A DNA stretch of 64,000 nt from Octopus sinensis (Eukaryota): positions 60,574,001 through 60,638,000 of the forward strand of contig NC_043007.1 of assembly GCF_006345805.1 (NCBI RefSeq), written 5' to 3'. Position 1 is the first letter of the stretch, and each line of letters starts with the position of its first letter. Positions 1-64,000 of this stretch are shown here, piece by piece. The position numbers were made by a program, and so were the translations under genes. The notes beneath the pieces are model-generated. The model searched no databases. It saw nothing but the letters and a program-made list of their open reading frames with translations, and was not told the DNA's origin.

Positions 1-2086
1 AAAAAAACTTTTCAGTACTACCACCACCAACAACACCACCACTCTACTCTGACAATACAAACATTATCTGCCTCTCTCTCTCAGTATAACTACCTCTTGT
101 GTCTAGCTCTTTCTATTTGCTTTTCTTTAACCTCACCACCAAAACATCTCACTCTGCTAAATATTGTATCCTAAACATATCTCTTTCCCTTTACCTCCCC
201 ACCTTACAGCACATTAACACTTCTCTCTCCCTCTTTTCTCTCACTGTCTTTTTCTTTTGCTCTTCACTTCTCCCTTCAACTAACCACGTGACACATTTGG
301 CCTTATCATACATCTTTCTCTACTTCTTCACTTTCTTCTATACTCATATTCCTTCTCTCAATTTTACTCCACCTCTCATTCACTCCATTCCAACCCTCTA
401 ACTAGTTAAAGTATAATAGACAAACAAACAAGCAGATTATTATATAGATGTTGATAGGGTTTTTTAACATCGATATTTCCATGTTAGTATTAGCTGGATG
501 GTCTAGTAACTTGTCATAAATTAGTGTGAATAGAAAGGGTATGAGTCTATGGGCTTCCTATACCTTTTGAAACTGGAATATCTTCACAACTGAGATTAAT
601 GTCTAATTTGGAATCTCAAAGTTTAGTGTTTCAAAGGAAAACATAGACAAGAAGAGAGTTTTAGTAGGGTATGGTCTAGGAGAAGGATTTAAATGATATC
701 TGTTGATGTGACATGGTGGAAGTTATAAAAGAATTGGATATATTAAATGGGTTTAAGTGGGGAATATTTTAGAGTTGGTAACTTCAATCTGTTAGAGTTC
801 CAGAAAAATTAAAACTGCGATTCATCAGTGAGCCTAAAATTCATAAGCAAATGTTGACTTTTTGAGGGTTTTTTTTTCCATTTATAAAATATGATCCTGG
901 ATGTATCTATGTATGCAAGAGCACCTGAAGTGTATGAGTAGTATACTAGGCTAGTGAATGGAATTATTAAAGCATGGATTTTACTCATCGTCATCATCAT
1001 CATCATCATCATTTAATGTTTATCTTCTATGCTGGCATAAGTTAGATGGTTTGACAAAATCCAACGGGTTTGAGGACTGCATCATGCTCCGAAGGTAGTT
1101 TTGGCATGGTTTTTATGGCTGAATGCCTTTCCTAATGCCAACCAGTTTACATAGTGTATTAAATGCTTTTCTTACGGTAACAGTACTAGTGAGGTTGCCA
1201 TGCAGCCTGCAAGACAAAGACTCCCTTCAAATGAATGGAATTCCAGTATAAGATGGCTTTATGTTAAGAAATGAGAGGTTAAATCATGGGAGCCTCTTTA
1301 TTCACTGAACTGAATTTAGTAAATAGAGACTGCACAAAAATTTATCACACTTTTTTTTTATTTTGGCTGCTTTCATGAATCCCCATGACTTGTCACCATC
1401 CAATTCCATTTTTATGAATTTGAATTGGGAGTTTGAGTCATAGTGAATATTTCATTAACTGATTGCACAACCATGGACATCACCTCCATAGATGCATTGC
1501 AGTTGCTTTCTTGGTAGAGCTTGGTGATCCTGACCATTGATCTTCTAGAATTCCTTCATGCAGCATCAATGTAAGTTGAACTACCTCTTCACAATCTGCT
1601 GTACTACAGTCCCATGACTTCACTGTATCCCTGGAAAAGGTGACTGAATGGGTGCTATGCCTTGCCAAAAAGCAGCCTGTAGCTATGCAGGGCATGGTTG
1701 TCACTTTATGAAATATTTTCAAAATACCCACATACTCATTTATACACATATATACATGTGTTTATATATACATATCCACGAGTGTATAGATCTGTGCTGG
1801 TGTATATCTGTTTGATCTGACACTGCTAATTAAAACCAAGTAGTGGTGCATCAAAATAGTGAGTTAAATGATCTATAAAACATCATCATCATCACAAAAT
1901 GAACCATCCAACCCATGCCAGCATGAGTTGGATGGTTGAACAGGAGCTGGCAAGCCAGCTTGTGTCATGACTTAAACTTTTACCTATGCTGTGGGTTCTT
2001 TCTTACTTTCTATATTTTTATCATGTTTATGTTTGTAACTTTCAATAGAACTATCACTCTACTAAAAACTGCAGTTTTTATATGAA

Positions 2087-2312
2087 CCCTTTAGCATTCA
2101 GATTACTGTCAAATGTAATGTTTATTTATTCACATTGTTTTGAATTAATTATGGCTTTTCTTGTAGCTTTGATATTTCAATGATGTGATTGTTTATTTTC
2201 AGAATGACATTATAGGGTAGGTGTGAGAGGTTGGATCTGGACTTTTTGAACATAAAATATGTAGAATATTTGGGCCAAATATGGTCAGTTTAAATGTTTA
2301 AATGCTAAAGGG
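2087..2312. mobile_element. piggyBac-like non-autonomous MITE (TTAA family, TIR CCCTTTAGCATT)
   Basis: Begins (TGAA)CCCTTTAGCATT and ends AATGCTAAAGGG(TTAA). Related copies at 37067-37286, 45590-45783 and a degenerate one near 43603-43812. Confidence 0.7.
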
Positions 2313-2355
2313 TTAAACTAACCAAGTAAATTATTTTTATTTCAATGTTTTCAAG

Positions 2356-2496
2356 AGCAAATAAAAACTGGAAAAAAAGACATTGAAATGAGGAAGGTGA
2401 AGACTTCCAAGCAAAAAGTTTTCAAAATACAAAATGCCTACAAAAAAAAGGTTACCAAGAGTAAATCACTGGGAAAACAGAAAAAGAATTTTCAAG
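2356..2496 (+). CDS. Exon of uncharacterised coiled-coil gene (module copy 1)
   Basis: ttttcaAG acceptor and G|GTAATA donor; 141 nt, phase 1-1, open: EQIKTGKKDIEMRKVKTSKQKVFKIQNAYKKKVTKSKSLGKQKKNFQ. Homologous to the exons at 6583 and 8021. Upstream exons not identified. Confidence 0.6.
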
Positions 2497-3326
2497 GTAA
2501 TAATAATAATTCTTTCTACTATAAGCACAAGCCCTGAACTTAGATGTTTATTAAATAAATAAATAAATAATTTAATGGATATAGATTAAATTATAGTATT
2601 TTAGCTTCACTTAATGTATATTATGTATTTTATTTTATGTATATTATGTATTTTGTTTTAAATATTTTGTTTTAATTGTATTTTAATTTTCCAGTAATGA
2701 TATACTATAGTTTGTTATTTTTTTTATAAGCTAAAATATATTTTCATAGATAAAATAAATATTTCTATATATTTATTTTAGTTTTATTTACACCACGTTT
2801 TTAATGAGATAAATTTATTATAAACACCAAGTCCTATGTATTAGGTTAAAAGATTTAGTTAACAGAATATATTTGATAAGATATTTCGTGATTTTGTTCA
2901 ATTTTTTATTGAAAATTTATGTATTTTTATATGTATTTATATTTTCTTATAAGATAATATATGTACATTTATTTAATTATTTTATTGTTTTTATCTTGGA
3001 TCTCATGAGTGACTATATTTAAATTGAATTGATTTTATTGTTATCAATTTGAAAATATAGGCAGGAAACACGTGTAGTCAATTTACTAATTATATACTAT
3101 TCATTTATTATTTCGTACTTTATTTAGTTCTAGCTAAATATTTTATTGTATCTTTAATTTTTTTTTCTATATGGTATGATTTAAGTATATCATTGTTGAA
3201 TTACTACATGGTGGTTCTTCTCTAATTTGTATACGTGTATTATATATTGTGAAATTTGATTTAGTATTACTAAATTGAATTTTTCCCTGCAAGTTTGGAA
3301 TCATATTCCCTAATATTATTATTATT

Positions 3327-3387
<61 letters not shown>

Positions 3388-3392
<5 letters not shown>

Positions 3393-4640
3393 GTTGGACA
3401 AAATAATGGAAACACCTTAAAATTTCAGACAAATTTATTCTGAGGTAGGACCATCTTTGGCAGTAATTACAGCTTGAATTCTACAAGGTATGGACTCGTA
3501 CAAAGTTTGGATTGTTTCCAAAGGAAATTTTGTCCATTCTTCAGCTAAAACAGTCTCCAGTTCTTGTAGTGATGATGGTGGAGGATATCAACTCCTTACT
3601 TGTTTTTCTAAAATGCACTATAAATGTTCAATAATATTGAGATCTGGAGACTGTTGTGGCCAGATAAGATCTTCAACTTCACTAGAATGTTCCTCGTGCC
3701 ATTCAGTAACAACTTTAGCCCTGTGAATTGGTGCATTATCATCCGGAGAGATTGCGTTTCCCTCCGGAAACAGCTCCACAACATTAGGATGAATTTGATC
3801 AATTAAAATGCTTGAATAGTCTTGACTATTAATTCTGCTATGAAGCAAAACCATTGGGCTGGTGGATTTCCAAGATATAGTGCCCCCAGATCATCACTGA
3901 TCCTCCTCCATGTTTAACAGTTAGAAGAAGGCAGTCTAGGTCAAATGCTTCTTTTGGCTGTCTCCACACGTATACTCGGCCAGTGATTGGAAATAAGGTA
4001 AAGGATGACTTGTCCAAGAAAATAACATTCTTCCACTGCTCTAGGTTTTTACTCCACTCTAAATGCTTTGCAACGTTTGTTTTTGAAAGTAGTGGTTTTC
4101 TGATTGCAACCCTCCCATGAAATCTGGCTTTGTGCAGCTCTTGGCGAACATATTTTGTGGAAACTGGGTTCTCAAAGTGGTCATTAAACTCTGCAGTAAT
4201 TTTGGGAGCTGTACTTTTGTGATCCTTTCTAACAATTCGTATAAGAGTCTGATAGTTCCTATCTGAAAGTTTTGGTTTTCTCCCAGAGCTTTGTTTCGAC
4301 GAGGAGGTTTTTCCCTCTATCTCAAAGGCTGTCATTACTTACAAGACAGTACCTCTTGATACACCAAACATTTTGGCTGTTTTTGTTACACTAGCACCTA
4401 CCATACAAGCACCAACAATTTGACCTTTTGAAAGTCCAATAGATCTGTCATTTTAATGAATTTTAATTACCTTTCTTTGATGGTATCTGAAAAGAAACAG
4501 CAATTTTAGCAAAACATATTATGAAGCAATAATAATGAATCAAAAAACATAAAAATAAACAAGCTTTTGACGGTTTTATAGATATTTCAAAATTACGATG
4601 CTTTGATGGTAGGTGTTTCTATTATTTTGTCCAACCCCTG
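3388..4640 (-). mobile_element. Tc1-family (DD34E) DNA transposon, full length, defective
   Basis: ~30-bp TIRs (C/T)AGGGGTTGGACAAAATAAT(G/A)GAAACACCT at 3388-3417 and 4611-4640, flanked by TA. Confidence 0.92.
3435..4451 (-). pseudogene. Tc1 transposase remnant
   Basis: Fragments GQIVGA..GASVTKTA, GRKPKLSDR, FLDKSSF, KHGGGSVMIWG, DDNAPIH and WPQQSPDLNIIEHL, interrupted by stops and frameshifts (ORFs 3838-4335 and 3618-3854). Confidence 0.9.
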
Positions 4641-6582
4641 TATATACACACATATATATGTGAAACCTCTGAAGCTTATGCTATTGGTAGTTACTTGGAC
4701 TTCACGGTCACTTCAGAAATTTCTCTTCATCCTCTTCCACAGGTGTTCTTTATAGGCCCCAAAACTGGCAGATGCTACCCAAAAATGAAACATCAACCAC
4801 TTGGGTTAATTGCTTGTTATTCTATCAGCTTTGTCATCTGTACCGTCAATGAATCTATGTGACCTTTAGCACAAGAATAGTAACCCTACCATAATCATTA
4901 TTATGCATCAGCATGAATATAATCATTTCATCTGTTTGTATATATATATGGGATTACATTTTCTAATATATCCTAATTTAAGAGGGTAGTGTGTTATTTG
5001 AGGAAAACTTGAGCTGGTATCAATCAGGTCATACACCCATGAAGAGGCCTTTCTACTTGGCTCAAAATATAGTTTGTCATGTAAAAACACAATGATGGAA
5101 GGTATTTGAGTCATGATAGTTTCACCTTTTCTATGTCTAGAATCTATGTTGATTAATATAGCCTTTATTTAATAGTATAGCAAGTAATATATTCCTTTTA
5201 CACATTAACTTCTTGACACCTAACGCATGTTCTCTGTCTCTCTCTCTTTCTCTACTATATTCCTATTTAGCCAAGGGGATTTTTAGTTTTAGTAATTACA
5301 TGGCAACCTCACTAATGTTAGTGACATGAAAAATGCACTCAATACATTCTGTAACATGGTTGGTGCCAGGAGGAGCATCCAGCCCTGGAAACCATGCTAA
5401 AGCAGACATTGGAGCTTGGTGTAGTCCTCCAACATGTTGGTTCCTGCTGAATTGTCCAAGTTATGTCAGCAGGGAAGATGGACATTAGATGACAGTGATA
5501 ATTTGTGATGAATTTGTGAGATATTGCCTGTTATTTTCAGCAGGTTAAGCCAAAACTGAATTGTGTGTGCTTACCAAACCCTGACTTGTCTGATGATAAA
5601 AATGTTTGATAATAAAAACAGGGTTTTCCAATTTTTCAATGTGTTCTATTACTTTGTGTAAATATATATATTTCAGATAAATCTAAAACAAGTATAAGAA
5701 AGAAGTAAAGTTGTATAAAAACACAAATTAATTATTTTTTTAATTTGAAATAAGTTCTATTTTTTTTTCACTACCCACTATTTAACATATTTTCTTTGGT
5801 GTACAATAGCAAAATATTTTCCTTTTATTGACAGCAGTGACATAGCATGAGTTGCCAGTACCTGGGGCAAAGCAAGTATTGCTGGGAGGAAAAACTATTT
5901 TCTTATATTTATTATTACCACCTTATTTTTTACTTTTGACATTTTGCATCTCTGTGGCCTTTTCCACACTTCACCTCTGATTAACAGTAAATATTTACTA
6001 TAAATTATGAGGTCATTTGTAGATAGTCAATAGCTTAGTAATAGAACATTGAACTGGTTCATTTCCTCGGTTCATAACAAAACCCCTTCAACATGTTTCA
6101 TGTAGACGGGGTTTTGTTATGTTCTTGAAATTATTACTATTTGAAATTAATGTTATTGATGCTTTTAAACTACAGGATCATATCTTTTACCTGTACATAA
6201 ATTTCTATAGCAATATTCTACCAAAAAGACATTTCAAGCAATAATATTTACAACTTCATTACTGAACCTTATTTAAATACAGCTACCATGCTTGATGTTT
6301 TGGGGAGTTTTTTTTATATTTGTTAATACCTGAATATAAAGGTGACAGAGCAAGAAAGAGCTATTAAATGCCTGACTTATTTATGTACATAGATGTTTAA
6401 GATCTATATTAGCACAAAGTAGAGCAATGTAGTTAATACAAATAGGTCAATTGCTTTTTAGATCTATAAGTTGTATTACTAAGTTAATAAATAAGCCATT
6501 ATTCACACAATAAAAACATTTGTATGACTACCAAATAATATTAAACTAATCTGGCAAATTAATTTTTTTCATTGTTTTTAAG

Positions 6583-6906
6583 AACAAAGGAAAGAGAAGC
6601 AAGTAAAAACTGAAAAGGAATACAATGAAATTACGAAAGAGCTGAAGCAATGCCTGAATGAAAAAGATGAGCAAGTGAAATCTTCAAAACAACAAATTTT
6701 AAAAATACAAAATGCCCATAGACAAGAACTTACCAAGAATAAATCACTGGAAGAACAGATAAAAGTTTTGAAACTTAAACATGAAAATAGGATAGTCACT
6801 TTGATAAAATTATTCCAGTCTCATATAAATCAGTTGAAATTTGATCATGATATGGTGTTTAGCAGAATAAAAACTGATTACAATAATTACAAGAGAAAAG
6901 TGAATG
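6583..6906 (+). CDS. Exon of uncharacterised coiled-coil gene (module copy 2)
   Basis: tttttaAG acceptor and G|GTAATT donor; 324 nt, phase 1-1: EQRKEKQVKTEKEYNEITKELKQCLNEKDEQVKSSKQQILKIQNAHRQELTKNKSLEEQIKVLK...KRKVN. Confidence 0.75.
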
Positions 6907-7470
6907 GTAATTCTAGTTTAACTTTTGTGTGTGTGTTTAAATTTTATTTCATTTACTATTTTCTTCTTTAAAGAAGGGCAGAAACAATAGTTTCTATGTT
7001 TTATATTGTTTATTTTGGAAGTTGTATTTAAAGATATTGATGCTTTTAAACAAAAAGTTAATATATTTTACCTGTACCTAAATTTTTATAGCACTGTCAC
7101 TCTACCAAAGCATCTTTCCTGGCAATAATGCTTGTTATGTTGCTCCCAAGTTACATTTAAATGTAGTTACTGCACATGGTAAAATCAAAGACACTGGAAG
7201 TTTGTTTGGGTTTTTTTTTTAATGCCTGAATATGAAAAAGATATATCAAGTAATAGATGTCAACTATCTCAACTATCCAAGTACTTAATAGAAATTTGTA
7301 TAAATGCAACGTAAAACAATTTAGTTTATGTGAAACATTCAATTTATTCCTAGATTGTCACTATCATCATATATCCACTTTCCATGTTACCTTGGGCTCA
7401 AAGCAGACATTATGATCTTTTCTAATGCTACTGCTCTTCTAAACACAGAGAACTATGGCTTGATTGTATG

Positions 7471-7740
7471 CAGGGCTGATTTTAAGCCAATTAGACAGAT
7501 TTGTTCAAATTGGGCCCCATGCCAAGAGAGGGTCCTGTACACACACTCAAACAGAGGACATTATAATGAATTTTTAGCATGTCTTTATGGCTAATGGTGG
7601 AGCCACAAGCTTTCAATGCATTTTGGCTGGGACTGTCATACTACATGAAGCATACAACATCAATCTTCAGCTTGTGTAGAGTAGAGGGACCCCACTGACA
7701 ATTCTCTAATTGGGCCCCATGTTTCCTTGCACTGGCCCTA
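7471..7740. mobile_element. hAT-type MITE
   Basis: Termini CAGGGCTG ... CTGGCCCT(A); perfect 8-bp TSD ATTGTATG at 7463-7470 and 7741-7748. Confidence 0.8.
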
Positions 7741-8020
7741 ATTGTATGTTCCATTTTTGACATTGTTTCTACAGCTGCACATGTTCCCTAATTCTAAGCA
7801 TTTTACAGAGAATACCTGAGATAATTTTATCTCAACCCTACACTGTCTGTGCTTGTTTGCCAAGTCATCAATAAGTAGTATTGCTAATGTTAATTCAAAA
7901 AAGAGGTTATTACTCACACAATATTAACAATAAGCATGCATTATGATGATGATGCCTAATCACAATTAAACTAACATAACATTTTATTTTTATCTGATTG
8001 TCTTTCAAATTAAATTGAAG

Positions 8021-8200
8021 AGATGTCAAAAGTTGCTTATGCAGATCACAAAGAAATGGTGAATCAACTGACCAAATATATGATTGAGAATGATAAGGAA
8101 TCAAAAACTTCCAAGCAAGAAATAGTTAAAATACAGAGTGCCTATGAAGAAAAGAGTACTGAATGTAAATCTTTGGAGAAAGAGATAGAGGTGTTGAAAG
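8021..8200 (+). CDS. Exon of uncharacterised coiled-coil gene (module copy 3)
   Basis: gaAG acceptor and G|GTGATT donor; 180 nt, phase 1-1: EMSKVAYADHKEMVNQLTKYMIENDKESKTSKQEIVKIQSAYEEKSTECKSLEKEIEVLK. Confidence 0.7.
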
Positions 8201-9319
8201 GTGATTATAATTATGAGATAAATTCTATGAATCTTACTGCCTGCCCTCAAGAATTTTTACCTTTGTTCTTTCCCTGTGAGGAATCTGATTAAGGTTCCTC
8301 TCCATCTTAACTCTTGCACACAATGCACATTTACATGTTTCCACTTTAGTATTTCTACTATCTCTCCAGACTTATCTCTCATTGTGTCTACATTGGCTGA
8401 GGCAGCTCTAAAGTTATTGACGTGATGGGAAGTGTAGACAGGGTAACTGGTATGTTTTCAGCATCTGAAAGGAAGAAGGTTTGTGGGAGTATTTGACAGT
8501 AGACAATGGACTTTTGCATATGTCAAAATATTTCCATTTAAAGAATTGCTATTACCTACAGTTAAGCTATTGGGTTTGGTTCCATTATAGTAGAAGAAAA
8601 AAACCATGCTTTAACTATGAGTGTAATGTTGTATGTAGAATGTGAATCTTAATGTGAGGCTTTGCTATTTTAGACTCTAGACTGTATAAACATGTAAAAT
8701 ATGTTAACATATAGAATGTATAGACATGTATAAGCACTGTCTCTGATGTACAAAATGTTGCTGGTCAAGAGCATTGCCTTACTGAAGCACTTATTTTACC
8801 TGATAAATGGAAACTGTATTCACTTGTATATAATTAGTTTGCCTCTATCTCAGAGTTTACGTTAAAATATGATTTGTGCTGTGTCAAATTGTCAAATAAA
8901 GCCCAATAAAATAATTAACTACAAAAAAATACTGGAATCAGTATGAGCCACTAGAGATTCCATAAGATTGTGCCCTAGGAAGAGAACAGTCCAGTGCCTG
9001 AAACCAGTAGCAGAATAGAAGAATGGTTAACTTTTGTAAAATACTTTTCAGTGCACTTTACTGAGATCTTACTTACTTGTCAGCTACATTATACGAGACA
9101 TATAGATTTGAATTCATTTAATTTCAGTAGTTGATTTTAATGTTTACTCACCATTTGTACATTTTGTATTATGCTTTTTTTTATTATATGTCTTTTTTTT
9201 CCAACATTATATGCATGTGTGTGATTGTATATTGTTGTTGTTGTTGTTGTTGATGATGTTGTTGTTGATGATGTTGTTGTTGTTGTTGTTATTGTTATCA
9301 TTATTATTATTATTTCTAT

Positions 9320-9416
9320 TTAAAACAGGTTGATTCGGCCTGAGTCCGACAAGTTAGATACCTGTAATGAGCTTACGAAACTTTAAGTTGCATGGGGCCA
9401 AATCAACCTGTTTTAA
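9320..9416. repeat. Short fold-back element (hairpin or tiny MITE)
   Basis: TTAAAACAGGTTGATTcGGCC ... GGCCAAATCAACCTGTTTTAA, 20/21-bp inverted arms. Confidence 0.7.
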
Positions 9417-9502
9417 CTAATGATATATGTAACTCCTATTAAATGTGTTGAGTGCCTCTTTCTTTTGTTTGTCCACTCACCCACATATGTGTGTACATAA
9501 AG

Positions 9503-9816
9503 ATTGCCACTCCCGAGAATTAGCCTCTTCACAATCCCAATGTGAAGAACTTCAACAGGCCTTACGTGAAACCATAAGTAACTGTGAGAAAATTCTGTCT
9601 GACAAAAAAATGTTGATGATGCTATTTGAGTATGAACAGATGTCTGAAAAGAAAATTTATGAAGAGGAGATCAACGAACTAAACAGAATTATAAATGAAG
9701 TCAGAAACGAGTGTCAACAGTGGAAAAAGGCAAGCACAGAACTCACTAAACTTGAAATAGCAACATCTCGAGAGTTAGAGGTACTTAAAAAGAAGCATGA
9801 AAATCTATGTTCTAAG
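9503..9816 (+). CDS. Exon of uncharacterised coiled-coil gene
   Basis: aaAG acceptor (phase 1) and AAG|GTAATT donor (phase 0). Heptad-rich DCHSRELASSQSQCEELQQALRETISNCEK...KKKHENLCSK, within ORF 9445-9831. Confidence 0.75.
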
Positions 9817-9953
9817 GTAATTCGTGTGTAGTATATTTTTTATTTTGCTTTGTTTGAAAATGAAACTTTTATGTGAGATGACACAGGATTGAAAGATAAA
9901 GAATGCTAATGAACTATAAAATGAATAAACTTTGCAAGCATATATATATATAT

Positions 9954-10216
9954 GCTTGCCAGTGCCACCCCGACTGGCCTCCGTGCCGGTGGCACATAAA
10001 AAGCACCATCCAATCGTGGCCGTTTGCCAGCCTCATCTGGCACGTAAAAAGCACCCACTACACTCACGGAGTGGTTGGCGTTAGGAAGGGCATCCAGCCG
10101 TAGAAACATTGCCAGATCAGACTGGGCTTGGTGCAGCCTTCTGGCTTCCCAGACCCAGTCGAACCGTCCAACCCATGCTAGCATGAAAAGCAGATGCTAA
10201 ACGATGATGATGATGA
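9954..10216 (+). mobile_element. 5'-truncated RTE-type LINE 3' end, (ATG)n-tailed repeat
   Basis: GGTGGCACGTAAAAAGCACC...GGTTGGCGTTAGGAAGGGCATCCAGC...CCCATGCTAGCATG...(GAT)n. The same 3' end is joined to RTE ORF2 at 40213-41510. Other copies near 1006-1250, 28475-28705, 37503-37680, 39613-39935, 55498-55770 and 57146-57330. Confidence 0.8.
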
Positions 10217-10282
10217 TATATAGATATTGATGATAATGAGCATAGCGATAACAGTGATGACTATTATTATCATCTTTTTGAA

Positions 10283-10480
10283 GGTAGTGAGCTGGCAGAA
10301 TTGTTAGCATGCCGGGAAAATGCTTAGCAGTATTTCACCTGTCTTTACATTCTGAATTCAAATTCTGCCACGGTTGACTTTACTTTTCATCCTTTCAGAG
10401 TCAATAAATTAAGTACTTGTGAAACACTTGGATTGATGTAATTAACTACTCCCTTCCCCCAAAAATTTCAGACTTTGTAT
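10283..10480 (+). mobile_element. tRNA-derived SINE with Nin/Deu-like core
   Basis: Head GGTAGTGAGCTGGCAGAATTGTTAG...TTCAAATTCTGCC, then a TTTCATCCTTTC..GTC.ATAAA.TAAGTAC core. Copies near 43050-43250, 52100-52570, 56815-57000, 57590-57790 and 62555-63150. Confidence 0.7.
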
Positions 10481-11354
10481 CTGAAAGGATTCTTATCATC
10501 TTTTTGTTTTCCTCTTCATTTAACTTGTTTCATCTCTTGGAGTCTAAAGATAAGATGTCTGTGTACAGAGGTTTCAGCCTCAGTAGGGATTATCAGCACA
10601 TCAATTGTCCAAACTTATTTTCAGCAGATGATGCACTTAGACATTTATAAAAAAAAAAGCAGGACAAGCTTTGATTTCCATAAATTGCTGTGCAGATGAT
10701 ACCTTTTGATATTAAGGCAGAAACAAGAGTTCACAGCTGTCTGCTTCTCTTCAGGCAATCAGACTGTCTTTTCGTTAAAGGTATGTCAGGAAAATTCTTG
10801 ATTCATGAGATTATCTCCTCTTCTTATCTGAAGTTGCCATCGAGTGACTGATCTCTCTTAACTCTTAAAGCAGAGTTAGTTTCAATAAATCAAAATTTAT
10901 CTTGCATGTTATTTGATATACCCCTTAATTACCATTATTCCCAGGTCTGTTCTGATCCAGACCAGTAAGTACTTGTCTGGGTCCCATCTATGGGTTAAAT
11001 AGATTTCCCCTGAGAGGCTCCCTCCTTTTTTTTTTTTTTGACAAAGACATGGGGAGGGCAGCTCTTCTAGGAGAAAGATATTCTGACATAAAACTTGCAG
11101 TCAAAATAGTACCTGTCATTTTGCAATGCTTGTCACTCAAACTGAGAGTGGCAAAAGTGTTGTACAGGCTTTTGTTACTTAAATCCAATGATATACAGAT
11201 GTCTTGCTATCATTTCATATCCTAGTTACTTGAAAAGTCATATCTGTGCAAATTCACGGATGAAAGTTAGCCAGAACAATCAGGCTGAATGTAAGAGAGC
11301 TATCTTCTGACAAGATGAGGCATCATCATACACACATATATATATAGATAGATG

Positions 11355-11392
<38 letters not shown>

Positions 11393-12158
11393 GAGAGAGA
11401 GGGGGGGGGAGAAGGAGGGGATAATGATGTAAATACAGAAATAAAACCACTTGGGCTAGATATATGAAATATACATACACATATAAATAGACAGAAAAGA
11501 AAGACTATTTGCAATGCATAAGATGTACTAGACTGGTTTGGGTGGTTAAGATTGCATGTTGTATAACTGGTAATTTCTAGATGCTTTGAAATAAATCGAC
11601 AGACAATAGTTTATACTTATCATGGCTGCTGTTCAACTGTTACAAGGTTTTTCACAACTACAATGATTTGGAAGTAGATACAAATGTGAGTTTGATTTAC
11701 TAGAGAACTTCTTGCTGTAGTCGTAGCGGTCTCCTACTAAGTTGTGGGGAAGGTGAAATGTAATGATGTAAAGCTCACACAAGGTTTTCCATTGATGACA
11801 AGTTAACTGTCTATGGGTAACTGAAGAAAAGAGAGACAGAGAAGTTAACTCACTAAAATTTGCAAAGAAAAGTAAATGTTTTTCTGTAGGTGTCTCAAAT
11901 TAATACCTGTACTGAAGTTGAACAAGTTCAGTAACAATGGAATTGGATGGACTATCTAAATTTAACTCAACTGAGATGGTGATGAACTTGACAGGTGATG
12001 CTAATAAATTCTGAGTGCAAATTCTGAGAACAATAGACAAAAGCATGATAACTGAGGTTTTGATTCTTGGTTGTGAATTTAGTGTGCATCCCCCACACAC
12101 ACACACACACCATATATATATGTATGTATTATCTATGTATGTAGTATGCATGCATGTA

Positions 12159-12196
<38 letters not shown>

Positions 12197-12800
12197 ATGT
12201 ATGTATGGTGATGCAAACAGGAAAAATAGAACTCAAAATATGAGTACATGTATATACTAGTTTGATAAGTGCCAATGCATGAAGCTCTCAGCCCTTGAGT
12301 CACTCTGTTGCTTCTGCTAAATATCAATATATTGTATGAGGAAAAAGGTGAGTAACTCAACTTGTTGGTATTCTATCAATGCCTATAATGCCAATGGATT
12401 AAACTCAATGTGTAAAATATGAAACTACAAATGCATCTTGTCTGATTTTAAAGGCTTGTACTAAGTGATCTATTCTATGTTGTGTAAATAAAAACAAGAC
12501 AGTTTCAGATTCTATTACACAAACTTCCTGTTTTGAACTAATCTAAATTAAAACTTTCCATTAAAATTTCATGTAAAATTATGTTTGAAACACCATCTTA
12601 ATAGTGATAAAGTTATTTAAATTTTTCATTATTTTCAAAATTAATTGAAACAAAGTCAGTGTATTTCTAATAGAAGTATGGTAACAACAGAGTTAAGTAT
12701 CTTGAACATGTGTGTTTTTTAACTTAACAATTTGCAGATTGTAGTAGATACTGCATGGAAACTAAAGCATAATTTCGACCTTTTTATTTTTTCTCTCCAG

Positions 12801-12956
12801 ATTGAAAGTCTCAAGAAAGAACTGAAGACAACCAAAGAAGAGAAGGGAGTTGTTATTGGTAAACTCCAGGACTATGAAATATTTAATCTGCTGTTTACAG
12901 CAATGTGCTGTTCCTTATTTATGGTGCCCTTTGTAGGACTGACTGACAGTGTCTGA
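12801..12956 (+). CDS. Probable terminal coding exon of coiled-coil gene, hydrophobic C-terminus
   Basis: Strong ttttttctctccAG acceptor, phase 0 matching the previous exon: IESLKKELKTTKEEKGVVIGKLQDYEIFNLLFTAMCCSLFMVPFVGLTDSV*. An alternative internal donor G|GTAAAC lies at 12859. Confidence 0.6.
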   Translation: MESLKKELKTTKEEKGVVIGKLQDYEIFNLLFTAMCCSLFMVPFVGLTDSV

Positions 12957-13429
12957 TAATTAATGTCCTTTCCATGAATGTAATACTGTACAAGTGACAG
13001 GATCAAAACCACCAATCTATGGATAGTTCTCTGGTATTTCTATTCATTTTACTATCTGTATTCCCAATGCATATTTCTGTTTTTGAAACTTGTATATGTC
13101 TTGATGTGGAATGAAACTCAGGAGAATATGTTCCAAATTCTTAGTAAAATTAGAACAATAGGTTTCTGAATCATTAGAAAGATACCTTGTTGCTTGATCT
13201 TGTTCTGTTGTGAGACTACAGTTTGTAGAAAATTAGTTAATTCCTCCTTGTAAGATAAATGGTATTTCCTGTTTAACTGCAAGTTCAGCAGAACTATTGG
13301 CTTCAGTGGAAGCTGAAGACCAATCATTGTCCAAAATGTTAGTAAACCGAAACTACATTTCCCATAGAACATTCAAGAGATGGCATGGCAAATTCAAACA
13401 GAGATGTGTACTGAGAAAAAGCTAGACCG

Positions 13430-13598
13430 CAACAATGCTCTCCTGCTGATACTCCCAGTTTGTCACCAACTGTTTGTGCCAGCTTACATGTTCATTACTT
13501 GGGACACTGTTTGTCATCTGAAATGTTTTATGTTTGAAAAATTGTTCATAAACTAATTTGTTTGTGATGAGAGGCATTTGTAAACTGAGGTTCCACTG
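13430..13598 (-). mobile_element. pogo/Tigger-like DNA transposon end fragment
   Basis: Minus strand starts TA|CAGTGGAACCTCAGTTTAC, a Tigger-type TIR; only one end is present. Confidence 0.55.
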
Positions 13599-13739
13599 TA
13601 TTGTCAAATTACATTAAGTTATTTTGAGTGGATGAGAAGGAGATGGTTATGGTGAATGTCAAGAGATTTTGGGGTTTTTCCCTTTTTTTTCTTCTAAGAT
13701 TATGAAATTTCATACAGAGACTGTGTCATCAATCTAAGG

Positions 13740-14030
13740 AAATCGGGGTTCTCATGCACACTAAATCATTTGATGGTTAGCAGGAGGATAAACTGGCTTG
13801 GGCAATCAGGTTGGATTCCTCCCAACATCCACACCAGTATCATCAGTAGTCTCCACTGGGTCCTAGGAAGAAAGGATGTCCTAGGAAGAAAGCAGTAATG
13901 AAAATGGATCTCATGGGTGATGGCAATGGCTGGGATGAGGTTTGGAGGCTTGACACTTGAAAGAAATGACAGGAAGGCTCTGGTAGCTCTATGTTCCTTG
14001 AGCACACAGTCCTAACTAACTAACTAAGGT
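13740..14030 (+). mobile_element. Degraded RTE-type LINE 3' fragment
   Basis: Remnants of W.P.GRR..GRP.K, DR..WKALV.ALCS and a (TAAC)n tail. A second RTE 3' remnant lies on the minus strand at ~14660-14880. Confidence 0.55.
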
Positions 14031-15709
14031 TAGTACCATCATCACCATCATAAATTTATATCTGTTTTCCCATGGGCTGGAGAAAGTAACAGAAGAGAAC
14101 TAGAGTGATAGGCATGAGTGGGTTATATAAAGGAAGAGAGAATGACAGACAGCTATACAATGATTGTTGGTAAGAATATTGAATACAAACAGAATAAGCT
14201 ACTTGACAGATAAGAGTAAGGGATAGTGAGAGACTGAATGACAGAAGAGGGAGTTCTAGAAGTGAGAGAGAGAAATGTCGACAATAAGTGCTGGAGGAAG
14301 AATCAAGTGAGAATTAGTGCTGGTTTGCAAAGAGGATGGGTGCTGGTAAAAGTTAGGGAGTGATGAGTGTCAGTAGTGAGTGATGACTGAGAGAGTATTA
14401 GGAGAGAAAAAGAGAGAAAGGGATGGCTAGCAATTAAGAAATGGGTGATGGTCAAGTGAGGATCACAAACAAACAGAGAGAGCCAATACACTACCATCCT
14501 TCATTATGCTGGTGCACTGTGGGAGAGATATAGGGCAATAGTAGGGAGGCACATTGGTTGAAGACAGGTGAGTGGGAGATGAAAAAAGTGACAAAGAGAA
14601 AGAGAAGGCTGAGTATGGAAATTTAATATGAACGTAATAGCTATTGATAAATATTGTACGTTGTAGATACTGTACACACCAATCTCCATTTTTCCATACT
14701 TGCATTGGTTAGACCAGTCCTTTCCAACTCAGCACTTTCTCAGAGTCTGTGGTCTTTTATCAACTTCAACTTCTTAGGATCAGTTTTCACCACTTTATCA
14801 TATGTCTTTTTGTACTCCCTCATCCATGGATTCTATTCACTTAGGAAATTCAGCACTTCTTAACACATCTGGCACCCTCCATATACTTATATACCTTGCA
14901 GTTCAGCCTTACACTGAACCTCACAAATATGATAATACTGAAAAAGATAAATTCAGAACTACATAGAAGGACTGTGTATTGGAAGTCTGTGTCTTCATAT
15001 TTTAGGTTTTACAATAATTATAATAACTAATTAAATCATAAATGTATTTAATGTTATTGACCTTGGTGCTGCAAGTTAGCAAAACATTTTAAGACCACAG
15101 CATCTTACTTCTGTATTCAGCAGTGAGCTGACTAGATTATTGAATGGTAAGTGTCGTTGCATATGTGGTTAACTTACTCAATACAACATTATTGATGAAC
15201 TATTGAACCTTCATGTTGTAGGCCAGCATTCTATGAACTCAGCCAGCTTTAAAGTTCATCTCAGAAAGATATCTTGGTTCATATAAACTGCTGTTGTTGT
15301 TATTATAAGAAACTAGGTCTTTACCCATCACTACACTGCTGGTAAAATATTTGTTAACCATGCACTACCTTCTTTTAATAGTTGATTGTTATATAGTGAA
15401 GTCTTGTTAGTTACTATTGGTGACAACACTCTGCCTATCTATCTTTTGCATGCACACGCACACACTCCCCCCTCTCTCTCTCTCAACAACAACAACCTGT
15501 TTTTTCTTGAAACAAATTTTAATTCTATCTTTCACATATACACACACAATTTCTCTCTCTCAAAAACAACAATAACCTGATGTTATAGTGAAAGTCTCTT
15601 TTTAAAGTCTTGTATTAAAAGACATACAGAAACACACGTACACAAGTAATAAAAAAAGTAACTATATCTTCTGGTATTAATAAAATAAAGTACCAGTTAA
15701 GCACTAAGG

Positions 15710-15744
<35 letters not shown>

Positions 15745-18667
15745 CTCTCCTCTCATGAAATTTGTGGCATCACACCTGTGTAAGAAACCACTGGCTGCAA
15801 TTCTCTTTACTCCTATATTTTCCTGCATGACATCAACTTAGAGATGTTCAAATTAAACATTAACGACATCAGTTGATCATTTCTTCTAAGTAAGACATGA
15901 AACAAAGAAAAAAAAAAGGTAATTGTCTTCAGATTTCTTGGAGTTTGGAGTGCCAAAAGTTGTCAGAAAACTAGCTTTATTGAATTTCCTCTTAAAGAAA
16001 ATCCAACTCCTACAATGTCACAAAATCACTTTTGTTCTATTTTATTTTCAGTTGGTTGTGGCATATTGTTTACATGTGAAGATGGATCTAACATTTGTAT
16101 CCAAAGTTAATTCATTGAAATTAAACTGAGCTCCTGCCTGTCTTCACTCAAGGTATACTGCATTAATCTCAATACTGGCATTTATGTCAAAATACTTTAC
16201 TGCCACTTTTCTTTCTGTCATTTCATTTGCTTCAAGATTTGGTTTGTTTGTTTTTTTTCGGCATCTTTCCTTTTCTCTTATTCTCTATTTCATTTTTTTA
16301 GAGTTCCCTTTTACTTAACCTATAATTTTCAACTTTTTTTTTCAATACTTAACTCTCACTTCCCTCTAAGTACTTCATTCATTTCTAACTTTTGTGTGTG
16401 TGTGTGTGTCTGTCTGTCTGTCCATCCCCATTCCTCCATCTATCTATCTAACTGTCCATTTGTCAGTGCCTGCATGCAGGCATGGCTATATGGTTAAGAG
16501 GTTCACTTCACAAACATGTGGTTCTAGATTCAATACCACTGCACAGAACCTTAAGCATGTCTACTATAGCCTTAAGTTGACTAATACCTTGTCAATGAAA
16601 TTTGGTAGATGAAAGCTACAGAATCTTATATTCACTTGGTTGATATCCATTTCTTTTTTAATACGAGCATGGGTTTGGATGGGAACATGTCTGAAATAGG
16701 ATTTTATGGCCAGATGCTTTTTCTGCCTCCAACTTTCACCTGTTTTTTCAAGTTAGGTTTTTTTTTTATATTCTATCTGTCTTCAAAAGTGCAAAGCAGC
16801 CTGTCATTTTATCAACCGGGATTGCATATCATTCACTTTTTAATCATGGGACCTCATGTACATATACATACATGTATGTCATTATTTAGTTTTATTTCAA
16901 GATTTCATGTCAATAGAGAAAGAGCCAGTTTCTAACCTAGATCCAAAGCTCTTTCACTGGAATTTCAACATCATTAACAAAGTATTTTTCCATGTATGTT
17001 TGAATATGTGCAATATTTGGAGTCAGTGCATATGCAGATTTGTATGTTTTGTTTTATGTATGTATTCTCATGCATGTGGTTTGCATATCTAGACATGCAC
17101 ATATATACTTAAATGATAAATTTTACAAATGTAGTGATGGTTTGTGTCTGTTGTCTTCAAATCAGCTTTCTCCTTTCTGGTTTTGAGAAGCCTAATTTCT
17201 CAAGATTAGTACTTAAACAGTGTGTTATATATCCCAGTGCCCCTATAATTACAGGTATAAACTTGAATTTGTAATCTGGGTGGAGTTACTGTAGATCTCT
17301 CAATAGTTCAACTTAGATATTTTATTTTTCATTGATTGTAGCTTTATGTTAACATTCACTGGGCAGTTGATTTCTACTACTGTACATAGTTTCTCTTTGT
17401 CACAAGTCACTATGTTGTCAGCTCTATTATGTTTACATTTTATTGTGGTTTTCACTGAGACATATGTATGTATGTATACAGCTGTGGGTATATGTATGTA
17501 TATATGTCTACACACACACACACACACACACACACAAATGCATGTAACTGGCTTCCTACAGTTTCTGTCAACCAAATTCATTCACTAAGCCTTGCTCAGC
17601 CTGGGTATTGAAGGAGACAACTAACCAAAACTTCTTGGTTGTGAAGTGAACTACATAACTACCAGCCATGATTGCCCATGCATAATACATATCACAAGAA
17701 GCAAACTATGATGGGGAAGGAAACTCTGTTTTAAGTAGTGCCTTTCTCCTAAACAAATAATGACATAGAACACTGCTGCAAATCTTCACATCCAAATATC
17801 CCACTTCATGGATTAGTTTGGTATTGACTTTATTGTTATATACCATCGTTAGTGATTGTTTGAAATCTTGTAATTAGGACTGATTGGATATTTTTGATTT
17901 TAATGTTAACAGTTTTTAAACTGTCATTTCAGCAAAAACCTCAACTTGACAGAAATCCCTTGAAAACAAGAAATTTCAGATAGACAACTCTTTGAATTGA
18001 GAATCTTTGAGTGTACTTGATGCTGTGACCTGGGCCACACTTGTGTCTAAGGATTCTAATGCCGATGATTCTAATGCCGATGAATCAGTCAAACCTGATA
18101 CAAAAGTGTTGTTCATTTTTGTCTTGGTTCCTGAAGATTTATTAATCCAGTCAACTCTCTCTCTCTCTCTCTCTGTTGTTTTCTTGGGAATTAATGCTCC
18201 CCAAAACAATTATTTTGTTTTTAAATATAAATAAACTCTATTCAAATTCAGGTATCAGTTTGTCTGGATTTTCATTGAATTTTATTATCATTAATTGCAG
18301 AGAGTAAAGATTGAAAGAGAAGATGAGTAGGTGGAAGGCATGTCTGATATGAAGGTAAACATCAGAAAGATGAAGATGGTGACTGTGGTGTGAATGATGA
18401 AAGAGGACAACAGAAAAAGGGAGAATGAAATACAATCAGGCCTTACCTCGGCGAAGATTAGTTCGGATCTTTCTCAGCTAGCTCGATACGTCTGGTGCCT
18501 TCGTCGTCTCAACAGCAACTCCTCGATCCCACACGTACGTCCTCACTGCCGCTTCCGCTTCCTGCTGCACATGCGCCTTGCAAGCCCTACTTCCGCCCTC
18601 CCCTATCTGTCATCCTCTCACCAACACCACACGCCCCCCTGATCTACAGATCACTGAACCGGCTTTC

Positions 18668-21514
18668 TCACTCGCTCCCCGCTCCCGCACCTGAACTGGT
18701 TTCATAATCAGCCAACCAGGGAGGAGGGTGCCGTTTCCTCTGTGGTCGCAGTGCGACCCTAGGACTTGTTCCTGGTGTGTTGCTGCTAGCCTCGTCATCC
18801 TGTCTACTGGTGTTGTTTTCGTCTTGCCCACTGCTGCTGGTCCCATCCTCTGGGGCATGGACCATCCTCTGTATATCCAAAACGTGGCGTGGCATACCAT
18901 CAACCGAGATGTTATTTTTTGAATTTACAGAGGTTATTGTCCCCTTTCCCCATTGTGATGTACACCGTGCATTTGGGGGTTTTACCCAGACTTCCTCCCC
19001 GACCTGCACGAAGGCATGCTCTTCCTCTGCCCCGGGTCGCATTGATGTAGTACACGGATGCCTCCACTCGTACCTGAATATTGCCCTGTGTGACACCAAC
19101 TCCTCAGCATGTCCTGATCTGGGCGACATATTGTACCAAAACACGGCCTCGATTGGTGAAATTTGACCCCTCTCTGCCATGGCCTTGATGGTACGATGAT
19201 GCCTTTCCACCACCCCATTTCCACTTGGCCGGTATGCCGCCCTGAAGAAGCGGTTGACCTTCCACTCATCAAGCATTTCTTTCAGCACATCCGAGCAAAA
19301 TGCAGTGCCATTGTCCAGAAGCAGTTCATCCACGGGGCCTCGTTCCAGGAATATCTCATTCAACACTTTCACAATTTCCTCTGCGGTCCCCGACTTCATC
19401 TCCCTCCATATGGCCAACTGCCCCGGTCCGCAGTCAACCATTGAGAGGTATGTCCCCTGCCGGTAGTGTGTTATGTCCACCGCCAGTCGTTTCCAGTCCT
19501 GGTCCACTGGAATACTTCCCGCTTCATGCACGACCAGAGCAGGGTCGATGGACTGGCACCTGTCACCACTGCTAACCACTCTCTGCACGCTCTGTCTTGT
19601 TACGTCGGAGTCAAGTTTTCTGGCTAGGAACAATGTCCTGTCCACACCCATGTGATACATGGTGTGCAGTCTTCGCAACTCCGAGTCGCTCAGATGGCAT
19701 ACTGCAGCTACAGCCTGCTTTGCATCCTCTGGCACCTGCAACCAGGCTCGCTTTACCCTGGTCAGGACGTCTGCCCTGTTCTTCTCGGAAGGCACAAAGA
19801 TCACGCTCAGCTTCAGATTGAACTCAGTGGTTAGTTCACGCAGTATTCCCAATCGACGCTTTACCAGCATCTCTGCAGCCCCTTTGGTCCGCACCCTCCG
19901 CTCATCGGTGATGACTGCTGTTGCCCAACCAAGTACAGTGGCCGAATCAGTCCTGATTTCTATGGTGTGCAACCCCCACTTCAAGGCTAGGTTCACCCCA
20001 CTTCAACATGGCATCCAACTCCGCCACGTTGATATGATTGCAGTCATCTGTCTTCCTGAGCCAGGCTGCATCTTCCACCGTGACACCTCCCACTCTAAGA
20101 CAACCCCTATTGCGATGCTACTAGCGTCACACCATACGATCTCGCTCTTTGATTTGGGAACATACCAGCTGCCCCTCACTGGGTCCTCTGCTCCTACTCT
20201 GACCAAGACTTCCTGCATCATGTCGATCGTCCTCTCCCCCACTCTATCATTCCACTTCACTCCTTCGGGTCGTCTCTTGATGAAGCTACATGCTGTTCGG
20301 AGCCAACCTGCAATCGGGTAATGTCCCACCAGCTTCCCACACACAGAGAACAGTTCCCGTCTACTCATGCTGGCGCCCAGCTCAGGGACCTCATTCCCTC
20401 GCCGGAACACCAACGCGCCAGCCTTGTCTCTCCATAGCTTGAGGCCCAGTGCGGCACCTCCCTCCATTGCCTCTGGCGGCTTGGCGATTAGTCCAAAACT
20501 CTTCAGGTGGCCTATGACCTCCGTTGCTGGTATCACGGTTTCATCCACCAGAATGTCATCGATGTATGAATTGGTGGCCCTTTTTACTCTGTCCACCTTC
20601 CCCAGGTGGGCCTTGAGAATTGTTGCCATAATCTTTGGCGCTGAATTCAGCCCGAATCACCACCTGGTCAGACAGTACGTCCGGCCCTTATAGCTGACGA
20701 GCTGGTACTTCCATAATTTCTCAGCCACATGCACCTGTAGGTATGCCGACTTCAAATCAACAATCGTGGAGGCCCCCATCGTCTGCCTCCACTTTCGCAA
20801 GGTGTCTCCGCAGACATCCGTGGCCTCGCCGCCCGTATGACACGACACGTGGTCATTCAGCTCTCGGAAGTCAAGCACTGGCCTGACCTTATGCTTTGTG
20901 GGCTGTATCACTGCCATCAGTGGCAGGACTCCGCTCTCTTCTTTTTCCCAAGGGATCAATATGGCCTCCTTAATCCACCGCTCCACCTCCCCCTCGAACT
21001 CACTTCTGGCATCTCCTTTTTGAGAATGCTGATAGCAGCCCACTTTATTCTTTAACATCAGGGGCTCTCCCTTCCAGTGCCACTTCACTGTCCACCTCTT
21101 GCCATCAAAGACAGCCCGAAAATTCTGGTCTTCAATGGTGTGTGCCGCATCCTTTTCCTCATGGTTGTCACCGGTGCACGGTCTCGCCCTACACAGTTTC
21201 CCTGCTAACCCAAATGTTACACCAGCCTCGTTAACGGTGACACCTCCCAAGCAGGTGATTGCATCCATCCCCATCACCACGTCAATCTCGTCCACCAAGT
21301 GACCAACCACAATCACTCGCAATGTCAGCTGTAGTGCCTGCACTACAATCTGCGCATCTGTAACCCCTTCGCAGTGTACTTCTCTTCTGTCGACAGCCCT
21401 AACACTGCTTCCTCCACTCCACGTCTCTGCCACTTCTGTAGTCATCAGGGTCGTTGTACAGCCCGTGTCCACCAGGGCTCGCGACATCTTCCCCTCCACC
21501 AGAATGTCGATCAC
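18668..21514 (-). pseudogene. Gypsy pol (protease, RT, RNase H, integrase) with frameshifts
   Basis: ALVDTGCT (protease); LDFRELN, DLKSAYLQ and YIDDILV (RT); WCDASS and RTDSATV (RNase H); HMGVDRT, VDITHY, DNGTAF and NGVVERHHRTIK (integrase). ORFs 20657-21514, 20003-20629 and 18668-19996. Confidence 0.95.
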
Positions 21515-21537
21515 AGGTAGCGATGATAAACACGCCG

Positions 21538-22282
21538 CTACTGATCCAAAGGGACAACTACCGGCGCACTAGTCTCCCGCAGTCCGTTTCCCCACAGACT
21601 CTCGCTGGCTACATGCCCCGGCTCTCGACACCGGTAGCAAATCACCTCAGGCTTGGGCGACACGCAGTCACGCACCATGTGTGGACCTTGGCACCAGAAA
21701 CACTGTCCTTTGAACGGTCGCACACGTTCTTTCTTTAGCCCCTCTCCGCTGCTCCTAGGTGGGCCACTTTTCGATGTTGCAGTCGCTGCTACCGACGTCA
21801 TCCTGCTGCACGAAACTAGTACACGTGCCCGAGATATGATGTCAGCCATCGGCATCGAATGCATGTTCGGAGCTTCTGTAGCTCGACCGACATGATGTCG
21901 GGAAAACCGGTCACGAACTCCAACCTAACCGTCCGTTCCAGCGACTCTCCCTCGTAATCCGCCAATTTAGCCAGTCTTCTAAGCTCATTGGCAAACACGT
22001 CCACCTGTTGCCCAGTCCATCTCATTCTACCTCGAACATTCCCTCCGCAAAGGCCTCCATCAACCGGATTTCTACTTTCTCCGCGCTAAGTTGGTCCGTC
22101 TCCTTCATCTCTAAATATAACGCCAACGCCGGGCCATCCAAGTACAGCAGCATGAAGCTCGCCAGGTCACCTATACCATGGAGCTTCGCCACCAACTTCA
22201 CTCTCTTCAACCAAGCGACCACATCTGTGTCGCCGCAAAACGGTGTTATAAGTTCGTGTGAAACCCGAGCACTCTGCATCAT
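21538..22282 (-). pseudogene. Gypsy gag with two zinc knuckles, frameshifted
   Basis: ORFs 22022-22282, 21816-22025 and 21538-21864; CFWCQGPHMVRDC and CYRCREPGHVAS knuckles. Confidence 0.9.
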
Positions 22283-22311
22283 TTTTCATTTATAAAACCG
22301 ATTGTGTATAT

Positions 22312-22323
22312 GCCGAAATAGCT
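22312..22323 (-). promoter_or_regulatory. Putative primer-binding site complementary to tRNA-Phe(GAA) nt 1-12
   Basis: Plus strand GCCGAAATAGCT directly abuts the 5' LTR and equals the 5' end of vertebrate/insect tRNA-Phe (GCCGAAATAGCTCAG...). No TGG-type PBS is present. Confidence 0.7.
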
Positions 22324-23019
22324 TGTGGTGTGAACGATGAAAGAGGACAACAGAAAAAGGGAGAATGAAATACAATCAGGCCTTGCCTCGGCAAAGATTA
22401 GTTCGGATCTTTCTCGGCTAGCTCGATATGTCTGGTGCCTTCATCGTCTCAACAACAACTCCTCGATCCCACACGTGCGTCCTCACTGCCGCTTCCGCTT
22501 CCTGCCGCGCATGCGCCCTGCAAGCCCTACTTCCGCCCTCCCCTATCTGTCATCCTCTCACCAACACCACAGTGACCAATGGTAAATCATGTGGGTAAAG
22601 TTAGCATGTGTAGTTACAGGAATAATGTTGGAGAAAACACTATTACATGTATAATACGTATTGGGTGGGTTCATTGAAAATGTATTGGTGTGAGAGAGTT
22701 TTTAACTGATGTGATAACTACATTTACATATAAGGTATATGGACTCAGTGATAGTAACTAGAATGAGATAGATGTGGAAGAAGTTTTAGGAACTGGGTAT
22801 ATACTAATGGGGAAGGAAATGTCACTTAATTTGAAGAGAAGGGCTATGTTGCATATGTGAGAGGAGCTGTGATATATAGGAATAAATAATAATAATGAAA
22901 TTATTGTATACAGTGCTCAGGTGCACCACAACTTGTCAGAAAGTGCATATAAAGTACATGCAGTAATGTAGAAATGTCTGGAAAGTGAACATGCTTGTGT
23001 GTGTATGGAGGGGAGAAAA

Positions 23020-25505
23020 TCAAGTGTAGTGTTGGCGAATCTCAGGAAGCATGGAAGTCTTGAAGGATGCAGTGCTCTGACAACTAACAACCGATGCCGG
23101 CAGTTTGTTCCACGCTTCAGCAACTCTCAGCGTGAAAAAATGTTTCCTGAAGTCATGGGAGCTGTGCTGTTTTCTTACTTTGTAAATATGTCCACGGGTG
23201 TTAGATGGGTGGAGTTTGAAGAGGTGCTCAGTGTTATTGTTTGTGCGATGGTTGATAATTTTGTGGGTGTCTGCCAGGTCAGCTGCCAGACGTCGGAGTT
23301 TCAATGTGTCCATGCCCAGGGAAGTAAGGCGTTCAGGATATGGCAAATGCCTGATGGAGGGTATTCTTTTGGTTGCACGTCGCTGAACAGCTTCCAGACG
23401 ATTGATGTCCTGGGCAAGATAGGGGTTCCAGACCGGTGATGCAAATTCCAGGTGAGGTCTTACCAGCTTGAGTTGCCAGTCCATGATCCTCTGCTGCATT
23501 GTGTCCAGGTCTGCTTGCAATAGAGATCCATAGTGTATAAGTACAGCTTGATGTCATCTGCATATTTCAGCACTGTGGCATTCTTTAAGTTGGCATCTAT
23601 GTCATTAACATATGCAACAAATAAAAGGGGGCCAAGAACAGATCCCTGCGGCACACCAGATGTTATCTCATAGGGCGAAGAGTGCTGTCCTAGAACTGTG
23701 ACAACCTCTTTTCGGCCGAAAATAAAGGACTTTAACCAGTTATAGAGTTCGTCTCTTACACCCAACGCAGAAAGCTTCACCATAAGTCTTTTGTGTGGCA
23801 CAGAGTTAAAAGCCTTAGCAAAGTCCAGGTAAACAACATCCACCCAGGATCCGCGATCAGTGATTTGGGTAACATCCTCAAGAAACTCGATGAGTTGATT
23901 ACAGCAGCTGGAGTTAGGAATAAATCCGAATTGTGACGGCTGGATGAGGCTGTGAGACTTCCAGAAGTTCCAGAGGATTTCTCTGATACAGGATTCCATC
24001 AGTTTGGCGATGCAGCTGGTAAGACTGACGGGGCGATAGTTGACAGGTGATGTGCGGTCGCCTTTTTTGAACAGAGGGATGACACTGGCAGTTTTCCACT
24101 GTTCTGGAGTAACACCGTTGTCAAGACAGAATTGGATGAATAAAGAAAGTTGGCTTAGAAGAAAGTACCCACTGCGTTTGAGAAGTAGGTATGTAACACC
24201 ATCGAGACCAGGAGAGGCATAATTGCGTTTATTCTTTAGGTGGCGTTGCAGCATTGCTGGTGTAAATTGCATAGAAGATATAGAGTCCGATGTCAGTGGT
24301 GATGATGATGGAACATTTTGGTCTTCAACAGTAAAGATGCCGGCATAGCATCCAGCAATGATTTCTGCACATTCTTCGGGATTGCCAGTAATCTGTCCTG
24401 TGTGGGGATTGCGAAGGGGACCAACAGGAGAGTGGGGTCTCTGCTTTGAGTGCACATACTTCCAGAACCCTTTGCTGTCAGGGTTAGCTGCAATGCGTTG
24501 TTCAAATTCAAGCACTGCCTTTTTTGTCACCTGCTTGAGGTGGTTGGCTGACCTATTGCGCTTTTTCCTGTTGCTCTCTGATTTGTGCAATTTGTATTCC
24601 CATTCAGCATTACGGCGTTCTTTCCTGGCAAGTCGGACTGCTGCAGTCTCCCAAATTGCACTATTGGGTGGTTTTTTGTGCTTGTGTGGTACTGATGCTG
24701 CACATGCTGCCCATATTGAATTCAGAATGTTCTGGAGTATAGTGTCCACATCTCCAGAGGCATAAAATTCGCGCCAGTTCGGGCGTTGCAGCTCAGTACA
24801 ATAAGAGCTCCAGTTTGCTTTATTCCAGTCAAAGCGGGCAATCTGAAGATGGTTGTGTTTTTTGTTACAACCAATCAGAGACAAGTCGGCCATGATCATG
24901 GAATGATCAGAGTCACCCAAAGGTTCTTCGGTAGCGACACTAATGATTGTTTCAGGAGAAGCGGTAAGTAGCAGATCCAAAGTGTTGTTACCCCTTGTGG
25001 GGGAGGTAACAACTTGGGACCAATTCGAATTCAGCACCAGTTCAAGGAAATCGTCTGCACTTTGCGGCCAACGGAAGGCCTCCCAGTCAATCTCAGGGAA
25101 ATTGAAGTCCCCCGCAACATACACATATGTGGCTGTTTTCATGGCAGCCACCCTGAGGATATCAAAAAGCCGTGCGTCTTGGCGATAATTTGGAGGACGG
25201 TAAACGACTCCGAGCAGAAGTGTTGACATGGTCATGTGTACATTGCAGAAAAATACCTCCTGCTGAGATTGGTTCAAATCATCACAGGGGATTGCCGATA
25301 GACTTGATCGAACATAAATCATCACACCCCCTCCACGGCGATTAATGCGGTCTTTGCGGAACAGGTTGTAGCTGGCTATGCTGAAAACTCCATCACAGAG
25401 TGCAGAGTGTGCCCACGTTTCCGTGACTGTGATGAAATCTGGGTTGATACTTTTGACGTAGGAGACAAAAAGATGCACCTTGTTACATAAACTACGGGCA
25501 TTCAA
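23020..25505 (-). pseudogene. LINE ORF2: apurinic endonuclease plus reverse transcriptase
   Basis: NARSL, ITVTETW, GVVYRPP, GDFNFP, LDLLL, SDH (APE); YRPVSLTS, YLDFAKAFNSV, GVPQGSVLGPLLF, YADDIKLY (RT). Frameshift after YADD; C-terminus LVRPHLEFASPVWNPY in ORF 23020-23520. Confidence 0.93.
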
Positions 25506-25567
25506 GGACAGCAGTTTATATCTGGATTTCAGATGATGATATACAGGGGATGGCTGATTGTTCTTGG

Positions 25568-26852
25568 TTAGTTTCCCAAGATTTTTGCATTGCCAGTTGT
25601 TGTTGTGGGTGTAGTCTGCTCAGTCCAACTGGCATCCCTTATCCATGACTCACCAGACTTGACGAATTTCCAGATCTGCCCATCATCGCGGAAGCTAAAA
25701 CTCTCCCGTGGCACAGAGCTGCGATTTAGGGAAGCCACGGATCTTATCTTTGGGCGTACATCGGGTGGTAGGCCAGGACGTGTTCTAAAGTTGATAATGT
25801 TGTCACGCTGAGCTCTGTCAGCAGCCAGATGGAATGTCCGCGCCTCAGTAGAGCCCGTAAACAACAGCCTGGGTTTGGATCCCAGTCGGCCAAGGCGGGA
25901 AGCACTTTTTGGAGGGACACAGCTGAGATCCCTAGCTGTGTTTCCAATGTATGCCTGCAGATCTGCCACATCTTCCGGCACTCCGATTGCTATTAATTCA
26001 TGAGTGGCCGGTTCAGCAACTTCCTCGGTGCGTTGAGGTTCTGTACGAGCTACAGGTAAGTTGCTGAGCAGGGCACTCCTATATGACCCTTCGCTGCGAG
26101 TTTTTGGACAGACACTGGCTCTGAGTCCTGCTACCTCACGACTCAAAGCGGAAATCATTCGTCTAATTTCTGCAACTTCTGTGCTGATGGTCGATCTCTG
26201 TTTTAGTTGGGAAGCATCAGGAGAGGAGGGCATGGTTGGTTTTTGTACCTGCTGATGTACTTTGGCTGGAATGATTAATGTTTGTTGTCCAAGAGCAATA
26301 GGGGAGGAAGGCATAGGGGGTTTAAGTTTCTGTTTTTGTTGTTCATCAACATGAATGGCCGATTTTTGTTGCAGGGGAGGAAGACACGGGCGGATTCAGT
26401 TTTTGCTGTTGTTCTTTATCAACAGGGCTGGTTTTGGGAGACAAAGTAGTCGGTTTTTGCTGTTCAGCAGCAATGGCAGCGGAGGACACGGTTGTCGGGT
26501 TTTGTTGTTGTTCAGCAGCAATGGTGGCAGGGGACACACAAGTCACCACACAAGTCAGGCAATGAAACGACCAGTTTGGTAGCTGGACCATTTCCCAGAG
26601 TTTATCCATCATAGAAGTATGGTGTCCTTTCTTTTGACCTGGGATCTTCTGAAAGTTTGTGGCACATTGAAAGCAGATCGAAACACGACAGTTACTGCAT
26701 TCAACCCATCTATTTCGGAAGGAATTTTCGAGTTTTGTGCATAGATGACAGATGTGATTTGCCGGGCAACGTTCTATTGTAGGACAGCGACCAGTTTTGT
26801 CGCATGGCTCATCCGCGGATGATACCGTGGCAGTTTTGTTCTGTCTGCCCAT
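25568..26852 (-). pseudogene. LINE ORF1 with PHD-like zinc finger and coiled coil, one frameshift
   Basis: CHLC...ECSNCRVSICFQC...WSFHCLTC in ORF 26346-26852, continuing in another frame into ORF 25568-26314 (EIRRMISALSREVAGLR; RLG..KPRLL). Confidence 0.8.
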
Positions 26853-27514
26853 CCGTACTGTGGTGCAAGGTAAACAAAGAAAGGAAGAAGAAGAAAAAAA
26901 GTGAAGATACAGATAAATGAGATGTTATTATTTGTTGTTGATATTGCTGTTAGCTGTTTTCGCTTTCCATATTGGTTGGTGTGTTTATAATGCACGCACT
27001 TGTTAGGGAAATTCCACACGGTTAAATATCATTTGACGTGGAGGGAGGGCTGAGGGATGTTTTTACTGTAAATTCTCTTTTCTCCCAACGCAGAGAAAGA
27101 AAGGGATACGGGGAGAAACATCTCGGTGTCATCATCAACTTGTAGCGATAGTAGTAGCAGCAGTAAATTCTGATAGCAGCAGCTACTGTTTTCATAAAGT
27201 GAGATGAAGAACGGTCGGTCAAAGAGAGTTCAAATGTTTACTATGGTGTTGATAGAACTAGCGAACAGTGACCTTGACTTTGAGAAAAATCAAGGATGGG
27301 CCGACTATAAACAGTACTTGTGAATAGGGTTGTGGACGAACAGAGTGAAACTATAAAGAGTATTGTTTCTTTTTACTTTTTTTTTTTGTGTTTTGCCCCT
27401 TATTCTCCACGTGTTTTATTACTGTGATCAAGAAGAAAATAAAGGTTAGCAGGTGTTTACGTCCATAATTTTAGCGTTACAATAAAGGCATTTTTACATA
27501 ATCTGATACTCAAG

Positions 27515-28247
27515 GAAGAGGTGACGACAAAATGTTCACACAAAAAATGGAAGTATTTATGTTCCTAAAACTTTTGCCCCAACTGTAGGTTTGTAAGTTT
27601 TAACTTATTTTGAGGGAAATTCAATTTACTCACAGAAAATAGTAGATCTTCCAGTAATTACAGTTGTTTATCAGTAGTCCTGAAGAGGTGACGACAAAAT
27701 GTTCACACAAAAAATGGAAATATTTATGTTCCTAAAACTTTTGCCCCAAACTGTAGGTTTGTAAGTTTTAACTTATTTTGAGGGAAATTCAATTTACTCA
27801 CAGAAAATAGTAGATCTTCCAGTAATTACAGTTGTTTATCAGTAGTCCTGAAGAGGTGACGACAAAATGTTCACACAAAAAATGGAAATATTTATGTTCC
27901 TAAAACTTTTGCCCCAAACTGTAGGTTTGTAAGTTTTAACTTATTTTGAGGGAAATTCAATTTACTCACAGAAAATAGTAGATCTTCCAGTAATTACAGT
28001 TGTTTATCAGTAGTCCTGAAGAGGTGACGACAAAATGTTCACACAAAAAATGGAAATATTTATGTTCCTAAAACTTTTGCCCCAAACTGTAGGTTTGTAA
28101 GTTTTAACTTATTTTGAGGGAAATTCAATTTACTCACAGAAAATAGTAGATCTTCCAGTAATTACAGTTGTTTATCAGTAGTCCTGAAGAGGTGACGACA
28201 AAATGTTCACACAAAAAATGGAAATATTTATGTTCCTAAAACTTTTG
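27515..28247. repeat. 168-bp tandem array (4 near-identical units plus a partial unit)
   Basis: GAAGAGGTGACG unit starts at 27515, 27682, 27850, 28018 and 28186. Confidence 0.97.
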
Positions 28248-29639
28248 ATCACAGTGATCACAAGTTAGGTTTGTACAAACCTAAAAGATAGACAAAAATT
28301 ACTTTGGAGTTCATAAAAGAAGTAGTTCTTACAGAGTTTAACAGAGAAATTTGATAAAAATTGTCAAATTTTGGAAAACATTTACTAAAAACAGTGTCAT
28401 TGAAAAGACAGTCTCTGAGTAACATCAATCCAAACCATGTCCGGAAAATGTTATTTTACAGTTAAAATCTGAAATCATCATCATCAACAACATTTAACGT
28501 CCATTTTCCATGCTGGCATGGGTTGAATGGCTTGACAGGAACCACACCAGGTTCCATAGTCTGTTTTGACTTGATTTTTACAGCTGGAAGCCCTTCCTAA
28601 CACCAACCATTCCACAGAGTGCACTGGGTGTTTTTTATGTGGCACCAGTACCAGTGCTTTTTATGTGGCATCAACACTCACACTAATGCTTTTTATGTGG
28701 CACCTTGGCTTTAAAATCTCAATTCTGTTGTGGTGGGCAGGTCTTCCTGAGTATGGCAATGCACTACATATCCCAGCCCTTGAAAGAATATTTTGTTAGA
28801 TTATATTTATAACTCTGCAACCTATATATACTCCAGGCCAAATGCAGTGGAACTGTATCATTGACCAGGTTGCAAATACTATGATGAAAATTTTGACACC
28901 AAATCATAATTGTTTAAGTGAAGTTAACAGTCTTTGTGTGTTTTTAAATGGCTATCATGTGTCTTCCATACTTTAATTATTTTGGTAATTTACCTCAGAG
29001 AAAGTAACCTTGTTCGATTGATAAAACAAGTCTTGATAAATACTCACAACGGAAAATGTATGTAAATGGGGAATGTAAAATGATTACCAGACCTTCAGTG
29101 TATATTTGCCTGATTATTCAAAAATGAGAGTTATCCTTATGATGAATGTCTTGTTTGTTACCAACATCTTGTAAACTTAAAATTTTTGTTCCTATCAAGT
29201 AGAAAGACAAATTTCAAAAACACCCCCAGCTTGAGATTAAATCTCTAATATATTTTGATAGATGCTAGAAAATTTTAAAAAACAAAAATCAATTTTGATG
29301 TGCTGCTTGTGTTAGAATTGCAATACTACATGATAACAAGACACAGGCCTTGAGGACAGAAAATTTGCAAACATCTAGGTGCAATTAAGTATCTTGCTCA
29401 ACGACACAATGTGCAATTGGAATCAAACTTATGAGCTGAAGGTCATGAACTAAATATCCTAACATTCATCAGAGATTACAATTCTGCAAATGTTTTCAAA
29501 ATTACAATTTTTTATCGTTTTTTTTTTTTAAACCCACTTAGTTTCAAAGTATGTATCTGGCAATAACTTTTCATTTACAAATTTTTTTCTAGGAAGTGTA
29601 AGCTTTTAACATAGGAGATTGACTTTACTCAAAAAATAA

Positions 29640-29806
29640 GGTTAGGACCAAGGGTTGAGGTTAGAATTTAGATTAGGCTTAGGATCAGTATTAGGGTTTA
29701 GGTTTTAGGGATATGCATAGCATTAGGGTTTAAAGTAAGGGATTAGGGTTAAGACTTAAAGGTAGAATTTGTTGTTAACACTTAGAATTAGGGTTTTAGG
29801 TTATAG
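29640..29806 (+). repeat. Degenerate TTAGGG-like tract
   Basis: Recurring TTAGG/TTAGGG motifs with irregular spacing. Confidence 0.55.
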
Positions 29807-29896
29807 TTAAAATTATGTTTAAACAGAAAAGATTTGAATTTGCATTCAGTTTTTTGCAGACCTGAAATCACATATGTTTAAAGCTAGGCTAGTAAA

Positions 29897-30135
29897 GGCA
29901 CATGGCTCAGTGGTTAGAACATCAGGCTCACAATCATGAGGTAGTGAGTTTGATTCCTGGACCAGACTGTGTGTTGTGTTCTTGAGCAAGACACTTTATT
30001 TTTCATGTTGCTCCAGTTCACTCATCTGTAGAAATGAGTTGCGATGTCACTGGTGCCAAGCTGTATTGGCCTTCACCTTTTCTTTGGATAGCATTGGTGG
30101 CATGGATAGGGGCAGCTGGTCTTCCATAAACAACC
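29897..30135 (+). mobile_element. tRNA-derived SINE (third family)
   Basis: A-box TGGCTCAGTGG, B-box-like GAGTTTGATTCC and a CTTGAGCAAGACACTT core; inverted copy at ~61560-61880. Confidence 0.7.
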
Positions 30136-30579
30136 TTACCTGAAAAGGGTCTTTACCCTTTACCCTAAAGTGAAGCTTTCTAAAGAAACATGTGATGGTC
30201 TTACTAGAAGCTGTATATACTGTGGTAGAGACTGAGAACAAAAGAGAGTTGCTGCTCAGTGGGAGATAACTACTTCTAAGCATAGCTTTCTTTTGTCTTC
30301 TGTGGACAAATTTTTTTTTTCAAAGAGTGAAAAGAGAATACATCTTATTGCCTATAATTTTTTTATTATTATTCTTTATTATTATCTGGAAAAAAAATAC
30401 ATACCTAAAAGAATATTTAAACTAAAAGATCTGCTTAGTGTACTTAGTCAGAAACTGAACAGAGTATTTCTCCAAAAGTTTTTCTATAAATTAAATTTAT
30501 AGTAAAAATTTAATTAAACTTGGCATTTAGCTTCTGTTAAGTCAAGTCCCTTAACCAAAAACTTGTCTACTGCAGCCCC

Positions 30580-31010
30580 TTGGTCAATGCAGTTTTGGCC
30601 TCTTGGTCGATGCAGTTTTGGCAGGTATCAACAAAAGATTTACAGCCCTCCTGGACAATGAAGAATGCCAACTGGCTATGATAACACCAAGTTCACCAAG
30701 ATGAGGAGAAGCATGGAGGATAAAGTCAAGGAGGCCATGAGGCAGCAGTATGAGAAAGCGAGAAGCAATGGTGGGGGGAAGCAACAATGAAGAGGTGGAG
30801 GATGACTTCTTCAATGGTGTCACCCAACAAAAAGAGAGTGGAAGCTACAGGTTACTGAAGGACAAGGCCCTGAATTTAGTAAAGACCTGGTTGGAGACCA
30901 ACTCCAAGGATCTACTGACAGATGCCTTCTTGAGTGAGCAAGTGTCGGTGGGCTTTTTCATCAAGTTCAACACTGCCATCCTTTCCAGTGCTGCAACAAG
31001 AGAACAACCT
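30580..31010 (+). pseudogene. hAT transposase C-terminal (dimerisation domain) remnant
   Basis: LVDAVLAGINKRF and FIKFNTAILSSAA, resembling the hAT KYNT.LPSSAAVER motif. Confidence 0.65.
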
Positions 31011-32430
31011 TGCCTGATGAAAATTTTAGTATGTTAATTTTCTTGAAGAGCAACATGAATCTTATCAACAAAATGGAAGAGAAGAAGAAAAATCAAATTA
31101 TGTATATGTCATGTTTCTCGATTTTTTACAGCCACTTTATTAATAAACTTTTTTTAGTTTAATACTAATATTGTTTCATTTTTTTTTACCCTTTTCTGGC
31201 TCTAAAAGCCTTTAAAAACCTAAAAAAGGCCCCAAATCATGAAATCAGCCTTTTGAAATTTAAAACTATAAAATCCACATTTTTTAACTCTAAACAAAAG
31301 ATATATATGTATAATTTTAGGGTTCTAAAGGCCTCAAAAAGGTCAAAAGAGAAGCTGATTTTATAATTTTAGCACTTTTTAACCCCTTAGTGTTTAAATC
31401 AGAAAAATAACCATTGTACCTAATTCCTCTACGAAATCTTTTTAAAAAATAAACAAGTCATGTTCGTGAATTCTTGTAGCTTTGAGATAATGTGAGGGCT
31501 TTTCTTCCAGAAAGCACAGAACTGAGTGCAAAGCAAAATTAACTGAGGTGGATGTCAACATCGACTTCCATAAAGTGGAAACAATAAATGGAAGGGAAAA
31601 AAGTTGGTAAATATTTCGGTATGAATTTAAATAGCTCTTACATGGTAGCAGGGCATGCTAGGAATAGCAGCCAAATCTTTCCTTTTCTGTAAAAGGAGCC
31701 GTTTACATTTGATTTCAATATCACATTAGTTGAAAGCATGCAAAATAATCTGGAAAAGAAAAAACAGACCCACAAAACAAACCTACCTTGGTGGGAAACT
31801 TCGAGGTCCCCACCACCCCTCCCACCTTTCTTTTCTGGAAAAAAGTGGCTTGCAGTGGGTTTGGAGTCAAATACATTGAATGTACCCGAAAAAAACTGGA
31901 AAAAAATTATTCCACACCAAGGTACATATTTACCAAAAGAATAAAATCTTGTACCGATTACACCGCTATTTTAATTAATTCAAATTAATCTTGAAAAGTG
32001 GCAAAATTTTTGTCAGTTGCCATCTGGAATAATTTTAGAAACATCATCATCATCATCATTGTTCGACCGTGGTCGAGACTTTCATAGTCTTTTCAAATGG
32101 CTAATAATGTGTGCGCGTGCCACTACTACACACAGTGGAAAGCATTGTACAACCAAGTACTAAAGAAGATCTTTCCTCCTCCATGAAACAAAGCTGTTCC
32201 CGCTGGACGTCAACCCAGTATTTCTAAGCTACGGACCCAGTGATTTATTGTAAGGTTATCTCCCTAGATAGATTGCCTTCACTACGGCTAAGGAGCCCTT
32301 TCTACCCCATTTTAGAAACAAATCAAACAGGTATGATCCATTAAGAATTTCAATTTTAGTGTTTATCCATAATGTGGATTTACACCTGTTAATTAAATTT
32401 ACCTGCCCATAAAAGTCAAATTTACTTTGC

Positions 32431-33050
32431 ATGATCAGCTCATCAGCTGAAGGCACAATCCTTTGTGACACATCTACTGGTTCTCCCAGGCCACTTGTGC
32501 CAGAGAACCACCAATGTTCTGTATTTGATGCCCTGCATTCATTGTCTCATCCAGGCATCACTGCATTGAAGCTTATCACTGCTTGGTTCTTCCGGCCTAA
32601 TATGCGCTGCATAATCATCGCTTGGGCACGCTCTTGTACAAAGTGTCAGTGTTCCAAAGTCCACAGTTTTCTCCTCCGGAGACCCGTTTTCGCCGTGTCC
32701 ACATTGATATGGCTGGACCATGGCTGGTGAGTCGCGGGTTTTCTTAAGTATTAACATGTATCAATTGCTTCCCCCATCAGCCTGAAGCCATTCCAATAGT
32801 GGACATTTCTGCTGAATCAGTTGCTCGAGCTTTCGTCTCTCACTGGATTGTTCGCTTTGGTGTTCCAACCAAAATAACTACTGATCGTGGATGCCAGTTT
32901 GAAGCCTCTTTATTTCATGAGCTGTCATGAATCCTGGGTGTTCATCATATTCGTACGACCAGTTACCATCCAGCCTCCAACGGGATGGTCGAACGCTTTC
33001 ATAGGCAGCTTAAGGCCACTCTATGCGCCTCTCCAGATCTATAGTCTTGG
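32431..33050 (+). pseudogene. Gypsy integrase fragment (second, older family)
   Basis: CDTSTGSPRPLVP, LHSLSHPG, WARSCTKCQ, TTDRGCQFEA and YHPASNGMVERFHRQLK, with stops and frameshifts; no LTRs. Confidence 0.9.
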
Positions 33051-33056
33051 ACTTCC

Positions 33057-33329
33057 CACAGTAATATGACAAAGTAATTCATGTGAAATTAAAGTGGCTT
33101 CTTTTTTAAAAACTTTTTAAAAACCTTTTTCGAACTATTTTTCAATCAATCTACGTAGGAAAATATGGAGATTAAGAATATGGAAAAAAATAAACACAAA
33201 TTCAAATTTTAATTAAAAATTTTTTATGAAAAACTCCAACTCAAAATTCCCCTCCTCCCTGCTGTCTAAAAGTGAAAATGAACGGTTGTTTTGACTATTT
33301 CACATGAATTACTTTGTCATATTACTCTG
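33057..33329. mobile_element. MITE with ~33-bp TIRs
   Basis: CA(C/G)AGTAATATGACAAAGTAATTCATGTGAAAT at both ends in inverted orientation; no matching TSD; truncates the integrase fragment. Confidence 0.65.
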
Positions 33330-33489
33330 AAAGAAATCTTTGCAGAAAGGAGAGTAGATTGATTACATTATGTTATTGCAGTTTTGTGAGAATTTGGCTG
33401 TTATTTCTAGCATGTGGCTAGCCTGCTTGAAGTCCTGGGGTATATATATATTTTTTTGTTGTTGTTGAAAAATTGAACTTTTACAAACA

Positions 33490-34090
33490 AATTTGGAAAG
33501 ACTTCCTCCCGTCCCCCCACCCTCATTTTCTCGCAAATTATTATTTAAAAAAAAATTTTTTTTGCCAAAAACCCACGTTTTCGGAATCCGAGATTCCAGA
33601 AGATTGCCAAAAATCGGAATTTTGAAATTTTTGTCCCCCCACCCTTACTCCCACCAATTCTCCATTTTCTACTTTTTCCATAAACCTAACCCTAACCCTA
33701 AAACCCTAACCCTAAGTAGAAAAGTTTTTGGAATCATAATCTCGGTATTTTTCCACATTTTGAAAAAAAAAAATGGGGAAAAAAGTTGAAAATGTGGAAT
33801 TTAGTTGGGGGGGGGGGTTCATTAAAAATGCCGATTTTTGCCAATTTATTTATTTTTTTTTTTTTTGCAGAATCGTATTCTCCGTAGCCGAAAACGGGGG
33901 TTTGTGAGGGGGGTACAAAAAGAAGTCTTGCCACAATTTTTTTTCAGAATTGTAATCTTCGTATTTTACTACGCATTTCGCAAAAAAAATTTCCGAAAAA
34001 ACTGAGGGAAGGGGGATGAGGGGGTGGGGTCAAAATTTTGAAATTTTTTTTTCAGAATCAGATCCTCCATAACCAAAATCGTGGATTCCG
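33490..34090. mobile_element. Unclassified CpG-retaining fold-back repeat with central (CCCTAA)n
   Basis: Partial inverted arms (about 33570-33620 versus 33826-33903), with CCTAACCCTAACCCTAAAACCCTAACCCTAA at 33685-33715. Confidence 0.45.
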
Positions 34091-34113
34091 TTAAAAAAAA
34101 AAATCAATATATA

Positions 34114-34425
<312 letters not shown>

Positions 34426-34659
34426 AAAGCACCTGTCAAGTCCTGGACTCGATTTAATTTACTGAAGCCCTAAAATTGCCTTGTGCCTAAATTTGAGACA
34501 ATAATTATTAGGATACTATAAGGCGGTGGGTTGGCAAAATGTTTAGCGGCATTTCGTCCGTGTTTACATTTTGAGCTCAAATTCCTCCTGGATCGATGAA
34601 ATAAGTACCAGTTGAGCATTCGTGTTGATGTAAACAATTTGCCCCTTCCCTCAAATTTG

Positions 34660-35028
34660 CTGGCCTGGCGCGCCTATAGTAACAAGGATTAAGGTATCGG
34701 GGGGAGGTGGGGGGTTTACGCTGTGTCAGTTCACACGGGATATAACTCGACTAAAGCCTATTCAAACCAACCGCTAGTATGTAAATATAAATCCCAGGAT
34801 GCAACGAATGAGAAAATAAATACACGAAAACGAAAACGAGGCTTTTAACCGGCAAATTCAATTTCCAAAATTTACAAAATAAACGTCTGAAAGGCATCCA
34901 GATCTGCTATGGTTCTCTGATTGTTTTATTTACATTTCATTTAATGGAATTTATTTCATTCAACGTTTGTCCGTGAAAAGAAGGAAACAGTTAACATTTT
35001 TATTTTAAATTGTATGGTGTTGCCTCAG
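34660..35028 (+). promoter_or_regulatory. Candidate promoter and non-coding first exon of the NuMA-like gene
   Basis: Local CpG retention; CHR-like TTCAAA with adjacent CCGC at 34761-34774; donor CAG|GTAATT at 35029; the ATG exon at 38203 has an acceptor and so needs an upstream exon. Inferred. Confidence 0.4.
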
Positions 35029-36109
35029 GTAATTATATAATTCTATTCAAATCTAACTGACAAGTTATTTTGTTTTGTTGTAAACGATATTTTGAATTGT
35101 TCATATTCAGGGTTGTTTGAAAGATCTAAACATCTTCAATTAAAAAGTAAACGAGTTTTACTAAAATAATAACTTTATTTTTGTCGTCGTTAACTTTTAG
35201 TGAATTTCAATTTCTTTTAAAGCCTACGAAAGAATTTTTGTCCTAAAAAATTTAATTTAATTTTTTTTCTACCTATTTGACCTCCACCTCTATAGTTCTG
35301 TGCACTTTTCCGTGAGATGAGTGAAACAGTAAAAAGTAACAAAACTTTCTTCGAAATCCCCTCCATAGCCATTCTTTTCGTCTCTTTGCTGGTTTCTTTG
35401 TATTCTTTTTTCACACTTTTGCTATTCTACAAAAACTTTTTCTATGCGATACGAAAATTAAATGTGCGGGCTTTAAGAATTCCGAAAATTTTCTTTCATA
35501 CAACATAAAACATGAATTTACTGATAGAAAAACAAATCGACATAATTCAAATCAATTTAAATTCGATCTAGATTATGCAGTGAGCATTCCATATTGAATT
35601 TTCTGCAGGTGCACCGTCTGGCACACCTACGCAAGTGTGTTCTCTCGATTTTATTTCTTCGTAACTTTCAGAAAAATGGATATTTTTAAATGAAAGTTTT
35701 CAAATACGCTTCAGATGGTATAGATTCTCAACCCCCGGGAAAATTTTTTCATTATAAATTCCGATCGCAATCTACACCATCTAAAGCGTATTTGCAGAAA
35801 ATTTCATTTAAGAGTATCCATTTTCTGAACGTTATGAGGAAACAAAGTTGGAAGGGGCGCGCTCGTGGGTACTTCTTAAATACAGAGATCCCTTAACGGT
35901 TCTACTTAAATAGAGGTCCCGACGCATCTACGTAACCCTTACGGCTGTATATTGTAAACACATCGTTACGTAAATGCATCGGGTGCTCTATGTAACTAGT
36001 GCCCGCTTTGTGTAGGTATACCCACCATCCTATGTCAGTCCTAATCAGTCTTGCAATTGCTTTTCATAATATCAAAAAGCTAGACCTCCAGCCTGAAGGT
36101 AACTACACT

Positions 36110-36751
36110 AAGGGCCGGATTTGGCATTCACTCGGATTCAGTCTCAATTGTCACAGAACTGCTATTACATAAATGGGTTTCAGTAGGTTCAGAAGTATTC
36201 ACTTAAATTCAATGTCCCTTTTTTTTTAAATCTAAAAGGGACCAATAAATCAAAAGAAGGCTCAATAATTTTAAAAGAACTTTACCGGATTAAAATAAAT
36301 TTTTTAAACAAGTGAAAAAAATTACAAATTATTCGATTGCTGTAAATATATTATCTGAATTTTTGGCGATCTTTCGTCTCTAGTAGACCTTTCCGTCGAT
36401 TTCCGTAAAAAAATATTTTTTTTTTACATATGGGCTTGCGGGAACATTTGAAGTAATATGCATACATATACACATACACCGAGTAAAAAATTTCAGTTAT
36501 CTCTTTCTTTCACACACTACTCGGTGTATGTGTATATGTATGTATATTACTTCAAAAGTTCCCGCAAGCCCATATGTAAAAAAAAAAATATTTTTTTACG
36601 GAAATCGACGGAAAGGTCTACTAGAGACGAAAGATCGTCGAATTTTTAAAATAAAGCTTTAGGCTTCTTTGAGTTAAAGGCCTCAACTCACCGCATGCAT
36701 GGGGGTCCTTGGGCCATGGTCAATATTAGCCCATACATAAATCTGGCCCTG
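36110..36751. mobile_element. hAT-type MITE carrying a nested element
   Basis: TIRs (A)AGGGCCGGATTT / AAATCTGGCCCTG; 8-bp TSD ACTACACT / ACTACACC (7/8). Confidence 0.75.
36365..36639. mobile_element. Fold-back MITE with ~121-bp TIRs, nested in the hAT MITE
   Basis: Arms 36365-36485 and 36518-36639 nearly perfectly inverted around a 32-bp spacer; perfect 8-bp TSD GAATTTTT. Confidence 0.9.
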
Positions 36752-38210
36752 ACTACACCCCCACTCTCTTCCATTGTTACCACGATTGCCTTTGAACTAG
36801 TTGACTCAACTACCTTCATATTCATCACTACCAAACTACACGTTAATCTACTTATTTTACCCATTTCTCCTTTCCTATCTTCCCTACTAGGTTTACAGCT
36901 TTAAGCATCCAGGTCCTCTCACTCCCAAATACTGCAAGGAGTTTTGTCCAACACTGTAATGATTCTACTGATCTACTGTGCTATGTCTTGCCATGACAAA
37001 TCTCCCATTCAGCACATCTAATATGATTGAATCACTTGTAAACAACCACTTCTTACAATACATTAACCATTTAGTGTTTAAACTGGCTGTATCTGGCCCA
37101 AATATTCCAACCATTTTATGCTCAAACTGGCCAGAACCAGCATCTCACACCTACCCTGCAATGTCATTCTAAAAATAAACAATTGCATTTTTCAAATTTT
37201 GAAGTTACAAGATAATACCAGATTAATTTTTTAAAATGTGAATGAATAAGGATTACTGTTGACATATTAATCTGAACGCTAAAGGGTTAAATATCTCTCT
37301 TACAAACAGCTACAGAATCTTACTGTATCATTTTGCTTTGATTATTTTACTCTTTCTCCCTAGCAGTCACAGAGATGAAACTAAACTACTAACATACACA
37401 ATGAACCAAAGAACCAGAGATAAATATATTACTCTATTGACAAACAAACTGTGTACACACAAACTCAAAGTTGTATATATCATATTTATTGTAACAACTC
37501 ATGCTGGTGGCATATAAAAGCACCCACTATACTCTTGGAGTGGTTGGCATTAGCAAGGGCATCCAGCTGTAGAAACTTTGCCAGATCAGATTGGAGCCTG
37601 GTGCAGCCTTCTGGCTCACCAGTCCTCAGTCAAACCATCCATGCCAGCATAGAAAGTGGACGTTAAATGATGATGATGGTGATAAATATTATAATCAACT
37701 TAATAAATGATCATATAAATAATCAAGCAAATATTGTTCTTTGTTCTTTTCTCTGATACATCTTCACATTAAACTCCATCATTATAACTGTATCATAAAA
37801 CTTCATTCTGTTTGATGATTTGCTGACATTTTTAGCCTGTTACATTTCTCCTGTACATTATTGCATTAAATTTTGTCTATATAACTGGTGACTGTCTTTA
37901 CATTTGGTGACCTTTGACTAAAACACCACATGCCTTCATTAAACTTCATCCTCACGTTAAACTCTGTTATTACATGTTTTTCACTCCCATTAACAACCAC
38001 CTTAAAGGTTTTACATCAAGTCAGATCCATAAGAGACCATCCCTTCTATTTACTCGCAGCTGCTTTCTATTGAGAACTTTGGCAAAAAATAATGTTTTCT
38101 TTACTTGAATGTATGAACTTTATGACCCTATTTAAATGTGATCACTAAATGTGTTTATATCAAAATGATAAATTTCCTTGTGAATTTTGTTTATTTCTGT
38201 AGAATACATA

Positions 38211-38246
38211 ATGGATCTTAGCAAGAAAGATACATTAATCCAGTGG
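38211..38246 (+). CDS. NUMA1: NuMA-like coding exon 1 (MDLSKKDTLIQW)
   Basis: Acceptor tttctgtAG at 38202, ATG at 38211, donor TGG|GTGAGT; phase 0. Confidence 0.8.
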
Positions 38247-39994
38247 GTGAGTAGACTTTATGATTATGCTTATTTTAATATCTGTTATTGAAAAGATGCC
38301 ATAGCAGTTAAAATGCTATACTCATGTTATCATCATCAGTTAATGTCCATAACCCATGCTAGCATGGAAAGCGGACGTTAAATGATGATGATGATGATGA
38401 TTCCATGTTGGCATGGGTTGACAAGTTCCAATAGTCCAAGGACTGCATCCTGCTCCAGTGTTTGTTTTGGCATGGTTTATATGGCTGGATGCCCTTCCTA
38501 ACACCAACCACTTTACAGCATATACTGGATGTTTTTTTTTTTTTTTATCTTTTTGTGCCACCAGCACTAGTGAGGTGCTGCAGCTTGCAGGGCAGATCGG
38601 TTTTGTTGGATGAGTTATTTTATAGCAGGATGCCTCTTCTGTTAACTTCTCAACTGTGAAGAAACCAAACCAGTTGTAAATCTAACAAGCTGGACAATCA
38701 TGGCCATACATGTTTTACATGAATACCTGGAAATGAACAACCCTGCTTACATGACAATGGTGCTTGTTTATAGTTAGCACAAGCTGTCAAGACAAGGAGA
38801 CATGACATACACACACATGCTAAGCTTCTTTCAGTCTCCACCTAGCAAATCCACTCACAAGGCTTTGGTCAGCCTGGGGCTATGGTGGAAAGCTTTTACC
38901 CAAGGTGCTGTGCAGTTCACAGTCAGTGAACATTAAATAGATGCAACTTGACTTTCTCTTCATACACAAAAACATGGAGATTGTCTTGACATGTTTCATG
39001 GTTTGTTGACAGCTTATTCCTCTGCTCACAAAGAGGTCTTATCACAAATAGCTTTTTTAAATTAAACACAAATTATAACTTAGTTGTAAGGATTTAATTT
39101 TCATACTAAATAATTAATATTTACACACAACATTGCATGGTTTAGAAAACCTAAGATACAATTAAAGTATTTAAACTGCAGTTTTTAAGCTGTTATTCTT
39201 TTCATACACATCAAAATGTAGGCATGTGTTCCAATGGATTTCACAGTTTGTTTACAATTCATCAGAGAAGTATTCACCTCATTTCTTTTCTGACAAAGGG
39301 ATCTTTTCACAAATAGCTATTTAAATTAAGCATACCATTTTTATGCTCATGATATGTTATAGACATTCTTGCAAAGCTAGTTTTTTTTTTACAATTACAT
39401 ATCTGTTTTGGTATCTAGCCCTAAAAACTATGCCAAAACAAACACTGAAGCCTGGTGCAGATTTCTGCCTAGCCAGCTCCTGTCAGACTATCCATGTGTG
39501 ACACCTTGAGTGAGTGCCTTCTACTATAGCTTCAGGCCAATGAAATCCTTTTGAGTGGATTTGGTTGACAGAAACTAAAGGAGGCCTGTCATGTGTGTGT
39601 GTGTGTGTATATATCATCATCATCATCATCGTTTAACGTCCGTTTTCCATGCCAGCATGGGTTGGATGGTCCGACTGGGTTCTGGGAAGCCAGGAGGCTG
39701 CGCCAGGCTCCAGTCTGATCTGGCAGTGTTTCTACAGCTGGATGCCCTTCCTAACGCCAACCACTTCATGAGTGTAGTGGGTGCTTTTTACATGCCACTG
39801 GCACAGGGGCTAGAGGAGGCTGGCAAACAGCTACAATTGGTTGGTGATTTTTATGTGTCACCAACACGGATGCCAGTCAGGTGGCGCTGGCATCAGCCAC
39901 ATTCGGATGGTGCTTTTTACGTGCCACCGGTACAGGTATCTTAACTCTAATTTCCATTTGATTTTTATTTTCATGTTGGTGTTGACGTACTTGA

Positions 39995-40068
<74 letters not shown>

Positions 40069-43000
40069 CTTTTTATCACTACCACTACTGCTTGGTGTAT
40101 TTACATCCCTGTAACTTAATGGTTCAGAAAAATAGATTGATAGAATAAGTTCTGGGCTTTATAAAAATAAGTATTGAGGCGATACATTCGACTAAAAATT
40201 CTTCAAAGTGCTTCAGGTAAATGGCCCTGCTCAATATGTAGAAAAGGTGTAGGTAGAAACTCCATAAGATGCACCCAGTGTAAGCTTTGGACACATAAAA
40301 GGTGCAGCAAAATCAGAGGAAGGTTAAGAGGGGAAACTAGCTTTTGTATGTGGAAGATGCACAGGTACAATAAATGCTGAAAATGTGCAGAAAATTGACT
40401 CCATCAACTGCCAGCAGGGCAAACTAGAGGTAGTAGATAGCTTCCGTTATCTAGGTGACCAAGTTAGTAGTGGAAGTAGATGCTCTAAGAGTGTAGCTGT
40501 AAGAATAAGATTAGGCTGGGCAAATTTCAGAGAGCTCCTAAACCTGCTGGCAACAAAGGGCCTCTCTTTCAGAGTGAAAGACAAATTATTTGATGTCTGT
40601 GTACAATCAGCTATACTGCTTGGCAGTGAAACATGGGCTGACAACCAAGGACATGCGTAGGCTTGAAAGAAATGAAGCTGGTATGCTTTGCTGGATGTGC
40701 AAAGTCAGTGTGCATGTTTGACATAGCATAAGCATCTTGAGAGAAAAGTTAGACATAAGAGGCATCAGATGTGATGTGCAAGAGAGATGACTGGTCATGT
40801 GATGCGTATGGACGAGGTCAGCTGTGTAAAGAAGTGTCTATCTCTATGGAGGGAACCTGTGGTAGAGGTAGACCCAGGAAGACCTGGAACGAGGTGGTGA
40901 AGCACTATCTTCAAACTTTGAGCTTCACAGAGGCAATGACTAATGACCAAGACTTTTGGTAAGGTGCTGTACTTGAGAGGACCCGTCAAGCCAAATGTAC
41001 CCGTGCTGGTAGCATGTAAAGAACACCTTCCAAGCGTTGGGCCTCATGGAGGCAAAGTGGTCGGGTTCCTTTCAAGTGGTAGGTTTCACAGAGGCAAAGT
41101 GGCTGAGTTCCTTTCAAGCGGTGGGCCTCACGGAGGCAAAGTGGCTGAGTTCCTTTCGAGTGTTGGGTCTTATGGAGGCAGTGACAGAGACCTTTGGCAT
41201 TGCATTGTGCATGAGAAAACCCTTCAAGCCAAGCAAAATCAGTCAAGGCAAATACCGGTGTCGCACAAATTGGCACACATGCTGGTGGCATGTAAAACCA
41301 CCCCGGTGTCATGTAAATTGGCACTCGTGCTGGTGGCATGTAAAAGCACCCTGGTGTCACACAAATGGCACTGTACTGGTGGCATGTAAAAGCACCCATT
41401 ACACTCTTGGAGTGGTTGGCATTAGGAAGGGCATCCAACCATAGAAAACCATGCCAAATATAGACTGCAGCTTTCCAGCATGCCAACCCAGTGAAATGAT
41501 GATGATGATGAATATGTCTCCTTAAATGACACTAGCTTACTAGGAGATCTCCTTGGATTGGATATTAAATCTCTAAATTATACTGTCATTTGTCTTACAC
41601 GATTTTGAGGTATTGCAGAGTTTAGATATATTCATCATCATCATCATCATCATTTAGCGTCCGTTTTCCATGCTAGCATGGGTTGGACAGTTCAACTGGG
41701 GTCTGTGAAGCTGGAAGGCTTCATCAGGCCCAGTCAGATCTGGCAGTGTTTCTACGGCTGGATGCCCTTCCTAACGCCAACCACTCCGTGAGTGTAGTGG
41801 GTACTTTTTACGTGCCACCCGCACAGGTGCCAGACAGGTGCCGCACGGGGGCCAGGCGAGGCTGGCAACGGACACGAACAGATGGTGCTTTTACATGCCA
41901 CCAACACGGGGGCCAGACAGAGTTGGCAAACGGCCACGAAACGGATGGTGCTTTTACGTGTCACCGGCACGGAGGCCAGGTGAGGCTGGCATCGGACACA
42001 AACGGATGGTGCTTTTACGTGCCACCGACACGGGGGGCCAGACAGAGCTGGCAAATGGACACGAACGGATGGTGCTTTTACGTGCCACCGACACGGGGGC
42101 CAGACAGAGCTGGCAAATGCCCACAAATGGATGGTGCTTTTACGTGTCACCTGCACGGGGGCCAGGCGAGGCTGGCAACGGACACGAACGGATGGTGCTT
42201 TTACGTGCCACCGACACGGAGGCTAGACGGGGCGGCGCCGGCAACGATCACGATCGGATGGTTCACTTAACCACAGCTGCAATTCCCACTGATGTTGATC
42301 GACCTCAATTTGGTTCTGCTTTCTGATATATGAATTGATTTGGTTTGATTTTGACTGTTCTCACTGGTCTTGCCGGGTTTTCTCACGCACAGCATACTTC
42401 CAAAGGTCTCGGTCTCTGGTCATTTCCTTGGTGAGACCTAAAGTTCGAAGGTCGTGCTTCACCACCTCGACCTCAATATTATTAAAAGAATTTAATCTCA
42501 TGTACATCTTTAGAAATTAACTTTCACTCTTCCTTTCCAGCTGAACAAATTAAACCCTCACCTTGTCATAGAATCACTCTATGATTTGAGAGAAGGGGAG
42601 CAGTTTGTTGCTTTATTGAACAAGATGTAAGTACTTTTTATTAATATAGTTTTTCATTTGTTTATTTATATAAACAGATCTATCATCATACAAAAAAAAA
42701 TATTTATAATAAATTGTATTTTTTAATATTTTTCCTTATGTTAAATTTAACTGCTTCATTATTACTAATTACTTAGCCATGAAACAAGAGTGGTACTTGT
42801 CAGGCAAACAAACTGAGGCAGAGTTATGTACCTTGCACAGAAATACTTGAAGCACTTTGTTCTTAAGCAGTCTAGCGTGCCTGTCTGTAATTAGATATTA
42901 CAGAGGAGGAACAAGTTGCCACTAAGTCATTGTTGTATTTAAAAGTTATAGTATTATTGACTTGTAGCACTAAGTTCAACTCACCATGCAGAACTGGAGA

Positions 43001-46000
43001 AGGCTTTAGAAGGCTCTGGTTCTTATTACATGTTGTATATATAATCCTTTCTACTAAAGGCACAAGGCCTGAAATTTGGTGGGAGGAGGCCAGTCGATTA
43101 GAATGACCCCAGTACGCAACTGGTATTTAATTTGTTGACTCTAAAAGGATGAAAAGCAATGTTGACCTCAGCAGAATTTGAACTCAGAACGTAGCGATGG
43201 GCAAAATACTGCTAAGTATTTCGTAAAGCATGCTAACGCTTCTGACAGGTTGTATATATAATAGGTAATTCTGGTTCAACCATAGTACATTAAACATATA
43301 TTTTTTCTTTCAGTCAGTTATTGCTTTCAGAAGATTTCAAAGTTGATGAAAATAAAGATAAGCTAACAGTGCTTTATTCTAAAATATAATCCATACTTGT
43401 TCTTATTTCTTTCTTTTTTTTATATATATAGAAAAGACCATTCTTATGATGCGAACACAAAGAAAGAACGTTTTGAAATTATACAAAAGTTTATTGAGGG
43501 TATGTTTTATGATATTATTACTTCATTGTTGTTCTAGTTTGTTTTCTTTGTATGCACATCAGTGAAGAAACTGAAGAAAAAGTGGTAAAAATGAACATAA
43601 TGAGATTTAGCATTTAAACCAGCCATATCAGGCCAAATATTTTATGTTCAAACTGGCCAGATTTAGCCTCTTACACCTATCCTACAATGTAATTCTACAA
43701 TGAACAATCACATCATCAAAATTTCAAAGCTACAAGATAATGCATGATTTATTCAAAATAATGTGAATAAATAAGCATTACAGTTGACAAAGTAATCTGA
43801 ATGTTAAAAGGTTTGAATGCCTTTAGTTAATAATGTTAAATGGTAATCTTTTAATTCTTCCTTTACATTTTAACTCTTGCTAGCATAACTAAGAAATTAT
43901 AAATCTTTTTCCTAGATAACTATCATCATAGTCTTATTGAACAAGTCAATTTGGACAGAGATAATGAACTGGATCTTGCCAAGGTAGGTTGTGTACAGAT
44001 GTCATTTTTGTTCGTATTGTGTGTATGTATGTTTTTTGTCCAAATGTGTGATTTAAAATGACAACTTTAATGTATTATTTTATTTGCTTAACAAGAACAT
44101 TCCAACTGATAATTTTTTATCCTCAGGAATTGTCTTTGTAGTTTATTCAAATAATGTCCCTTCTCAATTCCTCTCCATTATGGGTTTTTTGCCATCAACA
44201 TTCAATATGTTTGTATATTCACCATGCTGGATTCCTTTTTGTTTCTTAATTATTGTCTCATATTGGTATGATTTGTTTTGAATTTGAATCAGTTCCCAAT
44301 AAATGAAACCATATCATACTGTAAATATTGATTTTTATCCAATGATGAACATTTACTCCCCATGAGCCAAGAAAGGATGAATGTGGCTGGGTGTGAGGAA
44401 TAATTGAAATGAATGTGGAAGAAAAGGTCTGATGTTGGTGGAAGATGATATAGTGGGAAGGGCAAAATGAAGGAAACTGTCGCAGGGCCTACAAAGCTAA
44501 CCCTTGTCTTAACCAGAAAAAAAAGAAATGACCTTAACCCTGTTGATACCGATCTGCCTGAGACTGCCTTTGGTTCTACAATACAAACTTCCTGTTCTGA
44601 TGTGATCTAAATTCAAATCTTCCATCAAAATTTCATGCTAATTTACATTCCAAACACTATCTTAATAATGATGACAAAGTTATTTTACTTAAGTCTTCTT
44701 CATTTTCAAAATTAATTGTAACAAAAGCAATGGAAAAGTGTTAAAATGCTTTTATATTATATTTTGTTTACTTTCAATTTGACAATGATGATTTCGGTTT
44801 TCACCAATAGATTTTGAGGTATTCATCCCACTTTTCTTTGTTTTTTTTTTCTATCTTTCTATCTCTCTGTCTATTTATTTATTGAATGCTGTTAAATCAA
44901 AGTTGATTGTATTCTCTAATTGGTTTCTTTTAGATTGCTGTACTTATATTGGCAGTTGGGGTGGAAGGGGAAACCCGGGAAGTCTTCATGAATGCAGCTC
45001 TCTCATTGAATGAGCGGTCACAGTTAGAGATAATGGGCATCTTGAAAGAAATTTTGAATGTTGTTTCATCTGATCTTCATGTTGTTTCATCTGATCTTCA
45101 TTTAGATAATATCCTAATAAATAAATCTTGTAAGTAATTATACCTTTCACATTTTTAGCTCAAGTTCTATAGTTTGTACAGTATCTTCCATCATAACAAT
45201 TCTTAATCTAGACTTAGTCCATTCTTCTACTTTGATGGAATGGCCAGGAACTCAGAAAGGATTTCCATGACTACATGACAAGAAATAATAACGAAGATTT
45301 GTAAATATCTAATTTCCAACATATCTATCAGCTTCTTTAATTTTCTTTATTACAGATGCACATTTCTTAGTACAACACATAGAACATTGAATTTCATGTA
45401 AACTTCCTGTAGTTGCTGTTTCCTGCATATTCTGTCTATAATATTGTTGTTGGGACTGTAATAACTTTAATTCCCAAATAAGCTGATCCATCTGTACATT
45501 GTTAAAGTTTTCAGAGCCTCATAACTAACCTTTAGCTGTATTCTTAGTGTGTTACAATTGAGTTGTAGATATGCTGTTCACTTGTTTAACCCTTCAGTAT
45601 TCAGCTCTGTTTTATCCTCAAACTGGCCAGCTCTGGCCTATCACACTTACCTTACAATATTATTCTAAAAATAAACAATCACATCACTAAAATCTCAAAG
45701 CTACAAGGTAATGTGTGATTAATTCAAAATTAATGTGAATAAATAAACATTACATTTGACAGAGAAATCTGAATGCTATTGGGTTAAACATGTATAAAAA
45801 TGTTGAGAAGAAGATAATAAGGCTATATAGAAATAACACTGCCATTCACAATGTATTATTTCTTGTAAACTCATTGTAGTTCAAAATTTGGTGTCTAGAC
45901 TGCATGTAATAGAAATTGATAAGTTACATACACTAGGAAGCTTCAGTGCACTCACTTTGCCTACTAGCAATAATATCCAACTCTCTCTTAAATCACATCG

Positions 46001-49000
46001 CATTTGCTTAAAGCCATCACATTCGATGATATAATTTTAGATTACACTACACCTAACTAAAAGACATTGATTATGGAATGCTTTTGCTCACAGATCAACT
46101 TGACCAGTTTTGATCTAGGGTTACAGTACTATCAAATGTGTAATTTTATGTTTGGATGGAATATATAAGGATAAAAGCATTCCTTGTGTTCTTGACCCAT
46201 GTTATGCATACTTAAATCAGATCACTTTCAATTGAGACAGAAACTAATTATTGGTGATACAGATTTATATCACTATGTCATGATTTCTTGCTAATTGGCC
46301 AATTAAAATTTTCCAGTGGAAGCCTATGATTTAGAGAATTCTTCTGAAAATAGTTTTCAAGAGAATAAGTCTTCTGAAAAATCTCCATCAGGTTAGTTTA
46401 CAATTTATTTTATAATTTTGTTATATATCAATGTGTGCTCTTAATAATAACAAAGTCAGTACAGGAAATAACGGTATTTCTGTAATCAGTGTGTCCTGCT
46501 AGTGATATTATAGTCGTCATTTAAAATCCACTTTTCCATACTTGTATGGGTCAGATAGAATTTGTTGAGATAGATTTTCTATGAATGAATGCCCCATCTG
46601 TTGCCAATCCTCGCCTGTTTCTAGGCAAGGTAATATTTTCCCATAGCTAAGCACAGTTTTCATGGAAGATTGGAAATAAGCAACCTCACTTGTATGATGA
46701 TGATGCTCATTTATAACTATCAAGTGTTGTCTAAATAAGGGTACATATGCACATTGACACACTCAAACGTGCACTCACACATATGCACACTCACACACAT
46801 ACATACTTGTACACACTAACACACCCACACATATACACACAACAGGCTTCTTTCAGTTCCTTGCCTCTATATCTATTCACAAGGTTTCAGCTAGTCTAGG
46901 GTAGAAGACACCTCCTTAGGTTGTCATGTTTGTATATACACATACATGCATGTATACACATACATATAAAAATATTTTTATATTCAGCTTCTTTTGTAGA
47001 AGAGCTGCCCACTGACAAGCCTCCAAATACCAATTCCCTGAATGACATCCTCTCACCATTCCAGAGGATAAATGTGAATTATTCAACACCCTCAACACCA
47101 CTTCACACATTAATTACATCATCAGGCTTCAATGGAAGGGTAAGTCTTCCTTAAGATTTGATTATTTTTATTTCGTCTTTTATTCTTTTATGTCCTTCAT
47201 TATTTGCTCAGTAAAAATGTCTCTGTCATAAGTATTTGAGACAATCATTTGACTGTGACCATGCTGGGGCACTGCCTTGAAAGGTTTTAGTTGAACAAAC
47301 CGACCCCAGATCTTATTTTTTTAAGCTTGGTACTTATTCTGTCAGTTTCTTTTGCTGAACTGTTTATGTCACAGGGACATAAACACCAATATCAGTTATC
47401 ACATGGTGATGGGGAACTCACACACATACATAATGGGTTTCGTTCAGTTTCTGTTTACCAAATCCACTCACAACACACCTGCTATCTCTAGGTCAGTTGT
47501 GTGTAGATAAGTATCTTGTTAGAAGGCAAACCGCCCAAAGCCGCCCGTATTTACCTATTCATATTTAAATGAGAATATCAGAGCAAATCTCTTTAGTACA
47601 TTCGTGAAAACACGTGATTATACTTCGTAAACAGTTAATCTACAGTTTTGTACAACGATCGAAGTGTAATTTTAATTCCCTGAATTTTGGGAGATTTTTT
47701 TCCTCATTTTTTTCGGCATCGATTTTTCTTCAACTTTGAAGATGGATAGGAGTTTCATGTTATCAAGCATTGATTCCGAATTGGAAAATTTGTGAAGCAA
47801 ATACTGGGTACTGTTGTGGATTTAGTTTTTATACAGGGAAACTAATGTTAGTCAGCATGGCTTAGGGTATGATGTGGTCTGGAAGTTATTGTTTGAAGCG
47901 ATCAAAGCAGAAACAAACTTACGCAGAATGTAAACAAACACAAAATGGGGGTTCAAATTTCGGAAAATTTGTGAAGCGAATACTGGGTACTGTGTGGATT
48001 TAGTTTTTATACAGGGAAAATAATGTTAGTCAGCATGGCCTAGGGAACGATGTGGTCTGGAATTTATCACTTCCATACCATAACCAGGGCCATATATTAT
48101 TTTTTGACCGATTTCTTTAGTTCGGCCAAACTTGCGGTGGATTCCAGTATTTCACTTTATTCCACCTTTATGGTACACCTGTTGTGCATTAAATTCAACT
48201 GATGATATAGTGATGTGCACAATTCTTCTTTATCAAAATTTTGTTGCATACCCATTTGAATATTAGCTGATGATTCATTTTCTATGGTGATGTTTAAACA
48301 AAATTTTAATATTTTTACCTTTTGCTCAATTTACCTGTAATTAAAGTCACTTTGAGACAAAAGTTATGCAATAGAATTGATTAAGAACCCTTTCTTTAAT
48401 TATGTTCCAAATATCACATTAATATGTTAAGTAAAAAAGTTACAGTTATTTAATGAAACAAGCCTAGATTCATGATTATTTCAGAATTTAATTGAAACTC
48501 ATGAGGGGTGTATTTTGGTCAGAAATATAGTAACGAAAGGGTTAAGTACTATTGGGTTGATGGAGGAATAGAAACTAGAAATGTCAAACTGGATAAACTT
48601 AGTGCCTCTCTTATTAGTAATAGAACTAAACCAGTCGATGACTTGGAATGAATTGGACCATAAACTAAGCTTTAATTTTTTAACTAAGGTAAGAACATAT
48701 TTATCTAGAATGTTTTTACTAAGTACACCAATGTCAGAGCTAGAAGGACAGATAAGTCCTAAGGATGGGTTATTAAAAAAATTTTGTTGATGATCTTTCA
48801 AAATAAAACGAGGTTGCTTAGGATCAAGTGCTTCTGTCTTCATCTGTAAGTTATACCTCTCATAATTTTCTTAGCCTCAAGGTTGGCTTTCCTGGGTACA
48901 CTTTTATCGGTAATCCTATAGTTTTTTGGAATTTCTTTTTTAAGCAGTTCCAAATAATAGTCCTTCATTTTCAAGGCTGAAATCTCCACTTCTGAATTTT

Positions 49001-49377
49001 GCAAACCATCTTCTGCAAGTTCTTTCATTCAAGCATTCTTTTCCATAAACTAAATGTATGTTTCGAGTTGCTTCAGCTGCAGAGTTTCCTTTTTTGTACT
49101 CATAAAGCATTGTGTGCCTCAAATGCTCTTTGGATACTTCCATGTTAGAAAGGGTTTTAATCAAAGAAATTTTAATTCTATTATTCTGTAAAATAATATT
49201 TAATTAGTTTAAATGTACACAAATGCTTAAAAATGATTTTTTAATTCCATTAGACATTCTAAAATATTAAATTTCATTCAGTTATAAAAAAAAAAAGGTA
49301 AAATCGAACAGAACTTATGGGATGACCTGACATATATGTATGTGTATATGTATGTATGTGTATATGTATGTATATAT

Positions 49378-49408
<31 letters not shown>

Positions 49409-52400
49409 CATACATACATACATATGTAAAAGGTAGACTGTATGATGCATGTGTACGAACAGCCATGCTACATGACAGTGAAACATGGGCCGTGACTGCT
49501 GAGGACATGCGTAAGCTCGCAAGAAATAAAGCCACCATGCTCCGATGGATGTGTAATGTCAGTCTGCATACTCAACAATGTAAGTACCTTGCGAGAAAAG
49601 TTGGACCTAAGAAGCATCAGATGTGGTGTGGAAGAGAGACTACTGCACTGGTATGGTCATGTGGCGACAATGGATGAGGATAGCTGTGTGAAAAAGTGCC
49701 ACACCCTAGTGGTTGAGGGAACCTGTGGAAGAGTTAGACCCAGGAAGACCTGGGATGAGGTGGTGAATCATGACCGAGACCTTTGGAAATATGCTGTGCT
49801 TGAGAAGACTCGGCAAGCAAAGTGAGACCATAACTTCGTGGCCTATGCCAGGGGTATAACCGGCCCACTTATGAGTACCTTTCCTTCATTGGATACTAAC
49901 CTCTGCTTGCAAAGACCTGTTGAGGCAAGTGAAATCGAAATCAAATTCGATGAATGACATGCGTGCTAGTGGAGCGCTAAGAGCATGATCGTTACCAGAG
50001 CAGCTAACTGGCTTCCATGCCGGTGGCACATAAAAAGCACCATTCAAGCGTGCTCGTTACCAGCGTCGCATTACTGGCACTTGTGCCAGTGGTACGTGAA
50101 AAAAACATTAGAGCGAGGTCGTTGCCAATGCCGCTGGACTGGCTCCTGTGCACACATGTATGTATATGTATAAAAATTTGAAAGCTCCAAGATAATGTAT
50201 GATTAATTCAAAATATTGTGAATGAATAAGTATAACATTGTTCAGAGTAATTTGAATGCTAAAGGGTTATATCAATGTTGTTGACATGATTATAAAGTGA
50301 ACTTGTTTACCATTCAGCTATGGCTGTGCCTAGTAATGATTATTTTAAATGGCTTCTAGGGCCAAACAGAATGCACTTGTTTTAGTTTTAACGTAAGAAC
50401 TTATATCAAGTTACTTGCCAACCACATACAATTTTCAGTATCTAAACCTATAATATAAATTTCTGCTACGGCATGTATTTCTGGTTGTAAGGTATGTTTT
50501 CTTTTAATTTTGTATTAGATTATACAGAGAGAACGCAATTTACGGAAAAAAACTGAGGTGACTAAATTGTTTCAATTTTGTGTTAGCTTGGTTTATGTGT
50601 TTATTTTGTCTGTTTTAGCGCATTATTTCTTGCTTTCATTTCAGCTTTGCTTTATTTTTTCCTTATTCATGCTTCATAGCTTGCTGTAGTATAAAGTTTC
50701 ATTGTTGACCTTAGAATTTGTGTTAAATTGTTTGCAGTAGCCTTCATAGTTGCTTATGTATTCATATTTCCCTACTTGCTGTAGTATTTCTATTTTTTCT
50801 GCTTGATGTAGCTTCCATATTTGCCTATACATCCTTATTTTTTACCTGCTTGCTATTGCATTCATGTTTGCCTGCTTGCTGCCACATTCATGCTTGCCCA
50901 CTTGCTGTAGCATTCACTCTTGCCCGTTTGCTATAATATTCATGTTTCATTGCTTTCACATGGATTTTAATTCCCAATGCTTTCTACATCAATTATATTC
51001 ATAACTGTTGTTTATTTGTTTACTGCAGCATTTGTGTTAATCTGTTTCCTCTGTCACTTAATTTTGCTTGCTTGTTGTAGCATTCATTTTTGCATATTTA
51101 CTGTACCATGTTTTCTCAGGTAGGCATGTTTTCTCGTTTTAGCATTCTTCACTTCTTGAGTGCTATACCATTCATATCCTCCTGCATGCTAACAAGTGTT
51201 TGTATCCAATTAATTGTAGCATTTATGTTGCTGAAGTGACATTAATATTTTGCCTGGTTATTGTTTTCTTAATAATATTTTCATTATCTGGCAATATGGA
51301 ATTATGCAAGTGTTAAAGCTGCCATTAAGCCAAGATTGCAATATGGTTTTAATCACTAGTTAAGCTATTTCACTTCATTCCTCCTAAACTAAGTGATTAG
51401 GAAAATATGAACATCACAATATTCTATTTTGAGTTTAGTGGAAAGAAAATTTTATATATGGGCAGTTGAGAAGCAAAGAAAAAATAAAGAAAACAAATAG
51501 AGCAACTGACTATAAATTGCTAAGTTTTATCACTACTTTTTGTGTTCTGACCCCATTGAAGTTGACTTTTTTTCCATACATCCATGGTAAATAAAATAAA
51601 TACTATTCATGTACTATTTATAAAATGGAAGAGGTGGGGTGCCAACTTAGGACATCATTATTTGTGGAGATCAAATTATAGTTAGAGCCCGTTATTTTAT
51701 GTTGTGGATACTCTTGGAAAATGTATAACTGTCCCAAATTTCTATTCCAGTTTCAGATCCTTCTTTTTCTTCTTACAATCGTTGTTGTTCAAAACAAATT
51801 TAATCTAGTTAGGCTAGTTTGTAACCAATGCTATGCAAAGCTAAAGAGGTGAATATATTCTGTTATTCACACAGAAAGCCAGCAATTGCTATTGTAGGCA
51901 GAAGGATGAGGGGCTACTTTTTCTCTGAAGAGTAGCCAATCAGCCATAAAACACATCAGGGCAATTTCCTTATTTTTCTGTATACAAAAAGAATAAGGTG
52001 TATTCACATTTGTTAACTTACCACAGCATAGGGATTACAAATTGTAATCTAACTAAATGAAATTTTATTGTATATTTTCTCATATACTGTGGATAAAAAT
52101 ATTTTTGCTAGAATTTTTATTTTCTGATTTAGGCATAAGATTAGCAGTTTTGAAGGGAGGATATTAATTGACACCACTGAGCCCAGTATTTGACTGGTAT
52201 CTTATTTTACCTTACCTCAAAAGGGTAGGATTTGAACTTGGAATATAAAGCTCAAAAACTGATGCTGCAAGGCATTCTGTTTGATATTCTAATAAGTCTG
52301 TTAATCCATCACTATTAAATGTTTCTATTTTAGTCATAAGGCCTGAAATCTGGAGCAAGATGGACTAGTTAATATCATGGACTCCCAGAACAAGACCAGC

Positions 52401-55400
52401 AATTTTAAGTGGTGGGGTTAGTCGCTATCATCAACCCCAGTACTAGACTGGTACTTATTTCATCAACCCTGAAAGGATTGAAAGGCAAAGTTGATCATGG
52501 CAGGATTTGAATTCAGAGTTATAAAAGAGCCTGAAGAAATACTGCAAAGTATTTTATCCAACGTTCTAGCAATTTTGCAAATTTGCTGTCCTTAGATAAT
52601 TGTTTTATTGGCTTAGTCAAAAACTATGGACCCAATAATGATGATGATGATAATGTTTCAAATTTTGACACAAGGTCAGCAATTTTCATGGGAGGAGTAG
52701 TCAGTTACTTCAACTCCAGTATTTTTTTTGACTCCAAAAGGATGAAAGACAAAACTGGCCTCAATGATATTTGAACTCGGATTGTAATAAGCCAAGCGAA
52801 ATGCCATTAAGCATTTTGTCCAGTGTGTTAACTGCTTTTCATCCCTCTGAGTTTAATCTGGTTTTTCATCCATTTAAGGATGATTAAAGGAAAACTAGAA
52901 ACGTACAATAATCAATTCAATTTACTACAACCTTGATTTATCACCTCTTACAAGCCGCATGCATTGTGCCTAAATTAGAAATTATTTGCTTTTTTTTGTT
53001 GCTTCTTAGCATTATTGTTTACTGTTGCATGTTTATTTTTAATATTTTTGTTTATTATTCAATATCATTTTCTCAGATGTAAATGCTGATGTATGTAATG
53101 GCAATGTCAAAACCATTAACATTTTTCTTTTAGAAGACTTGATATGCTAGAGGGGTTTACTTATTTCAGTCATTTGACTGTGGCCATGCTGGGGCACCAC
53201 CTTGAAAGGTTTTAGTCAAACAAATTGATTCCAGGGCTTGTTTTGAAACTTAGTACTTATTCCATTGGTCTCTTTTACCAAATTGCTAGGTTATGGAGAC
53301 ATAAACACACTAACACTGATTGTCAAAGGTGGTTGGGGACAGACAGACACACACAGATAAATATACAGCTGGCTTCTTTCAGTTTATGTCTACCAAATCC
53401 ACTTACAAGATTTTGGTCAGCCCAAGGCTATAATAGAAGACATTTGCCCAAGGTACAATGCAATGGGATTGAACCTGGAACCATAGGGTTGAAAAGTAAG
53501 CTTCTTACCACAGAACCATACCTGCACCTGTGGTAAATTGTCCATCTTAACCTGCTGCCGTATCTACATAATTATGAAGTTATTGCCATTACCAAATATA
53601 TTTATTGAGGAAGAATTGAAGGCACCAAGGAAAATCGAATTTAGATGTTTACTTCAAATGAGTGTGTGTTTGTGTGTGTGTGTATATATATATATATAGG
53701 TGCTCATGCTAAATTTGACAGTTTGCAAAAAAGGAAAAGAAAATAATACCCTATCTAAAAATAAAAGAATTTTTTTTTTAAATCGAAATATATCAACTAA
53801 ATTATGGCTGGAAGATAACAGTTTACTCAGATGGCTCATGAACCTGGTACATGCATTCCTCATTTTGTTCCTGGTAAGATCTTCAAACATCCTTTATCTT
53901 GGCCACCAGCTCAGCCTTGGTGTTGCAGGCAAAACAGTTGGTGTATTTCTCAACCGCACTCCAGACATAGTAATCCATGAGATTAGAATCAAGGGAATTG
54001 GGAAGCTGGAAATTGGGGTTGGTGAAGTTGTAGAAATTCTCCAACCCCCACTTCTGACTCTTTCTGAAGGTATTGCAAGGAGCCAAATCTTGCTGCTTCA
54101 CATATGACCTTCAAGCAGCATCCCTCTCCAGCCAGGATTTGACCACAGTCTCCAATTTCATGTAGGCCATCTGAATTGAGCCTAAGGCCATGGTCACTGA
54201 TGTGTGGCAGCATGACAAAGTATTTTTCATCTGAGAAAACCCAGATCATTCCCAGTTCAATGGGATGCCTCAGCTTGTTCAAGCACTTTACTTTCATCAA
54301 GTGGTTCGCCTTGGCTGTTAGAATTTGTCCCTTATGCCTCCTGTATAAATGGAAGTGAAGGTCCTTGTTTAGGGCTAGCTTCATGTTGGGGACTCTCTTG
54401 CCAAAGCCTGGATTCTCTTGCTCAAATCTTCCATCACCTTGTCCAGCAGCTATTGGATGAATTCTAACCTGTAGATGCAGTCAGAAGATCTGCTATGCCT
54501 CTTCTTGCTTGCCATGGCTTTATAGACTCTGTTACAGCTGTCCATATCATGTCTTACAACGTTTACAGGTGTTCACAGAGCATTGTGAATCATCATGAGG
54601 TCAGCATTTTGACATACCATATGAATCATCATGACACAGGTAACTCTTTTCTGATATTCAAATGGTTTCCAGTCCTCCATGTCAGCTAACTTTTTAATCT
54701 TTATGCTCTCCAATGCTATTGACTTCACCAATACACTAAACTGTTTCTAAAAAAAAATCATCAAATTTAGCCCCAAAACCCTGTAAGTGCATGTATGTGT
54801 ATAAAGTAAAAAAAATAAATATATTTCCAATTGATGAGAATTTACAACTTGAATAGCCTAGTGGCTTTGAAACATACATACACACATACATATATGTACA
54901 GTAACAAGGTTGTTAGGAAACCTAGTGAGTCAGTCAGTAAGGTATCTAGGTAGACTGGATCACAGCATACTCAAAAATTTTATTCTGTGTATTTATTTTA
55001 AACATTTTCAAATTTTAGGAAGAAATTGATAAGAAAAATATCCTTCTCCGGAAACTGGGCAGTGATTTGAATACTGAACGACATCTTCGGTCTGAAATAG
55101 AATATGATCTTGAAGAGAAGAACAAAACTATATCTTTGAAAGGTAATTTAATATATACCTCTCCTTTCTAGGTGTTTGATGTAGTTTAACCATAGATTAT
55201 CCTGGATTAAACAAGCCTCTGACCAAAATTAGCAAGCTTTTGTGATCACTCCATATTTGTGTATATCCCTGATTACATACGTGCTCTTGATTGTAGTGTG
55301 TGGTTTGAAAGAAATTTGGCTGCTATTTCTAACAAGTTGGGTGATCACTAAGAGACTTCCTTATTGCTAGAATCTAGATATTTTACATGTAAAAGTGTAA

Positions 55401-58400
55401 TTTGACAAGCTTTAGATATTCCATATGAACCCTTTCATTGGATATGAATACATTCATCTATACACAAAGTGTTCATTACTCTTCTTATCAGACATTATCA
55501 TCATCATCATCATCATCATTTAGCGTCCGTTTTCCATGCTAGCATGGGTTGGACGGTTCTACTGGGGTCTGTGAAGCCAGAAGGCTTCATCAGGCCCAGT
55601 CAAATCTGGCAGTGTTTCTACGGCTGGATGCCCTTCCTAACGCCAACCACTCCGTGAGTGTAGTGGGTGCTTTTTACGTGCCACCCGCACTGGTGCCAGA
55701 CAGAGCTGGCAAACGGCCACGAACGGATGGTGCTTTTTATGTGCCACCGGCACGAGGGCCAGGCGAGGCTATAAATAATATATACAAGCATATATATGCA
55801 CTGTAAAGTGTGTCGTGTAACCAAAAGTCCAGACTCAGTAGTGCATTTCCTCGCTCTCCTCCTGTATCCAGTGCAGTTAGATGAGGGCCATCAAACTTCA
55901 GGATAAATTTCTATGAGAATATGAATCATGTAACAATATTACTAAAATACAGAATGCATATTTGATGTTTTAAGCTTTATAAAACATACACCTAATTTGC
56001 TTTCTCACCACTTCATTCCATGTCTTCCTGGGTCTACTTGTTCCACAGGTACCCTCCACAATTAGATATTAGCACTTCTTTAAGCAGCTGTCCTCATCCA
56101 TCCACCCACATATATACATATTCTCTCATTATTTTGTGTTCACTTTTATTTTTCCTATTTCTATTTCTTTGGGTTTTTTTTTCTTCTCTATTTTCTGGAT
56201 TCTTTAGATGACAAGATTCGAGAACTGAACAACCAAATTCGAGATTTGAAGAAGTTGCAAGACCAGTTGGATGAATATGACAACATTAAGAATCAATACG
56301 ACCAATTAGTTGCTGATGCTGATAAGTATGTGTAGTTAGATCATTTGATAGATTGCTGTTTTATTATTATTATTATTGAGTGAAGGAGCAATGCATGCTA
56401 TCAAAGTGACACTGGGGTGCAAATATACAAAGCCCAATATACCTTTCAGAACTACCCGTCTGATAAGGTTACACCAGGCACATGCATCACAACCACATGT
56501 GTATGACATGATTACCTTATGTCAAGATAAACAGCACATGACCTTCAGATCAAGTAGCCCATCCTGCTCAAAAGGTCCCTAAATAAAGTTTGTGTAAGAA
56601 TGATGAACAAAACACCCATGTTTCCAGAGGTGAATTATTCAAATCCCAAAGAATTCCTTTCAACACATGTCTATGATGCTCCCCCACTGCTTGTGATCTG
56701 AGATGCACATATTGTCAGCCACTAAGGGACATACTCAACTGGTTATGGTCAAACAACTGACAATCAAATCTGTGGTATTGAACAATATTTTCTGTAGTCC
56801 ATTATTATTATTAAGGTGGCAAGTTGGCAGAATCATTACAATACCAAAATGCTTAGTGGGATTTCATCTATCTTTATGTTCTGAGTTAAAATGCCACTGA
56901 GGTTGACTTAGCCTTTCATTTTTTTTCTTTTTTTTTTGAGGGGTGGGGAATAAAATAAATACCAGTTGAACACTGGGGTTGATGTAATTGATCTAACCCC
57001 TAAATTTGAAACCATTATTGTTAATTTTATCTATATCTACATCTAGCACACTATCTGGTATCTTATTGATTCTTTACAGATCACTTGTCTGTTATAAAAC
57101 TTCAAGTGTTCAATTTTGTTTTTATCTGCTAGAATTCCGAGTTCATCATCAGCATTTAGTGTCCATTTTCCATTCTGGCATGAGTTGGACAGTTTGACTG
57201 GAGCTGGTCAGCCAAGGAACTGTCCAGATTCCAATTGTCTGTTGCGTGTTTTCTATGGCTGGATGCCCGTCCTAATGCCAACTACTTTACAATGTATGCT
57301 GGGTGCTTTTTACATGCCACCAGCACAGGTGCATTTATTCTGTAATTTTTGTGAGATATTGTATTTCAGTTATTTTGATATGTTGTCTTACTGTCAACAT
57401 TTCCTTCATTGAAAAGCAAGGTAAACTGATACACATAAGATCAAGTATTCTATTTTAAGACACAAAGAAAAACAAATATTTGCTTGCGTGTGTGTGTGTG
57501 CACAAATCAAATCATGTTCACTGTTTTTTTTATGTCCACTCTTGCACTTTTGCATGTGTTGTTGCTTATTATTTATGGAGTCTTAGGTGGTAAGCTGGCA
57601 GAATTGTTAGTGTGGTGAGCAAAATGCTTAACAGCATTTTGTCAGTCACTACATTCTGAGTTCATATTCTGCCGAGGTCAACTTATCCTTTCGGGGCCAA
57701 TGAATTAAGTCCCAGTGAAACACTGGGATTGATGTAATTAACTAGTTCCCTCCGCACAAAACTGCAGGCCTTGTGCCTTTAGTAGAAAGGATTATTGTTT
57801 GTGGAATCTGATGCTGACCATTTTTGTCTTCATTTCTGAATCCTTGATGATCGTACATCTTACTTGTTAATGTACAGCTCCAGTTGTAAGTAGGACATGT
57901 AAATGTTTAGTTGGAAGTTGCAGATCTAATTCTGAGTATGTCTCTCTTTTTTTGATAGTGACCTGTGTATTTCTCCACTATATCTCCACTCTCCAACAAT
58001 GAGACTGCCAAAGGGAATGGCAAACAATAATGTCTTATATTTAGGAAGAACTAAAGTTACTTCCCTTCAAAATTCTTTTCATCATTTCTTTGCTTCCTAC
58101 TATGGTATTACTGAGCATAGAATATCATACAAGGAAGATAAGAGTTAGACATATACAGTTCATATCTAACCTCTCTCAAGTGCTTCTGGTGTTGGTTCAA
58201 ATGAGGATTTCTCTGTGAGTAATCCTATATTACTGGGTAACTGAAAGGATCTTCAGGGAACACTAATCTCTAAAGATTGTATGTGCCACTTGTATGGGGT
58301 TTCTATTTTACATCCATGCAGGAAAGTGGAAACAGAGTGTTTGGTATACAAGACTTCTGGTATCGAAGTTGATCTTGTGAATTAGAAATATTCTATTTTT

Positions 58401-61400
58401 GTGCTTTTCAAAGGATACAGAGAAATGAACTTGTAAACAGTGCCTCACAAATAAGAAGATACAGACAGAACATAGTGCAAGTTGTTGTATATTTGTTTAT
58501 ATTTATTCTATTTTTCTTTCTAGGGTGAAAAGTCAGCATGATGAACTTAAATTATTAAAATTGGAAAACACTTCATTAAAGAATGAAAATGCTGAAGTGT
58601 ATGAAGAACTGAAGAAACTGAAGGAAGTAGTAAGTAAAAATTGGTAAAAAAATATCTAATGGTTAGTTGAGTTGATGTTTTGATTATTAACTATGTTCCA
58701 CATTGGTTACTTTTTAGTTAGCACATGATATTGTATTTATAAGGTGGGATAAATTAATTACAAGATAATTGGCAATTAATTTTGCTAATTCTTAGCTAAG
58801 TGATGTGGAACAAGTAGAGTTCATACCCAAGGATAATTTTAATTAAAGTTGCATCCTTAAGCAAAGTGAATAAGACAGTCAACATTGAGATACCTGTTGA
58901 CTTAGCCTATTTATATGTATCAATATTTGTAATTATTTATATAAATGCCTCACTGTTTAGAAAATGGTTGTGCTGTCACTGTGTCACCTCACATCTTTCA
59001 GAAATCACAACTGAAGGTGGCTCAGTTAGACCAAGTTAAGAACTTGAAGGAGCTACAATTAGAACAGAGGAAAAGTTCTAATCTCCAATTGCACTTGGAT
59101 CACAAGCAGAAAATCTTGGATGAGACAATTCAGAGCAAGAATTTTACAGAAGACAATTTGGCAAAACTGAGAGAAATGTACGAAGTATTGAAGAGAGATC
59201 ATGAAGAAACACTTGCATTTCAGTCAGGTGATTATAAATTTTATTTCTAAATGATCTAAGAGGGGACAGACAGACAGTCAAAAGAAACTGCCACAAACTC
59301 CACCTAAACACACAATTCTGTGAAATGGCTTTATGCAAAATTAAATTTGGTTTGGCAGTGTGGTAAGAAGTTTGCTTCCCAACCACATGGTTTTGGGTTC
59401 AGTCCCACTGCATGGTACCTTGGGCAAGTGTCTTCTACTATAACCTCAGGCTGCCCAAAGCCTTGTGAGTGGATTTGGTTGGCAGAAACTGAAAAAAGCT
59501 CATCATGTGTGTGTGTGTGTGCGTGTGTGTTCACCCACAACAGGTGTTAGTGTGTTTACATCCCTGTAGCTTAGTGGTTCTGCCAAAGAGACTGATAGAA
59601 TAAGTACTAAGCTTGAAAACGAAATAATAAGTCTTGGGTTTGATTTGTTCAAGTAAAACCATTCAGTCTGGGCACAGTCAAATAACTGAAATGAGTAAAA
59701 GGTAAAAGATAAATCCCTGAAAGTAGATTTATATCTACCATTGGGTCAGTGATTGAAAATGTTATATAACTCCATAAAGACTGTTCAATTGGTAAAATAC
59801 TCATTCACATAATTACCAAATTTGGTAGGCAGAAACTGAAAGAAACCTGTTGTGTTTGAGCTCAAAGAAACGTAGGAGAATGATTGCAGAAATATGAAAA
59901 AATAACAGTGAAGAATAATCATAATCCAAATCTCTTCATATATTCATCAAATAATACTGATTGTTTAATAATTACTGGATTATTATAGTAAAACTGTCCA
60001 GAACAAGATATCTGCAAATAATCAATAAAACAATTTGTTCTTATTTAGAATAAAAATATTTAATCATTTCATAATTTTAGCTTTTACTTGTTTCAGTCAT
60101 TAGATTGCGGCCAAATGACTCGACTCCAGTATCTTTTTTCTTTAAAGCCTGGTACTTCATCTGTCAGTCTCTTTTGCCAAACCGTTAAGTTATGGGGATG
60201 TAAACACACCAACATCAGTTGTCAAGTGGTAATAAGGAACAGACACACACGATAGGCTTCTTTCAGTTTCCTTCTACCAAATCCTCTCACAAAGCTTTGG
60301 TCAGCCTGAGGCTATAGTAGAAGATACTTGCCCAAGGTGCTGCACAGTGAGACTGAACCCAGAACCATGTGGTTAGGAAGCCAGCTTCTTACCACACCAT
60401 CACGCCTACAACTTGATAGTATCTTGGTGCACAGAAAGCAAGAAGTTTGTGGAGTAATGTAGATGATGGCTGTTAGTTAATAAGCTTTTTTTTTTTCTTT
60501 CAGAAAATCAACCAGCTGGAGAAAATATGAGTGTTGTAACAGACTATTTAATGACTGAATTGAAGACAGAACTGGACGATATCAAGACAACATGGATTGC
60601 TCCAGATATTCATGAGCAGTTAAAAATTGATCTCTCGAAACTCACATCTGAACGAGCCATCTTAGAAGTAAGATACTTTCTGAATGCGTTTGTTGTCGGA
60701 AGTATGTATACAGTTATATAGCTTCAGGTCTACCACAATCAGGCAGACATATGTCTGCTATTGAGAAACAATCTTTCTATGATGTTTCAATATGTCCCGC
60801 CTTTTTTAAGACTGTAGGATCTATCTGCTATTTTCTGTAGGTTAAGCTACCAAATAGAAAGCTTCCTTGTTGGCTCATATATAGTTGTATTAATCTGTAG
60901 CATGAACTTTGTTTAGATGGTGTTAACTTTTTCAAATCAACAGTTGAAAGCAGTAGCTGCTTAGAATGCAAGGATTGATATTCTACGAATTACATTACTC
61001 TACTGGTAGAAGACTGTAAGTATCTGATAACTTTCCAGATGCCCAGTTTTCAAGGAGGCTTGACCCAGGTTTGCAACTCCATCAAATATATGAGTAACTA
61101 TGAAACAAACTTAGCAAAAGGCAACTAAACTACACTTAGCATTTAAGAATTTCTGAAGTTGCTACATCATCAGGGATAACATCTCAAGTGTCTCTGCAGA
61201 TTGATTGTTGGGAGCAAGCACTTGTATCTGACATAGCAAGCACTTGCTCTTGGCACAAGAAACAAAAGAGCTTGTGTTTCAATTGAGTCAGATGTAACAA
61301 AGTATATTTGGGTTTAGGTGCAGGTGTGGCTATATGGTTAAAAAGTTTACTTTGGAACCTCGTGGTTTCAGGTTCAGTCCCACTGCATGATACCTTGGGC

Positions 61401-64000
61401 AAGTGTCTATTGCTATAACTCGCAATATGTGTATGTTTGTGTTTTCCTGTCTTGATGTCATACACTAGTTGTAAACCATCATGGCTTGGGGTTTTTGATG
61501 TTTGAAGGACTAGAGGAAATGTTATGTTACTTGGAAATGTGAGGGTTGGTGATGGAAAGAGCTTCCAGTTGTAGAAAATGTAATCTGGCACTCTGCCAGT
61601 TATGACAATGAGTGTTCCAGCTGATCAGATGAACAGAACAGCCTGCTTGTGAAATTAATGTACAAGCGACTGAGCATTCCACAGACATGCATACCCTTAA
61701 CATAGTTCTTGGGGAGATTCAGTGTGACACAGAATGTGACAAGGCTGGCCCTTTGAAATACATGTAATACTCATTTTTGCCAACTGAGTGGACTGGAACC
61801 ACATGAAATAATGTGTCTTGCTCAAGGACAAAACATGCCACTAGGAATCGAACTCACAACATTACGATTGTGAGTCAACTACCTTAACCAATAAGTGATT
61901 CAATGAATTTCATCTAACCCATGCAAGCATAGAAAAATAGATGTTAAAATGATAATGAAGATGCTGATAGTTGTCTTAGAAAATATAGACATTTTCTTTG
62001 ATCATTCAAAATATAAATTTAATTGTATTTTATATGCAAGTGAGTGTGTGTTATAATTTTCATATTATATTTTAGTCCAAATTATTGAAATTACATGAAG
62101 AATCTCTAAATCTGAACTCCAACAATGACATACTGAAGAATCAGATTGAAAAGCTAAAAATTGAACAGGATAATGATCAGCGCCACATTTTGGATAAACA
62201 GCATACAATTGAAAAACTGAAGGAAGAGCTTGAATGTTTTTCTGCAAAGGAATCTAATTGGCAACAGGCTGAAACAAAATACAAATCAGAACTACAACAA
62301 CAGCAAGCAAAGGTAGCTCAGATACAACAAGAGCTTTCTACTGTAAGCACTGAACTGAAATTAACAAATATGGTAAGTTTAGGGTACTTTAAAAATATTC
62401 ATTTTATTTCCCTACATTTTTGTGTAGGGAAACAAGAAAACTTATTCTCAACACCCACTCACGATCCTCTGCCAGCATGTATTCAGTGGATCACCAGAGG
62501 TATTTGTATGACTTGTTGAAGTTATTATTATGAGGATGTATGAAGGCAGTACCATTACCACACTGGGTAAAATACTTAGTGGCATTTTGTCTATCTTTAT
62601 GTTCTAGGCTCAAATGCTGCTGGGATCAACTTTGCCTTTCAGAGTTGATAAAATAAGGACCAGTTGAACACTGGGGTCGATAAAATAAGGACCAGTTGAG
62701 CACTGGGGTCGATAAAATAAGGACCAGTTGAGCACTGGGGTCGATAAAATAAGGACCAGTTGAACACTGGGGTCGATAAAATAAGGACCAGTTGAACACT
62801 GGGGTCGATAAAATAAGGACCAGTTGAACACTGGGGTCGATAAAATAAGGACCAGTTGAACACTGGGGTCGATAAAATAAGGACCAGTTGAACACTGGGG
62901 TCGATAAAATAAGGACCAGTTGAACACTGGGGTCGATAAAATAAGGACCAGTTGAACACTGGGGTCGATAAAATAAGGACCAGTTGAGCACTGGGGTTGA
63001 TAAAATAAAGACCAGTTGAACACTGGGGTTGATAAAATGACCAGTTGAACACTGGGGTTGATAAAATAAGGACCAGTTGAACACTGGGGTCGATGTAATC
63101 AACTCAGCCCCACCTCAAGTATTGTTGGCCTTATATCAAAATTGGAAACCATTATTATAAGGATGTATCAAATCGGTGAATTCACAGAATGGCTAGTGTG
63201 AAAAAAATTCTTTGAGGCATTATGGCTCTTTACAGTCCATGTTCAAATCCCACTTAGGTCAGCTTTGCCTTTCATCCCTCCAGGCTCAATAAAACAAGTT
63301 ACTAGTCATGTTCTAGATCAATAGTATCAACTAAGCCCCTCCTCTCAAAATTGCTAGCCTTGTGACTTAATTAGAAACAATTATAATATGGATGGATGAA
63401 ATACTTGAAGTGATCACAATTTTCCAAATGTGTAATTGAACAGTTGTGTTTCTTATTTCAGAAAAAACATTGTGTTTATTATATGAGATCTTCAGCTTAT
63501 TGCTCTGTAATACAGTATCTTAGTCACAGCTGTCAATTATTATTTAATGTTAACTTGAAATATTATTGTCTGGTTTGTTATTCTACTCAAGGTGGTTTTT
63601 ATTTTTGTAGCAAGTTGAATCTGATACAAAGAGCAATGAAAACAGGCGCCAGACACTGATTATGTCTATGGATTCTTTGAAATGTGAGAAAAAATCTCTA
63701 CAACAGAAATTTCTCTCTGAAAAGGCTGCACTGGAAGAAGAGATAAAAAATCTTTCTACTCAACTGGAATCGGCAAAAGAAGAATTTTCTGCTGAACAGC
63801 AAAAGTTGATGTCAGATAATGAAAATAGTTTGCTTGAAAAGCAGGAGCTGGAACGTCAACTTGGTGTTGAACAAAGGCTCCGTGAGAGTGCTGAGAAAAT
63901 ATTGGTCTCTCAACGGGAGGAAGCTGCAAAAGAGCTTGCTGATAATGTTGATATTTTAAAGACTGATATTAAGAAATATGAACAAGAAGTAAATAGCTTA
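38211..64000 (+). CDS. NUMA1: NuMA/Mud-like spindle protein (Hook-type CH domain plus long coiled coil), 3' end outside window
   Basis: 15 exons join with consistent phases into 715 open codons. The N-terminus (TLIQWLNKL..LREGEQFVALLNKI..ERFEIIQKFIE..ELDLAKIAVLIL) parallels recalled human NuMA motifs (ALLSWVNSL, ERLDFVCSFLQ, ELELAKMTMLLL). LRKLGSDLNTERHLRSEIEYDL parallels MRRLKKQLADERSNRDELELEL. Orthology is recalled, not searched. Confidence 0.8.
40213..41510 (+). mobile_element. 5'-truncated RTE-type LINE (ORF2 C-terminus, 3' UTR, (GAT)n tail)
   Basis: WPCSICRKGVGRNSIRCTQC, LEVVDSFRYLGD, LLGSETWA and GRGRPRKTWNEVVK, followed by the abundant 3' repeat; 42-bp and 39-bp internal tandem repeats in the 3' UTR. 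Confidence 0.9.
41633..42472 (-). mobile_element. 5'-truncated RTE-type LINE with a 62-bp VNTR in its 3' UTR
   Basis: Minus strand EVVKHDLRTLGLTKEMTRDRDLWKYAVREKTRQ*, then ~62-bp units starting at 41844, 41905, 41968, 42029, 42092, 42154 and 42215, and a (CAT)n tail at 41633. Confidence 0.88.
42541..42626 (+). CDS. NUMA1: NuMA-like coding exon 2
   Basis: tcctttccAG / AT|GTAAGT; LNKLNPHLVIESLYDLREGEQFVALLNK; phase 0-2. Confidence 0.88.
43432..43499 (+). CDS. NUMA1: NuMA-like coding exon 3
   Basis: tatAG / G|GTATGT; KDHSYDANTKKERFEIIQKFIE; phase 2-1. Confidence 0.85.
43916..43983 (+). CDS. NUMA1: NuMA-like coding exon 4
   Basis: ttttcctAG / AAG|GTAGGT; DNYHHSLIEQVNLDRDNELDLAK; phase 1-0. Confidence 0.88.
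44934..45129 (+). CDS. NUMA1: NuMA-like coding exon 5
   Basis: ttcttttAG / T|GTAAGT; IAVLILAVGVEGETREVFMNAALSLNERSQLEIMGILKEIL...; phase 0-1. Confidence 0.9.
46317..46391 (+). CDS. NUMA1: NuMA-like coding exon 6
   Basis: ttttccAG / G|GTTAGT; EAYDLENSSENSFQENKSSEKSPS; phase 1-1. Confidence 0.8.
46988..47139 (+). CDS. NUMA1: NuMA-like coding exon 7
   Basis: tattcAG / AGG|GTAAGT; SFVEELPTDKPPNTNSLNDILSPFQRINVNYSTPSTPLHTLITSSGFNGR; phase 1-0. Confidence 0.85.
47780..48062. repeat. ~105-bp direct duplication (period ~178 bp) inside an unclassified repeat
   Basis: GGAAAATTTGTGAAGC.AATACTGGGTACTG...GATGTGGTCTGGAA occurs at ~47780-47885 and ~47958-48062. Confidence 0.8.
48546..48969 (-). pseudogene. 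Penelope-like element RT fragment
   Basis: FILKDHQQNFFNNPSLGLICPSSSDIG and FIQFDISSFYSSI resemble the PLE RT motifs LKDHK.NF.NNP..RLINP.KSE.G and F..FDI..FYPSI. Cut at a TTAA by a piggyBac-like MITE end (48541). Confidence 0.7.
48970..49332 (-). mobile_element. mariner-family transposon 5' fragment
   Basis: TIR-like TCAGGTCATCCCATAAGTTCTGT next to TA; HTH N-terminus MEVSKEHLRHTMLYEYKKGNSAAEATRNI...TCRRWFAKFRSGDFSLE. Confidence 0.85.
49430..49830 (+). mobile_element. RTE-type LINE ORF2 C-terminal fragment
   Basis: GRLYDACVRTAMLHDSETWAVTAEDMRKL, WYGHV and GRVRPRKTWDEVV. Confidence 0.85.
50519..50557 (+). CDS. NUMA1: NuMA-like coding exon 8 (39-nt micro-exon)
   Basis: ttttgtattAG / GAG|GTGACT; IIQRERNLRKKTE; phase 0-0. 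Optional for frame, weak donor. Confidence 0.55.
50680..51260. repeat. Degenerate ~26-bp minisatellite
   Basis: Recurring CCTGCTTGCTGTAGCATTCATGTTTG-like units, best preserved at ~50845-50950. Confidence 0.6.
53697..54783 (-). mobile_element. Tc1/mariner-superfamily element (maT/DD37D-like), decayed
   Basis: WVFSDEKYF, QQDLAPC and PNSLDSNLMDYYVW..VEK.TN motifs; degenerate TIRs sharing GCTAAATTTGA; TA flanks. Confidence 0.75.
55019..55142 (+). CDS. NUMA1: NuMA-like coding exon 9
   Basis: aattttAG / G|GTAATT; EEIDKKNILLRKLGSDLNTERHLRSEIEYDLEEKNKTISLK; phase 0-1. Confidence 0.9.
56208..56325 (+). CDS. NUMA1: NuMA-like coding exon 10
   Basis: ttctttAG / AA|GTATGT; DKIRELNNQIRDLKKLQDQLDEYDNIKNQYDQLVADAD; phase 1-2. 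Confidence 0.9.
58524..58629 (+). CDS. NUMA1: NuMA-like coding exon 11
   Basis: ttctttctAG / GTA|GTAAGT; VKSQHDELKLLKLENTSLKNENAEVYEELKKLKEV; phase 2-0. Confidence 0.88.
59002..59227 (+). CDS. NUMA1: NuMA-like coding exon 12
   Basis: tctttcAG / G|GTGATT; KSQLKVAQLDQVKNLKELQLEQRK...EETLAFQS; phase 0-1. Confidence 0.88.
60504..60667 (+). CDS. NUMA1: NuMA-like coding exon 13
   Basis: ttttctttcAG / GAA|GTAAGA; NQPAGENMSVVTDYLMTELKTELDDIK...ERAILE; phase 1-0. Confidence 0.9.
62076..62372 (+). CDS. NUMA1: NuMA-like coding exon 14
   Basis: atattttAG / ATG|GTAAGT; SKLLKLHEESLNLNSNNDILKNQIEKLK...ELKLTNM; phase 0-0. Confidence 0.9.
62647..63091. repeat. 32-bp tandem array (14 units) inside a Nin-type SINE
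   Basis: Unit GATAAAATAAGGACCAGTTGAACACTGGGGTC; SINE head upstream (~62555) and SINE tail downstream (~63150). Confidence 0.95.
63611..64000 (+). CDS. NUMA1: NuMA-like coding exon 15 (runs off window)
   Basis: tttttgtAG acceptor, phase 0; 130 open codons QVESDTKSNENRRQTLIMSMDSLKCEKK...YEQEVNSL. Confidence 0.9.

Follow-up and report, generated by a model that had tools for sequence, protein, structure and literature searches.

A compact LTR retrotransposon of Octopus sinensis and its relatives with a primer-binding site that probably pairs with the 5' end of host tRNAs

The LTR retrotransposon in the window

The stretch analysed in the present study, 64 kb of Octopus sinensis NC_043007.1 and hereafter called the window, carries a confirmed LTR retrotransposon of 4188 bp on the minus strand (18384-22571). 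Its LTRs, at 22324-22571 (5' LTR, minus strand) and 18384-18631 (3' LTR, minus strand), are 248 nt each and 96% identical, and run TGTGGTG...CACCACA. They are bordered by a target-site duplication, the 5-mer GTGAC, which is found identically at 22572-22576 on the 5' LTR side and at 18379-18383 on the 3' LTR side. The polypurine tract AGATCAGGGGGGCG (18632-18645, minus strand) stands directly 5' of the 3' LTR, and the same motif also precedes the 3' LTR in the related loci L001, L004, L005, L050 and L092. Hence the general attributes of LTR retrotransposons are all present: direct LTRs of TG...CA form, a target-site duplication, a polypurine tract before the 3' LTR and gag-pol between the LTRs.

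The gag region (21538-22282, minus strand; PF00098 match) is decayed into three ORF pieces in three frames (22282-22022, 22025-21816 and 21864-21538, minus strand), the last of which holds a CCHC zinc knuckle. The pol region follows in three pieces on the same strand. The first, at 20657-21514 (minus strand), encodes the aspartic protease (DTG) and the N-terminal part of the reverse transcriptase (RT), with a weak gag-asp_proteas match; a second octopus locus, L002, is 52-81% identical to this piece by tblastn. The C-terminal part of the RT (YIDD) and the connection/tether region, DUF7047, lie at 20003-20629 (minus strand; PF23088, E = 4e-23) in the same frame as the neighbouring pol pieces, with in-frame stops between them. 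RNase H and integrase (IN) occupy 18668-19996 (minus strand), with an rve match and retroviral integrases as the best PDB sequence matches. Since the coding ORFs between the LTRs are all on the minus strand, the orientation of the element and the position of its primer-binding site (PBS) are correct. The window copy is dead, because the gag pieces lie in three frames and the single frame of pol is split by stops, and this agrees with the 4% divergence of its LTRs.

The domain order PR-RT-DUF7047-RNase H-IN, with a C-terminal integrase and with DUF7047 between the RT and an RVT_3/RNase_H-type domain, is that of Ty3/gypsy elements and retroviruses, and the element has no env-sized ORF. By sequence, the integrase is nearest to retroviral integrases, with that of MMTV as the best profile match (E = 8.5e-19). 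PDB sequence and profile searches gave matches limited to integrases and a Ddi1-type protease, and Pfam RVT_1 did not match the intact pol of the Argonauta relative at E < 0.01. An AlphaFold (AF2) model of the RT-RNase H-IN protein of Argonauta (P0005; mean pLDDT 73.7) best matched retroviral RT p66 (connection and RNase H) and foamy PR-RT over ~570 columns, in a PDB that is dominated by retroviral RTs. This layout resembles that of the Odin retrotransposons, which may be related: they lack env beside gag-pol and place a connection/tether between RT and RNase H (PMC9040795). They have been found in sea anemones only and are described as a sister group to retroviruses with dual RNase H (the tether and an acquired RNase H) and no env, in a paper that is silent on PBS and tRNA (PMC9040795). 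The present family differs from them in its size of ~4-4.5 kb and its very short leaders.

Elsewhere in the window, tandem arrays lie at 27515-28247, 62647-63094 and 41844-42233; the units listed are a 168-bp unit in 4.4 copies of 99% identity, a 32-bp unit in 14 copies and a GC-rich 62/186-bp unit. The dispersed repeats D4, D6 and D8 (39608-39876, 41629-41896 and 55495-55762) are 83-95% identical and lie beside the GC-rich array. A further repeat, D10, at 16495-16575, 34135-34215, 59364-59444 and 61339-61419, contains the B-box-like motif GGTTC(C/T)GGGTTCAGTCCCACTG and is probably the tRNA-related head of a SINE; neither ARAGORN nor Rfam gave a call at its copies.

The 12-nucleotide block beside the 5' LTR

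Directly inside the 5' LTR, at 22312-22323 on the minus strand, lies the candidate primer-binding site, AGCTATTTCGGC. It is the reverse complement of GCCGAAATAGCT, which is the plus-strand reading of these positions. The junction on the element strand reads ...CACACCACA / AGCTATTTCGGC / ATATAC, without any spacer after the terminal CA of the LTR and without TGG, and the gag ATG begins 29 nt downstream of the PBS. Re-reading of this junction bore out the coordinates, orientation and sequence given in the preliminary description, as well as its claim of zero spacer and no TGG. In the 64 kb of the window there is a single exact copy of the 12-mer, against ~0.008 expected from 4^-12 and a much smaller expectation for any one predetermined position. 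It complements nt 1-12 of metazoan tRNA-Phe(GAA) at every base. The preliminary description had claimed such a match to the 5' end of Drosophila tRNA-Phe, and a published Drosophila northern 'tRNA Phe GAA 5' probe' indeed ends in 12 nt identical to the 12-mer of the window (PMC7038984). The predicted RNA spanning U5, PBS and leader folded no better than shuffled sequences (z = +1.5), Rfam matched no family in the window and four loci, and ARAGORN called no tRNA gene in the window or in any retroelement locus.

A search with the integrase ORF found hundreds of relatives with 40-70% identity. The named hosts are Octopus sinensis, Argonauta hians, Aplysia, a barnacle, decapods, an amphipod, a mantis shrimp, a sea spider and a copepod; very many further relatives lie on anonymous contigs of ~3.5-4.7 kb, a length at which the contigs of the family cluster. 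A search of IMG/VR found no relatives of pol. For the comparison of junctions, 11 loci were taken by exact protein look-up and 42 JGI metagenome loci by an RT-RNase H-IN profile, a selection that is blind to the PBS.

Among the named genomes, the 12-mer of the window recurs in four loci. In the second octopus locus (L002; ...cacaccaca / AGCTATTTCGGC) the body of the LTR is unrelated to that of the window element. The Argonauta hians element (L004; ...caaataaca / AGCTATTTCGGC) has 100% identical LTRs, the target-site duplication TCAGT, an intact gag and a pol of 1039 aa. The same block follows the LTR in Aplysia californica (L005; ...gtaacaaca / AGCTATTTCGGC) and in the barnacle Amphibalanus amphitrite (L052; ...ttcgctaca / AGCTATTTCGGC), where the LTRs are 99% identical and the duplication is GTGCC. 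The copepod Caligus rogercresseyi (L092; ...gaactaca / AGCTATCACGGC) has 132-nt, 100% identical LTRs, and the 12-mer of the sea spider Nymphon striatum (L051) is identical to that of Caligus. Thus young copies also carry the 12-mer, with LTR pairs that are 100% (Argonauta, Caligus) or 99% (barnacle) identical. Both LTRs are present in L004, L050, L052 and L092. In addition, a metagenome family fixes the LTR boundary independently, because in L009 the 3' LTR ends ...aatcaca and host DNA follows, and in L010-12 AGCTATCCCGGC comes after that same LTR end.

The Argonauta element, which is otherwise intact, has a 71-bp tandem array (L004, 6128-6553) that begins where the 5' LTR ends, spans the leader and reaches into the gag ORF. 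In Aplysia, the end repeat (L005, 3163-3400 / 8107-8344) extends ~240 nt upstream of the LTR start and covers the end of pol and the polypurine tract, which suggests a tandem or recombinant arrangement, and the same locus has a 768-bp internal duplication (3925-4992). The element in L050, on a 639-kb metagenome contig, is split at 3900-5000 by a ~1.1 kb satellite with a period of ~248 bp; its flanking ORFs gave no indication of the host, and homologues of its pol carried neither nematode names nor other telling ones. Short-read contigs of L007, L011, L012, L014, L016, L022, L032, L041 and L048 are circularly permuted (pol-LTR-PBS-gag), an arrangement that collapsed LTRs, tandem copies or one-LTR circles would be expected to produce. 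P0014 and P0055, two proteins of this family of eukaryotic retroelements, have been deposited as 'MAG: ... Bacteroidota bacterium', which likely reflects eukaryotic contamination of bacterial bins.

We aligned 34 junctions from octopus, Argonauta, Aplysia, barnacle, copepod, sea spider and metagenomes on the LTR end and calculated the information content of each column. The upstream columns carry 0-0.6 bit, except for the last three LTR bases (ACA) with 1.6-1.8. The 12 PBS columns have, in order, 2.0, 2.0, 2.0, 2.0, 1.8, 1.5, 1.1, 0.1, 1.5, 2.0, 1.6 and 2.0 bits, and from the 13th base onward the values fall to 0-0.5 bit. Conservation across the 34 junctions therefore covers exactly 12 positions and the terminal ACA of the LTR, with background on either side. 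The preliminary description had named a TGG-type or unrelated sequence in other copies as grounds for refutation; instead, a 12-mer of the same form was found at the same place in 34/34 junctions, and TGG in none of them, so that canonical priming by the 3' end of a tRNA was rejected. The CA before the 12-mer is absent at four junctions, where GA (L008), TA (L019) and CACT (L048) were read and L027 is uncertain.

Numbered as in the tRNA, the block is constant at nt 1-3 (GCC) and nt 8-12 (UAGCU), and the variation is confined to nt 4-7, apart from L001, whose 12-mer implies C at the normally invariant U8. Written in the sense of the primer, the variants are GCCGAAAUAGCU (11 junctions and 2 decayed copies), GCCGUGAUAGCU (7 tabulated junctions and Caligus, L092), GCCGCGAUAGCU (7 junctions), GCCGGGAUAGCU (4), GCCGAGGUAGCU (2), GCCUCGAUAGCU (1) and GCCUAGACAGCU (1). 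Besides GAAA, nt 4-7 read GTGA, GCGA, GGGA, GAGG or, in L050, TCGA. A crude UPGMA on pol identities scatters these variants over the family, with GUGA in at least 4 places and GAAA in at least 5. The 12-mer thus varies between related elements, while unrelated ones have arrived at the same small set of sequences, which argues for an external tRNA as the template of the block.

Self-priming of the Tf1/sushi type, in which the element's own transcript, through its beginning in the 5' LTR, would pair with the 12-mer and be cut to a primer by RNase H, would not drive unrelated LTRs to converge on tRNA 5' sequences. The preliminary description had itself raised pairing with the element's own 5' end, and the window LTR does hold GCCGAGAAAGAT, which forms 10/12 pairs with the PBS if G:U is counted. 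However, 10/12 was equalled in 47-52% of shuffles of the window LTR, and this candidate is not conserved in L002, L004 and L005. Across 31 elements the best LTR complementarity averaged 9.29/12 against 9.45 in shuffled LTRs, and one element only reached P = 0.05. Complementarity being at the level of shuffles, self-priming was rejected and we give it hardly any credence.

The block adjoins both the LTR end and the start codon of gag, as a cis signal for packaging, translation start context or integrase/att recognition might do; its likeness to tRNA would then be incidental, and priming would occur elsewhere or without a nucleic-acid primer. The gag start was found in 32 junctions and lies 0-33 nt past the 12-mer in 29 of them, so that no room is left for another PBS. 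Moreover, the block sits where every LTR element has its PBS, its variation follows positions 4-7 of the tRNA acceptor stem, and two exact tRNA 5' ends (Phe and, as described below, Lys) are found at one position, with a chance of ~6e-8 per specified 12-mer. A non-priming signal is thus very unlikely. At L022 (3607), L030 (224) and L041 (1384) the gag ATG follows directly after the 12-mer, and the leader consists of the PBS alone.

The tRNAs complementary to the block

By sequence comparison, the PBS 12-mer complements nt 1-12 of metazoan tRNA-Phe in the elements of the window, octopus, Argonauta, Aplysia and barnacle. The start of the host tRNA-Phe fits the 12-mer indirectly, through the Drosophila probe and through tRNA-Phe(GAA)-derived copies in Argonauta. 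In 18 kb of Argonauta hians DNA at L004 we found five such pseudogene or SINE copies (3766-3853, 13575-13662, 17782-17857, 17979-18066 and 18129-18216). Their 5' ends read GCCGAAA(T/C)AGCTCA or one-base variants of it, and two of the copies keep the CTGAAGA anticodon loop.

A second tRNA is indicated by L026, which carries AGCTAGCCGGGC, the complement of nt 1-12 of tRNA-Lys(CUU) (primer sense GCCCGGCUAGCU); in agreement with this, a '5' half tRF-Lys(CUU)' probe for Triops ends ...CTGAGCTAGCCGGGC (PMC4501094). This tRNA-Lys(CUU)-type clade would extend the preliminary description, which had dealt with tRNA-Phe. The copepod and the sea spider carry the variant GCCGTGATAGCT, while from barnacle, molluscs and Drosophila one would expect tRNA-Phe to begin with GCCGAAATAGCT. 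The GTGA variant may reflect a different tRNA-Phe in those two hosts, or another tRNA as primer; we know of no metazoan tRNA with this 5' end. Among tRNA genes called by ARAGORN in IMG/VR viral contigs, those for tRNA-Phe(GAA) also differ from the metazoan sequence at nt 4-7 (L072, L086), for example GCCTAGATAGCT, which is one base off the primer of L001, and GCCCAAGTAGCT. Furthermore, GUGA, GCGA and GGGA are each the 5' end of called IMG/VR tRNA genes (Thr, Phe, Ile), including one tRNA-Phe(GAA) each; these genes are viral or prokaryote-type and not host genes, and are uninformative on the hosts.

The perfect 12-bp duplexes are stable, with calculated energies of -18.7 to -25.5 kcal/mol, and the metazoan Phe primer would lose 4.5-8.7 kcal/mol on a variant PBS. 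Complementarity to tRNA-Phe of at least 7 nt that is common to five elements is limited to nt 1-12, and extra tRNA-Phe contacts of the Ty1/Ty3/HIV type were not conserved in LTR or leader. Priming by a half tRNA as in copia and Ty5 was likewise rejected, since the 12-mers start at tRNA nt 1 and the sole conserved tRNA-Phe complementarity is nt 1-12. A third primer type is possible in L027 (2720-2775), where CGCTACCGAGGC, 20 nt before gag at a putative LTR end and preceded by AAA rather than CA, complements GCCTCGGTAGCG, a 12-mer that presumably resembles elongator tRNA-Met.

The tRNA-Phe-derived copies in Argonauta, with their GCCGAAA(T/C)AGCTCA start, together with the abundance of 5' tRNA fragments in animals (e.g. 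PMC4501094), raise the question whether another RNA of the same sequence is the primer, either one transcribed from a SINE or pseudogene of tRNA-Phe origin or a preformed 12-nt host 5' tRNA fragment. This would alter the source of the primer only, and not the pairing. The same design in barnacle, Aplysia, copepod and many metagenomes, and also with tRNA-Lys, points to a universal class of RNA and not to SINEs of particular lineages. The 5' fragments known to date, at 14-35 nt, exceed the 12-mer in length, and their 3' part would protrude as an unpaired flap. We consider such a primer unlikely, and favour the mature tRNA as its source.

Proposed priming from the tRNA 5' end

Taken together, we believe that the 12-mer is a PBS for the first 12 nt of a cytoplasmic tRNA, with a cut at nt 12/13 giving the predicted primer, and we assign this reading a probability of about 0.75. 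It builds on the complementarity, the exact extent of 12 nt, the position flush with U5, and the conservation and switching across the family, all of which are directly established. The primers would be tRNA-Phe(GAA) in the window and tRNA-Lys(CUU), or other tRNAs with ...UAGCU at nt 8-12, in relatives. The interpretation of tRNA 5'-end priming offered in the preliminary description is thereby supported on grounds of sequence. Somewhat less firmly, though still with fair confidence, we propose that a widespread, compact, retrovirus-like LTR lineage of aquatic and soil animals primes from nt 1-12 of its hosts' tRNAs (among them Phe and Lys) after a cut at nt 12/13 has released them.

In the proposed mechanism, the acceptor stem would be unwound with the assistance of nucleocapsid, and nt 1-12 of the tRNA would anneal to the PBS. 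The pairing ends at nt 12 because the last base of the LTR, A, faces C13 of the tRNA; a 3'-OH at U12 would hence be needed, which calls for a break between nt 12 and nt 13 of the tRNA, within the 5' strand of its D stem. To our knowledge, cleavage within the D stem at nt 12 has no precedent. By analogy with Tf1 and Tj1, the cutter would most likely be the element's own RNase H, acting where the RNA:RNA duplex ends; the use of a preformed 5' tRNA fragment from the host is less likely than such a cut. The 3'-OH of U12 would then prime minus-strand strong-stop DNA, with the A of the terminal CA of the LTR as the first templated base. Plus-strand strong-stop synthesis would copy the 12 RNA bases and run off the natural 5' end of the tRNA, and this proposed run-off would account for the sharp end of conservation at tRNA nt 1 without the need for a blocking modified base. 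In retroviruses, half of the progeny receive the copied primer sequence; in Ty1 and Ty3 it is not passed on (PMC7472051). If progeny of the present family could inherit it, this would also account for rapid switching of the PBS between hosts.

As in the canonical priming of retroviruses, Ty1 and Ty3/gypsy elements by the 3' end of a tRNA, a host tRNA would pair with a PBS directly 3' of U5; the LTR, polypurine tract and target-site duplication anatomy and the order PR-RT-RNase H-IN are also shared with canonical LTR elements. Endogenous retroviruses likewise switch their PBS between tRNAs (PMC7472051), as the present family appears to do between Phe and Lys-CUU. However, the canonical PBS corresponds to the 3' 8-18 nt of the tRNA ending in CCA, while here it corresponds to nt 1-12 without TGG, and the 3'-OH must be made inside the tRNA. 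Canonical plus-strand strong-stop DNA ends at a modified base, and here it would end at the tRNA 5' end.

The PBS of copia, Ty5 and 1731 is complementary to initiator tRNA-Met in its anticodon stem-loop region (~nt 25-39), with a primer of ~39 nt. Kikuchi et al. in 1986 and Ke et al. in 1999 reportedly described this priming by the 5' half of tRNA-iMet, cut in the anticodon loop. The use of a 5' tRNA portion from internal cleavage, and a PBS without TGG, would be common to those elements and the present ones. In contrast, the present family would use nt 1-12 of elongator tRNAs and a D-stem cut, and it does not belong to Ty1/copia, since IN follows RT-RNase H.

The self-primer of Tf1 is 11 nt long, and the 12 nt predicted here would form a similarly short duplex from an RNA 5' terminus. 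In Tf1 and Tj1, the 5' segment of the mRNA is released by RNase H as a self-primer (PMC4600332 and the Levin papers of 1995-1998 cited therein). A need for an RNase H cut at the end of an RNA:RNA duplex is presumed for both these Tf1/Tj1/sushi elements and the present family. The 5' terminus would come from a host tRNA here and comes from the own mRNA there, and the LTR complementarity is absent here.

Textbook accounts give three modes of minus-strand priming for LTR elements. The preliminary description had stated that no case of 5'-terminal tRNA priming was known to it, and we likewise found no PBS described as complementing the 5' end of a tRNA in the searchable literature, in which older subscription papers and Repbase are thinly covered. 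With the 12-mers as queries, the matches were confined to northern probes for these two tRNAs, Phe and Lys.

If the proposed reading is true, the tRNA 3' end, the tRNA-iMet half and self-priming would be joined by a fourth mode of priming, which hundreds of element lineages would employ. It would also form a bridge between tRNA priming and self-priming of the Tf1 type, as a plausible evolutionary intermediate, and would offer a natural system for the cleavage of an RNA:RNA duplex on a host tRNA by RNase H. The PBS finders LTRdigest, LTR_FINDER and LTR_retriever search for tRNA 3' ends, and as far as they seek 3' ends only, this family would be missed or mis-scored. In addition, 5' tRNA fragments would join the 3' fragments as candidate regulators of retroelements. 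The PBS would track the tRNA pool of the host, and its variants may mark host range and horizontal transfer of the family among marine invertebrates.
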